A stretch of DNA of 64,000 nt from IMG/VR virus record IMGVR_UViG_3300045988_100041. One strand, 5' to 3'. This document shows, one piece after another, positions 1 to 64,000 of the stretch. The DNA is from a virus. The number at the start of each line of letters is the position of its first letter. Position 1 is the first letter of the stretch. A program made the position numbers and the translations under genes. The notes under the pieces were generated by a model, which did no database searches, was not told where the DNA came from, and worked only from the letters and a program-made list of their open reading frames with translations.

Positions 1-14
1 CGGCACTAACACGG

Positions 15-257
15 TTGGAACGCGCATATGCCGAAATTCGGGAAATGCCCGCCGCTGACGTTGCGGAGGTGGTGCTTGGGCAGTGGGAAGGTGAGGGCGA
101 CGGTTACGCCGACGGCGCACTTGTCTATGATGTGTGGAACTGCTCAAATTGTGGCTACTGCATTGATGACGGAACGGACGACCCGGAACGTCTGCCGAAA
201 TACTGCCCCAACTGCGGGGCGAAGATGGATGGAGGATTTGACGATGCGACCAGTTGA
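15..257 (+). CDS. hypothetical zinc-ribbon protein (possibly 5'-truncated by the window edge)
   Basis: Frame stays open back to nt 3. Two CxxC pairs (CSNCGYC ... CPNCGAKM). Its stop overlaps the ATG at 244. Confidence 0.45.
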   Translation: MERAYAEIREMPAADVAEVVLGQWEGEGDGYADGALVYDVWNCSNCGYCIDDGTDDPERLPKYCPNCGAKMDGGFDDATS

Positions 258-549
258 CGCGGATGCAATCTACAACAAGGCACTGGAGGACCTCAGAAAG
301 GGAGAAATCGAAGACTGGGAAGCCGACTCAATCATAGATTACTTAGATGGTGCGCATACGATCAACGATGCAGAAATTGTGGTGCGGTGCAAGGACTGCA
401 AGTGGTTTGCGGACAACAACGGTGGAGAGTGGTATGGCTGCAAGATGTTTCATGTCGTTCGGATTACCCCAGAGGACGCACCGAAACCTGACGATTTTTG
501 CAGCTACGGAGAACGGAGGGAAGGAGGTAACGACCATGTTTCAGATTGA
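244..549 (+). CDS. hypothetical early protein
   Basis: Internal ATG of track ORF 28..549 that overlaps the upstream stop. Cys-containing segment CKDCKWF. Confidence 0.5.
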   Translation: MRPVDADAIYNKALEDLRKGEIEDWEADSIIDYLDGAHTINDAEIVVRCKDCKWFADNNGGEWYGCKMFHVVRITPEDAPKPDDFCSYGERREGGNDHVSD

Positions 550-739
550 GCTTTTATCCGGCGGCGTGTTCTGGGTATACGCCGTCGACACAGCGGAGGA
601 TATGTTTTTGATCTACCGAGATTCCAAGTGGAACTGGATTGGAATGGAAAAGTGCAAGCCGTATTACCTCAAGGTGAGTGAATGGGCCAATAAGAAGTTC
701 GTTTCCACATTTTGCAGCTGCGGAGAACGGAAGGAATAG
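536..739 (+). CDS. hypothetical protein
   Basis: ATG 536 lies 8 nt after GGAAGGAGG. Internal start of track ORF 347..739. Confidence 0.5.
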   Translation: MFQIELLSGGVFWVYAVDTAEDMFLIYRDSKWNWIGMEKCKPYYLKVSEWANKKFVSTFCSCGERKE

Positions 740-743
740 ACAC

Positions 744-2147
744 ATGGGGAAAATTGAATATCTTGAATTTTTACGGTCAAAGCAGAACGTGGCGACCGAT
801 GCAGGGTTTGATGCTGACGATCTGAACGAGCATCTTTTTCAATACGAGGCAGATATTGTGAGATGGGCGCTGAAAAAGGGGAAGGCTGCGTTATTTGAAG
901 ATTGCGGACTTGGAAAATCCATTCAGCAGCTGTCTTGGGCAGAAAAGGTATCTGAGCACACGGGGAAAAGCGTTTTGATTGTCGCACCGCTGAGTGTTGC
1001 GCATCAGACCGTGCGTGAGGGAGAAAAGTTCGGCATTGAGGCAATATACGCGCAAGACATGAGCACTGTCAAAGAAACAGGAATCTACACGACAAACTAT
1101 GAACGGCTGGGCGGGTTTGACGCTGCTACGTTCTCTGGCGTTGTCCTTGATGAATCCAGCATCCTGAAAGACTATACAAGCGCAACAAAGCAGGTGCTGA
1201 TCGATATGTTCATGGAAACACCGTATAAGCTTTGCTGTACGGCAACACCGTCTCCGAATGATTATGTAGAGCTTGGAAACCACGCGGAATTTTTAGGCAT
1301 TATGAGCAGAACGGAAATGCTTGCAACTTATTTTGTACACGACGGCGGAGAAACGCAGAAATGGCGGTTGAAGGGACACGCGCAGGACGCCTTTTTCGCT
1401 TGGGTCGCGAGCTGGGCATGCTGCATGACGCATCCTGCAGATCTTGGGTATGAGATGGTTGGATTCAACTTGCCGGATTTAAGGCTGCACGAGATCGAAG
1501 TGAAAACCGGAACGATCGAGGCGGAGGACGGTCAGTTTGGATTATTCCCGCAGGTATCTATGTCTCTCATGGAACGCAGAAAGGCAAGACGGGAGAGCCT
1601 CGGCTCACGCGCGCGTAAGGCGGCGGAGATCGCCATGATGGAGGATACACCGTGCCTTTTGTGGTGCGATTTGAACTCAGAGCAAGACGAGCTGGAAGAA
1701 CTTCTTGGCGACCGTGCGTTTTCTGTGCGCGGCGCAACGCCGAGCGATTTGAAGGTCGAGTATGAAAGAAGATGGCGCGAAGGAGAACGAAATATTCTTA
1801 TCAGTAAGCCGTCAGTTTTTGGGTACGGGATGAACTGGCAGCACTGCTGCCGGGAAATTTTCGTTGGTCTTTCCGACTCTTTTGAGGCTTACTATCAGGC
1901 GGTTCGCCGGTGCTGGCGGTTTGGTCAGACAAATCCGGTTGATGTCTATATCGTCATTTCAGAAGCAGAGGGCGCGGTAAGGGCGAACATCGAACGAAAG
2001 CAGGCGGATGCGATTCGTATGACGCAGGAGCTTGTGAAGTACACAAAGGACATTTTGAAATCGGATGTCCGACATACAACAAGGATCACAGAAACGTATT
2101 TTACCAACGAAAGGATGGATATTCCAAAATGGATGCAACCAGCGTAA
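744..2147 (+). CDS. SNF2/DEAD-like helicase
   Basis: Motif I FEDCGLGKS, motif II VVLDESS, motif VI-like QAVRRCWRFGQTNPVDVYI. ATG 744 chosen inside track ORF 678..2147. Confidence 0.85.
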   Translation: MGKIEYLEFLRSKQNVATDAGFDADDLNEHLFQYEADIVRWALKKGKAALFEDCGLGKSIQQLSWAEKVSEHTGKSVLIVAPLSVAHQTVREGEKFGIEAIYAQDMSTVKETGIYTTNYERLGGFDAATFSGVVLDESSILKDYTSATKQVLIDMFMETPYKLCCTATPSPNDYVELGNHAEFLGIMSRTEMLATYFVHDGGETQKWRLKGHAQDAFFAWVASWACCMTHPADLGYEMVGFNLPDLRLHEIEVKTGTIEAEDGQFGLFPQVSMSLMERRKARRESLGSRARKAAEIAMMEDTPCLLWCDLNSEQDELEELLGDRAFSVRGATPSDLKVEYERRWREGERNILISKPSVFGYGMNWQHCCREIFVGLSDSFEAYYQAVRRCWRFGQTNPVDVYIVISEAEGAVRANIERKQADAIRMTQELVKYTKDILKSDVRHTTRITETYFTNERMDIPKWMQPA

Positions 2148-3010
2148 AAGCACAGGAAATTACAGACCGCTACGCGCTTTACAACGGAGATAGCTGCGAG
2201 ATTCTTCCAGGGCTTCCGGATAACTCGATTCACTTTGAAATCTACAGCCCTCCGTTTGCGTCACTCTACACATACTCGAACAGCGAGCGGGATCTCGGGA
2301 ATTGTAAATCGGACGGTGAATTTTTTGAACATTTCAGTTTCATTATCAAGGAGCTTTACCGGGTGCTGATGCCGGGACGCATTATGGCAGTACACTGCAT
2401 GAACCTGCCGACGAGCAAGGAACGAGACGGATATATTGGGATCAAGGACTTCCGGGGTGAACTGATTCGCGCATTCCAGAAATCCGGCTTTATCTACCAC
2501 TCGGAGGTATGCATCTGGAAAGACCCGGTAATCGCCATGCAGCGCACGAAGGCGCTTGGGCTTTTGCACAAGCAGCTTAAAAAGGACTCCTGCATGTCGA
2601 GACAAGGTATCCCAGATTATCTGGTGGCAATGCGCAAGCCGGGAGAAAACCCAGAACGTGTGGAGCACACGAACGAGACATTCCCCGTGTCCATCTGGCA
2701 GAGATACGCCTCTCCCATCTGGACGGACATCAATCCGTCGGATACCTTGCAGGCTACGTCGTGTCGGGACGAGAACGACGAGCGGCATATTTGTCCCCTT
2801 CAACTCACGGTCATCCGCCGTGCGCTGAATCTCTGGTCAAACCCCGGCGATACGGTGCTCAGCCCATTTATGGGGATCGGTTCTGAGGGTGTTGTGTCCC
2901 TGCAGAATGGCAGAAGATTCGTCGGTGTGGAGCTGAAACCGACGTGGTATGAGCAGAGCGTTAAAAACTGCGCAGCGGTCACAGCGACCGAGCAGCAAAG
3001 CTTGTGGTGA
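2129..3010 (+). CDS. DNA methyltransferase (beta-class N6-adenine or N4-cytosine)
   Basis: SPPF catalytic motif (IYSPPFASLY) lies upstream of the AdoMet motif SPFMGIGSEG. Overlaps the helicase stop. Confidence 0.85.
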   Translation: MDATSVKAQEITDRYALYNGDSCEILPGLPDNSIHFEIYSPPFASLYTYSNSERDLGNCKSDGEFFEHFSFIIKELYRVLMPGRIMAVHCMNLPTSKERDGYIGIKDFRGELIRAFQKSGFIYHSEVCIWKDPVIAMQRTKALGLLHKQLKKDSCMSRQGIPDYLVAMRKPGENPERVEHTNETFPVSIWQRYASPIWTDINPSDTLQATSCRDENDERHICPLQLTVIRRALNLWSNPGDTVLSPFMGIGSEGVVSLQNGRRFVGVELKPTWYEQSVKNCAAVTATEQQSLW

Positions 3011-3070
3011 TGGTATGTTGCAGGTTCGCTTTTTCCATTTGCTATGATCGAATTGAGGGGAGGCTATGAA

Positions 3071-3277
3071 ATGAGCATCAAGCAGACAGAAATCAGACTC
3101 CGGTACATCGGGAAAACCGGATACCACGGATTGAAACACTGGAAGGTGTATGCGGTCAGCATCGTGAGCATGTATGGGAAACTCTGGGTGGAAGTTGGAG
3201 AGGAAAGCATTTCATATCCAAGCCTGGCATATCTATGCAGGAATTGGGCAGACCCGAATGGAGGGAAGCTTGCATGA
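3071..3277 (+). CDS. hypothetical protein
   Basis: In-frame ATG 8 nt after GAGGGGAGG, inside track ORF 3044..3277. Confidence 0.45.
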   Translation: MSIKQTEIRLRYIGKTGYHGLKHWKVYAVSIVSMYGKLWVEVGEESISYPSLAYLCRNWADPNGGKLA

Positions 3278-3498
3278 ATGACTGTGAACGTGTTGTTTCG
3301 TACTGCAAACAGCATGGGTCTATCACGCAGATGGAAGCGACGCTTGCATTTGGATGCACGAGACTTGGCGCTCGAATCTGGGATTTGAAGCACGGGAACT
3401 ACGGCGTCACGGTAACGGATGTTTGGGAAGAGAAACCTGACAGATTTGGCGTTATGTCGCGGTACAAAAGATATTTTGTGGAGGACATGGAGAAATGA
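3274..3498 (+). CDS. small winged-helix/HTH DNA-binding protein
   Basis: TQMEATLAFGCTRLGARIWDLKHGNYGV resembles the phage HTH 'RIxDLRxxG' type. ATG overlaps the upstream stop. Confidence 0.5.
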   Translation: MNDCERVVSYCKQHGSITQMEATLAFGCTRLGARIWDLKHGNYGVTVTDVWEEKPDRFGVMSRYKRYFVEDMEK

Positions 3499-3797
3499 AG
3501 ATAAGGGAAAGCACAGCGCCCACGCTCAACGAGTACATGAATCAGGACTGCGATCTCAAAGATGTTGGTGCGGTGGTACATCCGCCGCACTACAATGCCG
3601 GATCTATCGAGTGCATAGACGCACTCAATGCCATGGTTGAGAGCTGGCACGATCCGGTTGCTGCCGTGCTGGCGTGGCAGGCGGTCAAGTACATCTGGCG
3701 TTCGCCTTTCAAGGGAAACCCGGCGCAGGACATCCGCAAAGCACAGTTCTATCTCAGCCGGCTTCTGGAACAATATGAGCGTAAGACGGAAAACTGA
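3495..3797 (+). CDS. DUF3310-like phage protein
   Basis: PPHYNAGSIECIDALNAM ... AVKYIWRSPFKG ... KAQFYLSRL matches the remembered DUF3310 pattern. Confidence 0.6.
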   Translation: MKIRESTAPTLNEYMNQDCDLKDVGAVVHPPHYNAGSIECIDALNAMVESWHDPVAAVLAWQAVKYIWRSPFKGNPAQDIRKAQFYLSRLLEQYERKTEN

Positions 3798-4182
3798 CAG
3801 GCGCTTGACGCTCATCCGACCGTGCGGAACATGCGGACAGATGGTCGTTACATCTGCCGCATCTCCGTTCATGCGGATGGTTGCGCGAGACGGAAAACAG
3901 CAGGCAATCACATATTACTGCAGCGAAAGTTGCAAAAAAGCAAGCTATAAGCACATCGGATGCGTGGATGGCAAGGCAGATGAGCGGCGGAAAGAGCGCG
4001 AACAAAAAAGAGACGTTACAGAGAAAAATCGCAGATATTACGAGGCTCACGCCGAAGAAATTAAAGCAAAGAGACGGGCGTATTATGCCGAACATCCCGG
4101 TCTTGCGGCAGAAAACAGCAGGTATTGGAGAGAAAAGCAAAGATTGCTTGAGCAGGGGAAGGAAGGCAGACAAAATGCGTAA
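3778..4182 (+). CDS. hypothetical basic protein with zinc-ribbon-like N-terminus
   Basis: CGTCG ... CSESC, followed by a Lys/Arg/Glu-rich helical tail. Internal ATG of track ORF 3628..4182. Confidence 0.5.
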   Translation, partial: SVRRKTDRRLTLIRPCGTCGQMVVTSAASPFMRMVARDGKQQAITYYCSESCKKASYKHIGCVDGKADERRKEREQKRDVTEKNRRYYEAHAEEIKAKRRAYYAEHPGLAAENSRYWREKQRLLEQGKEGRQNA

Positions 4183-4861
4183 ACGGCTATTGGGCGTGGT
4201 GACAGTCTTACTGTGTGTTACGGCTTTGATGTCCATTGCTGTGAGTGTATATACGCTTGTGATTACGGCAAGGAGCATCGCGGAGAAGGGTGCGGAGCAA
4301 GAAGCCGTTACCGAGACACAAGTGGAACAGACAGAACCGGAGAGAATCGTCAAAGAAAAACCTGCGGGCGCATATGATCTGCCTGTCATATACATGCAGG
4401 CGGTTGTGACGATAATTGAAGAAGAACAACCCGTTTCGGTTCAGCCGCTTTTAAATGGAAACTGCGGCAAGGGCGGATTCATCACGGACGGAAAGAACGA
4501 TCTGGAACTTGTTGCAATCGCCATCTACAAAGAAGCTGGCGGAGATGACTGCAGCGACGAGACAAGGATTATGGTAGGGAACGTAATTATAAACCGGACA
4601 AACCACGAGGAATATCCAGACACAGTGGAAGGCGTTTTGCTGCAGCGCAGACAGTACAACACGTTTTACTGGACGGGGGTTGTCTGGCCGGAGAGGGCAA
4701 GCCTTGCATCGGAGCAGAAAGCGGTTGAACGCGCGTATGCTTGCGCGGAACGGGTGCTGCTGGGAGAAAAGTTGCTGGAAGATGATGTTATCTATCAGGC
4801 GGAGTTCTTTCAGGGGACAGAGCTGGTCTGTTATCAAGATGGCATTTATTTTTGCAGATGA
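4175..4861 (+). CDS. SleB/CwlJ-type cell-wall hydrolase with N-terminal membrane anchor
   Basis: N-terminal anchor LLGVVTVLLCVTALMSIAVSVY. Hydrolase_2-like core VAIAIYKEAGGDDCSDETRIMVGNVIINRTNHEEYPDTVEGVLLQRRQYNTF. Confidence 0.75.
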   Translation: MRKRLLGVVTVLLCVTALMSIAVSVYTLVITARSIAEKGAEQEAVTETQVEQTEPERIVKEKPAGAYDLPVIYMQAVVTIIEEEQPVSVQPLLNGNCGKGGFITDGKNDLELVAIAIYKEAGGDDCSDETRIMVGNVIINRTNHEEYPDTVEGVLLQRRQYNTFYWTGVVWPERASLASEQKAVERAYACAERVLLGEKLLEDDVIYQAEFFQGTELVCYQDGIYFCR

Positions 4862-4875
4862 AAAGGAGTGCGAGC

Positions 4876-5079
4876 GTGAAACGGTACAAAACATCGCCGT
4901 GTAAGGATTGCGGATTCAGACGGCTCGGGTGTCACAGTTCCTGCAAGCCATATATCGATTTTCAGGAATACTTGGCAGAAGTCAAAGCCATTAAAAAAGA
5001 AGCGCAGGAACGTGCGTGCGTAACATCCAGCTATCAGAAACGGAAGGATCGGGCAATTCGGAGAGGGGAGAAATGCTAG
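4876..5079 (+). CDS. hypothetical Cys-rich protein
   Basis: GTG 7 nt after AAAGGAG, inside track ORF 4852..5079. Contains CKDCGFRRLGCHSSC. Confidence 0.4.
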   Translation: MKRYKTSPCKDCGFRRLGCHSSCKPYIDFQEYLAEVKAIKKEAQERACVTSSYQKRKDRAIRRGEKC

Positions 5080-5270
5080 TGAGAATGATTTATTTGGCAA
5101 TCAACTGGATGATCGTCTTGGTGATGACCGGCGGCGGCATCGTATTTCTCGTAGAAGCGTTCCGGAAGGACCTGTTTAAGACATTCAGCGAGGCGGCAAC
5201 ATTTGGGTCAATCGGAACCTTGTGCGTTATGATCGGGATGCTGTTTCTTTTGAACATCGTCTTTGTATGA
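5073..5270 (+). CDS. small membrane protein
   Basis: Two hydrophobic spans (IYLAINWMIVLVMTGGGIVFLV, FGSIGTLCVMIGMLFLLNIVF). Confidence 0.5.
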   Translation: MLVRMIYLAINWMIVLVMTGGGIVFLVEAFRKDLFKTFSEAATFGSIGTLCVMIGMLFLLNIVFV

Positions 5271-5392
5271 CGCTCAGAGGCGCATCATGCGGAATTGAAA
5301 TCCAGAAGGGTTGGATACCAAGGAAGCATAAACAGGGCGCAGGCAGCCACTGGCGGCTTGACGCGCGCGAATAAATGGGGCGGGAGAAGAAA

Positions 5393-5827
5393 ATGCTTAA
5401 CAGAATCACAATTCAGGGCAGAATGGTCAAAAATCCGGAGATGCGGATGACGCAGAGCGGAACGCCGGTCACGTCCTTCACGCTTGCCGTTGAAAGAGAC
5501 TTTGCAAACGGGACGGGAGCAAAAGAAACGGACTTTATTGACTGCGTTTCGTTCAGAAGCACAGCAGAGTTTGCGTCGAAGTATTTCCGGAAGGGAAGTC
5601 TGACGGTTGCCTCCGGGCGGCTGCAGATCAGAAATTGGGAGGACAAGGACGGAAACAAGCGAAGAAACGCAGAGGTCGTTGTGGATGCAATATATTTTGC
5701 AGAGCGAAAGCGCGATGACGCTGCGCCGGAAGATCACGCATCGCCTTCGTATCCGGAAAGCACGCAGCCTTCGTTTTCCGGCGGGTTTACGGAACTGACG
5801 GATTCGGATGATGAACTGCCGTTTTGA
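5393..5827 (+). CDS. ssb: single-stranded DNA-binding protein
   Basis: OB-fold N-terminus MLNRITIQGRMVKNPEMRMTQSG and GRLQIRNWEDKDGNKRRNAEVVVD. Acidic tip DSDDELPF. Confidence 0.9.
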   Translation: MLNRITIQGRMVKNPEMRMTQSGTPVTSFTLAVERDFANGTGAKETDFIDCVSFRSTAEFASKYFRKGSLTVASGRLQIRNWEDKDGNKRRNAEVVVDAIYFAERKRDDAAPEDHASPSYPESTQPSFSGGFTELTDSDDELPF

Positions 5828-5851
5828 CTTTTGCGGAGGTAGAACGACTAT

Positions 5852-6076
5852 ATGAAGGTCAAGAAATGTCCGTTTTGTGGAGAAGAACAAGATATTCACA
5901 TGAGAGCAAACTACTCCCCAAAAATGCGAGTATGGCTAGTTTTTATCAAGTGTGAAGTATGCGGAGGCCAAACAAAGGTATTTCCGTGCGAAGAAGATCC
6001 GGAATCGGAAGAGTGGGAGAACGATGCCTGTGTAAAAGCACTCAGGGCGTGGAACAAAAGAAATGGGAGAAATTGA
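5852..6076 (+). CDS. Lar-family-like zinc-ribbon protein (possible restriction alleviation)
   Basis: KCPFCG ... CEVCG ... ALRAWNKRNG resembles the Lar family signature. Confidence 0.6.
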   Translation: MKVKKCPFCGEEQDIHMRANYSPKMRVWLVFIKCEVCGGQTKVFPCEEDPESEEWENDACVKALRAWNKRNGRN

Positions 6077-6078
6077 GC

Positions 6079-6954
6079 ATGGCAGAAAAGAGAATGTTTA
6101 CGAAATCGATTATTGACAGCGACGCTTTTCTTGAAATGCCACTTTCGGCGCAAGCGCTTTATTTTCACCTGAACATGAGAGCCGATGACGACGGATTCAT
6201 AAAAAACCCAAACCGAATCACAAGCTACGTTGGCGCATCGATCGATGATTTGCGGATATTGCTTGTTAAGCGATTTGTTATCCGTTTCGACTCTGGCGTG
6301 ATCGTAATAAAACACTGGCGTATGCACAATACGCTGAAAAGCGACCGCTATCATCCGACAGAATATCAAGATGAACTTGCGCTTCTCTGCGTCAAGCCTA
6401 ATAAGGCATATACAGAGAAAATTCCGGAACAAGATGACATTCCGGAATTGCAAGAATCAAGTGAAAATTCCAGTGGAACCAAATTGGAACCAGAACGGAA
6501 CCAGAATGGAACCTCAGACTTAGGTTTAGGTTTAGACTTAGATTTAGGTTTAGGTTTAGGTTTAGAAAAGAGTTTAACAGTATCTAATGATACTGTTTGT
6601 TGGACAAAAGATGTCCAACGGGTACTGGATGTGTGGAACTCGCTGGGATTAAACAAGATTCAGAAGATCTCAAAGGACACAAACCGAGGAAAAATGCTAA
6701 ATGCACGGTTAAAAGAATACGGAGCGGATACGGTCGTCAATGCAATCGAGCGTATTAAGAAAAGTTCTTTCCTCAAGGGACAGAACCGGAGCGGATGGAC
6801 AATCGTCTTTGACTGGTTCATAAAGCCGAACAACTTCATCAAGGTCATGGAAGGGAATTACGATGACAACACCGGATCAACACAACCGCCACTCAATCCG
6901 AACAAGAACCAGGTGCAGACAGACTACGGTTCACCGGAGGACTTTTACAGATGA
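6079..6954 (+). CDS. phage replisome organizer (DnaD-like C-terminal domain)
   Basis: N-terminus MFTKSIIDSDAFLEMPLSAQALYFHLNMRADDDGFI. C-terminal part resembles a DnaD-type domain. Sits upstream of the DnaC-like loader. Confidence 0.7.
   Translation: MAEKRMFTKSIIDSDAFLEMPLSAQALYFHLNMRADDDGFIKNPNRITSYVGASIDDLRILLVKRFVIRFDSGVIVIKHWRMHNTLKSDRYHPTEYQDELALLCVKPNKAYTEKIPEQDDIPELQESSENSSGTKLEPERNQNGTSDLGLGLDLDLGLGLGLEKSLTVSNDTVCWTKDVQRVLDVWNSLGLNKIQKISKDTNRGKMLNARLKEYGADTVVNAIERIKKSSFLKGQNRSGWTIVFDWFIKPNNFIKVMEGNYDDNTGSTQPPLNPNKNQVQTDYGSPEDFYR
6475..6567. repeat. ori-like repeat block inside the replisome-organizer gene
   Basis: Four GGAACC boxes start at 6475, 6486, 6497 and 6508, exactly 11 bp apart. 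Eight tandem hexamers TTAGGT/TTAGAC/TTAGAT/TTAGAA follow at 6520-6567. Confidence 0.55.
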
Positions 6955-7880
6955 GTGATATGCAGGAGCTGCTGGACATGGCGGCAAAAAAACGGCAGCC
7001 GGCGAAGACAGACGAAAGCGAAGCGCTTGAAAAGGCAGAGGGCTTTGCCGGGATTGCGGCAAAAAACGTCGTGAGGGACACTGCGACAGAGGCGGCAGGA
7101 GACGATGGGCTTCTGCGCTGCACAAGATGCGGCGGAAAGCGGCAGGCGAGAATCACAATATGCGACGAGAAAACCGGAAGGACAAAGGAACTGATCGTTC
7201 CTTGCATATGCCGGTGCATGCAGGAGGAAGATGCCAAAAAACAGGCGGATAACGCGGAGAAAGAGGAATCTGAACGGATCTCACGTCTGAAAAGAGCTGC
7301 GTTTGCAGAACAAACAATGCTGGATTATACGTTTGCGCGCGATGATCGGGCAAACCCGAAGATCTCGGCAGCGCTTAGAACATACTGTGACAATTTCCCC
7401 AGATTTCGCCGGGAAGGGAAGGGAATCATCCTGTATGGCTCTGTCGGGACAGGAAAAAGCTTTCTGGCGGCTTGCGTTGTAAATGAGCTGGTCAGCAAGG
7501 GCTATGCGTGCCAGATGACAACTTTTTCAAGGCTCACAAACCAGATCGGGGCAATCTGGAACGGAAAGCAGGAATACATTGACCAGATTGCGAGGCTTTC
7601 TTTGATTGCGATAGACGATCTTGGCGTGGAACGGGACACGGAGTACATGAACGAAAACATTACGACGATTTTAGATTCCCTCTACGCGGCAAAGGTTCCC
7701 ATGATTATCACGAGCAATTACAGCCCGAAGCAGATGACCGCAGAGACAGACATTCGCAGGAAACGGATATTTGACCGCATTCTGGAACGGTGCCATCCGA
7801 TTGAGATGACCGGGGAAAGCCGAAGAAAAAAGATAGGAAGAAATGACTATCTGGAAATGAAGGCTATATTGGGGGTGTGA
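6951..7880 (+). CDS. DnaC/IstB-like AAA+ helicase loader
   Basis: Walker A LYGSVGTGKSFLA, Walker B LIAIDDLGVE. N-terminal CxxC...C.C cluster. Confidence 0.8.
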   Translation: MSDMQELLDMAAKKRQPAKTDESEALEKAEGFAGIAAKNVVRDTATEAAGDDGLLRCTRCGGKRQARITICDEKTGRTKELIVPCICRCMQEEDAKKQADNAEKEESERISRLKRAAFAEQTMLDYTFARDDRANPKISAALRTYCDNFPRFRREGKGIILYGSVGTGKSFLAACVVNELVSKGYACQMTTFSRLTNQIGAIWNGKQEYIDQIARLSLIAIDDLGVERDTEYMNENITTILDSLYAAKVPMIITSNYSPKQMTAETDIRRKRIFDRILERCHPIEMTGESRRKKIGRNDYLEMKAILGV

Positions 7881-8098
7881 ACCGGGTGAAATATGAAATC
7901 CGGCGCGCAATCGACGGAAAAACCATCATGGGAACGGATTATGAAGAATGCTTTTACGACGACGAGACAATACGGAGCATGATGAAAGCCGGACTCAAGG
8001 CATACAAAGACGGAAAGGTTTACAGACCGAAGAACGGAGATGCGAAGCATGGTAAAGATCGGGGACAAAATTTCAAGCAGCTTGAGCTGTGTATTTGA
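7877..8098 (+). CDS. hypothetical protein
   Basis: GTG start overlaps the upstream TGA. Its 3' end overlaps the next ORF by 50 nt. Confidence 0.4.
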   Translation: MNRVKYEIRRAIDGKTIMGTDYEECFYDDETIRSMMKAGLKAYKDGKVYRPKNGDAKHGKDRGQNFKQLELCI

Positions 8099-8255
8099 TG
8101 AAAAAGCAGGAAGCGCAGGCAGACCGAGAAACGAAAAATACAAATTTCAGGGAACCGTCATATGGGTACACCCGGAGTGGCGGTTCTTTGTGGCAGAATT
8201 TAAGCTTCGGGACGGAAGCACGATTCGTTCATGCTTCCGGGAGGGGGAAACGTGA
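8049..8255 (+). CDS. hypothetical protein
   Basis: ATG about 9 nt after GGAG, inside track ORF 8040..8255. Confidence 0.4.
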   Translation: MVKIGDKISSSLSCVFDEKAGSAGRPRNEKYKFQGTVIWVHPEWRFFVAEFKLRDGSTIRSCFREGET

Positions 8256-8596
8256 TGGGAAAAGGTCTTAATTATGCGCAAAAACGTCAAATTGCGAGAG
8301 ACACAGAACTGAAAATCGGTGTACTTACTGGATTTCAGAAAGCTTGTGATTTTTGGGGAATTTCGCTCTACGAAGAAGGGTTCGGAGAAGTCCGGCTGGA
8401 AAGACTTGCACGGCGCGTGATGCAGCTTGACGACGAGCTGGGAGATGCGTGGACAAAAAGCGAAGAAGCAGACTATATGCAGGAGCAGGTGGACAGGATT
8501 CTAAAAAAAGCATACGGAAAAAACTTTTCACCGTTTGCAGAACGGAATCCATACATTGCAAAATTCGATTATAAATCCGGAGGAACTAGGAAATGA
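8255..8596 (+). CDS. hypothetical protein
   Basis: Internal ATG of track ORF 8231..8596, directly after the upstream stop. Confidence 0.5.
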   Translation: MGKGLNYAQKRQIARDTELKIGVLTGFQKACDFWGISLYEEGFGEVRLERLARRVMQLDDELGDAWTKSEEADYMQEQVDRILKKAYGKNFSPFAERNPYIAKFDYKSGGTRK

Positions 8597-9186
8597 ACGT
8601 AATTGAGATGGCAAACAAGATGGTAGCAGAGAAAGGAAATGGTTCCGGGAAATCCTCGGATTACTGGAATGGCTTCCAGTGCGGCGCACTGATGCAGAAA
8701 GACGAGGATTACTGCGATTTAAGAGACGCAGTTGTATCTCGGATTTTAAAGGGAGCAAAGGTTGAGGACGGTAGAATCAAGATCGTTCTTGAAGAAGGCG
8801 CAACGATGCCTGCATATGCGCACGAGGATGATGCCGGCATGGATTTAATCTCCATGGAAATGAATATGATCCCGGCACATGGAAGGGAAACATTCAAAAC
8901 GGGCGTTCATATGGCGATTCCATCCGGATATTTTGGAGCGATTCGCGCAAAGAGTGGGCTTCTGCGCAAGCATGGCATTATCTGCTCCGGGACGGTCGAC
9001 TGCTCCTACACGGGAGAGATCATGGTCACGCTGGTCAACACGAGCAGCAAAAATTATCAGGTTTTTAAGGGTGATAAGATCGCACAGATGATCTTGATTC
9101 CGTACCACCATGCAGAGTTTGTGCAGGTGGAAAAACTCGATGAAACCGAGCGTGGAGATAACGGTTTCGGGAGCACTGGGCGATGA
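8593..9186 (+). CDS. dut: dUTP diphosphatase (trimeric type)
   Basis: Motifs DDAGMDL, IRAKSGL, GTVDCSYTGEI and ERGDNGFGSTGR. Confidence 0.85.
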   Translation: MNVIEMANKMVAEKGNGSGKSSDYWNGFQCGALMQKDEDYCDLRDAVVSRILKGAKVEDGRIKIVLEEGATMPAYAHEDDAGMDLISMEMNMIPAHGRETFKTGVHMAIPSGYFGAIRAKSGLLRKHGIICSGTVDCSYTGEIMVTLVNTSSKNYQVFKGDKIAQMILIPYHHAEFVQVEKLDETERGDNGFGSTGR

Positions 9187-9422
9187 GCGTTCAAAAGATG
9201 ACCCCGGAAGAGTTTTCAAGGTTTCGGAGGTTGTTTATTGAAGCACTTGGAACGTATACAGGAAAAGATCTTGTGCCTGTAGATCGGATTGACTTTGGGG
9301 AAAAGGCGCCGTTTAAAGAAAGAATAGACGTCCGGCAGGTAGCCGGCGGACAGGGAACAACATTCAAAGAGATTCCGCGCGGAGAGTGGAGTTTGATTCA
9401 GACGATGCAAGGGGGAAGATGA
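9183..9422 (+). CDS. hypothetical protein
   Basis: Track ORF. ATG overlaps the dut stop. Confidence 0.5.
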   Translation: MSVQKMTPEEFSRFRRLFIEALGTYTGKDLVPVDRIDFGEKAPFKERIDVRQVAGGQGTTFKEIPRGEWSLIQTMQGGR

Positions 9423-9587
9423 ATGGAAGAATCGAAGCAGCGAGACGAAATTGTGTTGGAGGCGCTGGAACGGAACATCAAGGAAGCACCGAGGTATGGG
9501 GTATGCTGCGACGTGTTTGTGGCGCTGCTTTCTGAGTTTCAACGGGTTATGGACGAGCGGGACGCGCTGATTGCGAAGGGAGCTTGA
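9423..9587 (+). CDS. small hypothetical protein (54 aa, below the track cutoff)
   Basis: Hand-translated as MEESKQRDEIVLEALERNIKEAPRYGVCCDVFVALLSEFQRVMDERDALIAKGA. It fills the gap exactly between neighbouring genes. Confidence 0.35.
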   Translation: MEESKQRDEIVLEALERNIKEAPRYGVCCDVFVALLSEFQRVMDERDALIAKGA

Positions 9588-9588
9588 G

Positions 9589-9801
9589 ATGGACTACGCC
9601 GAACGTGTGACAGCGTTTTTTGAAAGCTTCCTTGATATTCCGAAGGAGCCGTATTACTATATTTCAGGGAAAAAACTGCGCCGTGAAACATATATGGAAT
9701 TTGTTTCACAGCTACTGCAGGAGCATGTGTTTGAAAGCTACGACGATATGCGGAAAGACGCACTGATGGAGTATGACGTTGTGCTTCCAGCGATATTATA
9801 A
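9589..9801 (+). CDS. hypothetical protein
   Basis: Internal ATG of track ORF 9571..9801. Last gene before the att region. Confidence 0.45.
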   Translation: MDYAERVTAFFESFLDIPKEPYYYISGKKLRRETYMEFVSQLLQEHVFESYDDMRKDALMEYDVVLPAIL

Positions 9802-9868
9802 ATCGGCACGAAAATCGACACGTATGAAAAACGCTAGTGTTTTCAATGGATTTGCGTTTTTGTGTGAA

Positions 9869-9893
9869 GGTTCAAGTCCCGCCTCGCGCACCA
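9869..9893 (+). other. tRNA 3'-end fragment (att core candidate)
   Basis: GGTTCAAGTCCCGCCTCGCGCACCA reads as T-loop, 3' T-stem, 3' acceptor strand, discriminator A and CCA. The bases upstream cannot form the T-stem or an acceptor 5' strand. Confidence 0.7.
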
Positions 9894-9901
9894 GAAAAAG
9901 G

Positions 9902-9936
9902 AAGCCCACAATCCGTTGAGATTGCGGGCTTTTCTT
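9902..9936 (+). terminator. hairpin plus T-rich tail after the tRNA fragment
   Basis: AAGCCCACAATC/GATTGCGGGCTT stem (11 of 12 bp) followed by TTCTTG. Confidence 0.5.
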
Positions 9937-10063
9937 GTATTATCAATGGTTTCAGGGATTTTTGAGCAGAAAATATATTTTCTTTTTCGTAAAGAAATTT
10001 TCTCTTTAGAAAGCGTTTTTTGCACGAAAATCGGCACAAAAATCGGCACGGATTTTCAGAGCC

Positions 10064-11188
10064 TTATTCGGCATCCACGTTGTATATTCCCTCATAGAAC
10101 CGCTCCATTTCCATAGAATGAATGTCTCGTTCCTTTTGAGATTCTTGGATGTAGTAATCGTGAACGATATTCACATCATCCCATCCGCCAATCTCCATAG
10201 TCCGCTGCTCAGTCCAGCCGAGATGATAGGCGAGGGAAGCAAAAGACCTGCGCAGACCATGCACGCCCACTTTTGGAAGATCATTTTCTTGGCAGACACG
10301 GTTTATCTGACTCCATATCGTATTGGGGTTGCAGGTAACAAGCTTGGTCCGATCCTTTGGGATGATCTCAAGAAGCCTCGGAATGATAATAGGAACGCTT
10401 CTGGTTGAGGTCTGCGTCTTGTTTGTTTCCTTGTGAACAAGCTGGTTGTTTTCGTCGTATACGGTTGCTCCGGATACGCGAATGTAGCTGATTTTTCCAC
10501 TTGGAGATATAATGATGTCGCTTCGATCTAAGTCTATGATTTCTGAGCGGCGAAGAGAATGCAGACCAAGAAGCGCAGGGAGTTCACACGGCTTTCCTTT
10601 GATTGCTTTGATGAATAGCGGAATCTGCTCATAATCCAAGTATGGCTGCCCGCCTTTTTTGAACTTCGGAAGTTGGACATTTGGCGGGTCTACGCCGGCA
10701 AAACGCATTGCAGTTGAAACAACTGTCCAGCGGTTGCAAACTGTCTTTGGGGCGACAATGGATGTCTCGCGGCTGATCGCCATCTGCCAATCGATAGGCT
10801 TTGAAAGATCGCAGTCCATATATTCTTTAAATGCGTTGCGCTGAACCGTTCCGTATTCCCGTATTGTAGATGGGGAGACAATGCCTTTCTTTTCTTCCAT
10901 CATCTTTGAGATGGCTTGTCGGCAGGTTATCTTTGGCAAGCTCTTCTTTGATTCAATAAATCCTGCGCGTATGGCCTTTGCTTTTGATATGCAAAGGTCT
11001 TTTGTTTTTTCGGTGATACTTTGCTTCTCTGCGTCCAGATAAATCCGCCAGCTGCCGCTTGGAAGCTTCTTTGGGGTTGGAACCTTGATTTCGTCTTTCT
11101 TCTTTCGCTCTTTGAGAAGCTTTTCCCCACACCAGTTGCAGAAGATGGAGTTTTCCGGGACAGTTCTGCCACAAAACTTACATTCCAT
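10064..11188 (-). CDS. int: tyrosine integrase with N-terminal zinc ribbon
   Basis: CKFCG...CNWCG at the N-terminus. C-terminal HSLRRSE, HGLRRSFASLA and VHDYY recombinase-like residues. ATG chosen inside track ORF 10064..11326. Confidence 0.9.
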   Translation of the reverse strand: MECKFCGRTVPENSIFCNWCGEKLLKERKKKDEIKVPTPKKLPSGSWRIYLDAEKQSITEKTKDLCISKAKAIRAGFIESKKSLPKITCRQAISKMMEEKKGIVSPSTIREYGTVQRNAFKEYMDCDLSKPIDWQMAISRETSIVAPKTVCNRWTVVSTAMRFAGVDPPNVQLPKFKKGGQPYLDYEQIPLFIKAIKGKPCELPALLGLHSLRRSEIIDLDRSDIIISPSGKISYIRVSGATVYDENNQLVHKETNKTQTSTRSVPIIIPRLLEIIPKDRTKLVTCNPNTIWSQINRVCQENDLPKVGVHGLRRSFASLAYHLGWTEQRTMEIGGWDDVNIVHDYYIQESQKERDIHSMEMERFYEGIYNVDAE

Positions 11189-11360
11189 TTTGAAGCTCCT
11201 CCAACGCGCAGATCGCGGCGTCGCGCTCTTGCATAATACGAAGAAATTCCTGCTTGAGAACATAGAACTGCTCGGCGCAGAGTCCGAACTGCGGCGCGAG
11301 CTTGATATTTTCGTCCAGCGCGTCAAGAACGACCTGATCGCGCTCAGTTGGTGATTTCAT
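11178..11360 (-). CDS. small hypothetical protein (possible excisionase or regulator)
   Basis: ATG follows CAGGAGAAAAATT. Overlaps the integrase start by 11 nt. 60 aa. Confidence 0.4.
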   Translation of the reverse strand: MKSPTERDQVVLDALDENIKLAPQFGLCAEQFYVLKQEFLRIMQERDAAICALEELQNGM

Positions 11361-11401
11361 AATTTTTCTCCTGAAAATTTGAGTATGTGCGCAGAAAAAG
11401 C

Positions 11402-12037
11402 CTATGGCTTTGGTGTTGATTTTCGATAGCGGATAAGAACTCTGGCAATGATAACCGTGACAGTTATAGCAGATAGGATCAGAAGCAAAACGAAGATCCA
11501 TGCAAAAAAGCCTAGGTTTCCGAACTGGATCAAGCCGGCGTTCCGGATATCGGAGTCAATAATCAGGTAAACGACGAGCGAAAAGGAAAGAACAGCGCAT
11601 AGCGCGATCAGGACATAGATGACTGGGGTTTTGATGGACAGCTGCTGATAAAGAAGATCAGACTTTTCTTTCTGATGCGCGGCTTCGTCCTGCGCAAGAT
11701 GAAGATCACCGCGAAGTCGGTTCAACTCTGCGTCCTTCTTCGCAGAGGAAAGCTCAATGCTGTGGATGGATTCTTGAAGGACAGAGGAATCTTCTGCGTC
11801 AGGAGAAAGCCCCATCAGCTCGTTCAGGGACATGCCCATTGTGTCGGCAAAGGCTGCGGCGTTGAAAAGAAGTGGGTTTGACTGAGAACCGGAATTGACA
11901 CGGCTGGTGTTGGAGTAAGGAACGCCGGAACGTTCGGAAAGTTCATTTACGGTAAGACCGAGTTCAAGTCGTCTCTGCTTGATGCGCCCACAATAGGCTT
12001 CAAAATATGGCGATAGTTTTTCCATTGATGTCTGCAT
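11402..12037 (-). CDS. membrane-anchored XRE-family HTH protein
   Basis: N-terminal HTH LGLTVNELSERSGVPYSNTSRVNSG, a central coiled segment and two C-terminal hydrophobic spans. ATG 7 nt after GGAGG. Confidence 0.7.
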   Translation of the reverse strand: MQTSMEKLSPYFEAYCGRIKQRRLELGLTVNELSERSGVPYSNTSRVNSGSQSNPLLFNAAAFADTMGMSLNELMGLSPDAEDSSVLQESIHSIELSSAKKDAELNRLRGDLHLAQDEAAHQKEKSDLLYQQLSIKTPVIYVLIALCAVLSFSLVVYLIIDSDIRNAGLIQFGNLGFFAWIFVLLLILSAITVTVIIARVLIRYRKSTPKP

Positions 12038-12485
12038 GATACGCCTCCATAAAAAAATGTTCGATTCAGGTCTGAAAAATGCGATTTGAGATAGGCATTT
12101 CGCAAAACAGGGGAGAGATTCGCAAACTGGAAAGTGGACTGCTCAAAAAGATTCTGCTACGATGGAAGCGCAGCAGATGGGCAGTATAAGGGTGCTTCTG
12201 CTATGGGTTTTGTCGTCTCTGGCACAGGCGGCAGAACCGTTTCACAAACGTTGTGTCCAATAACAAGTCCTAATTGGGTTGGAATGGCGTAGAAAAATGA
12301 AAGAAAAATTTGTGAAAGATTCGGAATTGAATTTATCGAACATAAGTTCTAAGATAAATAAGCTACGAAACACAGCGGAACACGAAAACATAGGAGGGAT
12401 GAAAAAGTGGGAAATCCGGTAATGCGAAAAGAAGTTGACCAGGAGTTTGCAGAGATTTTGAAGAAGATGACGCAAAGCCAGAAAG

Positions 12486-12833
12486 TTAGTCTTCGGAAGA
12501 AGCTAAAAGACCTCTTGCAAAATCCTTTATACGCTGACGACCGAGATCGTTGAGCCGCAGGTAAAGCTCAATCAGCTCCGGATCGTCGATTGCCCCGGCA
12601 TTGGAAACAGTGCCGGGGTTATTTTTTTGCGCATTTTGCGGGCGGCACATGAGTTCGTCCTCTGAGACACCGAAATAATCGCAAAGAAGCAGGACGGTTC
12701 GCGGCTGTGGCATGGAAAGACCGGAAAGCCAGTTTCGGACGGTTGTCTGAGAACAATGGATGTCGTTTGCGACTTTGTAAGCAGATAGTTTCCTTTCCTT
12801 CATAAGTTGATCTAATTTTTGTGAAAATTCCAT
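12486..12833 (-). CDS. cI-like XRE-family repressor
   Basis: KLSAYKVANDIHCSQTTVRNWLSG HTH. Divergent from the Cro-like gene. Confidence 0.75.
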   Translation of the reverse strand: MEFSQKLDQLMKERKLSAYKVANDIHCSQTTVRNWLSGLSMPQPRTVLLLCDYFGVSEDELMCRPQNAQKNNPGTVSNAGAIDDPELIELYLRLNDLGRQRIKDFARGLLASSED

Positions 12834-12878
12834 AAAAAGACACCTCCAATTTTGGTTACAGGAATTACATCAGAACTG

Positions 12879-12907
12879 TTGCAAATACGCCATAAATGGT
12901 GTAAGAT
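12879..12907 (+). promoter_or_regulatory. candidate rightward early promoter
   Basis: TTGCAA (12879-12884), 17-nt spacer, TAAGAT (12902-12907). It overlaps operator-like repeat 1. Confidence 0.45.
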
Positions 12908-12965
12908 ATGGAGTATAAGCAACGCAAAGCAGAGGCGTAAACAACGAAAAATACGCCCGAAATGG
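12884..12965. repeat. two operator-like direct repeats in the switch region
   Basis: AATACGCCATAAATGG (12884-12899) and AATACGCCCGAAATGG (12950-12965). Confidence 0.45.
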
Positions 12966-13043
12966 ATGAATAAAATTCAATACTGTACGTTAAAATTTTA
13001 CTACTCCACTTTGCGCTTGTCAAGCTGTTTAAGGGGTGAAATT

Positions 13044-13262
13044 GTGAACATTTCGAGAAAATTGAAGGACTTAATGGAAATCAAGGGGGTTACGGCATAC
13101 AAGCTCGCAAAAGACATCGGGTGCTCGCAGACGTCCGTGCGAAATTGGCTGGACGGAAACGACCCGCATCCTTTCATGCTGGATAAGATCTCGTCGTACT
13201 TTGGCTGCTCAACATCTTCTCTGGAAGATACGGGAAGAGAACGCAGCCGGGGAAAGGGATGA
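13044..13262 (+). CDS. Cro-like XRE-family HTH protein
   Basis: GTG follows AAGGGGTGAAATT. GVTAYKLAKDIGCSQTSVRNWLDG is nearly a paralogue of the cI-like HTH. Confidence 0.7.
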   Translation: MNISRKLKDLMEIKGVTAYKLAKDIGCSQTSVRNWLDGNDPHPFMLDKISSYFGCSTSSLEDTGRERSRGKG

Positions 13263-13266
13263 TGGC

Positions 13267-13485
13267 ATGCCGTACATCAAAAAGAAAAACGAGTTCGACA
13301 AGGTTTCCAAATTGATTCGCGGATATGCAACGCCGCCGAAGATTGCGGAAATGATCGGATGCTCTGCGCCAACGGCAAGGAAGAAGCTGAACAATCCGCG
13401 GGAGTTTACGCTTGGAGAAATCCGGACGATCTGCTTGCGGGCGCATATTCCGGTTGAGGATATGAGAGGGGCGATGACGATATGA
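13267..13485 (+). CDS. small HTH-like protein
   Basis: PKIAEMIGCSAPTARKKLNNP. Internal ATG of track ORF 13201..13485. Confidence 0.5.
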   Translation: MPYIKKKNEFDKVSKLIRGYATPPKIAEMIGCSAPTARKKLNNPREFTLGEIRTICLRAHIPVEDMRGAMTI

Positions 13486-14126
13486 GTCTGGTCCGGGAAG
13501 AATTTCACGACCGGGAAAGCTGGCTGGAAGGGCGGCAGAGAATCGGAATCGGAGCAAGCGAAGCGGCGGCGGTATGCGGCATATCTTCCTGGATGACGCC
13601 AGTTGAACTCTGGAAGATCAAAACGGGGCAGAAAAAACCGAAGGACCTTTCCGGAAATCCGGCACCGGAAAGAGGACACAGATTAGAGCCGGCAGTTCGG
13701 GAGATCTTCGCGGCGCAGCATCCGGAACTCACGGTGGATTATCACGAGTTCGACATTTTGCATCAGGAGGAACGACCGTGGCTATTTGCAACGCTGGACG
13801 GAGAACTTCTGAAAGAAAACCGGGAGCGCGGCATTCTTGAAATCAAGACATCAGCGCCGGCGAACGCGGCAAAGTTTGCAGAGTGGAAGAATCAGATTCC
13901 ACCAGCTTATTACTGTCAGGTTTGTCATCAGATGGCGGCAACGGGATTTTCCTTTGTGATTCTCGCAGCGTGGCTGATGCTCTACTCGGGAGACAGAATC
14001 TACCGAGAATATGAGTTTAGGCGCGAGGACTGCGAAGAGGACGTTCAGTGGCTGATTGGGGAAGAAGAAAAATTCATGGGGTTTGTTGACAGAAGGCAGA
14101 TGCCGCCCATGAAAATAAGACTTTGA
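13482..14126 (+). CDS. YqaJ/lambda-Exo-like recombination exonuclease
   Basis: WLEGRQRIGIGASEAAAVCGISSWMTPVELWKIKTG ... LEIKT. Lies upstream of RecT. Confidence 0.8.
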   Translation: MSLVREEFHDRESWLEGRQRIGIGASEAAAVCGISSWMTPVELWKIKTGQKKPKDLSGNPAPERGHRLEPAVREIFAAQHPELTVDYHEFDILHQEERPWLFATLDGELLKENRERGILEIKTSAPANAAKFAEWKNQIPPAYYCQVCHQMAATGFSFVILAAWLMLYSGDRIYREYEFRREDCEEDVQWLIGEEEKFMGFVDRRQMPPMKIRL

Positions 14127-14141
14127 TACGGAGGTAAGAAA

Positions 14142-14384
14142 ATGTACGTAAAAGTAAAGTTTTTCAGAAAAAGCGCGAACGGTTACGTCGGAAATGCGTA
14201 TACCTACGAAACGGATCTGCCGCTTCGGGTGATGGACAGGGTAACAGTTCCGGCAGGAACGGGAAAGAACCGGGCAATTGTGACGGAGGTCAATGTGCCG
14301 CAGAGCGAGATTGACCCTGCGTATTTCCCGCTCAAGCGTATCACGGAATATGACAAGGAGGCGGCGGAAGATGGAAACAACTGA
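14142..14384 (+). CDS. hypothetical protein
   Basis: Track ORF in an operon context. Confidence 0.5.
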   Translation: MYVKVKFFRKSANGYVGNAYTYETDLPLRVMDRVTVPAGTGKNRAIVTEVNVPQSEIDPAYFPLKRITEYDKEAAEDGNN

Positions 14385-15279
14385 AATCCGCATGATTACA
14401 GACCTCGACAAAGCCGTGCCGCAGAGCATTGATTTTAACTTTGAGGAAGTCAAAGCATGGCTGTCTGAAAATCTGGCAGTATACCGGAACATGGTTGTCA
14501 CGGAAGATGCAATTGCCGCAGCCAAAACGGACAAGGCGAAAATCCGCAAAATCTCAAGCGCGATCTCTGAGCAGCGCATTGCAGTTAAGAAGCGGTATTT
14601 AGAACCGTATCAGGTTTTCGAGGCGAACATGAAAGAACTGTCCGGTATGTGCGACGAGGCGTCCAAGAATATCGACGACCAGCTCAAGAAATTCGAGGAA
14701 CAGCGCAAGGCGCAGAAACGAAATGATCTGCTTGCGTTTTATCAGACGCAGAACGCGCCGGCATGGCTGACGTTTGAGCGGATCGAGAACCCGAGATGGA
14801 TGAACGTGACGTTCTCGATGGATGAAGCACAGAAGGAAATCACGGAGAAAGTAAACGCCGTCAACGCGGACGTCGAGAGCATTTCCGGATTTGACGCGGA
14901 GTTTGCAGACGAGATGCTTCTGGAATACCGCAAGACGCTGAATGTATCCGGCGCGATTCAGCGCGGCAATGAACTGCGGCGCATGAAGCAGGAGAGAGAA
15001 CGCCGCAGAGCCGAGCAGGAAGCCGCAGAAAAGGCAAGAACGGCAGAACGGGAAGAAGCGGAACGCAGACGCGCAGAAGCGGCTATCGCGGCGAAGCAGG
15101 CGCGTGAGGCGGCTGAGATGGCAGAACAGGCAGAAGAACTGACGCAGGAGCCGGCAGAAGAACCGGTTCAGATTCTCGACTTCCGCGTCTATGTGACGCA
15201 GGAGCAGAAGATTGCGCTGCGTGACTGGCTGAAAGAGAACAAAATCCGTGTGACGCGGGTTCCGAGATATGAAGATTGA
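14371..15279 (+). CDS. DUF1351-like phage protein
   Basis: SIDFNFEEVKAWLSENLAVYRNMVVTEDAIAAAKTDKAKIRKI, followed by an ERRRAE-rich coil. Confidence 0.55.
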   Translation: METTEIRMITDLDKAVPQSIDFNFEEVKAWLSENLAVYRNMVVTEDAIAAAKTDKAKIRKISSAISEQRIAVKKRYLEPYQVFEANMKELSGMCDEASKNIDDQLKKFEEQRKAQKRNDLLAFYQTQNAPAWLTFERIENPRWMNVTFSMDEAQKEITEKVNAVNADVESISGFDAEFADEMLLEYRKTLNVSGAIQRGNELRRMKQERERRRAEQEAAEKARTAEREEAERRRAEAAIAAKQAREAAEMAEQAEELTQEPAEEPVQILDFRVYVTQEQKIALRDWLKENKIRVTRVPRYED

Positions 15280-15294
15280 CGGAGGGTATAACAG

Positions 15295-16314
15295 ATGAAT
15301 GCAAACAATCGGCTTGCACCGCAGGCAAAGAAAATGAGCTTTTCACAGGTCATCACATCAGACTCCATGCAGAAGATGATTGCAAAGTCCGTGCCAGACC
15401 AGAGAGCGGCGGCGCGGTTCACCGCAACACTGATTTCCGTTGTGAACTCGTCGGAAAAACTGAAAGAATGCGAGCCGCAGAGCGTTGTTGCAGCGGCGCT
15501 GCGCGGAGAAGGATACGGCCTGATTCTTGGACACGGCTACAGCATTGTGCCGTATGGGAGTGTGGCAACGTTTGTACTGCAGTACAAGGGCTACATTCAG
15601 CTTGCTATGAGCACAGGATTTTATGCGGACATTGACTGCAAGGAAGTTCGCGAAGGCGAGTACAAGGGAAGAAACAGACGAACCGGAAATGTCGAGGTGG
15701 ATTTCTCGGTCTACGAGACGGACGAAGAACGAGAGCAGCACCCGGTCGTCGGCTATTATGCTTATTTTGAACTCAAAGACGGGTATTTCCGCGCAGAGTA
15801 TATGAGCATCGATGCGCTTTTGAAGCATGCAGACCATTACTCGCCGGCATTTTCTCTGGAAACCTACAATAAGTTCATGGCGGGCGAACTGGACGAGAAG
15901 GAAGCGGCAAAGCTGAGAAAATCCTCGCCGTGGTATGACGTTTCCGGCGGTCAGGACGCCATGTTTAAGAAAACGGTGCTTCGCCGGATTCTTAACAGCG
16001 GCTACGCTCCGCTTGCAAATGAAGTAAGAGGCATGCTTGCGACAGATGATGACAGCGGCGTAGTTGCGAATATGCCTGTCATTGACGTGGATCGTGCAAC
16101 GGGAGAGGTTGTTGACGCGCCGAAGCTGGAAGAGGCGGCGCAGGACAATGATTTCTTTGAAAGCGCAGACGCGGTGGACGAAGAACTCAAAAAGCGCGAC
16201 GAGGCAAAAGCACCTGCATCGAAGGAAAAGAAGCAGAAAAAGAAAGCAGAAACCGCAAGGGAAGAACTGCCGATGGATGATACGGATTCCTTTTTTGGAG
16301 TGGATGAGGTATGA
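15295..16314 (+). CDS. recT: RecT-family single-strand annealing protein
   Basis: FTATLISVVNSSEKLKECEPQSVVAAALRGEGYGL ... QYKGYIQLAMSTG. Acidic/basic tail. Confidence 0.8.
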   Translation: MNANNRLAPQAKKMSFSQVITSDSMQKMIAKSVPDQRAAARFTATLISVVNSSEKLKECEPQSVVAAALRGEGYGLILGHGYSIVPYGSVATFVLQYKGYIQLAMSTGFYADIDCKEVREGEYKGRNRRTGNVEVDFSVYETDEEREQHPVVGYYAYFELKDGYFRAEYMSIDALLKHADHYSPAFSLETYNKFMAGELDEKEAAKLRKSSPWYDVSGGQDAMFKKTVLRRILNSGYAPLANEVRGMLATDDDSGVVANMPVIDVDRATGEVVDAPKLEEAAQDNDFFESADAVDEELKKRDEAKAPASKEKKQKKKAETAREELPMDDTDSFFGVDEV

Positions 16315-16883
16315 GACCGATCACAAGCAAGATTGTAAAAGACCCGAAAGACCCGAAGCGCGAGGTTTGCGAGACGATGGTGATTTGGGGCAAGGCGTCC
16401 AGAGATATGAAGCTGGAATATACCAAAGGCTCCGAGACATCTCCGCCAAAACCGAAGGTGACATTCGGCGTTTGCTACGAGGACAAGCGATTTATGAACG
16501 TCATATCCGTCGGGGAATGCCAACAGACCAATATCGCGCAGCGGGTAAAAAAGGGAGATTACGTCCTGATCGCCGGGAGATGGTCCAGCAAGGCATACAC
16601 GAACAAAAACGGGGAAAGCAAAACGTGGGACGAGCTGCGCATCGACTACATCGAAATTCTGAAAGACGGATTCCGGGAGGCAGTTTCTGACGCGATGGCA
16701 GACGCGCTTGCCAGCACGATGGAGCAGGGCTACTTCAAGGAAAAAGCGGATTTTACAAGAGCGTTCAACCGGGCATTCGTCGGCGCGTTCTGGGATCTGT
16801 GCCAGTCGATGCAGGCAGAGGAAGAACCGGAACCTGCAGAGGAAGAAACAGGGGAAGGCGCGGACTATGAACTGAGCATATGA
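16311..16883 (+). CDS. SSB-like OB-fold protein
   Basis: GDYVLIAGRWSSKAYTNKNGESKTWDELRIDYIEIL plus an acidic C-terminus EEEPEPAEEETGEGADYELSI. Confidence 0.45.
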   Translation: MRPITSKIVKDPKDPKREVCETMVIWGKASRDMKLEYTKGSETSPPKPKVTFGVCYEDKRFMNVISVGECQQTNIAQRVKKGDYVLIAGRWSSKAYTNKNGESKTWDELRIDYIEILKDGFREAVSDAMADALASTMEQGYFKEKADFTRAFNRAFVGAFWDLCQSMQAEEEPEPAEEETGEGADYELSI

Positions 16884-17272
16884 CGGAGGAAAGCATGGAA
16901 GAAATTAAAATCATCCTCCAAACAGCACCGAGAACGAAGAAAAATTCGCAGCAGATTTTCTTCAACAAGGCGACAGGGAAGCGAATGATCGTTCCATCCA
17001 AGCAGTACAAGGAGTATGAGCAGGCGTGCCTTTGGCAGATCCGCAGACCAAAAGAGCCGATCAGCCGGGCGGTCAACGTGAAATGCGTTTATTATATGCC
17101 GACACGCAGGAAGGTCGATTTATCCAACCTGATTGAAGCATCGCTTGATATTCTGGTACGCGCCGGCGTGCTGGAAGACGACAACTGCGACGTTGCGGCA
17201 GCGCACGACGGAAGCCGCGTCTACTACGACAAAGAGAACCCGAGAGCAGAAATTACGATCACGGAACTTTAG
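16880..17272 (+). CDS. rusA: RusA-family Holliday-junction resolvase
   Basis: PRTKKNSQQIF ... PSKQYKEYEQ ... DLSNLIEASLDILVRAGVLEDDN. Confidence 0.7.
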   Translation: MTEESMEEIKIILQTAPRTKKNSQQIFFNKATGKRMIVPSKQYKEYEQACLWQIRRPKEPISRAVNVKCVYYMPTRRKVDLSNLIEASLDILVRAGVLEDDNCDVAAAHDGSRVYYDKENPRAEITITEL

Positions 17273-17296
17273 AAATTGATTTTGGAGGCAGAAGTC

Positions 17297-17611
17297 ATGG
17301 AACGAACGATTCAGAGCATGGTCATTACAGCCGTTGTGCCTTGGAAAAGCATTTACAGGGAGGACACGGCGGCAGAAAAACATACGACGGATACGCAAGA
17401 AGAGATTGACTTCTGCCTCAACCACTGCCCGTATGCGAACACGGAATGCTGCAACTGCCTGTCCGGAGGAAAACCGGACACCCGGAAGAAGATTGACCTT
17501 GACCGGCTCAAAGAGATGCTTACGCTCAAAAGACCGAACGCGGAGATCTGCAAAGAACTGGGCGTTGACCGGGCGACCGTGTATCGCAACAGGAAGAAAC
17601 TTGGAATTTAA
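17297..17611 (+). CDS. small C-terminal HTH protein (possible regulator)
   Basis: Cys cluster CLNHCPYANTECCNC, then RPNAEICKELGVDRATVYRNRKKLG. Confidence 0.5.
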   Translation: MERTIQSMVITAVVPWKSIYREDTAAEKHTTDTQEEIDFCLNHCPYANTECCNCLSGGKPDTRKKIDLDRLKEMLTLKRPNAEICKELGVDRATVYRNRKKLGI

Positions 17612-17666
17612 GAGAAGAATATATCTTAGCTGCGTATAAAAGAAATAATTTAGGAGAATGAAACGC

Positions 17667-18287
17667 ATGAAGACGCAGATTGTAAAAATCAAGGGTGACT
17701 GGGAAGAAGTCGTATCGGATTGCCGCGCAACGGTCGGAAAGCCGCCGCTCGGGCACGAACCCAGCACGGAGTTCAAGCGGAAGATCCTGATTTCGGAGCA
17801 CAGTCCGATTCGGGATATTTCGGTCAAGTGGAAGTGGCACAACATCAAAAGCTGGGTTGCGACGCACTGGGTACGGCACAAGTGGGAGTGCTTCGTTAAG
17901 ACGCAGCGCACAGACCGGACTGGCATTGACCGGGACAAGCTGCCACAGGACGCGCCAGTTGACTTCACGGGCGACGCAAACGCACAGGCACTGATTGATA
18001 CCATGCGGAAGCGTTTGTGCCATACAGCCGCGCCAGAGACGCGGGAGTATGCGGAGGACTTTAAACGTGCGCTACGCGCAATCGAACCGGAACTATCAGA
18101 TGTGCTGGTCCCTAATTGCTGCTACCGTGGATTTTGCCCGGAGATGCAGTCGTGCGGCATGTGGGAGAACATTGCAAAAAACCTCACGAAAGAGGATCTT
18201 CTGAGTTGGGAGAAACGATATGGAGCATACAACGAACGGCTCTGGTACAGAAAGAAGCGGGACGACGGACAGAATACTTGTCTGTGA
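17667..18287 (+). CDS. divergent ThyX-like protein (uncertain)
   Basis: ILISEHSPIRDISVKW...WVATHWVRHKWECFVKTQRTDR loosely matches the ThyX 'RHR..S....S.R' region. ATG 10 nt after AGGAG. Confidence 0.35.
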   Translation: MKTQIVKIKGDWEEVVSDCRATVGKPPLGHEPSTEFKRKILISEHSPIRDISVKWKWHNIKSWVATHWVRHKWECFVKTQRTDRTGIDRDKLPQDAPVDFTGDANAQALIDTMRKRLCHTAAPETREYAEDFKRALRAIEPELSDVLVPNCCYRGFCPEMQSCGMWENIAKNLTKEDLLSWEKRYGAYNERLWYRKKRDDGQNTCL

Positions 18288-18612
18288 CAACTGCGGAAGG
18301 GAATTTATCCGGAACGGCTCACACGCGCGGAATGCAAACTTCTGCAATCGGGCGTGTTATCGGGCGGCTATGAGAAGCGGGAAATTTCTGCCGCTGACAA
18401 GAGCAAATGAGCCTCTGGGAATCCCGCACAAGAACGTTTTCATCAGAGTTACGCAGATTCTGGACGTGTATGAGGATTACAGACCGGATGTAGGAAGGAT
18501 CTATCCGGCGGAGAAGTACGAAAACCAGAAGATTCCGGGATATGTCGTTGTCGTGAACGGACACCGGGTATGCGTCCGGTACGGAGAGTGTGAAGAGGTG
18601 GAGCATGAGTAA
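18220..18612 (+). CDS. hypothetical zinc-ribbon protein
   Basis: CDNCG ... CNRAC. Track ORF. Confidence 0.45.
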   Translation: MEHTTNGSGTERSGTTDRILVCDNCGREFIRNGSHARNANFCNRACYRAAMRSGKFLPLTRANEPLGIPHKNVFIRVTQILDVYEDYRPDVGRIYPAEKYENQKIPGYVVVVNGHRVCVRYGECEEVEHE

Positions 18613-19078
18613 AGCAGTTTTAATTAGCATCCGCCCAAAGTGGTGCGAGAAGATCATAAGCGGAGAGAAAACGGTCGAGGTGCGCAAGACGCGCCCGAGG
18701 CTGAACCTGCCGTTTAAGTGCTACATCTACCAGACGGGGCAGGGCGGGGTTATCGGCGAGTTTGTGTGCGATGACATCTTTGAGCGAATCGTGCAGGTAG
18801 GGACGAGCTGCGAGACGCCGAAGTATTGCCTTTGCGACTGGAACATGGACTGCACACCGCTTGATAGGATTCTTTCGGACGCTTGCTTGACGCTGGACGA
18901 GCTGGAAAAGTATCTGGACGGCGGCGCAGGCTACGGCTGGCACATCTCCAATCTCAAAATTTACGATACGCCGCGCGAACTAAACGAATTTTTCGTCCTG
19001 CTGGAGACAAGATTTGGTGCAGAGCCTGTGCCGATCACGCGCCCGCCGCAGAGTTGGCGCTATGTGGAGGAAATGTAA
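18605..19078 (+). CDS. ASCH-domain protein
   Basis: AVLISIRPKWCEKIISGEKTVEVRKTRP is a typical ASCH N-terminus. Confidence 0.65.
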   Translation: MSKAVLISIRPKWCEKIISGEKTVEVRKTRPRLNLPFKCYIYQTGQGGVIGEFVCDDIFERIVQVGTSCETPKYCLCDWNMDCTPLDRILSDACLTLDELEKYLDGGAGYGWHISNLKIYDTPRELNEFFVLLETRFGAEPVPITRPPQSWRYVEEM

Positions 19079-19362
19079 TGGACTACATTGAGAAAATCGT
19101 ATGGCATGAGGTGACGACCAGACCACCTACGGAGGAAGAAAACGAGGAATATAAGCGCATATGGGACGATGACCTATGTTTTGTGTTTGACTGCACCATG
19201 CCGGAAGATGGGCAGGAAATCCTTGTTAAAACCAAATATGGAGTAGACACGGACGTTTGTTGCATTGATGGAGGAACATATCTCGAAGATCGCGGCGATT
19301 GGGAAGATGTGCTTGCTTGGGCAGAAATGCCGAAGGGAAAAGGAGATGAAGCGGATGGCTGA
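19078..19362 (+). CDS. hypothetical acidic protein
   Basis: ATG overlaps the upstream TAA. Internal start of track ORF 18883..19362. Confidence 0.5.
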   Translation: MDYIEKIVWHEVTTRPPTEEENEEYKRIWDDDLCFVFDCTMPEDGQEILVKTKYGVDTDVCCIDGGTYLEDRGDWEDVLAWAEMPKGKGDEADG

Positions 19363-19594
19363 AATTGCTGCGTCGATCGGGTACTGGTTCATGCTTATTG
19401 GAGGGTGGCTGATTGCTGCTGCGTTGCTTGGATTCCTTGGATGGACGGTGTGCAAAGCGTGGAGAGCATTCAGTAATATGTTCCGCAACGTCTGCCGTGT
19501 GGAAAGCCTGATCTATGAGTATAAGTTCCACAAGCAGGAGTTTTTGGAATGGAAAGCGGAAAGAGAAAGGGGCGAAAACGATGGACGCTGTTGA
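19346..19594 (+). CDS. small membrane protein
   Basis: Hydrophobic IGYWFMLIGGWLIAAALLGFLGW. Confidence 0.5.
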   Translation: MKRMAEIAASIGYWFMLIGGWLIAAALLGFLGWTVCKAWRAFSNMFRNVCRVESLIYEYKFHKQEFLEWKAERERGENDGRC

Positions 19595-19967
19595 ATTTTT
19601 GAAAGAAGCGAAAAGATATTGCAAGTGGTGCAAAAACACCACGCAAGATGGCAAGAAACGATTGTGCGAGGTTTGCTATTTCGAGAAGCTGAATGACCTA
19701 TTCAACCTTCCCCCAATGGCATATCGTAAATTCGTTGAGACAGTCGAAGAATGGTCAAAAGAGAATCCTGTAAAGACAAGACAGAGTGAATTTTTGAAGA
19801 TGTTTCCAAACGCAAGAATCGAGAGTGATGGGATGCCTTCCATTTGTCCAATTGTCGTAGATAAACGATGCCACAATAAAGACGCCGATGCTCTCTTCTG
19901 CCTTGAGAGAGACGAGGAAGAATGCAGAAAATGTCGCCTTGACTATTGGTTGCAGGAGGTGGAATGA
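19581..19967 (+). CDS. hypothetical Cys-rich protein
   Basis: CKWCK...CEVC and further Cys pairs. Internal ATG of track ORF 19515..19967. Confidence 0.5.
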   Translation: MDAVEFLKEAKRYCKWCKNTTQDGKKRLCEVCYFEKLNDLFNLPPMAYRKFVETVEEWSKENPVKTRQSEFLKMFPNARIESDGMPSICPIVVDKRCHNKDADALFCLERDEEECRKCRLDYWLQEVE

Positions 19968-20146
19968 TGGGTGAAATCACATATATGGACTGCTGGCATT
20001 ATATTGCGCCCTTGATTCCCGTGAAAGCAGACACATTTTCGATAGATGTTTATGTGATGGTGTATCAGGCGCTCAAAGAGGCGGAAGAACGCCGTGTGGG
20101 AACGCCTGATAAGAGGCAAAAAGATGCCGGCATTTCGGAGGGATAG
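19964..20146 (+). CDS. hypothetical protein
   Basis: Internal ATG of track ORF 19946..20146, overlapping the upstream stop. Confidence 0.4.
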   Translation: MMGEITYMDCWHYIAPLIPVKADTFSIDVYVMVYQALKEAEERRVGTPDKRQKDAGISEG

Positions 20147-20148
20147 AC

Positions 20149-20346
20149 GTGACGGGACTGGTTCGCTGCCCGAAGGGGCATATTGTCGGAGAATGCCGGG
20201 ATGGGGCGTTTGTTGTGCAGATGAGAAGGCGGCGCGTTGTTTATCGGGCGGAAAAAGCGGAAATTGAGATCGTATGCGAGCAGTGCGGGGATAAAATACG
20301 GCTTTCTATGCGGAACGGAGTGATTGAGGTGACAGCAGATGACTAA
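20149..20346 (+). CDS. hypothetical zinc-ribbon protein
   Basis: CPKGH ... CEQCG. Non-ATG start according to the track. Confidence 0.4.
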   Translation: MTGLVRCPKGHIVGECRDGAFVVQMRRRRVVYRAEKAEIEIVCEQCGDKIRLSMRNGVIEVTADD

Positions 20347-20656
20347 AATATATGCAGGTGAACGGCAAAGCGGGAAAACAAACATGCTCATCGAAAAATC
20401 CGCAGAAACAGGAGCAATCATTGTGGCACCGACGCTCAAAATGGCGAGGTACATTCAAGATATTGCTAAGAAAATGGAAAAGAAGATCCCAAACCCCATC
20501 TCAACACTATGCTTTATCCGCATTCTTTCGGACGAGAATATGGGAAAACACAAGAAGTTTCTCATCGATGAGGTTCAAATGGTTCTTGACCAAATGAATG
20601 TTGAGATCGCTACGGCTGATAACGATTGCGTTAAGCAGGTGACACGCTATGGCTGA
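20339..20656 (+). CDS. miniature P-loop protein
   Basis: Walker A-like GERQSGKT and Walker B-like FLIDEV within 105 aa. Confidence 0.5.
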   Translation: MTKIYAGERQSGKTNMLIEKSAETGAIIVAPTLKMARYIQDIAKKMEKKIPNPISTLCFIRILSDENMGKHKKFLIDEVQMVLDQMNVEIATADNDCVKQVTRYG

Positions 20657-20960
20657 CTATGTAAACATGATCGATTTTCTCAATTTTCTGACAGATAGAA
20701 GAGAATCAGCCGATGACGCCATGATGGGAATATACAGGAAAATGGTGCTTCTGGAACTGTCTCGTGACCTCATTCAGATGAAACCACACCACTTTGTACC
20801 GATGGATACAATTCCTTTTGTCGGAGAATGTAATGGATGCAAGTGGAAATTGGTGCGGCCGCAGAAATGCTCTTGTTGCAGGCGAAACCGCAATTTGAAG
20901 GACTGCTACGAGATGGAAGAGACGGAGGACGACGAAGATGACATGGACGAATACTGCTAG
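20649..20960 (+). CDS. hypothetical protein with acidic tail
   Basis: Track ORF. CNGCKW...CSCC, then EETEDDEDDMDE. Confidence 0.5.
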   Translation: MADYVNMIDFLNFLTDRRESADDAMMGIYRKMVLLELSRDLIQMKPHHFVPMDTIPFVGECNGCKWKLVRPQKCSCCRRNRNLKDCYEMEETEDDEDDMDEYC

Positions 20961-20971
20961 GTGGTAAGAAC

Positions 20972-21175
20972 ATGAAAATGGAATGGCCAGAAAATGAGGA
21001 GTTCAGACCGAACGATATGATTCCTGTTACACACAATGGCAAGGTGATCGGACTTTTGAAGGCAATCCATGAGTACGGCGTGGAAGTCGTAGTATGGAGA
21101 GGAAACGCCGGACTTGAGTTTATCGATGGAAAAGTTGTTGCCTGCGAGATTCTGGACGAACCGCATGGTTACTGA
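20972..21175 (+). CDS. hypothetical protein
   Basis: Track ORF. Confidence 0.45.
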   Translation: MKMEWPENEEFRPNDMIPVTHNGKVIGLLKAIHEYGVEVVVWRGNAGLEFIDGKVVACEILDEPHGY

Positions 21176-21188
21176 GGAAGGTGTGAGC

Positions 21189-21662
21189 ATGACAGTTAGC
21201 GAATACAGAAAGTGGCTTTCCGAGCAACAGAAGAAAAGCGACTCGGACGCGCTGGAACATGGAGACTATAAACGGAACATCGGAAGAAGGGACGCATTTC
21301 GTGAAGCGCTGAAAAAACTGCCAGATTCCTTTGACCCTGAGAAAGAACCGGAAAAAGAGGGGTTCGACTGGACAAAGGTTACGATGAACACAATCGTAAA
21401 ACACAAGAAATACGGGTATGGAATTGTTGAATTTGTAAATGTGGTTGATGTCGGAATAGCCGGAGAATACCACTTTTTAGAAATGAAGAACAATGACATA
21501 ACCAGGTACAAGCCGGCACTCATATGGAGAACAGAGGCTGGGGAACGCAAAGGCGTGCTTCTGACCGCAGACACACTCAAAGATTTTGAAAAAATCGGGA
21601 AATGGGGGCCAGATGATTTCCCGAAAGATGCAGAAAGATCATTTTGGAGGCGAGAAATATGA
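21189..21662 (+). CDS. hypothetical protein (paralogous N-terminus with the next gene)
   Basis: MTVSEYRKWLSEQ...RRDAFREALKKLPDSF, compared with MTVKEYKEWLTDR...KAVAFEECFDKCPDSF in the next ORF. Confidence 0.5.
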   Translation: MTVSEYRKWLSEQQKKSDSDALEHGDYKRNIGRRDAFREALKKLPDSFDPEKEPEKEGFDWTKVTMNTIVKHKKYGYGIVEFVNVVDVGIAGEYHFLEMKNNDITRYKPALIWRTEAGERKGVLLTADTLKDFEKIGKWGPDDFPKDAERSFWRREI

Positions 21663-22435
21663 CCGTTAAAGAGTACAAGGAATGGTTGACTGACAGAAAA
21701 GAACATTGCCTTGCGAGACTCAGCCGCTATGAAAATGGCAAAGACCGCAATATGGGGAAAGCGGTTGCATTTGAGGAATGCTTTGATAAGTGCCCGGATT
21801 CCTTTGAAGATGACGCAAGATCACAAGCCGATAGTAGTTCCATTGCGGCGGAGACTGCTTACACAATGGAAAAAATCAAAGAATTGCGCGAGGATATGGC
21901 TTCCAAAATCCAGTCTAACACAGACAAAATGGAAAATCTCAAGAAGCAGCTCAAGGAATCGAAGGAACGAGCTGACAACGGCTGGGAGCGGGTTCATTAT
22001 CTGGAACGAAAACTTAGGAATACAGAGGCGTTGAACGATCAACTGCTACTGGAACTTGCACGCAGACAGAATGCGGATGAATCTGGAAAAGTGAAGTATA
22101 TTACAGTCGGAAAGCCGGAAATCTATATCGGCGGTGAAAAGGCTGGAAATTGTACCGTGACATTGCTTGACCTGAAACAAACAATTCCGCTGATGCAAAG
22201 CGAGGACTATAAGGAGCGGTTCATTGCGGAGTGGGCGCAGACGAAAATTCGGCTCAGTAAGCTGAACCGGATGCTCTTACGGTACTATGATGGGACACTT
22301 GATTTCGCGCCGACGTGTCCGACGCTTTTGCTTGAGAAGCAGTCTCTTGCAATGCAACAGTATCTCGATATGCTGGAAATCCGTGCAGCGATTGAGAATG
22401 TTGAACTTCCGACTGGTAAGCTGATGGACTGCTGA
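21659..22435 (+). CDS. hypothetical coiled-coil protein (paralogous N-terminus)
   Basis: Shared N-terminal module and a central coil. Last gene before the late promoter. Confidence 0.5.
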   Translation: MTVKEYKEWLTDRKEHCLARLSRYENGKDRNMGKAVAFEECFDKCPDSFEDDARSQADSSSIAAETAYTMEKIKELREDMASKIQSNTDKMENLKKQLKESKERADNGWERVHYLERKLRNTEALNDQLLLELARRQNADESGKVKYITVGKPEIYIGGEKAGNCTVTLLDLKQTIPLMQSEDYKERFIAEWAQTKIRLSKLNRMLLRYYDGTLDFAPTCPTLLLEKQSLAMQQYLDMLEIRAAIENVELPTGKLMDC

Positions 22436-22505
22436 TAAACTCAGCACTGGAAGGAAAGAACCTGACCGGTTTAGCTGGCATCAAAGCATAAAAATACAAT
22501 TTCTA

Positions 22506-22534
22506 TTGCAATTTCATAAAAAGTGTGGTATAAT
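22506..22534 (+). promoter_or_regulatory. candidate late-operon promoter (extended -10)
   Basis: TTGCAA (22506-22511), 17-nt spacer, TGGTATAAT (22526-22534). Confidence 0.55.
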
Positions 22535-22561
22535 CCAGTAAAAGAAAAAGTATGACCACAC

Positions 22562-22610
22562 GCCGTTTCGGTGTTTTCCCGTATGGGAGGACTACCGGAA
22601 CGGCTTTTTT
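22562..22610 (+). terminator. intrinsic terminator in the leader of the late operon
   Basis: GCCGTTTCGG ... CCGGAACGGC stem with an inner CCC-GTAT-GGG hairpin, followed by TTTTTT. Ends 18 nt before the ATG at 22629. Confidence 0.6.
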
Positions 22611-22628
22611 GTTTGTCAGGAGGTACAA

Positions 22629-23603
22629 ATGGCGCAGGATAACAACGAGTTTGAACAGCAGGAGTATTATAACGAGCTTGCGAAAAAAACGTCGGAAAGT
22701 CTTGCGTATTTTTATTGCTGCGTCAAGTATGACGTTCCGTTCGCAAGAGACTGCGTACCGCGCGACGAAAGCAGGGACCGATGGCTTTCGTATATTGACA
22801 ATCTGCATCTGAAAAAGCGGGATGTCAACAAGGCAGGACAGCCGCTTGGCTTCCTCGACGGGCTGACGGACATCACAAAGATATTTGGAGAAGGACTGAA
22901 AGACGGGGAGTTTACAAAGGCGGTATACGCAGAAAAGAACGCGCAGAGCGCAAAAGCCGGAACGGTGCGGCAGCGCAAGGACTGGGGACTGGGAAGCGAA
23001 AGCAACCCGTATACGAACGAGGATTACGCAGAGTTTGACCGGATTTACACGATTCTCGTAACTGACCTCGGCGGCGAGGACGCAGTGAGCGCGAAGCAGG
23101 AGCTGATTCTGCGGAACGTTGCAAGGTGGACAAAGCAGATGAATGATGCTTCCGCAGCCGGGAAATTCGACGCGGCAAAGAAGCTTTCGACTTTAATTCA
23201 GGAGAACCTTGCAAGCGACAATCTTCGAAAAAAGGACATCCGGCCGGCAGATATTATCCGAATCGACGAGATTACGGATAAGCTGGAAAAAGCGGGGCTT
23301 TTGAAAAACGGAAAGCAGTGCAGCCCGGATGAAATGTTTGCGTTTTTCTTCGGCAGACCGCCGAAGTATCCGTATACGGCAGACGCGGTTGACCAGATGA
23401 TCTTGATTAACGAAAACCGGATGCGGCAAAATGATGGAATGCCGGAGCTTTCCATGCTGCCGGATGAAATGCGGATTCACGACGATCTGGGAGAGTTTGC
23501 AGAAGAACCGAACAAGGAAGAGCAGGAAGCCTATGATAAGCTTGGGCTGATCCGGATGCCGCCGGTCAAAGAGGGCGGAAAGAAAAAGAACGGAGATCAA
23601 TAA
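22629..23603 (+). CDS. putative terminase small subunit (by position only)
   Basis: First gene of the late operon, directly upstream of the terminase large subunit. No motif recognised. Confidence 0.4.
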   Translation: MAQDNNEFEQQEYYNELAKKTSESLAYFYCCVKYDVPFARDCVPRDESRDRWLSYIDNLHLKKRDVNKAGQPLGFLDGLTDITKIFGEGLKDGEFTKAVYAEKNAQSAKAGTVRQRKDWGLGSESNPYTNEDYAEFDRIYTILVTDLGGEDAVSAKQELILRNVARWTKQMNDASAAGKFDAAKKLSTLIQENLASDNLRKKDIRPADIIRIDEITDKLEKAGLLKNGKQCSPDEMFAFFFGRPPKYPYTADAVDQMILINENRMRQNDGMPELSMLPDEMRIHDDLGEFAEEPNKEEQEAYDKLGLIRMPPVKEGGKKKNGDQ

Positions 23604-23605
23604 TT

Positions 23606-25456
23606 ATGGCACGACGGGCAGGAAAAGTATGGTCGCCCGGCGTCGGCTGGGTTTCCAAACGGGAAGTTGAACAGAGAGACTATTCTTCGTTTGAATCAGA
23701 ATGGTGGGCGTTTCTGGTCTGGGTGATTCGGTGGTATCCGGATAAAGGATGTGACCTTTTCCGGGACGAATACGCAGATTACGCAAACGAAGAAATCATG
23801 CAGCGGCTTATGATGCGGGCGTATGCGCGGTACGCGGACGTCGCATTTACAGGAACGCGAGGCATCACAAAGACAAACACGAAATTCAAATATGAGCTGC
23901 TGGATGGTTTGGTATGGCCGGGAACGCAGAGCGCGTATTACGGACCGTCGTACAAGCAAATGGCAGCGATTGGAAGCAAACAGTTCAAGCAAATCGCACA
24001 TGACTATCCATCCCTTACAAAAGGATGGCGGATCACGGCAGAGAGTAAGGACGATTTTAAGATCGAGACGGATTTAGGGAGTGCATTTTACATCTCCGCA
24101 TTTCGTGGTGATAACATCCACTGCGTAACGGCGGAAGAATTTGCGCAGGAAGAAAACCCACCGTTTGATTTTACGGAATACTCCACGATTGTTTTGCCGG
24201 CAGTTCGTTTGCGGCACAACGTAAACGGAAAACCGGATGAAAACTTCGTATCCTACAAAAACCATTCTATCACAAGCGCAGGAAGAAAGCAGCACCCGTC
24301 GTTCCAGGTACGCTGTGAAACAATGAAAGAAATGCAGCGCGGCGAAAGCGCGTTCGCATACGACATGAGCTGGGAATGCGTTGTTTTACAGCAAATGCGT
24401 CCTTATTCGTGGGCACAGAAGCTGCGGACGAAGCTGACACCGGAGCGATGGATGCGGGAAATGGAATCGCGCTATACCGGCGCGGACGAATATCCGATCA
24501 TCTCGGACGAAACGCTTTCGGAGAGCTGCTGCTTGCAGACGATGGAGCGGCAGCACATCTGCAAATATCCGGGATACAAGACAGACCCGAAGGACGTTAT
24601 TTACGTTGTCTGCTACGACGTATCATATGAGGACGCGAAGAAGAACGCAAAGTGCGCGTGCGGCGTGTGGAAGCTCACGAAGCAGACGGACTTTCTAAAG
24701 CGCGACAGGTACTTAAAACAGCTCGTGTGGCTCGATGACTGGCCGCCACCGGACAACGCCATGAAGCAGGCAAGGCGGCTGAAAGACGTATGGTATCGGT
24801 TCTGCTTTGACGGCGGAAATACGACGTATATCGCAATCGACGGATGGCAGTACGGCAAGGCGGTTATTGAGGACTTGATGAAGGATCTCGGAGATGGACT
24901 TCCGCCGCTTTGCGTGTTAGACCACGCGGAATATACGGCGCTGGAACTCGACGGGGCGCTTCCGGTCATTTACCCCATCAAGGCGGGCGGCACGGGCGTT
25001 ACTGACCCGGACGCGGAGATGATCCGGTACGCGCAGATCCAGTTTGACAACCATAATGTGCAGCTTCTGACGATGAACACCAGAGAGGGCGTTGAAAGTT
25101 ACAAACGCATGCACAGAATCAAAGACGATGACATGGACTATCAGATCGCGAGACCGTATCAGAAAACGCGGGAGCTTTCCGGACAGATTCAGAACCTGAA
25201 AGCGGTTCCATCCGGCTCGGGCGTCAGCGAGAAACGGATTTCGAAGTCGATACAGCGAGATAGCTGGTCGGCAATCAAATACGGCTTGCGGCTGGCGCAG
25301 AGGCTCGAACGGGCGCTTGCTATCAGCGCGGCGAGAAAGAAAAGCGACTGGGACGAAGAACTCGAAAAGTTCAGAGGGCAAAGCGCAACGGCGACCGCCG
25401 CACCGCACGGAACAGGCCGGATGGTCACGACACGTCGGGGAGGACGATTGTACTGA
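23606..25456 (+). CDS. terL: terminase large subunit
   Basis: 616 aa. Walker-A-like FTGTRGITKTNTKF. Followed by a portal-sized gene. Confidence 0.75.
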   Translation: MARRAGKVWSPGVGWVSKREVEQRDYSSFESEWWAFLVWVIRWYPDKGCDLFRDEYADYANEEIMQRLMMRAYARYADVAFTGTRGITKTNTKFKYELLDGLVWPGTQSAYYGPSYKQMAAIGSKQFKQIAHDYPSLTKGWRITAESKDDFKIETDLGSAFYISAFRGDNIHCVTAEEFAQEENPPFDFTEYSTIVLPAVRLRHNVNGKPDENFVSYKNHSITSAGRKQHPSFQVRCETMKEMQRGESAFAYDMSWECVVLQQMRPYSWAQKLRTKLTPERWMREMESRYTGADEYPIISDETLSESCCLQTMERQHICKYPGYKTDPKDVIYVVCYDVSYEDAKKNAKCACGVWKLTKQTDFLKRDRYLKQLVWLDDWPPPDNAMKQARRLKDVWYRFCFDGGNTTYIAIDGWQYGKAVIEDLMKDLGDGLPPLCVLDHAEYTALELDGALPVIYPIKAGGTGVTDPDAEMIRYAQIQFDNHNVQLLTMNTREGVESYKRMHRIKDDDMDYQIARPYQKTRELSGQIQNLKAVPSGSGVSEKRISKSIQRDSWSAIKYGLRLAQRLERALAISAARKKSDWDEELEKFRGQSATATAAPHGTGRMVTTRRGGRLY

Positions 25457-25848
25457 TGGGAGATTCAGAGAAGAGAGCTTACAGGCTGTATGCGCTTGCG
25501 GTGTCGAAGCAAGCCGTGGACGAGGCGATGAAGCAGCGGTTCAGCCGGATTTTACCGGAATATATTCTGATTTATACGCAGGAAGATGCGCGGAACGGCT
25601 GGGTAGAGGTTGGAGAAGAAAACCTTTACCGGCTGACAAAAGAGGACTCGGATTGGGTCATGCAGTGCGCGGCTGCGCTTTTCTTGGAGCGGCTGAAACA
25701 GTCTGGCTTCGAGGTATCAAAGCGGCTTGGAGAAATGGTTGATAAGCTTTCTGCCGCGTTGGACGAAGAGCGCAAAAAACTATCCAGCAACAAGGAGGAA
25801 AAGGCACATGGCGATACCGAAAGAGGAACTGAACAAGGTCCAGTATGA
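25456..25848 (+). CDS. hypothetical protein
   Basis: Track ORF. Overlaps the portal start by 41 nt. Confidence 0.45.
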   Translation: MGDSEKRAYRLYALAVSKQAVDEAMKQRFSRILPEYILIYTQEDARNGWVEVGEENLYRLTKEDSDWVMQCAAALFLERLKQSGFEVSKRLGEMVDKLSAALDEERKKLSSNKEEKAHGDTERGTEQGPV

Positions 25849-27556
25849 GTCTTTTCCGGAGATTTTCGGTCGATTTCGGAAACTGGCGGCAGAGAATCAG
25901 GGAATGCCGATGGCAAGCATTGTATCGGCGTTTGCAGGCATCAACTCCGGGCGCTACGGCATGGCGAACCCGTATATCCAGAACCGCCGCGTAAAGCAGA
26001 TTTCTTCGCTTCCCGCAAACTACACAAAAGACAAGGTTGCGGAAATGCTGACAAGCCCGTATGAGAATGAAAAGCCGCTTCGTCAGGTGGGGCATATTCT
26101 GGAATATACGGCGTATCCGCTGTTTCATATCCGCAAGACCTATCAGAATCTTTTGACCTACCACAGCTATATCGCGCCGAACTTTGTATCGGAAAGCGAT
26201 ATGAAGAAGGACGATTTCTGGCGGGAATACAAGTTGGCAGAAAAGCTCCGGCAGGAGTTTTGCCCGAAGGAAACGGCACATCAGATCGTTGGGCAGGTCG
26301 GAACGGAAGGGAAGGTATTTTACTATCCCAGATACAGCGTAGACAAGAGCCACAACAAGGTTGACTACGCATTTTTGCAGCAGCTGCCGTCTGACTGGAC
26401 GAAGATTACGGGATTCAACAATATTTCGAAGTACACGGTTGCCTTTAACATGATGTACTTCTTACAGCCGGGATGTGTGCCTGAACAGTTTGGAGATCTG
26501 TTTACACCGTATCTCTATGACTTCGCGCAGGTTGTGGAAGCGCCCAAAAAGGCGGACAAGTCGCTTGTTTTTGCGCAGAAGCGCATTGACATCGGAAAGT
26601 TCCGCGCGATTCAGCAGGGACGAGACTTGGTTGGAACGCCGGATGTCTACTATCAGAACGGAAGATGGTATTATTGGGTGTATCTGCCGCCTGAAAAGGT
26701 GTTTACCTTTGAGGCAGACGATGCAAGCAGGACGGCAATCTCGCCGTTTGCAGGACTTTTCCTGAACATGATACAGCTGGCGCAGATGGAGCAGATCCAG
26801 TTGGAGTTGATTCAAAATCCCCTCGTCAGCCTTCTGCATGGAGAAATCCCGTACAGAGATGAAAAGGTCGCAACGGACGATGACCAATACAGACTCAGCA
26901 ACGCAGGGCGGCTTCTTTTTGAAACGCTATGGTATCAGATGCTGTTTGAAAACAACACAAGCGGTATCGGGCTGTATCTTGCGCCGGTTGAAAACATGAA
27001 GCTGGAAAGTCTGTCCGAAGCGCCGTCTGCCATGGATATTGTGAAGCAGGGCTATTCCGATACGATGTCGCAGGCCGGCATGGGCGCTATTATCCCACTG
27101 GGAGACGATACAAGAGCCGCAACGGCACAGATCTCCTTGCAGATTGAAAGCAAGTTCATGGAATGCGTTTACCGCGACTATGAGCGGATGATGAACGCGA
27201 TTCTCAAGAGCCTCAACCTCAAGTATGACTTCCGGTTCCGGATGTTTGGAAATCTTGCAGAGGACGAAAAGACGATGGAACGCGCGATGAAGGGCATGGA
27301 GCACGGGATTCTGCCGGATACCTTCTTATACAATGCGCTGCTGGACCGGTCGGTGCTGGATGACATCTGCTTGTCTGACGCAGTATTTGCAAGCGGCGTG
27401 ATGGATAAGCGGCTTCCGCTCGTCACATCGTACAGCGCAAAGCAGGACACTTCCAATCTTCCACCGCAAAAGCAGGGCAGACCCAAAGGGGACGGAGCGG
27501 TAACGACAGACGGCTCGGAGGGCGTGATTGACCAATATGGAGCGACAAATGACTGA
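25808..27556 (+). CDS. putative portal protein
   Basis: 583 aa directly after terL. ATG 8 nt after AAGGAGG. Confidence 0.65.
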   Translation: MAIPKEELNKVQYESFPEIFGRFRKLAAENQGMPMASIVSAFAGINSGRYGMANPYIQNRRVKQISSLPANYTKDKVAEMLTSPYENEKPLRQVGHILEYTAYPLFHIRKTYQNLLTYHSYIAPNFVSESDMKKDDFWREYKLAEKLRQEFCPKETAHQIVGQVGTEGKVFYYPRYSVDKSHNKVDYAFLQQLPSDWTKITGFNNISKYTVAFNMMYFLQPGCVPEQFGDLFTPYLYDFAQVVEAPKKADKSLVFAQKRIDIGKFRAIQQGRDLVGTPDVYYQNGRWYYWVYLPPEKVFTFEADDASRTAISPFAGLFLNMIQLAQMEQIQLELIQNPLVSLLHGEIPYRDEKVATDDDQYRLSNAGRLLFETLWYQMLFENNTSGIGLYLAPVENMKLESLSEAPSAMDIVKQGYSDTMSQAGMGAIIPLGDDTRAATAQISLQIESKFMECVYRDYERMMNAILKSLNLKYDFRFRMFGNLAEDEKTMERAMKGMEHGILPDTFLYNALLDRSVLDDICLSDAVFASGVMDKRLPLVTSYSAKQDTSNLPPQKQGRPKGDGAVTTDGSEGVIDQYGATND

Positions 27557-27701
27557 GTATGTCAAAAAAGAGGATCTTTTTCTGATTAACCGCGCACTGA
27601 ATGACGATAAGGACGTTCGGATTCAGCGAACGAAGGACGGCTACCGCATCGTTGAGGACAGCGTGAAGGTGATTTTAAAGGCAGTCGTTGAGAAACGGTA
27701 A
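27549..27701 (+). CDS. small hypothetical protein (50 aa, below the track cutoff)
   Basis: Hand-translated as MTEYVKKEDLFLINRALNDDKDVRIQRTKDGYRIVEDSVKVILKAVVEKR. Overlaps the portal stop. Confidence 0.35.
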   Translation: MTEYVKKEDLFLINRALNDDKDVRIQRTKDGYRIVEDSVKVILKAVVEKR

Positions 27702-27812
27702 AAAATCATAGAGAACACCCGCACCGAAATGGCGGAGCGGAAGAGCTAACGGAGCTGACGACACAGAAATGTGCCGTTGGCTCCTTTTCTTTTTGGAAAG
27801 GAGATGCCTGCA

Positions 27813-28346
27813 ATGGCCCGACTGAAAGAGAAGTTTAATTTTGAAAGCGGCGCGTTTGCCCGTATCCGGGACGCGGCGAAGGAAGCGACCGGCGCGTATC
27901 AGGACGCGGCGCGCAAGCTCGACACACTCAAGGAGTGGGTACTGATCGAGTTTGGAATGCCCAAGACGGCAGACGTGATTCACAAGCTCGCGCATGCGCA
28001 GCCCGTTCGGTTTGACGTGATTGGCGATCTTCTTCACCAGAGGCACATCCTGCAGATCTACCCGGCGACCGAGGAATACCGGGGCGAACCGGAGACGCTT
28101 GACGATGTGTTTGAGGAAATCATCGACGCGCTGCAGAAGATTGAAAACGCGCTGCATGAATGTGTGAAGGTATGCGATGAAAGCGGCGTATATCCACTGG
28201 GACGCGGATTTGAGAATTTGCAGATGGAAAACAGCGCGAGCTACGAAAAGTTTTTGTATGCGTGGCAGATGTATTCCGAGCATGAAATGGGCGCGACGAG
28301 CTTTGAGAACTGGATCGAGGATCTTTTTGAGGAAGAGGGTGCGTGA
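27813..28346 (+). CDS. hypothetical head-module protein
   Basis: Internal ATG of track ORF 27771..28346. Confidence 0.5.
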   Translation: MARLKEKFNFESGAFARIRDAAKEATGAYQDAARKLDTLKEWVLIEFGMPKTADVIHKLAHAQPVRFDVIGDLLHQRHILQIYPATEEYRGEPETLDDVFEEIIDALQKIENALHECVKVCDESGVYPLGRGFENLQMENSASYEKFLYAWQMYSEHEMGATSFENWIEDLFEEEGA

Positions 28347-28348
28347 CG

Positions 28349-29752
28349 ATGCCGCTTACAAAAACAAAGCCTTCCAAGTCTTTTGGTCAGATCAGGGTTT
28401 TGCAAAAACTCAATGAGTATGAGTTTGGCGTGGAACTCACGATGATGCGAGACGGGCTGAACGAAAACAGATGGGAATACCGGAATATCAAAGACCATTA
28501 TCGGTCGTTTGTCGGTCAACCGATTCTGATTGCCTACGTAATGGGGAAAATCGGAGACGGGCATAACAGCTCGGAGAAGGTAGACCCTAGGACACGGGAG
28601 AAATACTACTCCTACACGGACGGTACAGCGGAGCGGATTGTCGGAACGCTGTCGGATGACATCAATGATTTTTCCCTTGTGGAGAGGGATGGTCATACAT
28701 GGGTTGTGGCGAAGGGAAAGCTGTTTGCATTTTACGCGAAGGAGCTTGTCGACAAGATTGTGCGAACAGGGCGCATGAGCGTGTCGGTGGAGACCTTGAT
28801 TCACGAAATGCACAAGGACGGAGATACGGAAGTTTTCACGTCCTGGAGCGGCATCGGTGTCACGATTCTGGGAGAGGGCGTTGCTCCGGCGATTCCGGGA
28901 GCCAACATCGCCCGGTTGTCTGCGATGCAGGATGAATTTAAGACATTGAAACTGCGCGCGGCATCTTTGCAGAAGTCCCCGGAGAACAACGCCCCCAAGG
29001 AAGGGGTAACAACTCGAAAAGGAGTGAAGAAATTGAACACTTATAGCAAGAGACAGCTTACGGAGCTTTCCGCAAGATTCGAAGGCTACAAGGTTCTGGC
29101 TGCCGGAGAGCAGGACGGCAAGGTATATGTTGCACTGCTTTCCAAGGACGGCGCTTTTAAGAGCTACGTCATGGAAAATGCAGCGGAAACCGTTGTGCCG
29201 GAGAAATTTGTAAGCCTGTCTGCAAAAACCGTGGTTCCGTTCGGCGAGGACGCGGAGCTGCGTGTGGATGCGATGGACTTTACGGATGCGACAAGCGGAG
29301 AGCTGCAAAGCAGACTGAACCACGCAGAAGCAGAACTCAAGACGCTTGGAAAGCAGCTGGAAGATGCGACGAAAAAGGTTTCTGACATGGAAACATTTGA
29401 AAGCGCACGCCGGCTGAACGCAGCGAAGCAGGCAGCCAAGAACACACTTGCGGCGTTCAACGCGAACCGCGCAGAAAAGGTTCCCGACAGCGCCATCGAC
29501 GGCATTCTCAAGGACGTGGAAAGCGGTCTTTATGCCAACTGCATGAAAGACGGCGCTTGGACCGGCGAGGCAGAGGTCACAAAGTCTGTCTACGCGGTAT
29601 GCGGCGAGGAAGTTGCAAAGCTGGACGCTGCCGCTGCGCAGAAAAACCGCACGGTATTTGCTTGGGAAAAGTTCGGTCAGAACGCCCAGCATGACGGCGG
29701 CACGATTGGCGACATGCTCAATGGCTGGGGCATCGAGACTGCCAAGGAATAA
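28349..29752 (+). CDS. putative scaffolding (or protease-scaffold) protein
   Basis: Lies upstream of the capsid gene. Long C-terminal coil AELKTLGKQLEDATKKVSDMETFESARRLNAAKQAAKN. Confidence 0.45.
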   Translation: MPLTKTKPSKSFGQIRVLQKLNEYEFGVELTMMRDGLNENRWEYRNIKDHYRSFVGQPILIAYVMGKIGDGHNSSEKVDPRTREKYYSYTDGTAERIVGTLSDDINDFSLVERDGHTWVVAKGKLFAFYAKELVDKIVRTGRMSVSVETLIHEMHKDGDTEVFTSWSGIGVTILGEGVAPAIPGANIARLSAMQDEFKTLKLRAASLQKSPENNAPKEGVTTRKGVKKLNTYSKRQLTELSARFEGYKVLAAGEQDGKVYVALLSKDGAFKSYVMENAAETVVPEKFVSLSAKTVVPFGEDAELRVDAMDFTDATSGELQSRLNHAEAELKTLGKQLEDATKKVSDMETFESARRLNAAKQAAKNTLAAFNANRAEKVPDSAIDGILKDVESGLYANCMKDGAWTGEAEVTKSVYAVCGEEVAKLDAAAAQKNRTVFAWEKFGQNAQHDGGTIGDMLNGWGIETAKE

Positions 29753-29769
29753 GAAAGGAGTGAGACAAG

Positions 29770-30366
29770 ATGTCTTTTACTGCAAAAACCGCGTTTGAAG
29801 CGCGTGTAACAAACAACAGAAACAATGACCTCATCAACGTCACCGGTCGGTATCAGGTTTCCCAGAAGGATGCAGACTGCGACGCCGGCAGACTTGTCAT
29901 CAGAAACGACAATCTTCCGTGCGCCGGATTTGCGAACGTGAAGAATGAAAACGCATGGTACATGAACGACGCGACCTCTACTACGAACGCCGGTGACGTT
30001 GTGTACGCGGCGAACACCTATGAGGTTCCGCTTCTTGCAGGCAAGAACGGTCAGCTCTATGCCGTTGGCACGGAGACGCTCGGTCTTGGCATTCCCGCAG
30101 GACGCGACGGCACGTTTACGCAGATCGTCTTTGACGGCACGCATGCGTACCGCTTCGGTATCGGCAACGTGACCGGGGAACTCAGCACCAATAAGTTTTT
30201 CACCATTGACGCAGGTCAGCTGAAACCTGCCAATGCCGCACCGACCGCGACGGGCGCACTGTACTTCAAGCTCAGAGGCGAACCCGGCAAGTTCACCGAG
30301 GGAACGACTGCCAGCTTTGAATACATCGATGTCATCGCGTTTACGGCTGTTGCCGCAGGCGGCTAA
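29770..30366 (+). CDS. hypothetical head protein (decoration?)
   Basis: Track ORF between the scaffold-like and capsid-like genes. Confidence 0.45.
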   Translation: MSFTAKTAFEARVTNNRNNDLINVTGRYQVSQKDADCDAGRLVIRNDNLPCAGFANVKNENAWYMNDATSTTNAGDVVYAANTYEVPLLAGKNGQLYAVGTETLGLGIPAGRDGTFTQIVFDGTHAYRFGIGNVTGELSTNKFFTIDAGQLKPANAAPTATGALYFKLRGEPGKFTEGTTASFEYIDVIAFTAVAAGG

Positions 30367-30386
30367 TCAGGAAGGAGTGAAACAAC

Positions 30387-31625
30387 ATGTCTAAACTGAC
30401 GCTTAACAGCATTTCCCCGTCTGTGTTTGTTGTGAATGCAGCAGACGGCTCTGGCATCGAACGGCAGCGCGCCGACATTGTGGCAAAGGGCAGAGTCCTT
30501 GCCTATGAGCACGCGGTCAAGGGCAAGAACGCCATGCTCGCGGCAAACGGCAAGGCGGAGTCGGCACATTCGATGCTCACCCAGACCGGCTACAGACAGC
30601 TCAACGAGAAGTTCCAGCAGGAACACCTTCTGTATGCCGCAAGAATCACCTGCCAGCAGACCGGCGAGGCGGCTCCGACCGACTTTGACGATTTCCGCCG
30701 CAACGGTCAGAGATTTTTCAGAAACAGAAGCTTCTACCGCGTTCTGCAGGGTATCTATCAGGAGATCGTGACCCCGATCATCCCGGCTGTCTATTCTGAG
30801 GCTGTGGATATGTTCGCAGAGACCGTTGAGGTGGGCTTCGGCGAGACGCATATGGTTTCGGTCGGCTCCAACGACATTCCTGTTTTCCAGGATTCGAGCT
30901 GGGGCGCAAGCCGCTCTGTGCCGCGCAACCGCTTCTACAGCAAGGACTACACGCTCAACCCGCAGCCCAAGACTGCGCAGATCAACGCAAAGTGGTTCCA
31001 GCTGGTCGGCAACAATCAGGACTTTGGCGCATTCTTTGCAAACATCGTCGCCGGCATGTATGCAAAGACCATGGGCATGTGGAATGCAGCACTGAATGTT
31101 GCGAAGGAAGATACAACGCTGATTCCGTCCAACCTGACGTTCTCGTTCGACTCTACGAACTGGATGACCGCTGCAAACCGTCTGTCGGCGCTCAACAACA
31201 CCGGCATCGGCGGCATTTTCGCCACCGGCTCTATGGTTGCGCTGTCGAAAGTTCTGCCGACACAGGCAAGCGGCTCTTCCAACGTGAACATGGACGCGGC
31301 TCTGGCAACGCTTCTTGGCGGCGCTTATAACTCGCGCGGCTATCTGGGCGAGTTTATGAGCATTCCGCTGCTTCCGCTGCGCGATGTGATCGTTCCCGGT
31401 ACGCAGAACACCAATCCGGAAACGCTTCTGAGCAACACGGACATCTGGATGATGGCATCGTCCGGCAGAAAGCCCATGACCATTGCGTACAACGCGGCAA
31501 CGCCGATCACCATCGAAATCGACCCCGTGATGGACGCGAGCGACTTTGAGATTGCACTCAATCTCACGATTGCTCTGGATACTGTTGCAGTATTTTCCAG
31601 CAAGATTGCCCACATCACCATCTGA
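30387..31625 (+). CDS. putative major capsid protein
   Basis: 412 aa, by position in the head module. A strong hairpin follows directly downstream. Confidence 0.6.
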   Translation: MSKLTLNSISPSVFVVNAADGSGIERQRADIVAKGRVLAYEHAVKGKNAMLAANGKAESAHSMLTQTGYRQLNEKFQQEHLLYAARITCQQTGEAAPTDFDDFRRNGQRFFRNRSFYRVLQGIYQEIVTPIIPAVYSEAVDMFAETVEVGFGETHMVSVGSNDIPVFQDSSWGASRSVPRNRFYSKDYTLNPQPKTAQINAKWFQLVGNNQDFGAFFANIVAGMYAKTMGMWNAALNVAKEDTTLIPSNLTFSFDSTNWMTAANRLSALNNTGIGGIFATGSMVALSKVLPTQASGSSNVNMDAALATLLGGAYNSRGYLGEFMSIPLLPLRDVIVPGTQNTNPETLLSNTDIWMMASSGRKPMTIAYNAATPITIEIDPVMDASDFEIALNLTIALDTVAVFSSKIAHITI

Positions 31626-31635
31626 TGCGGGCATC

Positions 31636-31668
31636 GTGGGGAGGGTTCATACCTCCGACCCTCCCCAC
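31636..31668 (+). terminator. strong hairpin after the capsid gene
   Basis: GTGGGGAGGGT ... ACCCTCCCCAC (11 bp) followed by ACTTTATAT. Weak T-tract, so probably a partial terminator. Confidence 0.45.
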
Positions 31669-31766
31669 ACTTTATATGGCTTGGCAAAGTGCAAGAAGGC
31701 GGTGCAAGTCCGCCGAAAGCCGATACGATAACGACAGTGCCATGAAATCTGAAAGGAGTATGAAAG

Positions 31767-32558
31767 ATGGCTGAAACGAAGAAAAAGACGGGAGAAACGG
31801 CAAAAAAAGGCGGCAGACCGCGCAAGGCTGCGGTCGTTCCGGAAACGGCTGCAGAGGATGATTTTTTCCAGATCGCAGAAGAAGAGGAAAAAATCGAAGT
31901 CGACGCGAAGCAGGCAGAAGAAAAAACACCTGAGAAGGAAGCGGAACAGAAAACCTATACCGAAGAGGATGTGCAGCGCATGATCTCGATGGCGGTTGCA
32001 AAGGCGATGCAGAGCGTTCCCACGCAGCCGGCAGCGCCGCAGATCATTCAGGTTGCAGCGGATACGGAGAAGGTACATTTTCTTTGGCAGGCAGAGGTTG
32101 CAGACGACAACATTGTGCGCTTCGGAGAGGGCGGCATGTATGGGCAGATCGTTGGAAAGACGGGAAGCTTCTATGTGCCGAAGAGCGAGCTTTCCAGAGT
32201 TCTGACAGAGCGCAACCGCGTATTTTTAAAGCGCAGATGGCTGATTGTCGTGTCTGGGCTTGACAAAGAGGAACGAGAGGCGCTTGGCGTTGATTATCAG
32301 GACGGGGAAATTCTCGACCAGAAGGCATTTCAGAAGATGGTAGAGCTTGGAGACGAGCTGCTTGACATTTATCCGAAGCTCTGCGAGGGGCATAGAAAGA
32401 TGGTTGCAAAGAGATGGGCAGAAGCCTATGAGCAAGGAAACCGGAATGTCACAAGACAGCGCACGGTCAAGCTCAATGATATGAGCAAGGCGCTCGGCGG
32501 CGGACGCGGAGATTTTGTCGGAATTATCGAGAAAATGAACGCGCAGGACGCGCAGTAA
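31767..32558 (+). CDS. hypothetical structural-module protein
   Basis: Track ORF. Lys/Glu-rich N-terminus. Confidence 0.5.
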   Translation: MAETKKKTGETAKKGGRPRKAAVVPETAAEDDFFQIAEEEEKIEVDAKQAEEKTPEKEAEQKTYTEEDVQRMISMAVAKAMQSVPTQPAAPQIIQVAADTEKVHFLWQAEVADDNIVRFGEGGMYGQIVGKTGSFYVPKSELSRVLTERNRVFLKRRWLIVVSGLDKEEREALGVDYQDGEILDQKAFQKMVELGDELLDIYPKLCEGHRKMVAKRWAEAYEQGNRNVTRQRTVKLNDMSKALGGGRGDFVGIIEKMNAQDAQ

Positions 32559-32588
32559 CAGGAAATATGGAAGGGCGGCGGTTTTGTA

Positions 32589-32741
32589 ATGAATGACAAG
32601 GAAAAGATCGAGGCGCTATGTGCGGTAATCGAAGAGATTCTTGAGCTGGTTCAGGACGAAACCGCCGCAGAATGTTACAGGGAGAAATATCGGCAGGCGG
32701 TTGCTTGCGAGGATGCGTTTGAGGACGAGAGGTGGAACTGA
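32589..32741 (+). CDS. small hypothetical protein (50 aa)
   Basis: Hand-translated as MNDKEKIEALCAVIEEILELVQDETAAECYREKYRQAVACEDAFEDERWN. Its TGA overlaps the next ATG. Confidence 0.35.
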   Translation: MNDKEKIEALCAVIEEILELVQDETAAECYREKYRQAVACEDAFEDERWN

Positions 32742-33454
32742 TGGGAACGCCGTGGAGTGAAATTATCACAGATTATGCAATGGTCGTGATCGGCGACACA
32801 AGGATGCGAGAGGATCTTGCAACGAACCCGGCACTTTTCTTCCGGAGGATGGCAGGGTGGATGCAGATGTCGATTCCGATGTTAAAGTCTCCACCGGAGC
32901 TTCTGGTCTATCTGACGCAAGGACTGATACCGCCAGAGTTTTCGGACTTTTCCTGGCAGAGCACGCAGGAAAGCACGGTGACGGAAACGAGCGTTGAAAC
33001 GGGGAAAACAGGATTTGAGCTATGCTCGTGCGTGCAGGTGATTCGGCAGAGAAACGGCGATGCGGTGTATGCGCCGTACGCGGATTTTACTTACAACGCG
33101 GAGACTGGCGTTGTGACGTTTCCGCAGCAGGACAACGCTGGAACGGAATACAGTCTGGATTTTTACACAGACGGACAGTTTTTACACGAACTGAGCTTAA
33201 AACAGAAGCGGCTTCTGGCGCTGGCAGTTGCGGTGAATTGGGACAACCGATTCAACCGCGAATGGCTGAATATTCAGCCGAAAATTCACGACAGGAGTTT
33301 TAACCCGCCGAACGAGAACACGACGATGAAGGAATCTACGGCGCGGTATGAAAAAAATGCACAGCTATTTTATGCAGAGCTGCGCGGATATGAGCAGGAA
33401 TGCGCGTATATGCGGACGGTAAATCCGGCGCGGCGCGTTTTCCAACTGCTTTGA
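32741..33454 (+). CDS. hypothetical head-tail joining region protein
   Basis: Internal ATG of track ORF 32732..33454. Confidence 0.5.
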   Translation: MGTPWSEIITDYAMVVIGDTRMREDLATNPALFFRRMAGWMQMSIPMLKSPPELLVYLTQGLIPPEFSDFSWQSTQESTVTETSVETGKTGFELCSCVQVIRQRNGDAVYAPYADFTYNAETGVVTFPQQDNAGTEYSLDFYTDGQFLHELSLKQKRLLALAVAVNWDNRFNREWLNIQPKIHDRSFNPPNENTTMKESTARYEKNAQLFYAELRGYEQECAYMRTVNPARRVFQLL

Positions 33455-33483
33455 GAGGAAGAAAACAGGGGGGGTGATACCGC

Positions 33484-34803
33484 TTGGCAATTACAGACAG
33501 CATCAAAAACGGCATGATTTCGGAAGGGAAACTGCATCAGGCGGCAAAAAACACCCCGTCAGAATATGCAGACAGAAAACGGCAGTATCTTTCAGATCCA
33601 ACGACACAGTTTGTGCATGAGTACGCAAAGTACGCAGCGAACTTCTTCGAGGCAAGGGTGCAGGGGCTGAATCCGGATGACCCATACGAATGGGAGACGG
33701 TACTGATTCGGATGGCAGACATCGCGCCCGACTCTGCCTCGACGCTTCGGAAAAAGGACGATTACAAGATCGTTTTGTTTGCTGACGCGAGCATCGATTA
33801 TGTCCCAGAGGGGGCAAAGATCGAGTGTATTGGTTCAACGTGGCTGGTTATCAATCCGCAGAACATTTCAAGCGAAACGGCAAACGCAGTGGTTCAGCGG
33901 TGCAGGTCGGTATGGAACCATCTGGACTGGTACGGAAATCTTCTTTCCGAACCGCTTTGTGTGGATAAGGCACTGCTTTTGTCGAACGATTCAGACATGC
34001 AGGACTACGCGCTGATCTCGAAGGGATATGTAAACGTTTCGTGCCAATGCAACGAGCAGACAAGAAAGCTTGGAACGAACAGCAGAATTATTTTGGGGTC
34101 CGGGGCATACCGGATCACGGGATTCAGCGATTATTCGATGGAGTTTACGGGGGACTACAGCTCGGTACGGATGCTGGAATTTTCCGCGCGGTATGAACCT
34201 GCGAACATGGAAATAGACGATATGGAGCGGCACGTGGCAGGCGGCAAGGCGTTTTCCTGGGAAATCCGGATTACGGGAAACACGGTTATCAAAACGGGCG
34301 CAGCAAGCCTCCTCGCGGCGCAGAGCATCCGTATGGGAAAGACGGTAGAGACAAGCTGCGAACGGGCAATCGGCTATCTTTGGAAGAGCAGCAACCCGGA
34401 TGTTTTGGAGGTTGGGCTTGACGGGAGCATCTTCGGTATTTCAGAAGGCGAGAGCGTTGTTACATGCACGCTGGCGCAGAACAGGGAAATTCAGCAGAGC
34501 GTGAGGGTTACGGTTGTGCCGGCAGAGGGAGAAAACGAGGTCGCTTTCCTCGGAAACATTCCGAAGAGCATCCGCGCGTATGAGTCTTTGACGCTGGAAG
34601 CGGCGTATTTTGAAGGCGGAGAGCAGCGGCTTGATCGGGTCTCGTATTCCCTGTCCGGCGCAGAGCGCATGAGCTATTCCTTCGAGGTTTTTGAAAACCG
34701 TCTGACTGTAAACTGCTGGGGAGACAGCAAAACGCCGCTTGAGATTACAGCGACGGTTGGAGACTACTCCACAAGCGTAAAACTCGGATTGGAGGGGCTT
34801 TAA
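33484..34803 (+). CDS. structural protein with C-terminal Ig-like (Big_2-type) domain
   Basis: TTG start after GGGGGGTG. WKSSNPDVLEVGLDGSIFGISEGESVVTCTLAQNREIQQSVRVTVV. Confidence 0.55.
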   Translation: MAITDSIKNGMISEGKLHQAAKNTPSEYADRKRQYLSDPTTQFVHEYAKYAANFFEARVQGLNPDDPYEWETVLIRMADIAPDSASTLRKKDDYKIVLFADASIDYVPEGAKIECIGSTWLVINPQNISSETANAVVQRCRSVWNHLDWYGNLLSEPLCVDKALLLSNDSDMQDYALISKGYVNVSCQCNEQTRKLGTNSRIILGSGAYRITGFSDYSMEFTGDYSSVRMLEFSARYEPANMEIDDMERHVAGGKAFSWEIRITGNTVIKTGAASLLAAQSIRMGKTVETSCERAIGYLWKSSNPDVLEVGLDGSIFGISEGESVVTCTLAQNREIQQSVRVTVVPAEGENEVAFLGNIPKSIRAYESLTLEAAYFEGGEQRLDRVSYSLSGAERMSYSFEVFENRLTVNCWGDSKTPLEITATVGDYSTSVKLGLEGL

Positions 34804-34805
34804 GT

Positions 34806-35513
34806 ATGGCAATTTCGCTCATGCAGGGTGACAGCTACCCGCTGCCGTTTGTGCTTCGGATGATGGACGGGACGTTAATCACGGAGGACTTGGTTGAGAT
34901 CGTGGTTTTGAATCTCGGCGGCATGTCTCGGCAGTATCCGGGCGATGTGGAGTACCGGGACGGGAAATGGCTGTTTCCGGTGACGCAGAAGCAGAGCTTT
35001 TCGCTCAAGGGAAGCGTGGAGCCGCAGGCAAGAGTCCAGTTTAAGGGCGGCAATATCTTTGGAGGAATCGGAAGAGCGATTGACGTTTTTTCGTCTCTGA
35101 GCAAGGGCGTTCTTCCGCAGAGCGGCGCGGCAGGCGGCGAGTCCGGGACGCAGGACGTGCCGGTGGATATTCCGGCAGTCTGCGGAAATGTCCATGTGAC
35201 GGTCATGGCGGCGAGCGCGAATATTGCGCTTGGCGCAGTCCGTTATGATATTGCGCAGAATCTGACACCGGAGCAGAAGCAGCAGGCGAAGGAAAACCTT
35301 GGCATCGGTTCCGGCGATGACCGGCACTTTACATTCACGCAGAGAACTGCGTCTGATCTTTGGATGATCCAACATGACCTTGGAAAATATCCTTCTGTGT
35401 CGGTGGCGGACAGCGGAGGAAACGAGGTCGTTGGTGAGGTCACATACCTGACAAAAAATAAACTGAGCATCGCATTTACAGCACCATTTTCCGGAGAAGC
35501 GTATCTCAACTGA
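34806..35513 (+). CDS. hypothetical structural protein
   Basis: Track ORF. Confidence 0.5.
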   Translation: MAISLMQGDSYPLPFVLRMMDGTLITEDLVEIVVLNLGGMSRQYPGDVEYRDGKWLFPVTQKQSFSLKGSVEPQARVQFKGGNIFGGIGRAIDVFSSLSKGVLPQSGAAGGESGTQDVPVDIPAVCGNVHVTVMAASANIALGAVRYDIAQNLTPEQKQQAKENLGIGSGDDRHFTFTQRTASDLWMIQHDLGKYPSVSVADSGGNEVVGEVTYLTKNKLSIAFTAPFSGEAYLN

Positions 35514-35540
35514 TTTTAACCCGAAAGAGAGGAATTTCAC

Positions 35541-37070
35541 ATGAGCAGAAAAGTTCTTACAAACCTTGATTTAAGCAAAAACGAGATCCAAAACGCCGTC
35601 ATTCAGCCGCTGGCTTCGCCCCCTGCAAACCCGAAGCTTGGGCAGATCTACACAAACTCTGCCGATAAGGTCATTTACCAGTATGACGGGGAGAAGTGGA
35701 AGCCGGTCGGCGTTGTGTATCAGCAGGAAGGAAGCACCGGGGCGGTAATCGTTGGGCTGGACAGCAGCGGAAACGTTACGACCAAGAAGGTTATTGAGCT
35801 GACGCTGACGGGCTATCAGCCGGTAGAGGGCGGATATATTGCAGACGGCGATACGCTCCAAAAAGCGCTTTCTGCGCTCGATACCGCCATCAAAAACGCG
35901 GTTGCAGGAGGCGGCGAGGTAAACCAGAACGCCTTTTCCAATGTTACCGTTCCGCAGCAGAGCACGAACGACACCGCCGAAGTTGCAGGTCAGAATGCAG
36001 CGGCAACGGTTTCTGCAACCAGCAAGACGGATACCTTCTCGCTGGCTTCCGGCGACAAGTGGATTCATGTCAATGCGGATGGAACGACAAAGGTTATTAC
36101 GTTTGGACATGCGTTCTCCGGTGCAGATGCGAAGAAATACGGCGATGGAACACATGTGGTTTCCTTCACGATAGACAAGGCAGGACACGTTGTAGCGGCA
36201 GAAGTTGTGGAGATCGCCGGGGCGCAGTATATTGCCGGGCTGACTTCCGACGCGCAGGAACAGCTTAATTCCAAGATTCCAGCATCGGAAAAGGGAAAGG
36301 CAAACGGCGTCGCAACCCTTGGTGCAGACGGTCTTGTTCCGTCTGGCCAGCTGCCCAGCTATGTCGATGATGTCGTTGAGGCGTATATCGTTGGGTCTAC
36401 GCCGCTTGCAAATGACTGGCTTTCTTTGACGGCAGGGGGCGCGGCACTTACGCCGGAGACCGGAAAGATCTACGTCGTTATGACGGAGGGCGCGTATCAG
36501 AACAAGCAGTACCGCTGGGGCGGAACAACCTACGTTCTTTGCAATCCTTCGGACGTAAACTCGGTCAACGGAAAAACCGGTGTTGTTGTGCTGACACAGG
36601 ACGATATCGGCGAGGGCGAAACCTATACGCAGTTCAGCAAAGAGGACAAGACAAAGCTGGGTGCCGTTGCCGAGGGTGCAACCAAGAATACCATTACACA
36701 GAACGGTACAGAAACGGCGAATCCGACGTTCTATGCACCGACGACAGGCGGAGAAGTTGGTCAGGTTCTGACCTCTAACGGCGAGGGACAAGCACCGACA
36801 TGGCAAGCAGCACCGGAGAATCTTCACAAGTATACCGCGACAAACCCGACGATCACAGCAAATGGAGGTGCTTTTACATGGACCATCGACGCGCAGGCGA
36901 ACGGTCCGAAGTATCCGATGCTGGTGCAGGTGTATGAGGCGGCGACAAACGCGATGGTGCTTGCGGATGTGGTCACAAACGCAAGCGGAAGCATCGTTAT
37001 CACGATCAATGACACGGAAAACGCCGGTTCTCTTACAGCCGGAACATATCGGGCGGTTGCAATCGGCTGA
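35541..37070 (+). CDS. fibre-like protein
   Basis: N-terminus LTNLDLSKNEIQNAVIQPLASPPANPKLGQIYTNSADKVIYQYDGEKW is typical of phage fibre proteins. Confidence 0.6.
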   Translation: MSRKVLTNLDLSKNEIQNAVIQPLASPPANPKLGQIYTNSADKVIYQYDGEKWKPVGVVYQQEGSTGAVIVGLDSSGNVTTKKVIELTLTGYQPVEGGYIADGDTLQKALSALDTAIKNAVAGGGEVNQNAFSNVTVPQQSTNDTAEVAGQNAAATVSATSKTDTFSLASGDKWIHVNADGTTKVITFGHAFSGADAKKYGDGTHVVSFTIDKAGHVVAAEVVEIAGAQYIAGLTSDAQEQLNSKIPASEKGKANGVATLGADGLVPSGQLPSYVDDVVEAYIVGSTPLANDWLSLTAGGAALTPETGKIYVVMTEGAYQNKQYRWGGTTYVLCNPSDVNSVNGKTGVVVLTQDDIGEGETYTQFSKEDKTKLGAVAEGATKNTITQNGTETANPTFYAPTTGGEVGQVLTSNGEGQAPTWQAAPENLHKYTATNPTITANGGAFTWTIDAQANGPKYPMLVQVYEAATNAMVLADVVTNASGSIVITINDTENAGSLTAGTYRAVAIG

Positions 37071-37129
37071 GAAAACGAGGGTTCACCATCTCAAAACGAT
37101 GGTGAACCTATAAGCAGGAGGCAGAGGGT

Positions 37130-37573
37130 ATGAAGAACTTAGGCGTATACGACAACAATTTATCCACGCCACGGAAAAAGGACGTTGACGAGCGGCAGGA
37201 GAAAATTCCTGTTACGGCGGCTGACAACGGCAAGGTTATGATGGTTGTTGACGGAAGGTGGACAAAGAGCGATGCTTCGTCCGGAACGAAGGTTACGCAG
37301 TATTCGGGAACTCTGCTGGCAAATAGCTGGGCAGAGGATGCATACGGCTACCAGGCGCAGACGATCGTGATCACGGGACTGAAAGCGTCCTACGATGTCG
37401 ACCCGCAGTGGGACGTGGCGCTCTCGGGCACGGACCCGGACGCGGACGCTGCACTTTTGGAGGGCTTCGCACTCATCCACAACTACGTAACTGGCGCGAA
37501 CTCTTTGACCGCGCAGTGCATCGGCAAAGCGCCGACGGTGAATATCCCCGTGAAGGTGGTGGTCTTCGGATGA
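37130..37573 (+). CDS. hypothetical protein (fibre cluster)
   Basis: Track ORF. Confidence 0.5.
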   Translation: MKNLGVYDNNLSTPRKKDVDERQEKIPVTAADNGKVMMVVDGRWTKSDASSGTKVTQYSGTLLANSWAEDAYGYQAQTIVITGLKASYDVDPQWDVALSGTDPDADAALLEGFALIHNYVTGANSLTAQCIGKAPTVNIPVKVVVFG

Positions 37574-38253
37574 GCGGAAGGAGCCCAAGATGGTTTACTG
37601 GAATTAAGCCTTCATATGAGGCAAATTTTTCGGATAATACCTGGGAACAGATCATTGCTATCTGCCAGAAAAAGGTTGTCCCCTCAACGTGGAAGATTGG
37701 AGATCAGAAGGCGATGATGATTGGCTCCACGGACTATCTGGTTGACATTATCGGTATCAATCACGATGACTATTCCGACGGCTCGGGAAAAGCCCCGTTT
37801 ACCTTCCAGCTGCACGACTGCTACGGCGAACTGAAGAACATGAACAGCTCCAGAACAAACAACGGCGGCTGGACGAGCTGTGTCATGCGGCAAACGCACC
37901 TGCCTGCCATTCTCTCCAAGATGCCGACAGAGGTGAGGAATAACATCCGCGAGGTGAACAAGCTTACTTCAGCGGGCAACCAGAGTGCTACCATCAACAC
38001 CACGGCGGACAAACTGTTTCTGCTGAGCGAGATCGAGATTTTCGGCAGCGTCAGCCATTCCAAGAGCGGAGAGGGCACGCAGTACGACTACTACAAGGCG
38101 GGAAACAGCCGGGCGAAGGACGGTGCGGACTCCTGGTGGGAGCGCGGTCCGAATGGCAACGACTCCACGCATTTCTGCTTTGTCCTCCGTGGCAACGCCA
38201 GCAGCTCCAACGCGAACTATGCAACTGGCGTGGCTTTCGGCTTCTGCTTCTAG
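37570..38253 (+). CDS. hypothetical protein (fibre cluster)
   Basis: Internal ATG of track ORF 37408..38253, overlapping the upstream stop. Confidence 0.5.
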   Translation: MSGRSPRWFTGIKPSYEANFSDNTWEQIIAICQKKVVPSTWKIGDQKAMMIGSTDYLVDIIGINHDDYSDGSGKAPFTFQLHDCYGELKNMNSSRTNNGGWTSCVMRQTHLPAILSKMPTEVRNNIREVNKLTSAGNQSATINTTADKLFLLSEIEIFGSVSHSKSGEGTQYDYYKAGNSRAKDGADSWWERGPNGNDSTHFCFVLRGNASSSNANYATGVAFGFCF

Positions 38254-38265
38254 GGGGTGTGGCTC

Positions 38266-38628
38266 ATGGGAATGTTTTTACGAAGAGGTCCGGCGGAAAA
38301 GCCAGTGCAAACAGTAGATGTTATAATTTCAGGAGACACGCACGCGAGCTACGCTTACGTCGAAATTGATGGAACGAAATATACTGCAAAAGGTACATAT
38401 ACAATCCCCGTCGGGGTTACTGCTATTGTACACTGTTATAACTTGTTTGGAACATCTGGGGAAATTGTTAGCAAAATTACGCTTAATGGGAAGACAGTTA
38501 AAACAGCAAAGGAGAGTAATTCAACGATAACATATTCTTTTTCTGTCGAATCCAGCACAGCTTTTGCGTTTAGTATTAAATCTGTATATGGAGCTGCAAA
38601 CTATTTCTGCGACATCACGACGAGCTAG
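38266..38628 (+). CDS. hypothetical protein in a visibly AT-richer segment
   Basis: ATG after GGGGG. Base composition shifts by eye relative to both neighbours. Confidence 0.45.
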   Translation: MGMFLRRGPAEKPVQTVDVIISGDTHASYAYVEIDGTKYTAKGTYTIPVGVTAIVHCYNLFGTSGEIVSKITLNGKTVKTAKESNSTITYSFSVESSTAFAFSIKSVYGAANYFCDITTS

Positions 38629-38636
38629 GAGGGACT

Positions 38637-39305
38637 ATGTACATCACACACGACAATCAAACCTACGCGAACGTCCGGGTATACAGCACCTCCGGCTCGG
38701 TCCGGTTTACGGGCGATTCTCTTTCGGTGACAGAACTGACCGGTCCGGTCACGGTCTATGCGGACAATGATTTTGAGCTGCGCGTCTACACGCCGGGCAA
38801 CTTTCTACGGCAAGAGATCACGGACGGCAGCTGGCTACTGACGAATATCCCGCTGCCGGAGCCGCAGCCGGTTGTTGCAACGCCTGTTGTCTATGATCTG
38901 CTGCCATCCACGGCGAATATGGTGCGGATGCTGATGAAGGGCGAGAAGCCAAAGACGGCAGATGAAATCATCATGTGCTCAGCACTCTACGATGAATGGA
39001 CTCCGGGCAAACACGTTGTCGGAGACATTTTCTCTGTCGGAGGAGACATATGGGAATGCTTCCAGAATTATGATAATGCTGTATATCCCGATATCGTCCC
39101 CGGCAACGCGGCGTGGTTCACGTTCAACAGACCCTACCACGGCACGTCACGCGAGACGGCGCGGAATTTCGTACACCCAACGGGCGCGCACGACCTGTAC
39201 AAAGCAGGGGAATGGGCCGTGCAAGACGGTAAGTTCACCAAAGCGAACCAGGATACAGCATATAGTCTAGCAGAATACCCGCAGGCGTGGGATGTGGAAG
39301 AGTAA
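38637..39305 (+). CDS. hypothetical protein with possible carbohydrate-binding C-terminal repeats
   Basis: Aromatic-rich segments DEWTPGKHVVGDIFSVGGDIWECFQNY and YKAGEWAVQDGKFTKANQD. Confidence 0.45.
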   Translation: MYITHDNQTYANVRVYSTSGSVRFTGDSLSVTELTGPVTVYADNDFELRVYTPGNFLRQEITDGSWLLTNIPLPEPQPVVATPVVYDLLPSTANMVRMLMKGEKPKTADEIIMCSALYDEWTPGKHVVGDIFSVGGDIWECFQNYDNAVYPDIVPGNAAWFTFNRPYHGTSRETARNFVHPTGAHDLYKAGEWAVQDGKFTKANQDTAYSLAEYPQAWDVEE

Positions 39306-39402
39306 CCGCCAGAGGGAGAGAAAGGAGAACACATATGGCGGACGGGCAGAAGAAGCGGAAGGTTCGGGAGACTTATCCCGACGAAGAAAAGGAAGCGGAA
39401 GG

Positions 39403-39588
39403 ATGAACGGGAAGTGCGAGTACGCTTACCGGAAAAACGGGGACGTTAGCCTTCACTGCCGGTATCTGACGCAGAACGGAGCGCGGCACGACTGGTGCGC
39501 GCATCAGTATCTTTGTGGCAGAACGAGGCGGTGGGAGGTTTCCGAGGGGGCATACGGGTGCGATGTCCGAAAGGAAAAGAAGAAGTAA
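39403..39588 (+). CDS. small Cys-rich hypothetical protein
   Basis: Internal ATG of track ORF 39292..39588. Confidence 0.35.
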   Translation: MNGKCEYAYRKNGDVSLHCRYLTQNGARHDWCAHQYLCGRTRRWEVSEGAYGCDVRKEKKK

Positions 39589-39628
39589 GCACAAGACCAT
39601 GAGAAAATCTGAAAGGAATGGGGAAATC

Positions 39629-40210
39629 ATGGAAAAATTCACGATGACAAAGGAACACTTGATGCAGATGCGGGACTATGTGCCTCTGGAAGAGAAGATG
39701 AGGTTTATCAAGGAGGCGGCAGACGGCTGCTTTGACCGGATGGAGCTTCGAATTTCCGGCGGCGCAGAGAGCCTTCCAATGCCTCCCATGTACAAGGACA
39801 ACACGTCGATCAAAAGCAGGATGCTGATGGGTGCGTTTTCCAGACTGTATCTTGGACTTTCATATGAGCAGGAGGGGGAAAACCCGTGGCTGATGAGCGT
39901 TTGCGACTATGACGCGCTGGCAGGAAGCCATATTTTCAACCAGATTGAACGGCTCAAGGCAGAAGGGGGCGCGGTGCGCGACAAGGCATTTGACGTGCTT
40001 TCCGACTGGCGAGATCTTGAAAAGCGGTTTAACACCGAGGTCTACAATATGATGCAGGTGATGAATGAGCCGGTGAGCCGGATTATGATGGCGATGCAGA
40101 TGCAGACGACACCGGAGACCATGCAGGGGCTAAAGGAAGAGCTGGAAAGCGTCAAGAAGGAAATTGACAATTATGCCGCGCAGAAGAAAGCGACGGTGAA
40201 AGTAAAATGA
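39629..40210 (+). CDS. hypothetical tail-module protein
   Basis: Internal ATG of track ORF 39515..40210. Confidence 0.5.
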   Translation: MEKFTMTKEHLMQMRDYVPLEEKMRFIKEAADGCFDRMELRISGGAESLPMPPMYKDNTSIKSRMLMGAFSRLYLGLSYEQEGENPWLMSVCDYDALAGSHIFNQIERLKAEGGAVRDKAFDVLSDWRDLEKRFNTEVYNMMQVMNEPVSRIMMAMQMQTTPETMQGLKEELESVKKEIDNYAAQKKATVKVK

Positions 40211-40896
40211 GCATGGTTTCGGTCAACTCCGACACATATCCCTATGAGAGAGTGCAGACGGGGTTTAACCGGCTCAAGGGTTCGGAGGAAATCCCACTGA
40301 AAATTCTGCGGTATCTGATGGACCTGCCGAGCGAAGGGTATACGCCGAAGGACGACAACAGCCGCGCACGGGTGAGGCTGATGAAATATCTCTGGCACGA
40401 CGGGGCAAGACCTCTTGAGCAGCCGCTTCCGACGGCGAAGGAAAAGCTCTCGATGCTGTTTGACGGAGAACACCCGGCACTCAACACGCAGGAGGAAAAG
40501 GCGGCGCATCCGAAGGGGTATCGCATTTATCCGCAGAGGGTGTGGGGGCAGAGCGACACGGAAGCCGGGGTCACGCTGAAACTCTACATGGGAAGAAGCA
40601 TTGCGCGGGATAATTTCCACACGATGCTTGGGCTGCAGTTTGAGATTCTTGTGAATGTCAACCTGGAAAACACGACGAGGACAGATGCGTATGCAAGAAG
40701 CTATGACATTGAGCAGTGCATCATTGAGGCTTTGCATGGGGTAAATATTACGGGAATCGGCGTTGTGGATTTTTCGAGGATTTCCCACGCAGACAACGGA
40801 AGCACAAGCATTTTTGACTACGGCACGCACTGCGGAAGAAAGCTCCATATGAGCGTGATGTGGTGTGATTCTGAAATGGATGTGCCGGTGGAGTAA
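40207..40896 (+). CDS. hypothetical tail-module protein
   Basis: Track ORF overlapping the upstream stop. Confidence 0.5.
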   Translation: MSMVSVNSDTYPYERVQTGFNRLKGSEEIPLKILRYLMDLPSEGYTPKDDNSRARVRLMKYLWHDGARPLEQPLPTAKEKLSMLFDGEHPALNTQEEKAAHPKGYRIYPQRVWGQSDTEAGVTLKLYMGRSIARDNFHTMLGLQFEILVNVNLENTTRTDAYARSYDIEQCIIEALHGVNITGIGVVDFSRISHADNGSTSIFDYGTHCGRKLHMSVMWCDSEMDVPVE

Positions 40897-40946
40897 AAAG
40901 AGAAGAACAGATTCTTCCGCGAAACGGCGCGGAGGAAACAGCTGGG

Positions 40947-40990
40947 AGAGCTGACAGGGCATGGGTTCATGCACTGCCGGCTCTTTTTTG
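40947..40990 (+). terminator. intrinsic terminator
   Basis: Imperfect long hairpin (AGAGC/GCTCT and GCATG/CATGC) followed by TTTTTTG. Confidence 0.5.
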
Positions 40991-41017
40991 TTGGCTATCG
41001 GAAAGGAAAACAAAAAT

Positions 41018-41854
41018 ATGAACGACCTTTCTTACAGCATGGTTCGGGCAATCGACCGATACCAGACGATAGAGGTTGAGGGCTTGCACCTATATCCAAT
41101 CCGCGTCATGGAACTCGACGAGTTTATGCTGGCGCGACCTGCGATTGAGTTTTTGCAGCAAAGTCTCCCTGTGACTTTGATCTCCAAACCTCTTTTGCAG
41201 GCGTTTTACCAGATGGATTTTGACGCGGCGGCAAAGGGAGAGCCGGGGACGGGCCTTTTCTTCCGGAGCTTGCTTTTCCTGCTGCTTGCGCTGCGGGCAG
41301 GGGAGGGGCAAAGCGCGGAGGAACGGCTTGGACTTGTCTCCATTTTACCGGACGAAAGAAACCAAAAAAAGCTGAAAAGTGTCCGCATTCAGACCGGAAG
41401 CAGAACGTTTGCAGACATTACGCCGATTCAATTTCAAAGGCTTCGCCCAATTTTGGCGGCTCAGAACGGAATAGAGCTTGTGTCGGAGAGCGCCAACCCT
41501 GAACTTGTGCAGGCTGAGAAGGACTTGGCGGAAATGAAAGCGCCGAAGCTTCGGTATGAGGCAGCGTCTGTGAAAGCGTCTATTTCGCTCATCAGCGGAA
41601 TATCGGACGTGGAGATGGACGAATGGCCGGTGCTGCGGTTTCAGCGGCAGAAGGACGCTGTGGTGCGGATGATGGGGTATCTCAACTGCGGCATGGCGGA
41701 GGCGCAGGGGGCAAAATGGCCGCACGGCAACCCGTATCCAAGCCCCCTTTATGACCGGGAAATCGACTACTGCGGCGGTGTGATCGATATGGCGTCGTTT
41801 GCAGGCGGAGCCGGTATGCGCGCGGTAAAAAATGCGGGCAGCAAGACAACATGA
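41018..41854 (+). CDS. hypothetical tail-module protein
   Basis: Internal ATG of track ORF 40961..41854. Confidence 0.5.
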   Translation: MNDLSYSMVRAIDRYQTIEVEGLHLYPIRVMELDEFMLARPAIEFLQQSLPVTLISKPLLQAFYQMDFDAAAKGEPGTGLFFRSLLFLLLALRAGEGQSAEERLGLVSILPDERNQKKLKSVRIQTGSRTFADITPIQFQRLRPILAAQNGIELVSESANPELVQAEKDLAEMKAPKLRYEAASVKASISLISGISDVEMDEWPVLRFQRQKDAVVRMMGYLNCGMAEAQGAKWPHGNPYPSPLYDREIDYCGGVIDMASFAGGAGMRAVKNAGSKTT

Positions 41855-41886
41855 CACTTTAAATCTTCAAAAGGAGTGAACAAAGA

Positions 41887-43011
41887 ATGATTCAGTTTAC
41901 CGACAAGAGACTTTACCTCAAGGGTACTTCCGAAGCGATCTGTACCGATAAAGTTACCGGTGACATCGTGTATTTCTCCAACAAGTTCCAGAGCGGCAAC
42001 GTGACCACGAGCGTCACCATGGGCGAAATCCGCGCGGGTCTTGGCAACGCTGTTGCGGCGATCATCCCGTCTGATGCGACGGTCAACGTGGAGTTTGTGG
42101 CGGCGGACTTCTCGCTGTTTGCAAAGTCTGCACAGCTCGGCGCAACGCTCAAGTATTCTGCGCCCGTTATGACGTGCCAGAATGTCACGGCGGACGGCAC
42201 TTCCCTCACCATCGACGTCACCAAGGGCACACCGGTTGCGCAGCTCGGCATGGCAAAGCCGCAGTGCTATGTGCAGGAGATCGGCGCGGCAAGCCCCATC
42301 GCCGTTGGCGGCAAGGCGTATGACATTTCCGCAGCAGGAGAGGTCGCAGGATTTACGGCAGTGTCCGGAAAGACCTATAAGGTCTGGTATTTTGCAAGCC
42401 GCGCGGACGCACAGCTGGCAACCGTTACCACGATGCTTGACCCGAAGGTTGTGCATTTTACGGCGGCAATGGCAGTGTATGCAAACGAGTCCGGTTCTGC
42501 GCAGAATGAAGGCACCCGTCAGGGTACGCTTTATGTGATTATCCCGTCGCTCAAGTTCGGCGCGAACGGCGGCGTGACCGGCGATCAGGGCAACAATGAC
42601 ACCACGTCCCTTTCCGGTCAGGCGGTCATCAACGACTCGACCATCATTGGCGATTCCTGCGACGAATGCTCCGGCGGCGGCGCAGAGCTGGCGTACTACC
42701 TGTATGTGCCGTGCAGCTCGGACGCAGAGAGCGTGGAGGGCATTGTTGCAAATGTCGGCAGCATTTCCGTTGCACAGTCCGGCAAGTATCAGATGCAGCC
42801 GAGAATCGTGATGATGAACGGCGAACTGGTCAAGGGCGACGCCAACACCTTTACCTACACGGCGACCGGCGCTCCGACCGGCACGACTGTCGGTGCAAGC
42901 ACCGGCCTGATTACCGCCGGCACGACTGCTGGCGATTTCGAGGTCGAGGTTTCCTACACGGTGGGCGAAAAGACCTTCAAGGACAGCTGCGATGTCAGCG
43001 TGACCGCGTAA
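41887..43011 (+). CDS. putative major tail protein with C-terminal Ig-like domain
   Basis: By position upstream of the tape measure. C-terminal TAGDFEVEVSYTVGEKTFKDSCDVSVTA. Hairpins lie downstream at 43023-43094. Confidence 0.5.
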   Translation: MIQFTDKRLYLKGTSEAICTDKVTGDIVYFSNKFQSGNVTTSVTMGEIRAGLGNAVAAIIPSDATVNVEFVAADFSLFAKSAQLGATLKYSAPVMTCQNVTADGTSLTIDVTKGTPVAQLGMAKPQCYVQEIGAASPIAVGGKAYDISAAGEVAGFTAVSGKTYKVWYFASRADAQLATVTTMLDPKVVHFTAAMAVYANESGSAQNEGTRQGTLYVIIPSLKFGANGGVTGDQGNNDTTSLSGQAVINDSTIIGDSCDECSGGGAELAYYLYVPCSSDAESVEGIVANVGSISVAQSGKYQMQPRIVMMNGELVKGDANTFTYTATGAPTGTTVGASTGLITAGTTAGDFEVEVSYTVGEKTFKDSCDVSVTA

Positions 43012-43118
43012 ACAGGAAAAATCCCGGAGGGCATAACCCTCCGGGAAATGCGCAAGCGTATCAAGGGATAAAGCGTTGGTGCGTTTGCGCATTTCTTTTG
43101 AATGAAAGGCGGCTTTCT

Positions 43119-43559
43119 ATGGCAATCGAGGATATTGTGGCGCGGTTCAACACGGAGCTGGACGCGGCAATCGGGCGAGTGATGGAAAACGATGTTGCGG
43201 TCATTGTGCGCGTGGCGATGGCGAATGCGGTAGAGACAGAGGTTTATGACGCTTATACGCCGGTTGCTTATTGGAGGCGCGGAGATTACGGCGGATTGAT
43301 CGATCAAAGCCCGGAGAATATGGTTGCGGAGTATGACCCGGAGAATATGCTTTTGACCGTTCAGAACATGAACAGGGACGATGACACGGGGAGACTGGTC
43401 GCGCCGGTCGTTGAGAGCGGAAAAGGGTATCAGTATCGGTGGTCAGGGCAAAAGCCGCGTCCGTTTCACAACGTTGCACAGAAGAATGTTGTAGAGGACG
43501 GATGGTTTGAAGGGGCGCTTTTGTCCGGGCTTCGCACGGAAGGGTTCAATGTCGAATGA
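43119..43559 (+). CDS. hypothetical tail protein
   Basis: ATG 43119 inside track ORF 42666..43559. It is the only ORF between the tail tube candidate and the tape measure. Confidence 0.5.
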   Translation: MAIEDIVARFNTELDAAIGRVMENDVAVIVRVAMANAVETEVYDAYTPVAYWRRGDYGGLIDQSPENMVAEYDPENMLLTVQNMNRDDDTGRLVAPVVESGKGYQYRWSGQKPRPFHNVAQKNVVEDGWFEGALLSGLRTEGFNVE

Positions 43560-43576
43560 TGGGAGGATTCTGAAAG

Positions 43577-46500
43577 ATGGCTGGAAATATTGATAAGGTT
43601 CAACTACAGGTAGAGGTCGTTCGCAATCAGCTCGACACGCTGATTAAGGACGTAAACAACCTGAAAAGCCAGAAGCTTTCCATCACGGTAGATTCTACCG
43701 GCATGGACGCAATCAACAAATTCAATGCGTCTATGCGGACGCTGACGCAGAATGCGGACGGATTGGGCGGAAAGTTCACGCAGGTTTGGAACGGCATTGC
43801 AGAGGGCGCGCCGGTTCGGACGATTGAGACGGTCAATCAGGGGATTGGAAGAACGACCGAGATCATCCGGACGCTGAACGAGGAAACGCAGTCGTATTCT
43901 GAGGTTCAGACAAAGACGACAACCAACTATGACGCGATTGCAAAAGCCGCGCAGAAGGCGGCAGAAGCCAACCAGAAGGCGTTTTCTGCGGCGCAGAAGG
44001 GGATGCCGACGCTTCAAAAGCAGTTTGCAGATCTGGAACGGCAGATTGGAAGCGCGGTAAGCAAATATCCAAGCGGAACATTTGACAAGCTTTCCGGAGA
44101 GGTCAAGGGCGCAAGGGCAACTCTTGCTACGCTGGACAGCGATCTTGCAGAGGGGAAAATCGGATACGAAGCGTATACGAGCGGTGTAGACAGTGCGAAG
44201 GCGAGTCTCAAGGAGCTTCAAAGCGAGTTTTCCCAGACGCAGACCGACACAGAAAAGCTCAAAAACTCCACGAACGTGCTTGGAGACAGCCTTGGCAATA
44301 TCGTAAAGAAAATCGTTGCATGGCAGGTTATCAACGCCTCGGTTGCAACGGTCATTCGGTCGTTCCGGGAAGCGGTAAAGACCATGAAAGAGGTCGACAC
44401 GGAGCTGACCGCCATTCAGAAGGTCACGAACAACACCGACGCGGAGATGGAAAAGCTCAGCCAGCACGCCTATGAGGTCGCTTCGCAGTATGGCGTGGCG
44501 GTGACGGACTATTTGGAATCGACGGGAACGTTCGCAAAAGCCGGCTACAAAGAACTGTCGGAAGACATGGCGGAGCTTGCAACAAAGACGCAGCTGGTCG
44601 GTGATGTGAACGCGGAGACGGCAAATCAGTTCCTTCTTGCTGCGGACGCAGCGTTCAAGATGAAGGGCAATGTCACGGAGCTGTCCACAGTTCTCGATAA
44701 AGCCAACGTCATTGAGAACAAATACGCAACGTCCATCGAGAAGATTTCAGAGGGATTCCCAATCGTTGCAAATGTGGCGTCGATGGCGAATATGTCCATT
44801 GACCAGCTGATGGCGATGCTCGGAACGATCACGGCTGTGACCCAGGAGTCAGGCACCAAAGCCGCGACCGCTGCTCGCGCTCTCATCTTGAATATTATGG
44901 GAGATACCGAGACGGAGCTTGAAAACGGCGTTACATGGACGAAGGATGAAATCGAAAGTCTGACGCAGGTTCTTTGGACGTATTCCGAGGAAGCCATGAA
45001 AGCGGCGCAGGCAACTGGAACCATCGTAAACCCGATGGAAGCGGTAGCGGGACTTGCAAAGGCGTATAAAGAGGGCGTTCTGACGCAGGCAGAGCTTGCG
45101 AAAATCGAGTCTGACCTCGGCGGCAAGCTGCGGACGAACCAGTTGGACGCGCTCATCAAGAACTTTGACATGTATAGCGATATGCTGGACAAAGTCAAGG
45201 ATTCTGCCGGCAGCGCCGATCAGGAAGTCAGCATTATGCTCACGAGCTGGGAGAGCAAGGCAAATATCCTACAGAATACGTGGACGGAGTTCATCTCCAA
45301 GACAATCGACACGAGCTGGGCAAAGGGGAGTCTCGATGCGGTCACATGGCTGATTGAGGGGTTCGGCGATCTAGGCACTGCAATTACGATTTTCGGCGGT
45401 GCGCTTGCTACGGTAAAGTGGAACGAAATCACAACTGGATTTGGAACACTGAAATCTGTTATTTCGGCTCTCCCAATGCTATTCAGCAAGGCAAAGGGCG
45501 GCGCGGAAGGATTCAACAACGGCATGAAGTCGATGAATCTGACGCTCACCAGCACGCAGCTGATTGTTGGCAGCGTGGTTGCGGTTATTTCGGCGCTTAC
45601 CATCGCTTATAACCACTACAAGCAGAAGCAGGAAGAATCGTGGAAGGCGTCGATTGAAGCCGGAAATGCAGCAGTGGAGGAAGCAAGGTCTCTTGAAGAA
45701 CTCTACGGCGCGTATCAGGGCGCAGACAAGGCAATTTCCGACGGAACAGGCTCTAAAAAGGAATTTGAATCTGCAACCTACGATTTACTGAATGCAATCG
45801 GATATGAAACGACCGCGCTTGACGAGCAGATCACGCGGTACGGTTCTCTCAAGGCGGCAATCGATGCGAATAAGGGCGCTGTCACAGAGCTTTTGCAGGC
45901 AAAAATCGAGTCTGCGCTATATGACGCGAAAGCGGGCGTAACGGCGGCAGGAGAGCAGCTGAGCAGCGCAAGCGGAAAAGTCGGACTTGCGGCAGGTTCC
46001 AGCGCTGGAACGGTTCTCGATTATTATAACGACCTGGTTCGCCGCAGAAACGAGATGCTGGACAGCGGAGACGAAGGCACATACCTGTATAAGGAAATTG
46101 CAGACAAAATCTCAACGCTTACACCGCTTGTCGAGGAATACAATGCGGCGCTTGAGAACCAGACGTATCTTGAAAACCTTGCGGAAGACGCGAAGGACGG
46201 CGTGATTGAGAGCTATGAGCGGGAAAACGAGGCGATTTCCGACAACACGGACGCGCTGGATGAGAACGCGGATGCGGCTTCGAAAAACGCAGAAAAAATA
46301 GCGGAAGCAGCAAAAACGCTCAAGCAGCAGGAATCAGACCTTCGGACGGTATCGAAGGCGCTTGCGGAGTATCAGGCAACTGGACGTATTTCCTCGGCAA
46401 CGATGAAGTCCTTGCTTGGAATCAGCAGCCAATATATTAACCTTCTGACGGACGAAAACGGAAAGCTCCGGATGACGGAAGATGGGCTTCGCGGCGTTGC

Positions 46501-48589
46501 AGAGGCGATCATGGCAGACGTGGATGCAACGGAAGATCTTGTTGGCATCACGAAATCGTCCAGCGGAGCGATGGACAGCTTTGTTGCAGGACTGATTGAC
46601 GCGGCAAAGCAGGCAGGCGCGACAGACAGCGAAATCAACAGCCTTGTTGCGCGCATGATTATCTTCAATAACACGGGGCTTGATGTGCGCGGGAAAATCG
46701 CCGCATTGCAGGCGCTTGCTTTGCAGGCAGGCGTTACAAACTCCGCCATCGCCGGAATCAGCCTGGATGCCATCGGTAAAGACGCCGGAATGACGGTTGC
46801 GGATGCGCAGAAGAAATACGGCATGCCTTTAAAGGAGGCAGAGCGGTATGTGGCAAGCCAGAAGAAAAAGGCGCAGAACAACGATCAGGCGCTTTTGGAC
46901 TACTGGAACACGCTGGCAGACAAAATTCCAGAGCCGAGCGGAACAAGCTCCGGCGGAGGCGGCGGAGGACGCGCTTCTGACGAGATACTTGATTCGCACA
47001 AGGAAAGAGTATCGCTTCTTAAATCCGAGCTTACACTCATGGAAAAGCAAGGGGCAAGCGAGGAAGATCAGAAGAACAAGATGCGGCAGATCCAGCAGGC
47101 GCTTCACGCGCAGGCGGAGTATCTTCGTTCCATTGGCGCAAGTCAGGCGGATATTAACGGACTTTCCGCAGAATGGTGGGAATGGCAGGAGAAGATCAAC
47201 GGAGAGCTTAAAAGCGCGGACGATCTTCTGAGCGAGCTGAAAAGCGCATTGCAGGAGTCCTTAGACCGGCAGTCGGATGCGCTGGATGATGAAATCGCGG
47301 CAATCGACGCGCAGATCGAGGCGCTGAAAAAGCGCAAGGAGTCGAAAGACGAAGAGCTGACGCTGGAAGAGAAGATTCTCGCAGTGCAGCAGGCGCAGAA
47401 AAATCTTGCAGACGCGCAGAATGAGCGGACAATCCGGCAGTATAACGCAAGAGCCGGTCAGTGGGAATGGGTCGCAGACCAGAAGGAAATCAAGTCGGCA
47501 GAGGATGCACTCGACAAGGCGAAAGATGACTTGGAGGACTACAGGGAAAAACTCCAATACAACGCAGAACTGGCGGCTTTGGAAGCGCGGAAGGACGCAA
47601 TCAAAGCCCAGCAGGACGCACTTGACCGGCAGTATAAAAATTTCCTCAACTCCCTCAAGGAAAAGACGCGCGGCATCGGGGAGATCCTACAGGACATCTG
47701 GAAGAACGCAACGCCGGAACTCAAGGCAATCATCTTAGAAAACGCAGAGCTATTCAGGGCGCTTGGCGTGGATGTGACGAAGCTTGCAGACAGCATCGTA
47801 GCGGCATCGAACCGGATTGTGAAGGTTGGAGCGGACGGAAAGGCACCGTCCGGGCTTGCCGTTGGAGACAGAGTTGTTACAGGCGGCGGCACTTACGAAA
47901 TTACAGGCGTCAATCCGGACGGAACGTATGAATCGAAGCTTGTTGATAAGAATCAGACAACCTACAACTATACCGGAGGGTATGACAATGCGCCGGGCGG
48001 CGGTTCGGGTGGTTCAGGTTCTGGCGGCGGCTCTGGCGGAGGCGGCGGAAACCGATACAGCGGAACCGTGTATGCAGAGCCGGACGACGGAAAGGGCGGA
48101 TACTACAAAATTTCCAGCGCGAACGGTCTGAACTTTTTGAACAACGCCGGCGCAGGAGACACGATGCGAGGCGGAGACGGGTCTTATTGGGTGAAGAACC
48201 GGAACGGCACGACATCGATCACGGACGGATACGGACGGAAATTCACGGTATATGACGAGGGCGGTATCCTTCGGGGGCTTGGCGGTATCAAGGCGACGAG
48301 CGCGGACGAGATGGTTTTGCCGCCGGAGATCACAAAGAAGATGCTCGCGCCGATGGCAGACGCGCGGTTTGAGCAGAGAATCCGGGAGCTGGGTCTTTTG
48401 TACGGGGCGAGAAACGATATGCCGCTTGCAGGTGGGGCAAGGTTTGACAACCATGCAATCGGCACGCAGCACAACGGAAATGTGTATCGGCTCGGCGGAA
48501 TTTCCATCAGCGAGGGAAAGGCAAGAACGACAAGCGTATATGAGCTTGCGCGGATGGCGCAGACGCTCACCATTTCAAGCGGCTCCTGA
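43577..48589 (+). CDS. tail tape measure protein
   Basis: 1670 aa and highly helical. Tape-measure core VAWQVINASVATVIRSFREAVKTMKEVDTELTAIQKVT. Gly-rich runs near the C-terminus. Confidence 0.9.
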   Translation: MAGNIDKVQLQVEVVRNQLDTLIKDVNNLKSQKLSITVDSTGMDAINKFNASMRTLTQNADGLGGKFTQVWNGIAEGAPVRTIETVNQGIGRTTEIIRTLNEETQSYSEVQTKTTTNYDAIAKAAQKAAEANQKAFSAAQKGMPTLQKQFADLERQIGSAVSKYPSGTFDKLSGEVKGARATLATLDSDLAEGKIGYEAYTSGVDSAKASLKELQSEFSQTQTDTEKLKNSTNVLGDSLGNIVKKIVAWQVINASVATVIRSFREAVKTMKEVDTELTAIQKVTNNTDAEMEKLSQHAYEVASQYGVAVTDYLESTGTFAKAGYKELSEDMAELATKTQLVGDVNAETANQFLLAADAAFKMKGNVTELSTVLDKANVIENKYATSIEKISEGFPIVANVASMANMSIDQLMAMLGTITAVTQESGTKAATAARALILNIMGDTETELENGVTWTKDEIESLTQVLWTYSEEAMKAAQATGTIVNPMEAVAGLAKAYKEGVLTQAELAKIESDLGGKLRTNQLDALIKNFDMYSDMLDKVKDSAGSADQEVSIMLTSWESKANILQNTWTEFISKTIDTSWAKGSLDAVTWLIEGFGDLGTAITIFGGALATVKWNEITTGFGTLKSVISALPMLFSKAKGGAEGFNNGMKSMNLTLTSTQLIVGSVVAVISALTIAYNHYKQKQEESWKASIEAGNAAVEEARSLEELYGAYQGADKAISDGTGSKKEFESATYDLLNAIGYETTALDEQITRYGSLKAAIDANKGAVTELLQAKIESALYDAKAGVTAAGEQLSSASGKVGLAAGSSAGTVLDYYNDLVRRRNEMLDSGDEGTYLYKEIADKISTLTPLVEEYNAALENQTYLENLAEDAKDGVIESYERENEAISDNTDALDENADAASKNAEKIAEAAKTLKQQESDLRTVSKALAEYQATGRISSATMKSLLGISSQYINLLTDENGKLRMTEDGLRGVAEAIMADVDATEDLVGITKSSSGAMDSFVAGLIDAAKQAGATDSEINSLVARMIIFNNTGLDVRGKIAALQALALQAGVTNSAIAGISLDAIGKDAGMTVADAQKKYGMPLKEAERYVASQKKKAQNNDQALLDYWNTLADKIPEPSGTSSGGGGGGRASDEILDSHKERVSLLKSELTLMEKQGASEEDQKNKMRQIQQALHAQAEYLRSIGASQADINGLSAEWWEWQEKINGELKSADDLLSELKSALQESLDRQSDALDDEIAAIDAQIEALKKRKESKDEELTLEEKILAVQQAQKNLADAQNERTIRQYNARAGQWEWVADQKEIKSAEDALDKAKDDLEDYREKLQYNAELAALEARKDAIKAQQDALDRQYKNFLNSLKEKTRGIGEILQDIWKNATPELKAIILENAELFRALGVDVTKLADSIVAASNRIVKVGADGKAPSGLAVGDRVVTGGGTYEITGVNPDGTYESKLVDKNQTTYNYTGGYDNAPGGGSGGSGSGGGSGGGGGNRYSGTVYAEPDDGKGGYYKISSANGLNFLNNAGAGDTMRGGDGSYWVKNRNGTTSITDGYGRKFTVYDEGGILRGLGGIKATSADEMVLPPEITKKMLAPMADARFEQRIRELGLLYGARNDMPLAGGARFDNHAIGTQHNGNVYRLGGISISEGKARTTSVYELARMAQTLTISSGS

Positions 48590-48613
48590 GACGGGAGAGA
48601 AAGGAAGAAAACT

Positions 48614-51565
48614 ATGCTTTATCAGCCGACAAACATTTCTCCAAGCATGCTGGGGCCGCTTGGAAACGGTGTCATTGACGCGAACGAGGATTTTGTGCTC
48701 AGTTTTCAGGTAAACGGCAACTCTCCGCTGGTGAGGTTTGGGCTTTTTATCGTAGGGGCTGACGAACCCTCGCAGATTGTTTTGGGCAGAACGCTGGAAC
48801 AACCGTTTTATGGGACAGACTACGCAGGAAACGTGCAGATGTTCCACGCGAATCTTGAATCACTCAGTATCACAAACGGGAAAAGCTACAAGCTGCGCAT
48901 CCGGCAGTATTGGAGTGAAACGGAGTATGTTGACCAGCAGAGCCAGAGCACATTTATTACAAGAGACCGTCCGACCATTTCTTTTCTTGGAGACTTCTAC
49001 GACGGAAGTTCTTTCAACCAAAAATCCGTTACGTTCCGAGCAAAGTACACGCAGAAGCAGGGAGACGGAATCAACTGGGTCCGATGGAGAATCGCGGAAG
49101 AACCGGAGAATTATAACTACGAGACTGAGCCGGAGAACATCATCCGAGACACAGGCAATATTTACGGAACTGCACAGCTACAATACACGTTTGATGGAAT
49201 TTTCCCCGGAAAAAGGTATCTTGTGCAGTGTATTGTCCAGTCTGAGACGGGAATGGAGAACATACCGGAATGGTTTTCTTTCAGTGGGGACGACTACCAG
49301 GAAGAAATGTTTGAGGCATCCGTCACGGCATGCACGGACGCAAAGAGCAATGGCGTTCGGCTGATTCTTCCGGAGGCAAGCAGCATAGAACCCAGCGTTT
49401 TTGGAACGCTTCCGAGCGAGCTGAACGGAGAACTTTTTGTCGATATAAACGGGAAAACAAAAGACGTTTCCTGGTATACCGGACAAGGATACAGTGAGAG
49501 CGCGAAGGCACCATTTAACTTTGCGTGGTGCGGCAGCACGGATGTGGATTCTGCTCCAATTCATCTTATTTGCGAGACGAGCGACCGAAAAAGAACGCAA
49601 TCGTATTTCTCGCTTTCTTCCAATATGGCATGTGAGGGAACTTATCCGATCTCCGGAAGCGGGACATGGAGAACGGTTGTTTGCGGCTACGGAGAAGGCA
49701 AGTTGTATATGGCGCTTGGGGATGCCGGCGTTGCGTATTCGCGCGATGCAAAGACATGGACAATGGCGACAATCCCGGCGGAGCTTTCAAGGAATCTATC
49801 TGCGCTTTCTCTTTGCGAGGGATACATCGAAAACGCAAGTCAGTTTTTCCTTGTTTCAAGCGCGACGACAGCCGCTGCGTACACAGAAGACGGCGTAACC
49901 TGGACCAGCGTTACGATGGACAAGCCGGTAAAGAATGTCTTTTTTAGCTACGGCAGATTCTTTGCAAACTATGTGTCCGGCGGCATTTCGTATTCCGAAA
50001 ATCTGCGCAGATGGTATGAATGCAAGATTGAAGGATACGGCGGAACGGAAGAGATCACCGGAGTTGTGTATGGAAATGAGATCTGGGTGTGTCTGTACGG
50101 AAACGGGAAATGCGCGACGACCGACGATCTTAACAACTGGGAATCCTCCACCGTTGCAGAAGATTCGACAACGCCGTTTTACGGGCTTTGCTTTTTGAAG
50201 GGAAAGTTTTTTGCAAGGGACAATGGCGGAGAAATCTATGTATCGGAAAACGGAAGCTTTTGGTCCATACGAACAAGCGCTCTGTTTCAGAGTAATGCAA
50301 GCGGAAGCAACACGGTAACAAACGATATGATCCTTGCGGTTGGAAGCCAAAACCAGATTCTTATCAGCGCGGACGGCGGAATATGGAAGGCTGCGGCGGA
50401 GGGAACAACCGGAGACTGGAAAAGCGGATGCTTTGACGGGGAAAACTTCGTGTTTGTTGGAGGCGGCGGAAAGGCGGCAATTTTCCACCTCTGCGTCGAT
50501 TTTCAGCTGACAAGCGGTCGCACGGAGCTTTGCAGCGGGAAAATTTATGCAAACGAAAGATTCACACTGATTTTGGACGGAAAGAAGCTCTATACCAGCT
50601 CCGGATACGGAAAGCGGAAGGAAGAATATGCAGCGGATTTTCAATGGACGGACGATGTAAGACTGCGTGAAGTTTTGCTTGCAAACCGACAGACCTGCTA
50701 CTGGATGCTGGTAAGCAACGGGAATTTGACGGAAAACGAAAGAGACGAGCTTTTGAACGGCACATCGTATACAGCGCTTAATTTCCCGACGTATCTTTAC
50801 ACAAACTTCTGGGGAACGGCAAACGCCGGGCAGTACGGAAGAACGGGATACAGCAAGCTCGCGATCTACCGGCAGGAGGGAGAAGAGGAAGCCATCCAGC
50901 ATGTCGGGGACATTACCGTAGATCAAGGGAATGTTTTTGTTGACGCTTCGGCGGTCAATGGAAGGAAATACACGTATTACGCATACGGGATTGGAGAGTC
51001 GTATTCCGCCGCCATCGTCAGCGGTCAGATTCAAACCTGCGGCTGGGACTGGCATCTGCTGGCTTGCACGAAGGATGACGCGGGCGCGTATCATGTGCAA
51101 AAAATTTACAGGTTTGGAAAGAATCTTTCCAGCGGTTCTGTCAGCAACAACGCGGTTCCTAGCGTGCTTCAAAATTTCACGAGGTATCCGGTTGTTCAAA
51201 ATTCGCCTTGGAACTACAGAAGCGGGATGCTGACAAGCATGATCGGATACACAGAAAACGGCGTGTATTTTGACAACACGAAACTCCGAGACGAAATTGC
51301 GGCGCTTACCACAAGCGGATACGCACTTTTCCTCAAAAACCGAAAAGGAGACGTTATCCACATTGCAATCTCCGGCGCAATCGAAATGGAGACGATGGAC
51401 AATTCCGCGCAGCAGGCGCAGACGGTGAAGCTGCCTTGGGTGGAGATTGCGGACGCAAGCAGCGCGCAGATCATCATTACCAAAAACGACGGCGCATTTT
51501 TGCAGGAGATTCCGTCTTTGGCTTCTGAACATGGAATCGACACTGCTGCGGTGTACTTTGGCTGA
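48614..51565 (+). CDS. large distal tail/baseplate protein with Asp-box-like repeats
   Basis: 983 aa directly after the tape measure. Six SxDxGxTW-like boxes (see finding at 49650-50480). Confidence 0.6.
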   Translation: MLYQPTNISPSMLGPLGNGVIDANEDFVLSFQVNGNSPLVRFGLFIVGADEPSQIVLGRTLEQPFYGTDYAGNVQMFHANLESLSITNGKSYKLRIRQYWSETEYVDQQSQSTFITRDRPTISFLGDFYDGSSFNQKSVTFRAKYTQKQGDGINWVRWRIAEEPENYNYETEPENIIRDTGNIYGTAQLQYTFDGIFPGKRYLVQCIVQSETGMENIPEWFSFSGDDYQEEMFEASVTACTDAKSNGVRLILPEASSIEPSVFGTLPSELNGELFVDINGKTKDVSWYTGQGYSESAKAPFNFAWCGSTDVDSAPIHLICETSDRKRTQSYFSLSSNMACEGTYPISGSGTWRTVVCGYGEGKLYMALGDAGVAYSRDAKTWTMATIPAELSRNLSALSLCEGYIENASQFFLVSSATTAAAYTEDGVTWTSVTMDKPVKNVFFSYGRFFANYVSGGISYSENLRRWYECKIEGYGGTEEITGVVYGNEIWVCLYGNGKCATTDDLNNWESSTVAEDSTTPFYGLCFLKGKFFARDNGGEIYVSENGSFWSIRTSALFQSNASGSNTVTNDMILAVGSQNQILISADGGIWKAAAEGTTGDWKSGCFDGENFVFVGGGGKAAIFHLCVDFQLTSGRTELCSGKIYANERFTLILDGKKLYTSSGYGKRKEEYAADFQWTDDVRLREVLLANRQTCYWMLVSNGNLTENERDELLNGTSYTALNFPTYLYTNFWGTANAGQYGRTGYSKLAIYRQEGEEEAIQHVGDITVDQGNVFVDASAVNGRKYTYYAYGIGESYSAAIVSGQIQTCGWDWHLLACTKDDAGAYHVQKIYRFGKNLSSGSVSNNAVPSVLQNFTRYPVVQNSPWNYRSGMLTSMIGYTENGVYFDNTKLRDEIAALTTSGYALFLKNRKGDVIHIAISGAIEMETMDNSAQQAQTVKLPWVEIADASSAQIIITKNDGAFLQEIPSLASEHGIDTAAVYFG

Positions 51566-51582
51566 GAAGGGAGGCGCGGACG

Positions 51583-52848
51583 ATGGCGTTTACGACATAT
51601 GCAGAGCGGACGCAGGATTATTTCCGGATGCTCCGAAAGCCGTTTACAAAAATATGCCGGCTGCGATTTTTGCAGCCGGACGGCTCGACGGCGTTTGCCC
51701 TCGACAATAACCCTCTGAACCGGAGGAGCGGCGCTTTTTTGCAGGACGGCAGCATCAGCGTGAACCTTCAAAACGGGCAGAGACGGACGGCAAGCGTGAC
51801 GCTTTCCAACATTGACGCGGCGTTTGACTACAATGTGAACAAGGTCTGGTTCGGGCAGCAGATTGCCATTGACGAAGGGCTGATTTTGTCAGATGGGTCG
51901 GAGTATTATCTTCCGCAGGGAATTTTCTACATTGCAGAGCCGCAGGAGACCTTGCAGCCGAATCTTCGGACGATCACATATCCGCTGGTTGACAAGTGGG
52001 CGTATCTGGACGGGACGCTTTTTGGGCGGCTGGAAGGGACGTATGAGGTTCCGGTCGGGACGAATATTTTTGAGCCGATGCAGGCAATCTTAGACCTTGA
52101 CCGGGGAAACGGCATGAAGGTTGATGCGGTTCGCCCAATCTTTACGGAGTATTACAACGAAAAGAAGCAGAAGCTTCCGGACGGAACGACGGTTAGCCTT
52201 GTGAAGTCTCCGTATACGCTGCGGGTAGATTCTGACGATGGAACGTATGCAGACGTTATTCTGGGACTTTCGGAGATGGTAAACGGGCTGGTTGGGTATG
52301 ACCAATCGGGCGCGCTTCGCATTGACCCGTCTCAAGATGACGTTCTGGACGCGCAGAAGGCGGTTCTCTGGCGGTTTTCCACAAAGGAAGCACAGCTGCT
52401 GGGCGCGACGTATACCGTCAAAAACACAGAGGTATACAACGACTATATTGTGCTCGGAGAACAGACCTCAGAATATGCACAGGCGGCAGGACGGGCGCAG
52501 AATCTTGACCCGGCGAGCGATACGAACGTGTATATCATCGGAAGAAAAACCTACAGAGAGACGGCAAGCGGATATTACACGCAGACGCAGTGCAAGGATC
52601 TTGCAGAGTGGAAACTCAAGCGGACGGCAGTTTTGCAAAAGGCAGTTTCTATTTCCTGCACGCAGATGTTCCACATTGTTGAAAACAATCTGATTGAGCT
52701 GACAAGGACGGATAAGCCCGGTTCTCCCACGGAGCGGCATTTGATTCAGGGCTTTACAAGACCGCTTACCTCGACGGGAGAAATGACAATATCGGCGGTA
52801 TCTGTCGCAGACTTCCCGATTGCGACGATCACCGGATGGCCGGAATAA
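51583..52848 (+). CDS. tail/baseplate protein
   Basis: 421 aa, by position after the distal tail protein. Confidence 0.5.
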   Translation: MAFTTYAERTQDYFRMLRKPFTKICRLRFLQPDGSTAFALDNNPLNRRSGAFLQDGSISVNLQNGQRRTASVTLSNIDAAFDYNVNKVWFGQQIAIDEGLILSDGSEYYLPQGIFYIAEPQETLQPNLRTITYPLVDKWAYLDGTLFGRLEGTYEVPVGTNIFEPMQAILDLDRGNGMKVDAVRPIFTEYYNEKKQKLPDGTTVSLVKSPYTLRVDSDDGTYADVILGLSEMVNGLVGYDQSGALRIDPSQDDVLDAQKAVLWRFSTKEAQLLGATYTVKNTEVYNDYIVLGEQTSEYAQAAGRAQNLDPASDTNVYIIGRKTYRETASGYYTQTQCKDLAEWKLKRTAVLQKAVSISCTQMFHIVENNLIELTRTDKPGSPTERHLIQGFTRPLTSTGEMTISAVSVADFPIATITGWPE

Positions 52849-52869
52849 TCAAGAGGAAGGGGGAACAGC

Positions 52870-53058
52870 ATGGACGAGGCAAAGAAGAAGGTCAAGCGCC
52901 GCGTGAAGCTCACGTTTTTAAACGGAGATACGCGGTACGCAGTCAAAGAGGACTGGAAATACTGGTATTGTGAGGGCGCGCGGTATCGGAAAAATAACCC
53001 AGCAATCGTATCGGCAGAAAAAGAGGCGATGCAGAGAAAGGAGAAAGAAGATGCGTAA
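52870..53058 (+). CDS. small basic hypothetical protein
   Basis: Track ORF. Confidence 0.4.
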   Translation: MDEAKKKVKRRVKLTFLNGDTRYAVKEDWKYWYCEGARYRKNNPAIVSAEKEAMQRKEKEDA

Positions 53059-53197
53059 TTTTTCAAAGCTTGCATGGTGGTCTTTTTACCGGAAGGATGC
53101 AAAGGCATGGTTTTTCCCGCTGAAATGGCTGCACCCTCCCGAGTATTTGCAGATCTGAGGAAGAAGAAGGACATGAGGACGCATGGGAGAAAGAGAT

Positions 53198-53620
53198 ATG
53201 AGTGATGCAATGACCGTTTTGGTCGCGGTTCTTGGAAGTTCGGCGTTTTCCATCGTTGTCAAGGAAATCATAGACAGCCGGAAGGCAAAGAAGCGCGGCG
53301 TGAGCACTGTGGGAGAGAAGCTTGAGCAGCTGTCAAGAAAGATCGACGAGCGGGAAAGAATATTCTCGGAAAAAATCGACGAGATCTGGGACCGGCTCGA
53401 CGGCAGAATTGAAAAGCTGGATAAAAAGCTGGACGTTCAGAAGGAGGCTGTTGAAAAACAGCATCTGGACATTTTGCGGCTGACAATTATGAGTCCGAAT
53501 ATGCCGGTATCAGAGCGGTTGATTGCCGGGTCTGAGTATATCAAAAAGGGCGGAAACGGGGACGTGAAGAAATACGTTCATACGCTGGAAGAGCGATGTC
53601 AGAACGGGATGGAAAAATGA
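53198..53620 (+). CDS. membrane-anchored coiled-coil protein (lysis module?)
   Basis: N-terminal hydrophobic span TVLVAVLGSSAFSIVV, then a coil. Internal ATG of track ORF 53183..53620. Confidence 0.45.
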   Translation: MSDAMTVLVAVLGSSAFSIVVKEIIDSRKAKKRGVSTVGEKLEQLSRKIDERERIFSEKIDEIWDRLDGRIEKLDKKLDVQKEAVEKQHLDILRLTIMSPNMPVSERLIAGSEYIKKGGNGDVKKYVHTLEERCQNGMEK

Positions 53621-53901
53621 AACGGATCAGGGAAATGGAGTGCAGCAAAAAACTGCTGATTTTTTCCTATACGGTGCTCTTGTTTCTGATCCTTGTTTTC
53701 CTGCTTGCAAGCGACAAATCCTCTGCGGCGACGGTTCTTTGCGCGTGGATTGCGGAGTGCGGCGTTGCAACGGGGTTTTATTTCTGGAAGGCGAAGAACG
53801 AGAACAGGAGCAAGTACGCGCTGCAATTTGTGCAGGAGCTTGCACAGACGTATGGCATTGACGCGACGGCGCGGATTATTGAGACAGTTTTAAAAGATTG
53901 A
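53617..53901 (+). CDS. holin-like two-TM protein
   Basis: Hydrophobic spans LLIFSYTVLLFLILVFLLA and VLCAWIAECGVATGFYFW, upstream of the endolysin. Confidence 0.5.
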   Translation: MKRIREMECSKKLLIFSYTVLLFLILVFLLASDKSSAATVLCAWIAECGVATGFYFWKAKNENRSKYALQFVQELAQTYGIDATARIIETVLKD

Positions 53902-53915
53902 GAGGGGTAGAGAAT

Positions 53916-54143
53916 ATGAACAACAAATGGTGGCAGGTGCTGATTTCGAATCTTTTCAAGGTGAAGTCGCTCGTGACGATCATGCTGACATCGGCTTTCG
54001 TTGCGATGTCTTTGCGTGGGAAGGTTGAGCCGAAGGATTTCTATTCCATCATTGTGATGGTCCTGACGTTCTATTTCGGCTATCAGAGCGCGAAAACGGA
54101 AGACCAGACGGGAGGTGGCAGCGATGGCAAAGCTGGTAATTGA
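53916..54143 (+). CDS. holin-like two-TM protein
   Basis: Hydrophobic spans LVTIMLTSAFVAMSL and FYSIIVMVLTFYFGY. Overlaps the endolysin start. Confidence 0.5.
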   Translation: MNNKWWQVLISNLFKVKSLVTIMLTSAFVAMSLRGKVEPKDFYSIIVMVLTFYFGYQSAKTEDQTGGGSDGKAGN

Positions 54144-54807
54144 CAAAAGCATTCGGGCAAGCAGAATTGGCGGCAAGCGCCCTGTTTCGGCAGTTAAGGC
54201 AATCGTATTCCATTACACGGCGAACACTGGGAAAAGCGCGACTGCGAAGGGAAATGCCAGGTATTTTGCCGCAGGAAGCGAAGGACGCGCCGCCAGCGCC
54301 CATTACTGTGTTGACGAGGGTAACGTAGTATATGAGTGCGTTCCGCTCGATACGGTGGCGTGGAGCGTCGGAGACGGGAAGTCCGGAAAGTACGGAAGCC
54401 TATACAGCAACTACAACACAGTCTCCATCGAGATGGTCAGCCACACAGACGCATCAGGGACGTATTACATCCCGGAAAAGACGATGGAAAACGCGGCAAG
54501 GCTGTATCAGATGCTTTTGCCGCAGCTGCCGAACGTTCAGGCGGCAATCCGGCACTATGATGTGAGCGGAAAGCTGTGTCCGCTGCCGCTGATTAACGAG
54601 GAAAAATGGGAGAAGTTCCAGAAGCTTTTGAAGGAGGTAGATGAAGTGGTTGAAAAGAGCAAGATCATTGTAGACGGAAAGGAAGTTGCCGTTGATCGGA
54701 TTTTGAAGGACGGCACAAACTATGTAAAGGTACGCGATATTGCGGCGGCGCTCGATCTCAAGGTATCGAACAAGGGAAATATCGCGGTGCTTGAAACGAA
54801 GAAGTAA
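54124..54807 (+). CDS. endolysin: N-acetylmuramoyl-L-alanine amidase with C-terminal wall-binding domain
   Basis: Amidase_2-like IVFHYTANTG ... ASAHYCVDEGNVVYECVPLDTVAWSVGD. C-terminal VDGKEVAVDRILKDGTNYVKVRDIAAALDLKV. Confidence 0.85.
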   Translation: MAKLVIDKSIRASRIGGKRPVSAVKAIVFHYTANTGKSATAKGNARYFAAGSEGRAASAHYCVDEGNVVYECVPLDTVAWSVGDGKSGKYGSLYSNYNTVSIEMVSHTDASGTYYIPEKTMENAARLYQMLLPQLPNVQAAIRHYDVSGKLCPLPLINEEKWEKFQKLLKEVDEVVEKSKIIVDGKEVAVDRILKDGTNYVKVRDIAAALDLKVSNKGNIAVLETKK

Positions 54808-54813
54808 GAGCAC

Positions 54814-54848
54814 AAAAAGCCGGGGGATCGACAATCCCTCGGCTTTTT
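54814..54848. terminator. bidirectional intrinsic terminator between convergent operons
   Basis: AAAAA-GCCGGGGGA ... TCCCTCGGC-TTTTT, a 9-bp stem with one G-U pair. Confidence 0.7.
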
Positions 54849-54862
54849 GCATATATTGGAGG

Positions 54863-55153
54863 TTATAGGTTTGAAAGCGTTCCGTCACCGATGACGACGG
54901 CGTTTGTGAGGTCGCTGCCAAGGACAAAGACTGTGACCTGAGAGCCGACAGGCGCACTTGCGATGCTCGAAACATAGGGAAGGGCGATTTCTTTGTCGAA
55001 GGGGCGCTGGACGGTGAGCTTGCCGCCGGAGGCTCTTTTTGTGACCTCGGCGCGGAAGAACCAGACATTTGAATGCGTCAGCTCTTCGACCTTTGGCTTA
55101 AAATAATCCCAGAGCCTGTCTGCAAAGCGTTTCATTTCCAGATTTTCATCCAT
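54863..55153 (-). CDS. small OB-fold-like protein (gpV/Gp138-N-like pattern, uncertain)
   Basis: ATG after CAGGAGGAACTTCCA. GGKLTVQRPFDKEIALPYVSSIASAPVGSQVTVFVLGSDLTNAVVIGDG. Confidence 0.45.
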   Translation of the reverse strand: MDENLEMKRFADRLWDYFKPKVEELTHSNVWFFRAEVTKRASGGKLTVQRPFDKEIALPYVSSIASAPVGSQVTVFVLGSDLTNAVVIGDGTLSNL

Positions 55154-55349
55154 TGGAAGTTCCTCCTGTTCTGGATTCTTCAATCAGTATCGTAAAGAAT
55201 CGATCTTCCGGCAGTTTCAGCGCCGCAGAATCAACGCTTTCGGCTTCAACGGTGATGATTTCGTTCGGTCTGTCATCACGGTAAACGACTTCGAAGGTGT
55301 ATTTTTGTTTTACTACGTTTGATCTGAGATCCAGCGTCATTCTTTCCAC
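55146..55349 (-). CDS. hypothetical protein
   Basis: Track ORF. Overlaps both neighbours. Confidence 0.45.
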   Translation of the reverse strand: MERMTLDLRSNVVKQKYTFEVVYRDDRPNEIITVEAESVDSAALKLPEDRFFTILIEESRTGGTSNG

Positions 55350-55687
55350 ACTCCCTGAACGCCGAAGGTGATGCGCAGGGTTTCTCCGGACGGCGCGGCA
55401 AAACTCACATCGTCGGCACTTGCAATGAGGGCAGATAGTCTTTTGCGGACGCTTTCGTTGAAAATTCCAACAGGAAGGGGAATGTCCAGCATGACCATAG
55501 CGTTTCGCGCGGTGTTTTCCGGGGGACGGACGGTAACGGCTGCGTGCATGAGGTGCGCGAGTTCTTCTGCCTGACGGCGAAGGTCTGCAAAGAGGTTCAT
55601 TTTCTCTTCATCAACAGAGGTTCCACGGAAGTTTTCATTTCGTTCGAGCATGGCTTCTACCATGGCGGCGGTTTTGGGATCTGTCAT
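55337..55687 (-). CDS. hypothetical protein
   Basis: ATG after AAAAGGAGAACTTATT. Confidence 0.5.
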   Translation of the reverse strand: MTDPKTAAMVEAMLERNENFRGTSVDEEKMNLFADLRRQAEELAHLMHAAVTVRPPENTARNAMVMLDIPLPVGIFNESVRKRLSALIASADDVSFAAPSGETLRITFGVQGVWKE

Positions 55688-55749
55688 AATAAGTTCTCCT
55701 TTTCAAATTGAGTTTTGATCGTCTACATATTGGATTCTACCGGGAATTT

Positions 55750-56859
55750 TCAGTTGTCCCGCTTTGCGGAAAGATTTTTCAGTTCTTTCACACACTGCGC
55801 AGTGATTTTCACTGCTTCATCGATCTTGGCAAAGTCTTTTTCCTGTTCGGCTCCGAATCTTGGCTGATATTCGTCCATCGGAAGCCGGAGCGTATAGTCA
55901 AAAGAAAACCGGACGGCGCTTCGGGCGCGTTCTTCCTGGTATCCAGCGGCAAGCAGGACTCTCGACGGCTTATTGTCTCCGCTGGAACACGCCGCACCGC
56001 CAGACACCATGACATTCTCAGAAGAAAGTCTCAGGACAAGGGCGGTATTTTCAACGCCTGGGAACGAGATATTTGCGATATAGGGAGACTGCGAAGATTT
56101 GTTTCCTTCGTAGACGCTGCCGTTTAATTTTGCGTCCGGGATCTCGTTCATCATACCATCAATGAGCCGGTCGTGCAAGCGGCCTGCCATTTCTGCAAAC
56201 TCCGCAAGATGCTGTGTCCGGAACCAGAGCGCCTGAGAAAACGCCGCAGCGAGTGCGACAGAAGGGGTTGCGAAATGTTCCAGTTCATAGATGCTTTCCG
56301 GATCTTTTGCAATCAGAACACCGATGCCGACGGGCGCGCCGAATTTATGGCCGCCGCCTGCAATGTAGTCGATTCCGTCCGACTTGTAATTGAGCTGGAA
56401 TTTTCCCATGGCTGCGGTGCAGTCGGAAAAGCATACATTCCACGCGCCTGTGTTTTCTAGGTCGTAAATGAATCCGGTTTCGTTGCAGGTGTGGATATGC
56501 GCAAGAGCGGCTTCTTTTTTGCGGGACCTGCTGTGAATCTTACCGTAATCGGGAAGTCTTTTATAGACTGCGTCGTGTTCGTAGGAAGAACAAAGCGCGT
56601 CTCGATAATCGTTCAGGAGGCGAAGCGCTGCAAGGCGGCAGCTTTCGGTGGCGCTGGATGTGAAGATGACCTGCTCCGGTTCGCAGTTTATGCACGCTGC
56701 GACGATTTTTTTCTGTTCCTGCAAAAAGGCGTTGTTTCTTGTCCCGCTTGCGTGGATGCTGTTTGGATTCCCGACTTCACCACGGCATACCCTTGCAAAT
56801 TCGCGCATGGATGAGGAAAGCACCGGCGATGTGGCTGCGTAGTCGAGGTAGATCAGCAT
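55750..56859 (-). CDS. class-V aminotransferase / cysteine desulfurase (NifS/IscS-like)
   Basis: YLDYAATSP, GNPNSIH, SSYEHDAV, FSDCTAA, GGGHKFGAPVGIGVL (PLP lysine) and VSGGAACSSG (active-site Cys loop). Confidence 0.8.
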   Translation of the reverse strand: MLIYLDYAATSPVLSSSMREFARVCRGEVGNPNSIHASGTRNNAFLQEQKKIVAACINCEPEQVIFTSSATESCRLAALRLLNDYRDALCSSYEHDAVYKRLPDYGKIHSRSRKKEAALAHIHTCNETGFIYDLENTGAWNVCFSDCTAAMGKFQLNYKSDGIDYIAGGGHKFGAPVGIGVLIAKDPESIYELEHFATPSVALAAAFSQALWFRTQHLAEFAEMAGRLHDRLIDGMMNEIPDAKLNGSVYEGNKSSQSPYIANISFPGVENTALVLRLSSENVMVSGGAACSSGDNKPSRVLLAAGYQEERARSAVRFSFDYTLRLPMDEYQPRFGAEQEKDFAKIDEAVKITAQCVKELKNLSAKRDN

Positions 56860-57368
56860 GGCGCGGTCCCTCCGAAGTTTGGAACGAAGGAAGAAAGAAG
56901 CTGATGATAGAACTTATTTTGCGCCTGCAGCTCAATGCACCGCTCTTTCAGCGAGGATAGTTCTGCGTCCGGTTCTTTGGAAACGGGAAGCACGCCGGAA
57001 GGCCCCGGATTTTTGGGTTCATTTGCGCCGCTCAGACCGATGGACACCAGAAGGGCGCTGTCTACGAGCTGCATTTCATGCTGCTCCAAGGTCGAGATAT
57101 AGCTTCCAAGGCGTTCTTTGCTGACGGTATAGATGTTTTCACACAGGACGGTATTTTTCACGCCTTTCATTGTGATTTCCACGTGCGTCGGAAGGGGCTT
57201 TTTCTTCTCTGCGGTCGTTAAGTAGCAGATCTCTATGTTCGGAGAAAATAGGTTATTTTTCTCGTTTGAAACGACAACGGCAGGTCTTGACTTGCGAATT
57301 TCACTTCCAAGCCCGTCTTTCCAGTTATCTACCCAGAAAATATCGCCGCGATGGATGCTACGTTCCAT
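56853..57368 (-). CDS. MazF/PemK-fold toxin-like protein with C-terminal extension
   Basis: IHRGDIFWVDNWKDGLGSEIRKSRPAVVVSNEKNN ... ICYLTTAEKKKPLPTHVEI ... LCENIYTVSKERL, plus a roughly 60-aa tail. Its stop overlaps the desulfurase start by 7 nt. Confidence 0.7.
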   Translation of the reverse strand: MERSIHRGDIFWVDNWKDGLGSEIRKSRPAVVVSNEKNNLFSPNIEICYLTTAEKKKPLPTHVEITMKGVKNTVLCENIYTVSKERLGSYISTLEQHEMQLVDSALLVSIGLSGANEPKNPGPSGVLPVSKEPDAELSSLKERCIELQAQNKFYHQLLSSFVPNFGGTAPC

Positions 57369-57469
57369 TTCTTTCGTCCTTTCTTTCACATTTTTCTATG
57401 TACGGCGGCACGTCCGCACGATATGCCGCCTATTCAGTTTAATTGCGTTTGAACTGAATATTGAGGGTG

Positions 57470-57742
57470 TTATCTCACTGCGTCTTTCAGCGCCTTTGCG
57501 GGGCTGAAACGAACGACGAAGTGCTGGGGAACGTCGATGGTTTTGCCGGTATTCGGATTTCTCGACTGCTTGCTGGCGCAGTATTTCGCGGCGAATTTGC
57601 CGAAGCCCGGAACGTTCACGGTGTCATGCACGATGAGCGCTTCCTGCACCGCATCGAACACGGCATTTACTGCGCAGATCGCCTGCGTCTTCGGAACGTC
57701 CATCCGGTTCGCTACGGCGGTTACGAGTTCGTCTTTGTTCAT
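57470..57742 (-). CDS. hup: HU/IHF-family DNA-binding protein
   Basis: MNKDELVTAVANRMDV ... VPGFGKFAAKYCASKQSRNPNTGKTIDVPQHFVVRFSPAKALKDAV. Confidence 0.9.
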   Translation of the reverse strand: MNKDELVTAVANRMDVPKTQAICAVNAVFDAVQEALIVHDTVNVPGFGKFAAKYCASKQSRNPNTGKTIDVPQHFVVRFSPAKALKDAVR

Positions 57743-57769
57743 GATTTTCCTCCTTTCCCGAAAATTTCA

Positions 57770-57845
57770 TGGTGAGCCGTCCCGGAGTCGAACCGAGATT
57801 TTACCAGTTATGAGCTGGTCGCTCTAGCCTTTGAGATAACGGCCC
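57770..57845 (-). tRNA. tRNA-Met or tRNA-Ile2 (anticodon CAU)
   Basis: Hand-folded cloverleaf. Acceptor GGGCCGU/ACGGCUC, anticodon arm ACCAG-CUCAUAA-CUGGU, T-arm CUCGG-UUCGACU-CCGGG, encoded ACCA. The D-stem has one mismatch. Confidence 0.8.
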
Positions 57846-58221
57846 ATCGATTCCGGCTTGACGTACCGGCCGCGAGGTCTTGTGCACAGACCAACGGCAA
57901 ATCAGGTGATTGCACACCGTCTCCACCTTGTTATCCTCATGATGGACGATCTGAGTGGGGAGTTCCCATTTCGCTTGTTTACTCCCAAACTTCGCTATCG
58001 GCTATATCAACCCGACGACACCGCTGCCAGATGCGGAGGTTTCATTCCATCGGGGGAAGTCATCCGATGGCGGGCATGGGCGGCTTGGCAGAATCGAACT
58101 GCCTCGGGTCAGTTGCTCGTCGCTTCCCTTTACCAAATGCCGCGTGTTGCCACACTGACGCAGTGGCCGCGGAGGGTTGGCTTTATTTATAACGCGCCAC
58201 GACTCCCACAAGAGGGCGCTT
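57846..58221 (-). ncRNA. non-coding GC-rich spacer with T-loop-like hairpin; candidate part of a large structured RNA
   Basis: No credible ORF. Hairpins include GGCAG-TTCGATT-CTGCC (58087-58103, minus sense), CATCGG/CCGATG, GGTCT/AGACC and GCGCC/GGCGC. Strand is inferred from the neighbouring genes. Confidence 0.3.
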
Positions 58222-58380
58222 TGGCGGATGCGGCGGGGATTTGAACCCCGCATGGTGCAGACAGTATGCGACGAGCTTTATTCCCGTCCGAGGTGGCTGC
58301 TTGAACCCCAATAGGTTTGAGTGTGCCGCGCTTTCCTGCACCGCATACCCTTGCTACCTTTTCCATTCGGCCACGCATCC
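58222..58380 (-). ncRNA. 159-nt tRNA-like RNA with greatly extended central arm
   Basis: Nested perfect 7-bp helices 58226-58232/58374-58380 and 58264-58270/58342-58348. T-arm CGGGG-UUCAAAU-CCCCG. Class-II-like D-arm UGGCCGAAUGGAAAAGGU. 3' end is G-CCA. Confidence 0.45.
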
Positions 58381-58389
58381 ATATTTTGC

Positions 58390-58713
58390 TCAGATTTTTG
58401 CGGTACAGCGGTATTTGCAGGTTTTCCAGTCCGCGAGGCTGCACGACTCGAAGATGCAGGGTGATCCGGCGTACTCCGGCTTGTCGCAGAATTCGTGGAT
58501 CAGCTCCGGATACAGGGCGTTCATTGCAAAAAGGTTTCTTGCCGAATCCGGCCCGACAAACATCGGCTTTCCTTTCGGTGCGTAGTCACGGATCTGATAG
58601 GGGATTTCGTCCCGTTCGCTGTAGAAATGGACCGCGACCGGCGTCACGTCCTTCTCTACGACGACGTAGACATTTTTCGTGCCGTTGGTGAGATAGCGAA
58701 TGTCCAAGCTCAT
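58390..58713 (-). CDS. hypothetical protein embedded in the RNA locus
   Basis: ATG after AAGGAGGAAAACAA, inside track ORF 58390..58827. 107 aa, no motif recognised. Confidence 0.55.
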   Translation of the reverse strand: MSLDIRYLTNGTKNVYVVVEKDVTPVAVHFYSERDEIPYQIRDYAPKGKPMFVGPDSARNLFAMNALYPELIHEFCDKPEYAGSPCIFESCSLADWKTCKYRCTAKI

Positions 58714-59081
58714 TTGTTTTCCTCCTTGCTTTGTTTTCTTGGTTTTGTACAGCCTGCCTCCCGGCTCCGGAGCCGCCGTTACTCGACGCCTAGACGCTCC
58801 CGTGCAGAAGTTGGTCTGCGTCGCCACGCCGGTTTTTCTTCCATCCTTTACGCCTCACAGCGGACTGTCGGAAGGCCGGGAGGGTAAGCCACGGAACTTT
58901 TCAGCCCTGCGCCGGTGCATCGGTCGCATCCGTTTTTTCACACATTAAGCCGGAGCCAGCTAATTAAATTCGCAATCTGTCGTACTTGCACTACCTACAG
59001 ATTGAGCGGATGGCCGGATATATCGTTTCACCAAGCCTTTGGAACCTCAAAACTTTCCCTGAGTCCGCCGCAATACCCATG

Positions 59082-59155
59082 TGGAGTGCGTGAGGAGAAT
59101 CGAACTCCCACCATCAGATTGGAAGTCTGATGTTCTGCCATTAAACTACACGCAC
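59082..59155 (-). tRNA. tRNA-Gly (anticodon UCC), copy 1
   Basis: Acceptor GUGCGUG/CACGCAC, anticodon arm UCAGA-CUUCCAA-UCUGA, T-arm GGGAG-UUCGAUU-CUCCU, U73 and CCA encoded. Confidence 0.9.
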
Positions 59156-59162
59156 ATAAATG

Positions 59163-59287
59163 GCTCCCCGTTTTACTCCGGTGCGGGAGCGTTCTTCCCG
59201 AAAACCCATAGCCAGGCTTCCCAGCTTGGAGCACCGGAATCTCTGAAATGTTCCGGTGAGCGCCTTCGCTTACATGGGTGACGCTTT
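59163..59287 (-). ncRNA. structured RNA repeat, copy A (125-nt core)
   Basis: Fills the gap between the two tRNA-Gly genes. Shares its fold with copy B, with compensatory substitutions (see finding at 59163-59610). Confidence 0.55.
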
Positions 59288-59295
59288 AAAGAGTA

Positions 59296-59369
59296 TGGAG
59301 CGGCATACGGGAGTTGAACCCGCGTTTTCAGATTGGAAGTCTGACGTGCTTCCGCTGCACCAATGCCGC
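59296..59369 (-). tRNA. tRNA-Gly (anticodon UCC), copy 2
   Basis: Acceptor GCGGCAU/AUGCCGC, D-stem GUGC/GCAC, anticodon arm UCAGA-CUUCCAA-UCUGA, T-arm GCGGG-UUCAACU-CCCGU, U73 and CCA encoded. Confidence 0.9.
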
Positions 59370-59493
59370 ATAAGGCGCGCATAGGATGGAAGAGGTACAA
59401 GACCATCCCATGCACTTCCGGTCTTTCCCGGCTGCCAGAACAATCCCTATGGAGGGGCAGGCGGGAGGCTCGTGAACCACTGCCTGCATAGAA

Positions 59494-59610
59494 GCTCCCC
59501 ATTTTACTTGGGTGCGGGAGCGCTCCTACCCAAAACCAACAGCCAAGCTTCCCATCTTGGAGCGCCGGACGATTCCGGCGAGCGCCTGCGCTTACGTTGG
59601 CGGTCGCTTT
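59494..59610 (-). ncRNA. structured RNA repeat, copy B (117-nt core)
   Basis: Aligns with copy A from AAAGCG to GGGGAGC. All helices are conserved through paired changes. Confidence 0.55.
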
Positions 59611-59668
59611 TCTGCACAGAAAGGAGACATTACGCCTCGCCGCAGCAGCACAGAAGGGAGCTGCGGCA

Positions 59669-59739
59669 TGGTGGGAAAATGCGGAATTGAACCGCAGCAT
59701 GAAGGCTTTATGTTCCTCCCTAGCGCACCTGCTTTTCCC
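59669..59739 (-). ncRNA. aberrant tRNA-like element
   Basis: Canonical acceptor GGGAAAA/UUUUCCC, T-arm UGCGG-UUCAAUU-CCGCA and ACCA. There is no foldable D-arm, and the anticodon-like arm GGAGG/CCUUC carries a 9-nt loop AACAUAAAG. Confidence 0.4.
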
Positions 59740-59768
59740 GCATGGCGTGACGGGTCACGCCTTGTTTT

Positions 59769-60869
59769 CTATGCGATCTCCGACCGGCTTTTTTTGACGG
59801 TAGGCTGCGGCCGGAGGTTTGAGAAAAAATCATCGCCCTGCATTTCAAGATACCGCTTGTTGCGGTCTGCCTGACGGTCTTTTTCTTCCTGCACAAGAAG
59901 CGTCTGGCGGCGTTTCCTGCGGCTGGTGAGTTTGCCGGAATAGATCTGCGTGACTTCTGCCGATTCATGCCCGAGCTTTGCTTGCAGTTCTTCCAGAGGC
60001 ATGCCGCCGTTGAGATCGAGCCGCGCGCCGACGTGCCGCAGGTCGTGGGACCGGACATTATCTACACCTGTCACGCGCTTTACATGGCGGCGGACAAGCT
60101 CTGTCAGCCATTGACGGCTGCCGGCGTGCCAGGATTCTGCGTTGAAGTTTCTGGACGTTCTGACTTTTTCTGCGCAGGTTCCAAAGAGCGGGTCATCGTC
60201 TTTTGCATAGGAAGGGCGGATGCCGCTTTTAAGATAGAGCCTTACGGCGGTCTGCGCGATGGGCGGGAAGTCTACAACGCGGTATTTGTTGCCCTTGCCG
60301 TGCTCTACGGTCAGCTCTTCGTTTTCCCAGTCCAAGTCGGCAGGCGTGAGGGCGAGAAGTTCGCAGTTTCTGATCTCTGTGGACAGAAACAGGACGGCGA
60401 TTGCATAGTTTCGCTCCCATTCCGGAACGCCGCTTGATTTTGGGGAGTTGTTCCGCCACAAAAGTGCCGCCTGTTCGTCGGTCAGAATCTGGTCATAGGG
60501 TCTTGCATCTTCCTGACGGGTGTCCGGCATGAGGAATTTGGAGACGGGGTTTTTGTCATAAAAGCGGTAGTCTCCAAGCTGGGGAGACGAGGCGTATTCA
60601 TAAAATCCGGAAAGAACTTTCAGATACTGCTTGACGGTGGACGGTTTTCTGCCGGTTGCAAGCAGCATATCACGCCACGCCTGAATGTCTGTGAAGGATA
60701 CCTCGTGGTTCCAGTTGTCCCGATCTTCAATCATAAAGAGGCTGAACAGTTTTATCACGTTGTCGATATTTTCAACCGTATTTTCTGAGCGCCCGATGGC
60801 GATCATGTTTGAACGGTAGGAACGGTAGGCTTCCATGAACTTCTTTTCTTCCTTGATGGGCGGTGCCAT
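59769..60869 (-). CDS. second tyrosine recombinase/integrase (XerC/D-like)
   Basis: N-terminal SAM-like core-binding region, then SHDLRHVGARL and LGHESAEVTQIYSG. ATG after AAAGGAGCAATACAT. Confidence 0.85.
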   Translation of the reverse strand: MAPPIKEEKKFMEAYRSYRSNMIAIGRSENTVENIDNVIKLFSLFMIEDRDNWNHEVSFTDIQAWRDMLLATGRKPSTVKQYLKVLSGFYEYASSPQLGDYRFYDKNPVSKFLMPDTRQEDARPYDQILTDEQAALLWRNNSPKSSGVPEWERNYAIAVLFLSTEIRNCELLALTPADLDWENEELTVEHGKGNKYRVVDFPPIAQTAVRLYLKSGIRPSYAKDDDPLFGTCAEKVRTSRNFNAESWHAGSRQWLTELVRRHVKRVTGVDNVRSHDLRHVGARLDLNGGMPLEELQAKLGHESAEVTQIYSGKLTSRRKRRQTLLVQEEKDRQADRNKRYLEMQGDDFFSNLRPQPTVKKSRSEIA

Positions 60870-60914
60870 ATGTATTGCTCCTTTCTGTTTTCACTATATC
60901 AAATGGAAAAAGCG

Positions 60915-60930
60915 AATGTGCAACATGGGA
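60915..60930 (-). promoter_or_regulatory. repeated promoter/operator box, copy 1 (upstream of integrase 2)
   Basis: Minus-sense TCCCATGTTGCACATT contains a TTGCAC -35-like hexamer, with GATATA/TATAGT downstream. Near-identical to the box at 61704-61720. Confidence 0.4.
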
Positions 60931-60958
60931 ATTTATTATCTTCCGGCTATCTTTTCTT

Positions 60959-60992
60959 CTGCCGGGGAGCGGGAGTTTGTCCCGCCCGGCAG
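60959..60992. repeat. GC-rich hairpin repeat, copy 1
   Basis: CTGCCGG-GGAGCGGGA-GTTTG-TCCCGC-CCGGCAG, preceded by ATCTTTTCTT. Directly after the stop of ORF 61001..61168. Confidence 0.5.
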
Positions 60993-61000
60993 GAAAATAT

Positions 61001-61168
61001 TTAATACGTCCAGTTCTTTAAGATCTCAGAGCCAAACTGAATGCGCGGACGGAAGCGACCGCAGGTATTTTCGTTCATGCGCCGCGCGGCGGCTCTTGCT
61101 TCTTCCAGGGTCTGGTAGGTTCCGACGAGAATCGGAGTATCGAAAAATGTATCGTAAAGGAAATACAT
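61001..61168 (-). CDS. small hypothetical protein (55 aa)
   Basis: ATG shares its A with the upstream TGA (TGATG). MYFLYDTFFDTPILVGTYQTLEEARAAARRMNE... Confidence 0.4.
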   Translation of the reverse strand: MYFLYDTFFDTPILVGTYQTLEEARAAARRMNENTCGRFRPRIQFGSEILKNWTY

Positions 61169-61398
61169 CACAGAACCCCCACACTCTTTGTAATAGCGCA
61201 GCAGGCGGCGATTGCGAGGATACAGGCGGCGGCGAGAACGAGGGCAATGAATCTGCGTTCTTTGATTTTGCGGCGCTTGTTGGCGGCGTAGGCGTTTCTG
61301 GCGCGCACCTGATCGGCGTGGTGACAGACGATGTGGCTGAAAACATCCTCGGGAAGAAGCTCCGGGACGCAGGCGATGGCGGTACATTTCTTTTTCAT
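61168..61398 (-). CDS. small tail-anchored membrane protein
   Basis: Internal ATG of track ORF 61168..61446. C-terminal hydrophobic FIALVLAAACILAIAACCAI. Confidence 0.4.
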   Translation of the reverse strand: MKKKCTAIACVPELLPEDVFSHIVCHHADQVRARNAYAANKRRKIKERRFIALVLAAACILAIAACCAITKSVGVL

Positions 61399-61456
61399 TG
61401 GTATGGTCTCCTTTTTGAATTTTCTACAGGCGCGGACGCCCGGCATCTTTTCTTCT

Positions 61457-61490
61457 GCCGGGGAAGCGGGATTTGTCCCGCTTCCCCCGG
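61457..61490. repeat. GC-rich hairpin repeat, copy 2
   Basis: CCGGGGAAGCGGGA-TTTG-TCCCGCTTCCCCCGG, preceded by the same ATCTTTTCTTCTG. Directly after the stop of the 40-aa ORF. Confidence 0.5.
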
Positions 61491-61500
61491 AGAAATTGGG

Positions 61501-61623
61501 TCATTTTTTGTTTTCCTGTTCGCGAAGAAGCTCCTGTATCTTTTCTTCGAGAAGCTTTTTCTGCTCGTCGGTCAGTCGTGAAACAATTTTCAAAAGTTCC
61601 ACGGTTTCGTTTTCGTTTTTCAT
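61501..61623 (-). CDS. small hypothetical protein (40 aa, below the track cutoff)
   Basis: ATG after GTCAGGAGGTACGCAG. Hand-translated as MKNENETVELLKIVSRLTDEQKKLLEEKIQELLREQENKK. Confidence 0.35.
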   Translation of the reverse strand: MKNENETVELLKIVSRLTDEQKKLLEEKIQELLREQENKK

Positions 61624-61703
61624 CTGCGTACCTCCTGACTTAATCGTTCCTTTTTGTTTGGGGATTCATCATCCTATTATTAGGATACCAATCGCAAAAA
61701 GGA

Positions 61704-61720
61704 AATGTGCAACATAGGGA
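61704..61720 (-). promoter_or_regulatory. repeated promoter/operator box, copy 2
   Basis: Minus-sense TCCCTATGTTGCACATT. About 80 nt upstream of the 40-aa ORF. Confidence 0.4.
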
Positions 61721-61721
61721 G

Positions 61722-61928
61722 CTACGCGGTGACGATTTCGGTCAGTACGTCGATGGATGCGTCTACGTGACCGTCAACGATGTTGAAGTAGACGGTTTTT
61801 ATGACGAAGTTTCCGATGCCTTTCATAATGACGGGGCTTGCCAGATCGACATTGTTAGAGCCGCCGTCCACGCAGACGTGCCAGCGGGTCACATTTAGAG
61901 ATGTTTCGTATAGTTCTTTGATGGTCAT
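61722..61928 (-). CDS. hypothetical protein
   Basis: Internal ATG of track ORF 61722..61943. Confidence 0.4.
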   Translation of the reverse strand: MTIKELYETSLNVTRWHVCVDGGSNNVDLASPVIMKGIGNFVIKTVYFNIVDGHVDASIDVLTEIVTA

Positions 61929-61949
61929 TGTGATTCCTCCCATATAAAA

Positions 61950-62747
61950 TCAGGCAATTTTTGCTGCCGCGAGGCTCGCGGCTTTACGCTGGACGATGCT
62001 TGTGAAGATCTCGCAGAGTTTTACATCCTGAGAAATGACGGCGAGTTTGCTGACTGCCTGACACTCGGCATATTTTGCGCCGCCCTGCTTCATGCGTTTG
62101 CGCAGGTTGTTCAGGCGCGTGTCAATGTTGCAGTGAGCGGATTCTTCCAGTTCTTTGTAGAGCTGACCGGTGAAGGTCTGGAAGTTCAGCTCGTATTCCA
62201 TGCAGAGCTGACGGATTTTATTTCGCATGGCATCCTGCCAGCTGTTCCGGTCTACGGATGGGGCGGCCAGTTCGGAGAATGCGGTCTGCATGGCACTGTG
62301 GATCTGTTTCTGCCCAGATTCCAAAGCGGTCAGGCGGCGTTCCTGTTCTACCATGATTTGCGCTTGCGCAAGAAGCTGCTCCGCTGGGGTTGATGCTCGC
62401 GCCTGTTCCTTGGCGCGGAAGTATCCCTTGACAAGTTCACGCTGCACTCTCCACGCCAGATCGTCCGTGAAAGACTTTACCAGCATGAGGTATCCGGATT
62501 CTGTGATGAGCGTCACGTCTTCCGTAGCCTTTGCCGGAATGTCGTTCCAGTGCGTCCGAAATTCGGACGCGCAAATTTTGAAGTAATCTTCTCCGTCAAC
62601 GAACCGCTCCCGGTTGTCGTTGAAGCGCTTTCTTGCCGTTCCGTCAGGTCTGCCATGCACGGCGTCAATGTCCTTGAACGTCACGACACGCTGTCCTTGA
62701 TATTCCTTCACGGAAATGTCTGTATTGTTGATGGTCTGCAATTTCAT
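61950..62747 (-). CDS. ORF6N-domain antirepressor-like protein (Ant-like)
   Basis: VKEYQGQRVVTFKDIDAVHGRPDGTARKRFNDNRERFVDGEDYFKI ... LITESGYLMLVKSF. Confidence 0.7.
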   Translation of the reverse strand: MKLQTINNTDISVKEYQGQRVVTFKDIDAVHGRPDGTARKRFNDNRERFVDGEDYFKICASEFRTHWNDIPAKATEDVTLITESGYLMLVKSFTDDLAWRVQRELVKGYFRAKEQARASTPAEQLLAQAQIMVEQERRLTALESGQKQIHSAMQTAFSELAAPSVDRNSWQDAMRNKIRQLCMEYELNFQTFTGQLYKELEESAHCNIDTRLNNLRKRMKQGGAKYAECQAVSKLAVISQDVKLCEIFTSIVQRKAASLAAAKIA

Positions 62748-62800
62748 TTCAAAAATTCCTCCTGTCACTTAAAAAAGGGTATAAAAATCCCACGCATGAC

Positions 62801-62830
62801 TTGACATCCGCGCGGCGCTTCGTCTATAAT
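62801..62830 (+). promoter_or_regulatory. consensus sigma-70-type promoter facing rightward inside the leftward RHH-ant intercistronic region
   Basis: TTGACA (62801-62806), 18-nt spacer, TATAAT (62825-62830). Confidence 0.55.
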
Positions 62831-62836
62831 TGGGTA

Positions 62837-62925
62837 GACAAAGCCCTTGCGGTTTTGGCACAAGAGCAATCGTAGTGGGTCGCCAAACTTAGCTACGGTT
62901 GCTCATTTCGTTATTTATCTCTTGT
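62837..62925 (+). ncRNA. candidate antisense small RNA
   Basis: Starts just after the consensus promoter. 12-bp hairpin 62864-62875/62893-62904 followed by a U-rich ATTTCGTTATTTATCTCTTGTTT. No ORF. Antisense to the 3' end of the RHH gene. Confidence 0.4.
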
Positions 62926-63069
62926 TTGGTTGAGATATTCGAGGACTGCAAAGCGAATATAGCCGCTTACTGTCATTCCGCGCCGCTTCGCTTCTTCCTT
63001 CATTTTCTCAATCGCATCCGGCGGGAAAAACACGGTTATTCGCTCTGTGTTCTCTTTCGGTCGTGCCAT
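62911..63069 (-). CDS. ribbon-helix-helix (CopG/Arc-like) protein
   Basis: ATG after AAAGGAGGGCAGAAT. RITVFFPPDAIEKMKEEAKRRGMTVSGYIRFAVLEYL. Confidence 0.6.
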   Translation of the reverse strand: MARPKENTERITVFFPPDAIEKMKEEAKRRGMTVSGYIRFAVLEYLNQTRDK

Positions 63070-63092
63070 ATTCTGCCCTCCTTTCTGGTATA

Positions 63093-63121
63093 ATAATAGC
63101 ACCATTTTATTATGCTGTCAA
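63093..63121 (-). promoter_or_regulatory. candidate leftward promoter of the RHH-ant operon
   Basis: Minus-sense TTGACA (63116-63121), 17-nt spacer, TATTAT (63093-63098). Confidence 0.5.
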
Positions 63122-63192
63122 TATCAATTTAAGCAACTTATAGAAATTTCTGATGGGCATCTTTTGATCTACACATTTTTTCGGTTTGTCCC

Positions 63193-63221
63193 GCTGGGGG
63201 GATATTCGCCCCCGCTTTTTT
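63193..63221 (+). terminator. intrinsic terminator in the divergent intergenic region
   Basis: GC(T)GGGGG ... CCCCCGC stem followed by TTTTTT. No upstream plus-strand ORF. Confidence 0.5.
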
Positions 63222-63299
63222 ACAATATCACGTTTGGAAAGCGAAACATAGCGCAAAGAGGCGAAAGCGTTTCATAATTGATCGTTGGAGGTATTATTT

Positions 63300-64000
63300 A
63301 TGCGTGAATCGGAAAGCATTATTATGCAGATTGACATTGTTGATTCCCTGATTCATTTTATTAAGTCAAAATACGGAGTTAGAACGAAAGCTATCTTAAT
63401 GTACGAGCGAACCGAACAAATACCTTTGGAACTACTTGAACCATATGTTGACCTTCTGAATAAGAATGAGATGAAATTCATAGAAATTTTAAGCCGAACT
63501 GATGATATGGTTATTATCCGGTATGTTGATAACGCACTCTTGCAAAAAAAACCGTTTTATTTCGCCAGAAACGACCTGTTCAATAAGTATAAAGAGGAAA
63601 ATGATTATTTCCAGCTTTCAATAAAAAACAACGTTTGGGGAAACATGTGGGAAAACGAAAAATCCATTCCATATGTCAGGAAACTAACGTCTGGCTATTC
63701 CTATATTTGCTTTGAAAAGAAGTATTCAACCATTGTTGCGTATAATGTATCTCAACAATTTCACTTTACCCCGGAAATTATTGACGTGGATGACATCCCA
63801 GAAGTTTGTTATATGGTTGAAGAAATTCCTTCCTCACCAATGCCTAGATACTGCAAAGATAACAATGCGCGTCTCGGAATTTGGTCATATATTACTCAAA
63901 ATCTTATGATCCCCGCTGTTCAAATAGATGACATCAAAGGGGAAATCAAATTACAGCACAGATCAGCGGTTTCGGATGAGATCATACAATACAGACAAGG
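63300..64000 (+). CDS. hypothetical protein, 3'-truncated by the window edge, AT-richer than the rest
   Basis: ATG 9 nt after GGAGG. Hand translation (MRESESIIMQIDIVDSLIHFIKSKYG...) stays open to nt 64000. Absent from the track because it has no stop. Confidence 0.55.
   Translation, partial: MRESESIIMQIDIVDSLIHFIKSKYGVRTKAILMYERTEQIPLELLEPYVDLLNKNEMKFIEILSRTDDMVIIRYVDNALLQKKPFYFARNDLFNKYKEENDYFQLSIKNNVWGNMWENEKSIPYVRKLTSGYSYICFEKKYSTIVAYNVSQQFHFTPEIIDVDDIPEVCYMVEEIPSSPMPRYCKDNNARLGIWSYITQNLMIPAVQIDDIKGEIKLQHRSAVSDEIIQYRQ

What the first reader, a model, noticed from the sequence alone, without database searches (positions are those of the whole stretch)
54863..57368. Orphan MazF/PemK-like gene translationally coupled to a NifS/IscS-like cysteine desulfurase plus three unknown small genes, beside the lysis cassette
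This is a leftward operon, convergent with the late genes at a bidirectional terminator. It contains five genes in order:
- a MazF-fold protein (171 aa) with a roughly 60-aa C-terminal extension;
- a 369-aa PLP enzyme that keeps the HK lysine and the GGAACSSG cysteine loop, overlapping the MazF-like stop by 7 nt;
- ORFs of 116, 67 and 96 aa.

No MazE/PemI-type antitoxin gene precedes the toxin-like gene. The upstream neighbour is HU, then the tRNA/RNA locus.

I am not aware of a described pairing of a MazF-fold RNase with a desulfurase. Possible roles:
- a toxin controlled by the desulfurase or a downstream small protein (a new TA or abortive-infection-type module);
- sulfur-based tRNA or nucleic-acid modification linked to the adjacent tRNAs;
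- unrelated lysogenic-conversion cargo.
Basis: partly seen in the sequence, partly recalled or inferred. Interest (0 to 1): 0.7.

Follow-up and report, generated by a model that had tools for sequence, protein, structure and literature searches.

The report
Phage MazF-like RNase beside cysteine desulfurase
A gut temperate phage carries an antitoxin-less MazF-type RNase gene fused in an operon to an intact cysteine desulfurase; the pair recurs in one phage clade, but each gene also occurs without the other, so it looks like a mosaic accessory operon rather than a new toxin-antitoxin system.

Summary
Both enzymes keep their catalytic residues, and no MazE/PemI gene or RNA repeat antitoxin is present.

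The new-toxin-antitoxin interpretation is only partly supported.
- In 38 of 38 related IMG/VR phage loci (desulfurase 51-91% identical), MazF sits directly upstream of the desulfurase and overlaps it.
- A second clade (24 loci, 35-37% identical) has tRNA(CAU)-HU-desulfurase-O116-O64-integrase with no MazF.
- "Long" MazF proteins with the same conserved C-terminal helix (PHROG 1936) sit alone in the replication modules of other phages.

The conserved core is therefore tRNA-HU-desulfurase-O116-O64, and MazF looks like a clade-specific insertion.

O96 is a stand-alone copy of a tail-fibre N-terminal domain. O116 and O64 have no known fold or conserved cysteine.

The function of the desulfurase cassette and of the MazF tail remains unproven. 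This is a moderately interesting, uncharacterised variant built from known parts.

The parts
57770..57845 (-). tRNA with CAT anticodon (Met, or possibly Ile2), 27 nt upstream of HU; first conserved element of the cassette
   Evidence: ARAGORN and Rfam. A tRNA(CAT) sits immediately upstream of HU in most of the 18 loci scanned, from both clades (L132 has tRNA-Ile(TAT), L139 tRNA-Gly(TCC), L012 tRNA-Gln(TTG) and no HU).
57470..57742 (-). HU/IHF-type DNA-binding protein (90 aa)
   Evidence: Pfam Bac_DNA_binding E=4.9e-26. It precedes the desulfurase cassette in 37 of the 38 clade-A loci (L100 is cut at the contig end) and in all 24 clade-B IMG/VR loci.
57030..57368 (-). MazF/PemK endoribonuclease core (residues 1 to about 113 of the 171-aa protein)
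   Evidence: Pfam PemK_toxin 1.6e-23. Best PDB sequence matches are S. aureus and B. subtilis MazF, E about 1e-15. AF2 pLDDT is mostly 79-94 across the core. Foldseek TM-score (normalised to target) 0.80-0.88 to YdcE/MazF. R28 and T51 are invariant in 77 homologues and align to the catalytic Arg25/Thr48 of B. subtilis MazF.
56853..57029 (-). MazF C-terminal extension: Pro/Gly-rich linker (residues 114-132), then an amphipathic helix (residues 133-161, nt 56886-56972) carrying the family motif (LQAQNKFYHQLLSSF), then the stop codon
   Evidence: phrog_1936 profile covers residues 8-166. The tail motif is conserved across long MazF homologues despite variable linkers. AF2 gives linker pLDDT <50 and helix pLDDT about 90. 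The tail has no PDB sequence match.
55750..56859 (-). Class-I (IscS/NifS-type) cysteine desulfurase-like PLP enzyme, 369 aa; its start overlaps the MazF stop by 7 nt
   Evidence: Aminotran_5 2.6e-30. NifS, DndA and IscS models match far below their cut-offs. PADLOC SspA/DndA 3e-53/1e-50. PDB IscS 3e-31. H95, N126-E-T-G, D146, K172, C291 and R317 are invariant in 17 family members.
55337..55687 (-). O116: 116-aa alpha+beta protein of unknown function
   Evidence: No Pfam, PHROG, NCBIfam or PDB sequence hit. AF2 pLDDT 81.6, pTM 0.72. Foldseek finds only uncharacterised phage proteins. It accompanies the desulfurase in both clades, but distant relatives occur without it.
55146..55340 (-). O64: 64-aa acidic protein (67 aa if read from the GTG at 55349); ATGA overlap with the O116 stop
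   Evidence: Invariant TNV...F.V...EAES..AA.L.LP motif. In IMG/VR it was found only in desulfurase-bearing phage contigs. In clade B its stop lies 3 nt before the integrase start.
54863..55153 (-). O96: stand-alone homologue of the N-terminal domain of tail-fibre-like proteins; 8-nt overlap with the O64 stop
   Evidence: It aligns over its full length with the first ~96 aa of 269-594-aa glycine-rich fibre-like proteins encoded on the opposite strand in sister phages (sequences). It is 75-86% identical across clade A, where the neighbouring genes are 20-57% identical.
54813..54849 (.). Bidirectional intrinsic terminator shared with the lysis cassette
   Evidence: Inverted repeat of 16-nt arms, 94% complementary, flanked by T-runs on both strands (sequence).

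Best explanation
The five genes are the distal end of a longer leftward accessory operon of a temperate gut phage: integrase, tRNAs, tRNA(CAU), HU, MazF, desulfurase, O116, O64, O96. The host is probably a Clostridia/Oscillospiraceae-type bacterium. The operon is a mosaic.

Conserved core. The part shared by two phage clades is tRNA(CAU)-HU-desulfurase-O116-O64, and it is always linked to the integrase.

Desulfurase. It is a catalytically competent IscS/NifS-type enzyme. It would strip sulfur from cysteine as a persulfide on Cys291. No sulfur-acceptor or PP-loop enzyme is encoded in the window, so it most likely feeds host acceptors such as Fe-S assembly or tRNA thiolation. This step is inferred. 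O64, and perhaps O116, are phage-specific accessory proteins and are not sulfur carriers.

MazF-like gene. It belongs to a widespread phage family of 'long' MazF endoribonucleases (PHROG 1936). These have an intact catalytic Arg/Thr pair, no partner antitoxin gene, and a conserved C-terminal amphipathic helix on a flexible linker. Most likely the gene was inserted between HU and the desulfurase in one clade and has been co-inherited since. A loss in the other clade cannot be excluded. It probably acts as a self-contained phage RNase, with the tail regulating or targeting it. It does not look like a toxin neutralised by the desulfurase.

O96. It is a separately acquired tail-fibre N-terminal domain.
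For: Shown:
- Gene anatomy and couplings.
- Intact catalytic residues in both enzymes, invariant across homologues.
- MazF fold confirmed.
- The phrog_1936 profile includes the tail.
- Clade A: HU-MazF-desulfurase in 38/38 IMG/VR loci, plus L005-L011.
- Clade B: HU-desulfurase-O116-O64-integrase without MazF in 24 loci, plus L001/L012/L013.
- Long MazF without desulfurase in FP_Brigit, FP_Lagaffe and L175-L178, in replication modules with no Pfam antitoxin.
- The tail motif is conserved across the family.
- No conserved Cys in O116 or O64.
- No SGGxDS PP-loop protein in the 64-kb window.
- O64 is restricted to desulfurase-bearing contigs.
- Distant O116 relatives lack all the partners.
- O96 matches fibre N-termini and is far more conserved than its neighbours.
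Against: - The MazF stop / desulfurase start overlap is retained in all 38 clade-A loci while MazF itself diverged to 37-51% identity. This could reflect a functional link rather than simple operon inheritance.
- No biochemical evidence exists for either enzyme.
- The desulfurase scores far below every curated equivalog cut-off.
- It is about 20 residues shorter than IscS between His95 and the NETG motif.
- It replaces the PLP-contacting Gln183 of IscS with Ala, Val or Ser, so its substrate or acceptor may differ.
- How an apparently active MazF is tolerated in a lysogen is unexplained. The placement of the tail relative to the core is not resolved by the monomer model (pTM 0.58).
Confidence: 0.55

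Rival explanations
1. MazF and the desulfurase (or O116/O64) form a new two- or three-component toxin-antitoxin or abortive-infection module. The downstream protein binds and neutralises the RNase in the lysogen and releases it on superinfection or sulfur/cysteine stress.
For: - No canonical antitoxin gene, and intact MazF catalytic residues.
- Strict adjacency with a 4-7-nt overlap in 38/38 clade-A loci.
- Location in the lysogeny-side accessory region next to the integrase.
Against: - The desulfurase-O116-O64 cassette exists without MazF in 24 or more loci.
- Long MazF exists without any of these genes in other phages.
- Desulfurase catalytic residues are equally conserved in both clades, so its selected function is enzymatic.
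- No PADLOC defence model matches MazF, O116, O64 or O96.
Confidence: 0.12
2. The long MazF is a fused, self-neutralised toxin. The conserved C-terminal helix folds back into the RNA-binding groove of the dimer as a cis-antitoxin, by analogy with fused toxin-antitoxin proteins such as CapRel. A trigger releases it, making the protein a single-gene sensor-effector.
For: - Flexible linker plus a confidently helical, family-wide conserved terminal motif.
- No consistent neighbouring gene across the family.
- The PHROG profile spans the tail.
Against: - The tail has no sequence similarity to any solved antitoxin.
- Many database variants have the tail thrown out of frame at a homopolymer tract. 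One such cluster has 292 member sequences. That is hard to reconcile with an indispensable cis-antitoxin, unless the gene is silent in lysogens or the variants are sequencing errors.
- In some members the linker is a long coiled coil, which looks more like a stalk or oligomerisation element.
Confidence: 0.2
3. The locus is a translation-reprogramming module centred on tRNA. The phage supplies tRNAs, the desulfurase boosts thiolation of tRNA (s2U34 or s4U8) through host MnmA/ThiI, and MazF cleaves host mRNA or tRNA.
For: - A tRNA(CAT) immediately precedes HU in most loci scanned from both clades, and tRNA-Gln(UUG), a class of tRNA that carries 2-thiouridine in bacteria (general knowledge), is present in many clade-A loci.
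- Established knowledge: class-I desulfurases in Bacillota are dedicated to tRNA thiolation partners (YrvO-MnmA, NifZ-ThiI), and some MazF toxins cleave tRNA (PMC4756823, title and abstract seen).
Against: - No thiolation enzyme (PP-loop) is encoded in the window.
- The window's own tRNAs (CAT, and TCC twice) are not known 2-thiouridine species.
- The window shows no avoidance of UACAU, the motif cleaved by B. subtilis and S. aureus MazF (motif from general knowledge). The under-represented words are palindromes typical of restriction avoidance.
- Linkage to tRNAs may simply reflect the usual clustering of accessory genes.
Confidence: 0.13
4. The desulfurase is a DndA/SspA-type enzyme supplying sulfur for phosphorothioate modification of phage or host DNA, with HU as a DNA-binding partner.
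For: The best PADLOC matches are SspA (3.3e-53) and DndA (9.9e-51). HU is always adjacent.
Against: - No DndC/D/E or SspB/C/D homologue and no PP-loop protein in the window.
- The similarity to DndA/SspA is no better than that to generic IscS/NifS.
Confidence: 0.04

Closest known systems
MazF/EndoA (YdcE) of Bacillus subtilis and MazF of Staphylococcus aureus (type II toxin-antitoxin endoribonucleases; PDB 1NE8, 4MDX, 4MZM)
   Same: Same fold, with TM-score (normalised to target) 0.80-0.88 and 34-37% identity over about 112 residues. The catalytic Arg and Thr and the PTHVEI segment are conserved.
   Different: - No mazE/pemI gene upstream.
- A C-terminal extension of about 58 aa with a conserved helix.
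- An invariant Cys (C76) where the canonical proteins have Leu.
- Embedded in a phage operon whose next gene is a desulfurase.
PHROG 1936 'MazF-like growth inhibitor' (for example Faecalibacterium phage FP_Lagaffe gp50, 169 aa, and FP_Brigit gp83, 172 aa)
   Same: Long MazF with the same tail architecture. The profile matches residues 8-166 at E=2.6e-30. The proteins are 37-48% identical. All are orphan genes in gut Bacillota phages.
   Different: Those genes sit in early/replication modules, next to methyltransferase, deoxyribosyltransferase and HTH genes, not next to HU or a desulfurase. The family has no experimentally defined function that I could find.
Class-I cysteine desulfurases IscS/NifS (E. 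coli IscS 1P3W, M. tuberculosis IscS 4ISY) and the dedicated Bacillota enzymes YrvO and NifZ
   Same: Aminotran_5 fold. PLP lysine (K172), catalytic cysteine loop SGGAACSSG (C291), and His95, Asp146 and Arg317 are all conserved and invariant in the phage family.
   Different: - Only 25-31% identical to cellular enzymes.
- Far below all NCBIfam equivalog cut-offs.
- About 20 residues shorter after His95.
- Gln183 of IscS replaced by Ala, Val or Ser.
- No IscU, NifU, ThiI or MnmA partner gene nearby. Instead it sits next to HU, O116 and O64.
DndA / SspA (desulfurases of phosphorothioate DNA-modification systems)
   Same: Top PADLOC hits. Both are IscS-like desulfurases found on mobile elements.
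   Different: The defining partners (DndCDE, or SspBCD with SspE/FGH) are absent.
Phage-encoded cysteine desulfurase 'auxiliary metabolic genes' (phrog_12787; GenBank 'cysteine sulfinate desulfinase/cysteine desulfurase [Caudoviricetes sp.]')
   Same: The window protein matches phrog_12787 at 1.6e-42. Relatives 54-55% identical already carry that automatic name. Other phage lineages also carry IscS-like genes, for example directly after an integrase or inside a replication module.
   Different: I found no description of the conserved tRNA-HU-desulfurase-O116-O64 cassette or of the MazF coupling. No record among 50,697 GenBank phage genomes has the clade-A arrangement.

Membership tests
MazF/PemK toxin of a type II toxin-antitoxin system | PemK/MazF (SH3-like barrel) fold | tested here: met
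   Pfam PF02452 83.4 bits against a cut-off of 23.1. AF2 model matches YdcE/MazF structures with TM-score (normalised to target) 0.80-0.88.
MazF/PemK toxin of a type II toxin-antitoxin system | Catalytic Arg and Thr (B. subtilis R25/T48) | tested here: met
   R28 and T51 align to these residues and are invariant in 77 homologues.
MazF/PemK toxin of a type II toxin-antitoxin system | Adjacent cognate antitoxin gene (MazE/PemI or another proteic antitoxin), normally upstream and co-transcribed | tested here: not met
   The 101-nt gap to HU has no ORF. The downstream gene is a 369-aa enzyme. No antitoxin Pfam, NCBIfam or PADLOC hit in any neighbour. HU also occurs in loci without MazF.
MazF/PemK toxin of a type II toxin-antitoxin system | Growth inhibition by sequence-specific RNA cleavage | not testable with these tools
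   Requires expression and cleavage-site mapping. The k-mer scan gave no candidate avoided motif.
Type III toxin-antitoxin (ToxIN-like: MazF/Kid-fold toxin with an upstream RNA repeat antitoxin) | Tandem RNA repeats upstream of the toxin gene | tested here: not met
   Tandem Repeats Finder found nothing in 54700-60000. No repeat family lies upstream of MazF.
PHROG 1936 long phage MazF-like proteins | Full-length match including the C-terminal extension and its terminal helix motif | tested here: met
   E=2.6e-30, residues 8-166 matched to profile positions 5-174 of 188. The tail motif aligns with 26 other family tails.
Class-I cysteine desulfurase (IscS/NifS) | Aminotransferase class V fold with the PLP-binding Lys | tested here: met
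   PF00266 106 bits. K172 in GGGHKFG aligns to IscS K206 and is invariant.
Class-I cysteine desulfurase (IscS/NifS) | Catalytic Cys on the flexible loop (SSGSAC motif), and the substrate-binding Arg, His and Asp | tested here: met
   C291 (SGGAACSSG), R317, H95 and D146 are aligned and invariant in 17 family members.
Class-I cysteine desulfurase (IscS/NifS) | Gln contacting PLP (IscS Q183), and a score above the curated equivalog cut-off | tested here: not met
   The position is Ala, Val or Ser in the phage family. NifS scores 146.9 against 530.75 bits and IscS 104.3 against 643.2 bits.
Class-I cysteine desulfurase (IscS/NifS) | Cysteine-to-alanine desulfuration activity and persulfide transfer to an acceptor | not testable with these tools
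   No acceptor candidate is present in the operon. O116, O64 and O96 lack conserved Cys, and the window has no PP-loop protein.
Dnd / Ssp phosphorothioate modification systems | DndA/SspA together with DndCDE or SspBCD | tested here: not met
   Only the desulfurase matches. The five other proteins scanned (four operon products and the 58390-58827 ORF) had no PADLOC hit, and no SGGxDS protein is present in the window.
Fused (single-chain) toxin-antitoxin such as CapRel | A C-terminal domain that docks on and inhibits the toxin domain in cis | tested here: inconclusive
   The monomer AF2 model gives a confident helix after a disordered linker, but pTM is 0.58 and no contact information is available. 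The tail has no PDB sequence homologue. Tail-frameshifted variants are common.

The most novel reading that the evidence does not exclude
The long phage MazF proteins would be a new class of single-gene, self-regulated endoribonucleases. Their conserved C-terminal helix would act as a built-in antitoxin or trigger sensor. In some phages the protein would be switched between tailed and tail-less forms by a homopolymer tract at the core-tail junction. In this clade its output would be wired, by obligatory translational coupling, to a phage desulfurase cassette (Dsf-O116-O64) that alters host sulfur trafficking or tRNA thiolation. Together these would form a prophage-encoded defence or host-takeover unit with no described counterpart.
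Probability: 0.12. Interest if true: 0.7.

Novelty: new variant of a known kind. Interest (0 to 1): 0.4.

Why it matters
Antitoxin-less MazF genes with a conserved C-terminal helix are common in human-gut phages but uncharacterised. Learning how an apparently active RNase is kept harmless, or how it is used, would add to toxin-antitoxin and phage host-takeover biology.

The conserved tRNA-HU-desulfurase-O116-O64 cassette tied to the integrase is a second lead. It suggests that temperate phages of gut Clostridia manipulate cysteine-derived sulfur, for Fe-S clusters or thiolated tRNA, which is testable.

Neither lead is yet surprising enough to overturn current ideas. The analysis mainly replaces a speculative 'new toxin-antitoxin pair' with a better-defined, separable pair of modules.

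Tried and rejected
- **DNA similarity to GenBank phages:** no match.
- **O116 and O64:** no hit in Pfam, PHROGs, NCBIfam or PADLOC for the window's O116 and O64, nor in Pfam for selected homologues and longer O116-family members. Profile searches of PDB gave nothing. Foldseek of the O116 model against PDB found nothing below E=8e-3, and against BFVD only uncharacterised phage proteins.
- **Longer O116-family proteins:** carry no recognisable fused domain.
- **MazF tail profile against PDB:** no antitoxin-like match.
- **Sense-strand k-mer depletion test for a MazF cleavage motif:** UACAU is not avoided; only restriction-type palindromes are depleted.
- **PP-loop or sulfur-carrier motifs in all six frames:** none found.
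- **ToxI-like tandem repeats:** none found.
- **HU as antitoxin:** rejected, because HU is equally present where MazF is absent.
- **O116/O64 as persulfide carriers:** rejected, because they have no conserved cysteine.
- **Rfam scan of the upstream RNA region at a permissive threshold:** only the three tRNAs. Relaxed ARAGORN gave only noisy calls.
- **Literature searches:** no paper on a MazF-desulfurase pairing, on long MazF tails, or on this cassette.


Full report
**1. What is there**

The window is a temperate tailed-phage genome or prophage.
- Plus-strand genes run from replication functions (SNF2 helicase, methylase, DnaC-like loader, dUTPase, YqaJ), through unannotated late-region ORFs, to an Amidase_2 endolysin at 54115-54807.
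- A leftward block converges on the endolysin.
- On the minus strand, from upstream to downstream, it holds:
  - a tyrosine integrase, 59769-60869;
  - two tRNA-Gly(TCC) genes and a 107-aa ORF;
  - tRNA(CAT), 57770-57845;
  - HU, 57470-57742;
  - the five genes of the finding.
  - MazF-like ATG at 57368 (171 aa);
  - MazF stop and desulfurase start overlapping by 7 nt (ATGCTGA), with a GGAGGG ribosome-binding site;
  - a 62-nt gap before O116;
  - an ATGA overlap between O116 and O64, so the 67-aa ORF more probably starts at 55340 and gives 64 aa;
  - an ATGGATGA overlap between O64 and O96;
  - a 16-nt-arm hairpin with T-runs on both strands at 54813-54849.

**2. The two enzymes look functional**

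MazF-like protein:
- It passes the Pfam PemK cut-off.
- It is 34-37% identical to S. aureus and B. subtilis MazF.
- Its AF2 core superposes on those structures with TM-score (normalised to target) 0.80-0.88.
- R28 and T51 align with the catalytic Arg25/Thr48 of B. subtilis MazF. That residue assignment is from the literature on PDB 4MDX.
- Both residues are invariant in 77 homologues.

Desulfurase:
- It aligns with IscS/NifS across its length.
- His95, Asn126-Glu-Thr-Gly, Asp146, the PLP Lys172, the catalytic Cys291 loop and Arg317 are invariant in 17 diverse family members.
- It differs from cellular enzymes in four ways:
  - only 25-31% identity;
  - scores far below every NCBIfam cut-off;
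  - about 20 fewer residues between His95 and the NETG motif;
  - Ala, Val or Ser where IscS has Gln183.

**3. No antitoxin of a known type**
- Nothing fits between HU and MazF.
- No neighbour hits an antitoxin model.
- There are no tandem repeats that could be a ToxI-like RNA.

**4. Conservation elsewhere is the decisive evidence**

A profile of the desulfurase retrieved 80 IMG/VR loci. Iterative HMMs for each operon protein sort them into three groups.

| Group | Loci | Desulfurase identity to window | Arrangement |
|---|---|---|---|
| Clade A | 38 | 51-91% | Int ... tRNAs ... tRNA(CAT)-HU-MazF-Dsf-[variable HTH or pRha/ANT inserts]-O116-O64-(O96) |
| Clade B | 24 | 35-37% | tRNAs-tRNA(CAT)-HU-Dsf-O116-O64-Int, no MazF |
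| Others | 18 | 27-32% | None of the partner genes adjacent (an HU- or MazF-like ORF 3-4 kb away in 4 loci) |

- In clade A, MazF always overlaps the desulfurase start by 4-7 nt. Contigs found through exact protein look-ups show the same order.
- In clade B, the O64 stop lies 3 nt from the integrase start. GenBank MT835520 and two metagenome contigs agree.
- In the third group, some desulfurases follow an integrase directly and some sit in a replication module.
- In the opposite direction, a protein search found 113 MazF homologues, most of them 140-240 aa long.
- Their tails share one architecture. A variable Pro/Gly-rich or coiled-coil linker is followed by a terminal amphipathic helix with a near-invariant Tyr. 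The motif is ...ERDxYKxLYExLL...; in the window it reads LQAQNKFYHQLLSSF.
- PHROG 1936 models this full-length form.
- In FP_Brigit, FP_Lagaffe and four metagenomic contexts, these genes lie in early/replication modules. There is no desulfurase and no recognisable antitoxin.
- The pair is therefore real and old within one clade. HU, MazF, Dsf, O116 and O64 co-diverge. Neither gene needs the other.

**5. The small genes**

O116:
- AF2 gives pLDDT 81.6 and an alpha-alpha-beta-beta-alpha-beta-beta topology.
- It has no structural match with a known function.
- It belongs to a family with 161 representatives in 1.84 billion proteins.
- The 25 distant members retrieved in other phages (L179-L203) lack Dsf, HU, O64 and Int within 5 kb.

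O64:
- It has an invariant EAES..AA.L.LP core.
- In IMG/VR it was found only on desulfurase-bearing contigs, which makes it the more specific companion.

Neither O116 nor O64 has a conserved cysteine, so they are not persulfide carriers.

O96:
- It aligns over its full length with the N-terminal domain of 269-594-aa glycine-rich fibre-like proteins (sequences).
- Those proteins are encoded on the opposite strand in sister phages.
- It is much better conserved than the rest of the operon (75-86% identical across clade A), so it has a separate history.

**6. Mechanism**

Shown:
- An operon with tight translational coupling.
- Intact active sites in both enzymes.
- A conserved cassette linked to the integrase and to phage tRNAs.

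Inferred:
- The desulfurase makes a Cys291 persulfide and passes it to host acceptors, since the window encodes no PP-loop thiolase, scaffold or carrier.
- MazF is a self-contained phage RNase whose tail regulates or targets it.

Whether the tail is a cis-antitoxin is open.
- The monomer model does not fix its position (pTM 0.58).
- It resembles no solved antitoxin.
- Tail-frameshifted variants at a junctional homopolymer are frequent in sister lineages.

The tRNA-thiolation idea rests only on linkage and on general knowledge of IscS-type enzymes. A phosphorothioate role lacks the required partners.

**7. Comparison and novelty**

Each part belongs to a known kind: a MazF-fold RNase (PHROG 1936) and a phage IscS-like 'auxiliary metabolic gene' (phrog_12787). 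Relatives already carry automatic names in GenBank.

What I could not find described in four literature searches:
- the long-MazF tail motif;
- the tRNA-HU-desulfurase-O116-O64 cassette;
- the clade-specific MazF coupling.

I rate this a new variant of known kinds, of moderate interest.

The host is probably a gut Clostridia/Oscillospiraceae-type bacterium. This rests only on names attached to homologues.

Noticed in passing
window 57846-59700 (minus strand), between the integrase and HU: This mostly non-coding tRNA region is far better conserved in DNA than the flanking protein genes. L096 shares 97% nucleotide identity over 1208 nt although its proteins are 42-56% identical. L104 and L120 share 99-100% over window 57919-58079. 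Even clade-B phages share 83-87% over about 58889-58971 and about 57995-58103. This suggests conserved RNA elements or a recently exchanged mosaic block.
   Followed up: partly
window 58222-58380 (minus strand): A tRNA-like RNA of about 160 nt that ARAGORN and Rfam do not call. It has a perfect 7-bp acceptor stem (GGAUGCG/CGCAUCC), a T-arm GCGGGGUUCAAAUCCCCGC and a 3' GCCA. An insertion of about 90 nt sits in the anticodon/variable region (MFE -62.5 kcal/mol, z -2.2). A second degenerate T-arm-like element lies at about 58085-58101.
   Followed up: partly
window 58390-58713 (minus strand): A 107-aa ORF with a strong ribosome-binding site (AAGGAGG) sits inside the tRNA region. It is also called as a gene in L005 and has no Pfam hit.
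   Followed up: partly
L102 about 3360, L104 about 5800, L118 about 5800 (MazF core-tail junction); proteins P0150, P0155, P0156, P0158, P0163, P0170, P0172: In sister phages a homopolymer tract (C6, C7 or C8; poly-G in another subfamily) sits exactly at the MazF core-tail junction. Variants differing by one base throw the tail out of frame. One such variant cluster has 292 member sequences. This could be phase variation, slippage, or homopolymer sequencing error. The window's own gene has no such tract.
   Followed up: partly
window 54863-55153; L120 9025-10200(-), L128 9275-11059(-), L109 8574-9383(-): O96 is a free-standing copy of the N-terminal domain of tail-fibre-like proteins. Those proteins are encoded on the opposite strand in sister phages. 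The window has no full-length fibre with this N-terminus.
   Followed up: partly
L132 5397-5472 compared with the tRNA(CAT) position in other loci: In one clade-B phage the tRNA directly upstream of HU is tRNA-Ile(TAT) instead of tRNA(CAT). The 'tRNA-Met(CAT)' of the cassette may therefore be an AUA-reading tRNA-Ile2.
   Followed up: no
window 59163-59238 and 59494-59569: A 76-nt direct repeat (84% identity) lies upstream of each tRNA-Gly(TCC) copy, so the tRNA-Gly unit with its leader is duplicated.
   Followed up: no
window 10064-12833 (minus strand): A second integrase-family protein with a zinc-ribbon (420 aa) is followed by two HTH_3 repressor-like genes. This forms a separate leftward block inside the otherwise rightward genome.
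   Followed up: no
whole window, sense strands: Short palindromes are strongly under-represented: GGACC, GGATC, CCAGG/CCTGG, GAGCTC (0 observed against 15.7 expected), GGCGCC, CCGCGG and ACGCGT. This is typical of restriction-site avoidance.
   Followed up: no
L158-L161 and L172 (Int 5015-5974, Dsf 5995-7053); L157 and L162: Other phage lineages carry unrelated IscS-like desulfurases (27-32% identical). In some the gene starts about 20 nt after an integrase gene. In others it lies inside a Pol III alpha / RecD-like helicase / dUTPase replication module.
   Followed up: partly
L097 7726-8457, L103 7508-8236: In some clade-A phages the O64 domain forms the C-terminal 60 aa of a 243-aa protein. 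The N-terminal part has no recognisable domain.
   Followed up: no

Follow-up and report, generated by a model that had tools for sequence, protein, structure and literature searches.

Three covarying structured RNA families absent from Rfam 15 in a tRNA-rich phage locus

Introduction

To our knowledge, few large structured RNAs without an assigned function have been described, and two of these, ROOL and GOLLD, occur in phage tRNA islands. A tRNA or tRNA-like fold can also set the end of a neighboring RNA via RNase P or RNase Z, as in the 3'ETS-leuZ sponge of E. coli, the tRNA-miRNA TMERs of MHV68, and MALAT1-mascRNA. ROOL and GOLLD are large, elaborate noncoding RNAs for which no protein partner is known; phages and prophages encode them, "often near tRNA islands," and some GOLLD RNAs contain or adjoin tRNAs. 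A ROOL example measures 659 nt, and many GOLLD members exceed 800 nt (PMC12286853). Theta ribozymes, which are minimal HDV-like ribozymes, lie beside tRNAs of gut Caudoviricetes, i.e., Bacillota phages of the mammalian gut (PMC10879173).

Here we describe a locus in a 64,000-nt stretch of viral DNA (IMGVR_UViG_3300045988_100041; referred to here as the window), which is of phage origin (tape measure, portal, helicase, and two integrases are present). The original prediction, made from the sequence alone, was of a leftward cassette rich in RNA genes, and the tRNA calls and covarying RNAs that we obtained on the minus strand upheld it.

Results

Between the stop codon of an integrase gene (59769) and the start codon of an HU-family gene (57742), there are three canonical minus-strand tRNAs and one real gene of 107 aa, together with two copies of a structured element of approximately 120 nt and several tRNA-like elements (Table 1). 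Membership in the tRNA family (RF00005) was defined by the gathering score (29) plus an ARAGORN call with an anticodon. Three genes passed this threshold (anticodons UCC, UCC, and CAU); ARAGORN and Rfam agreed on these genes, which all lie on the minus strand, and neither program called any other tRNA in the window. They correspond to the predicted genes, i.e., two nonidentical tRNA-Gly(UCC) genes and a tRNA(CAU) with its 3' end 27 nt ahead of the HU ATG. Because it has a G1-C72 pair, the tRNA(CAU) is not an initiator.

In 27 related loci, an HU gene is present downstream of the array; the HU gene of the window is probably cotranscribed with the array there. No sigma-70-like promoter was found by a scan of positions 57300 to 60000. 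Most of the related contigs belong to one IMG/VR dataset (3300045988), and their kinship inflates some of the counts given here. Among these relatives the modules are shuffled, with identities of 93 to 100% for the RNA modules versus 67 to 77% for the flanking protein genes.

Table 1. Features of the tRNA-rich locus and the evidence for each
Feature	Coordinates	Strand	Evidence
HU-family DNA-binding protein gene	57470..57742	-	Pfam PF00216, E=4.9e-26
tRNA(CAU), elongator-Met or Ile2 type	57770..57845	-	ARAGORN; Rfam, 51.4 bits
Y, structured RNA of ~155 nt	57920..58076	-	Alignment, covariation; first nucleotide directly past the TL2 CCA
TL2, 67-nt tRNA-like	58077..58143	-	Alignment with relatives; weak Rfam T-arm match
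TL159, tRNA-like	58222..58380	-	7-bp acceptor GGAUGCG/CGCAUCC, D-like arm, T-arm CGGGG-UUCAAAU-CCCCG, encoded GCCA
ORF107, small conserved protein	58390..58713	-	45 homologues
X, structured RNA of ~339 nt	58743..59081	-	Covariation
tRNA-Gly(UCC) number 2, CCA encoded	59082..59155	-	ARAGORN; Rfam, 71.5 bits
R copy A	59162..59287	-	Repeat and alignment; 8 nt past tRNA-Gly1, 6 nt ahead of tRNA-Gly2
tRNA-Gly(UCC) number 1, CCA encoded	59296..59369	-	ARAGORN; Rfam RF00005, 68.8 bits
Mini tRNA-like hairpin	59450..59487	-	6-bp acceptor-like stem GCAGGC/GCCUGC; fold z-score -2.55
R copy B	59493..59610	-	Repeat and alignment; 5 nt upstream of the mini tRNA-like hairpin
72-nt tRNA-like	59668..59739	-	Acceptor GGGAAAA/UUUUCCC, T-arm UGCGG-UUCAAUU-CCGCA, ends in ACCA, lacks a D-stem

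ORF107 had been singled out as the sole convincing ORF of the interval; it is the only one with homologues, and the others overlap tRNAs or structured RNA. The 45 homologous proteins (58 to 95% identity; nearly all of about 107 aa; without names) share four invariant cysteines (C76, C86, C91, and C99), which form a putative Cys4 metal site. ORF107 had no match in Pfam or PHROG, and an AF2 model (pLDDT, 74.6) had no PDB fold match at E<=0.001. It accompanies RNA X (see below) only in the lineage of the window (22 of about 105 clustered loci). The idea that this protein is a partner of the RNAs thus found no backing. More broadly, clustering of the ORFs within +/-6 kb of X at about 105 loci revealed no protein family common to all of them.

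Both long spacers of the cassette are noncoding, as had been proposed, and conserved structured RNAs take up most of each. The 368-nt spacer (58714 to 59081) is filled by X. From 5' to 3', X consists of a variable 5' domain, a hairpin (AGCUG-GNNC-CGGCU; 58961 to 58947), a near-invariant three-way junction that includes a GAAA-loop hairpin (58933 to 58891), and a long 3' domain, which is closed by an outer stem that differs wholly between subtypes and which ends at CUGUACAAAA. Members of the family measure approximately 320 to 400 nt. An exact 20-mer of the core was present in at least 117 IMG/VR stretches and also in 4 metagenome-assembled genomes (Oscillospiraceae/Oscillibacter/Eubacteriales). 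The core sequence was found in none of the papers searched, a scope that does not extend to the 8,495 unnamed csRNA candidates of the IMG/VR catalogue (PMC10690425).

For 28 diverse copies of X, RNAalifold yielded 44 pairs, 23 of which exhibited compensatory double changes. The proportion of paired cells was 92.8%, compared with 78.1% in shuffles (0/500) and 36 to 44% when the partners were slid; the corresponding covariation scores were 0.427, 0.166, and 0.07 to 0.11. G.U pairs greatly outnumbered A.C pairs (197 versus 24), indicating that the transcribed strand of X is that of the tRNAs, and stop codons were present on the sense strand in nearly all homologues. Scans for core variants returned one uncompensated variant ("not-G") and none ("not-C"), and the stems of the junction are therefore beyond the reach of covariation. 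Two other pairings were considered for X and discarded. An RNase-P-like P4 pairing of CCGGCUUA with GAAAAGUUCCG is broken in two relatives (L031 and L093), which compensate inside a local hairpin, and a T-box-like UGGN:NCCA pairing with the end of the upstream tRNA has just two states and contains a mismatch in the type to which the window belongs.

The position of X is strongly constrained on its 5' side. Of 115 unique copies, 111 follow a tRNA or an NCCA with an acceptor-like stem, i.e., 49 follow a tRNA (nine ARAGORN labels, one undetermined) and 62 follow the NCCA of a mimic. On the 3' side, the next tRNA begins 151 to 226 nt past the X anchor at many loci, which corresponds to 2 to 17 nt past the end of X; the downstream neighbors are tRNAs of different isotypes in some loci and unrelated ORFs in others. 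In the window, the next feature past X is the ribosome-binding site of ORF107 rather than a tRNA, and several subtypes likewise precede an ORF with a good ribosome-binding site. X could therefore serve as a 5' leader in the window.

The two predicted copies of a structured RNA of approximately 120 nt, here named R, are real: a repeat search aligned positions 59163 to 59238 with 59494 to 59569 (84% identity), and the full units are those listed in Table 1. R combines a four-way-junction module (R5) with an H-type pseudoknot module (R3). Its proposed partners were paired in 96.2% of cases versus 35 to 47% when slid, and 10 pairs, including those of pseudoknot stems, were compensatory. The pattern was present in 32 IMG/VR stretches. 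R is always followed, at a distance of 5 to 8 nt, by a tRNA-Gly(UCC) or a mimic. In the third RNA, Y, the single-stranded GGAAUGAAACCUCC and UCUGGCAG are invariant, and the four hairpins that surround them covary. Hairpins 2 and 3 are 100% paired with compensatory changes, and in hairpins 1 and 4 the sequence is swapped wholesale while the stems still form. A long-range stem suggested for Y by RNAalifold (GCCCGC with GCGGUG) was rejected, being broken in 3 sequences where the local hairpin 2 is 100% paired and compensatory. Y was detected in 92 IMG/VR stretches, and all 66 unique copies (66/66) directly follow an NCCA. X, R, and Y thus all covary outside the three canonical tRNAs, and the outcome named beforehand as speaking against the cassette (no conservation or covariation beyond those tRNAs) did not occur.

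None of the tRNA-like elements reaches the Rfam tRNA threshold. In TL159, approximately 95 nt replaces the anticodon arm, and its Rfam matches are sub-threshold (tRNA-Sec, E=2.1; mascRNA, E=0.26). The predicted 159-nt tRNA-like RNA does have an acceptor stem, a canonical T-arm, and a CCA, but it is better described as a tRNA-like gene that TnpB/IS605 elements use as an insertion site in relatives. In two relatives (L009 and L026), a 1.27-kb TnpB element interrupts its homologue between positions 58321 and 58310. The gene of this element encodes HTH_OrfB_IS605, OrfB_IS605, and Cas12f1-like TNB domains; the 3' structured RNA of the element ends directly before the sequence that matches the window from 58310 onward. 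TnpB and omega-RNA regions lie inside tRNA-like elements in at least seven relatives, and there is one additional solo omega-like copy. Searches of the window with the L009 TnpB (tblastn) and its omega region (blastn) returned nothing significant; the window shares only the target-side flank (58310 to 58222) with the TnpB-bearing relatives. X, R, and Y differ from the TnpB omega-RNA in that they lack similarity to the L009 omega region.

An isolated T-loop hairpin had been noted at 58087 to 58103. The hairpin is real, but alignment revealed it to be the T-arm of TL2. The T-stem of TL2 covaries (GGCAG/CUGCC versus GGCCG/CGGUC), and its 3' end reads CCCA in the window and ACCA in relatives. The 72-nt element, proposed as a tRNA-like element without a D-arm, has a drawable acceptor stem, T-arm, and ACCA end, but the case for it is weak: neither ARAGORN nor Rfam called it, the stretch is common to only about 3 relatives, and the fold z-score, measured on a slightly offset segment (59661 to 59737), was -0.32. 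It is possibly a decayed tRNA. The mini hairpin has a short inner stem, a UUCACGA loop, and a tail ending in UCCA. The weakest pieces of the locus (the 72-nt element, 58147 to 58221, and 59370 to 59447) have little or no backing from relatives.

Rfam 15 scans (gathering score and E<=10) of the window plus 10 and a further 6 related loci returned only tRNAs and noise. No ROOL, GOLLD, raiA, RNase P, T-box, or HDV-family match was obtained at E<=10 in positions 57400 to 60100, and tmRNA was represented only by a 17-nt T-arm fragment against beta_tmRNA (10.2 bits against 84). X from six diverse relatives (L001, L002, L003, L017, L029, and L031) likewise had no match at E<=10. The HDV-like fold is a nested double pseudoknot (P1, P1.1, P2, P3, and P4) with a catalytic C in J4/2 and its cleavage site at the 5' edge. 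A relaxed HDV-like descriptor, which was made for this analysis and differs from the published RNArobo file, had 0 matches at a distance of 6 nt or less from the 7 CCA ends; elsewhere it had 1 match (mean in shuffles, 1.95). Thus, of the classes named for checking in the original prediction (raiA, tmRNA, RNase P, T-box, and HDV-like), none was encountered, and none of the three families X, R, and Y is represented in Rfam 15. The suggestion of a ROOL or GOLLD RNA failed, as the Rfam 15 model of neither family matched, but the expectation of a large, ornate RNA was correct: X is such an RNA, is conserved, and lies beside tRNAs.

Discussion

X and Y begin right past an NCCA, and X and R end a few nucleotides ahead of the next tRNA. 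We consider it likely that the window derives from a temperate Oscillospiraceae-type gut phage and that the locus, its tRNA island, is organized as a leftward tRNA operon in which tRNA and tRNA-like units punctuate at least three families of stand-alone structured RNAs (X, R, and Y); four or five of these units are tRNA-like elements with an acceptor stem, an encoded NCCA and, in some, a T-arm. Leftward cotranscription with the HU gene is probable, and a single precursor would carry the tRNAs, the tRNA-like units, X, R, Y, and HU. Host RNase P would cut at the 5' end of each tRNA or tRNA-like unit, and tRNA 3'-end processing would act at each CCA. These cuts would release discrete, stable structured RNAs, or leave them tRNA capped, and the released RNAs may act in trans during infection. 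The processing sites and the stability of X, R, and Y are predictions. An encoded CCA is an anti-determinant for RNase Z in Bacillus; a cut between CCA and X or Y would therefore need another activity, or the tRNA would stay attached. A tRNA-centered role for the structured RNAs (maturation, protection, or sequestration of tRNA) appears most likely, given how strictly the NCCA junction is kept.

The array occupies the niche of ROOL and GOLLD (phage tRNA islands) and of theta ribozymes (directly 3' of phage tRNAs). ROOL and GOLLD have a conserved multi-pseudoknot architecture and assemble into homo-oligomeric nanocages. X shares their setting, a phage tRNA island with tRNAs on either side, but a common context is no proof of homology; X is smaller (approximately 320 to 400 nt), has no covariance-model similarity to them at E<=10, and comes from gut Oscillospiraceae-type phages. 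X and Y start 0 to 2 nt past the NCCA, within the approximately 5 nt that separates theta ribozymes from a tRNA end, but they are much larger and have other conserved cores, and no HDV-like nested double pseudoknot was found by any CCA with the relaxed descriptor. Among the tRNA-punctuated RNAs, the sole Rfam echo is the sub-threshold mascRNA-type match on TL159. 3'ETS-leuZ, the TMERs, and mascRNA are single cases from cells or a eukaryotic virus, in contrast to the shuffled phage array described here, with several families and many mimics, for which processing is predicted.

Other explanations account for parts of these observations. X and Y, and perhaps R, may be new catalytic RNAs, self-cleaving or otherwise, with a cut exactly at the tRNA-CCA boundary. 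Host nucleases would then not be needed for the maturation of phage tRNA 3' ends, and the RNAs would be functional analogues of theta ribozymes with other folds. The strictly held start past the NCCA, the position shared with theta ribozymes of gut Caudoviricetes (PMC10879173), and the junction cores that remain near-invariant amid fast-changing helices, as in ribozyme cores, agree with this proposal. An encoded CCA, which blocks RNase Z, would also call for another cutter. However, no Rfam ribozyme family matched at E<=10, no HDV-like nested pseudoknot was found beside any CCA, the ~339-nt X is far above the size of known self-cleavers, and maturation would bring no benefit to the mimics that make up many of the upstream "tRNAs"; we judge catalysis to be quite unlikely. 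We give similarly little credence to the alternative raised in the original prediction, a decoy or sponge array that titrates host tRNA-targeting defense toxins or tRNA-binding factors. It would explain the unusual density of elements with only an acceptor stem, a T-arm, and NCCA (62 of the 115 X copies follow such mimics), and the array is hypervariable and modular, as an arms race predicts, with a phage MazF-like endoribonuclease gene adjoining it; yet no linked defense or anti-defense gene was identified, and a decoy role gives no reason for the conserved folds of X and Y, which are large and unlike tRNA.

If the structured spacers acted only in cis on the neighboring tRNAs, ORF107, and HU (as leaders or attenuators, or as signals for processing and stability), with no free-RNA function, the fixed distance of R from its downstream tRNA-Gly(UCC) or mimic and the ORFs with good ribosome-binding sites behind X in the window and several subtypes would be expected, and functional tRNA-operon spacers are known. 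Such a restriction is very unlikely, in our estimate: X precedes unrelated ORFs or varied tRNA isotypes, which does not suit a leader dedicated to one gene, no alternative terminator/antiterminator structure was seen, and the size of X and its three-way-junction core are more than a processing signal needs. There is hardly any room for the view that debris makes up most of the region (decayed tRNA genes, scars of recombination, and IS605/TnpB remnants), with close contig kinship as the sole cause of its conservation. The TnpB and omega-RNA regions in relatives, the segments that occur in only 2 to 3 relatives and fold no better than shuffles, and the 99 to 100% identity of some modules, which could mean recent exchange, are in line with it. 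The window, however, contains no TnpB or omega-RNA sequence, G.U far outnumbers A.C, and the pairing of X, R, and Y is kept by compensatory changes across subtypes with helices of unrelated sequence; this covariation refutes the debris explanation for X, R, and Y.

These results also show that phage "tRNA arrays" are rich in tRNA mimics, which escape standard tRNA finders and serve TnpB elements as insertion sites. A bolder possibility, which we regard as doubtful, is that X and Y are undescribed functional RNA classes tied to the tRNA 3' end, either new CCA-cutting ribozymes or new self-assembling, tRNA-tethered ornate RNAs of the ROOL/GOLLD type. The former would make phage tRNA maturation independent of host nucleases, and under either version the shuffled acceptor-stem/CCA mimics would belong to the same system. 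With X, ROOL and GOLLD are joined by a third family, smaller than they are and unrelated to them, and R and Y accompany it; X, R, and Y come from abundant phages of the human gut. As compact RNAs, X, R, and Y are suited to structural work. They also bring out a rule that earlier cases left implicit, namely, a direct join between the structured RNA and the NCCA of a tRNA or mimic, and this junction is a concrete handle on function, be it processing, self-cleavage, or tRNA tethering.

Organization of the RNA locus

The original prediction described a leftward locus of RNA genes, and this overall observation was confirmed. ARAGORN and Rfam both called the tRNA(CAU) and the two tRNA-Gly(UCC) genes that it had named, and they agreed that the 64-kb window contains exactly three tRNAs, all on the minus strand and all within 57746-59745. 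The proposed repeat was recovered (see below), and the one ORF considered convincing (ORF107; 107 aa) was the only ORF of the region with homologues. The window is a phage genome, with a tape measure, a portal protein, a helicase, and a second integrase. The tRNA(CAU) has a G1-C72 pair, indicating a noninitiator tRNA. Because it also carries C4-G69 and C5-G68, which we take to be the TilS determinants of Escherichia coli tRNA-Ile2, it may decode AUA instead of AUG. A GC-rich hairpin (GGCGTGACGGGTCACGCC; 59744-59761, plus strand) immediately adjoins the stop codon of the integrase gene. A T-run comes after it on the plus strand only, and the hairpin resembles a terminator that faces the RNA locus from the other direction.

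Features of the RNA locus and neighboring genes
Feature	Position	Strand	Description or support
Second tyrosine integrase	10064-11326	minus	~48 kb from the integrase flanking the RNA locus
Class-V aminotransferase, cysteine-desulfurase-like	55750-56859	minus	downstream of HU
MazF/PemK-like endoribonuclease homologue	56853-57389	minus	178 aa, C-terminal extension; directly downstream of HU
HU	57470-57742	minus	downstream flank of RNA locus
tRNA(CAU)	57770-57845	minus	ARAGORN and Rfam
Y	58076-57920	minus	four hairpins surrounding invariant single-stranded segments
TL2 (tRNA-like)	58143-58077	minus	T-stem covaries in relatives
TL159 (tRNA-like)	58380-58222	minus	acceptor stem, T-arm, CCA; ~95 nt replaces anticodon arm
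ORF107	58390-58713		homologues found
X	59081-58743	minus	conserved core and covariation
tRNA-Gly(UCC)	59082-59155	minus	ARAGORN and Rfam
tRNA-Gly(UCC)	59296-59369	minus	ARAGORN and Rfam
Tyrosine integrase	59769-60869	minus	upstream flank of RNA locus

The 45 homologues of ORF107 are all unnamed proteins with four invariant cysteines. ORF107 had no match in Pfam or PHROG, and its AlphaFold model, confident for residues 1 to 75, had no fold match in the PDB. Between X and the ORF107 homologue, 17 related loci (L009:4324-4581, minus strand, and 16 others) encode an 85- to 89-aa protein with zinc-ribbon-like CxxC...CxxC motifs, which is absent from the window. The class-V aminotransferase family again lies beside the array in 21 related loci. 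No protein neighbor of the array was constant across the related loci.

Three conserved and covarying RNA elements

A BLAST search against phage records revealed two short blocks common to the window and human-gut phage scaffolds. One of these blocks (58971-58883), within element X, holds a 20-mer, GCAGGGCTGAAAAGTTCCGT, whose exact sequence was found in at least 117 IMG/VR stretches and in four MAGs labeled Oscillospiraceae, Oscillibacter, or Eubacteriales. X begins 0 to 2 nt 3' of the CCA of the upstream tRNA with a variable domain of ~110 to 130 nt made of hairpins, whose conserved loops are UGAAACGAUAYAU or ACGGA...GUAAG depending on the subtype. An AU-rich linker, a hairpin (AGCUG-GNNC-CGGCU), and a near-invariant three-way junction (ACGGA-UGCG-[hairpin]-CGCA-GG-[GCU-GAAA-AGU]-UUCCGU) follow. 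The 3' domain (~130 to 160 nt) has a long outer stem that runs from the junction edge and closes just ahead of YUGUG(A/U)AAA.

Around this core, a dozen subtypes have helices that differ wholly in sequence with complementarity retained. RNAalifold predicted 44 pairs from 28 diverse copies, and compensatory double changes occurred in 23 of these pairs. Paired cells amounted to 92.8%, compared with 78.1% after shuffling (0 of 500 shuffles reached the observed value) and 36 to 44% with partners slid; the corresponding covariation scores were 0.427, 0.166, and 0.07 to 0.11. G.U pairs greatly outnumbered A.C combinations (197 versus 24); selection has therefore acted on an RNA transcribed from the tRNA strand rather than on a DNA site. 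Stops interrupt the sense strand of X in essentially all copies, and no open antisense frame exceeds 67 codons in the window. The junction stems are supported by invariance, not covariation: IMG/VR scans of the core that required a base change at one or the other of two positions in the 3' junction strand yielded none for one position and a single variant for the other (L124:7642-7662, GUUCCAUGG for GUUCCGUGG), in which the 5' strand was uncompensated.

At 25 related loci (L002:4215-4300 and 24 others, e.g., L004, L006, and L023), the conserved motif ...GUAGCCCUUCGGGGCGGGUAAAGUCUGCUAUGUAAGGCCAAGGGGYGGGGGCUGGUAGCAAAA, absent from the window, separates the X end from the RBS of ORFs that are unrelated to one another and may be either a leader or a fourth structured RNA.

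The two-copy element of ~120 nt in the original prediction (here R, copies A and B) was verified as a direct repeat whose complete units measure 118 and 126 nt and are 84% identical over 76 nt. R comprises two modules, i.e., R5, a four-way junction of helices P1 to P4 (P1, CCCAYG/CURUGGG; P4, freely covarying and capped by a UGRGAA loop), and R3, an H-type pseudoknot. Some relatives have a tRNA directly 3' of R5 without R3; the modules are therefore separable. The R pattern occurred in 32 IMG/VR stretches; 96.2% of cells were paired (35 to 47% with partners slid), and ten pairs, including both pseudoknot stems, showed compensatory changes. The Y pattern occurred in 92 stretches, many without X nearby. 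Its hairpins 2 and 3 were 100% paired with compensatory changes (CCGC/GCGG to CCAC/GUGG; UCGG/CCGA to CCGG/CCGG to GCGG/CCGC), and hairpins 1 and 4 are replaced wholesale among subtypes with stems retained. Covariation outside the three tRNAs, which would bear out the structured spacers originally proposed, was thus present in X (RNAalifold with shuffled and slid controls), R, and Y.

Modular arrangement at tRNA ends

Upstream of X, at the expected distance, ARAGORN called a tRNA for 49 of 115 unique copies (Gly, Trp, Ser, Met, Gln, Phe, Cys, Thr, and one undetermined), and 62 others had an NCCA that an acceptor-like stem closes. Of the four exceptions, three had a T-arm and acceptor stem ending in ACAA. 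The first nucleotide of Y lay directly 3' of an NCCA in all 66 unique copies. This positional rule for X and Y means that the array is built of consecutive units, each a tRNA or mimic followed by a structured RNA. Where a tRNA is present downstream of X, it starts 2 to 17 nt past the X end. R always ends 5 to 8 nt upstream of tRNA-Gly(UCC), except for copy B in the window, where a mini tRNA-like hairpin takes its place.

Arrays of relatives differ through gain, loss, and reordering of units: the window has one R+tRNA-Gly unit more than the related locus L089 and lacks a ~95-nt mimic seen between TL2 and Y in relatives. Identity to relatives was 93 to 100% for RNA modules (58079-57919 and 58385-58080) versus 67 to 77% for the integrase, ORF107, and HU genes, a contrast that suggests either very strong constraint or modules exchanged recently.

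The T-loop hairpin originally described as isolated is real but forms part of TL2. The fold of TL159 is predicted, its homologues being too alike for a structure test. The 72-nt "D-arm-less" element, as well as two other segments (59370-59447 and 58147-58221), had little or no comparative support. In related arrays, TnpB/IS605-family genes with a 3' structured (omega-type) RNA sit inside tRNA-like elements. In L009 and L026, a 1.27-kb TnpB insertion (domains HTH_OrfB_IS605, OrfB_IS605, and Cas12f1-like TNB) splits the TL159 homologue between positions equivalent to 58321 and 58310, and its 3' RNA ends (…GUGUCAA) directly ahead of the shared UGGGGUU.AAGCAGCC, as if this tRNA-like element were its guide-matched target. 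At least seven relatives (L009:1773-2876, minus strand; L026; L078, two copies; L110; L028; L101; and L119) carry TnpB, inserted at several different points of their arrays, and in L049 and L086 another mimic contains a solo omega-like copy; neither was found in the window.

Relation to known RNAs and possible roles

At the gathering score, Rfam 15 matched nothing in the window beyond the three tRNAs. Additional matches at an E value of ≤10 were noise (reverse-strand tRNA look-alikes, a 17-nt T-arm fragment, and a subthreshold mascRNA/tRNA-Sec-type match to TL159). Related loci likewise contained no known family besides tRNA (10 at the gathering score; 6 diverse loci at an E value of ≤10). The ROOL or GOLLD RNA suggested originally was therefore not recovered, nor were raiA, tmRNA, RNase P, T-box, or HDV-like RNAs in these scans. 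The closest known kind comprises ROOL and GOLLD, which are large and ornate, lack an assigned function, and in phages are "often near tRNA islands" (PMC12286853); X shares their niche but belongs to a different family. The X core sequence appeared in no paper of the literature searched, although the 8,495 unnamed candidate structured RNAs of an IMG/VR-derived catalogue (PMC10690425) may include X, R, or Y. We classify the three as new families of phage-tRNA-island-associated structured RNA, with an earlier listing as anonymous motifs possible.

We propose that a single leftward precursor, probably continuing into HU, would be cut by RNase P at every tRNA(-like) 5' end and by a 3'-end activity at every CCA, releasing discrete or tRNA-capped structured RNAs. 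RNase P recognition would fit because NCCA is encoded on every mimic. CCA inhibits RNase Z, and cuts at CCA|X and CCA|Y would therefore need another nuclease or self-cleavage. X and Y could themselves be new self-cleaving ribozymes: they occupy exactly the position of theta ribozymes (PMC10879173), but their fold differs, and a descriptor search found no HDV-like fold.

Alternatively, the cassette could be a decoy array against tRNA-targeting defenses, as also considered originally, or the structured spacers could be purely cis-acting leaders. That the region is debris is refuted for X, R, and Y by their covariation. In many gut-phage contigs, each of these three families is conserved, covaries as RNA of the tRNA strand, and keeps a fixed place at tRNA(-like) boundaries. 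Given the strictness of the NCCA junction, a tRNA-centered role for X and Y would be the most economical guess.
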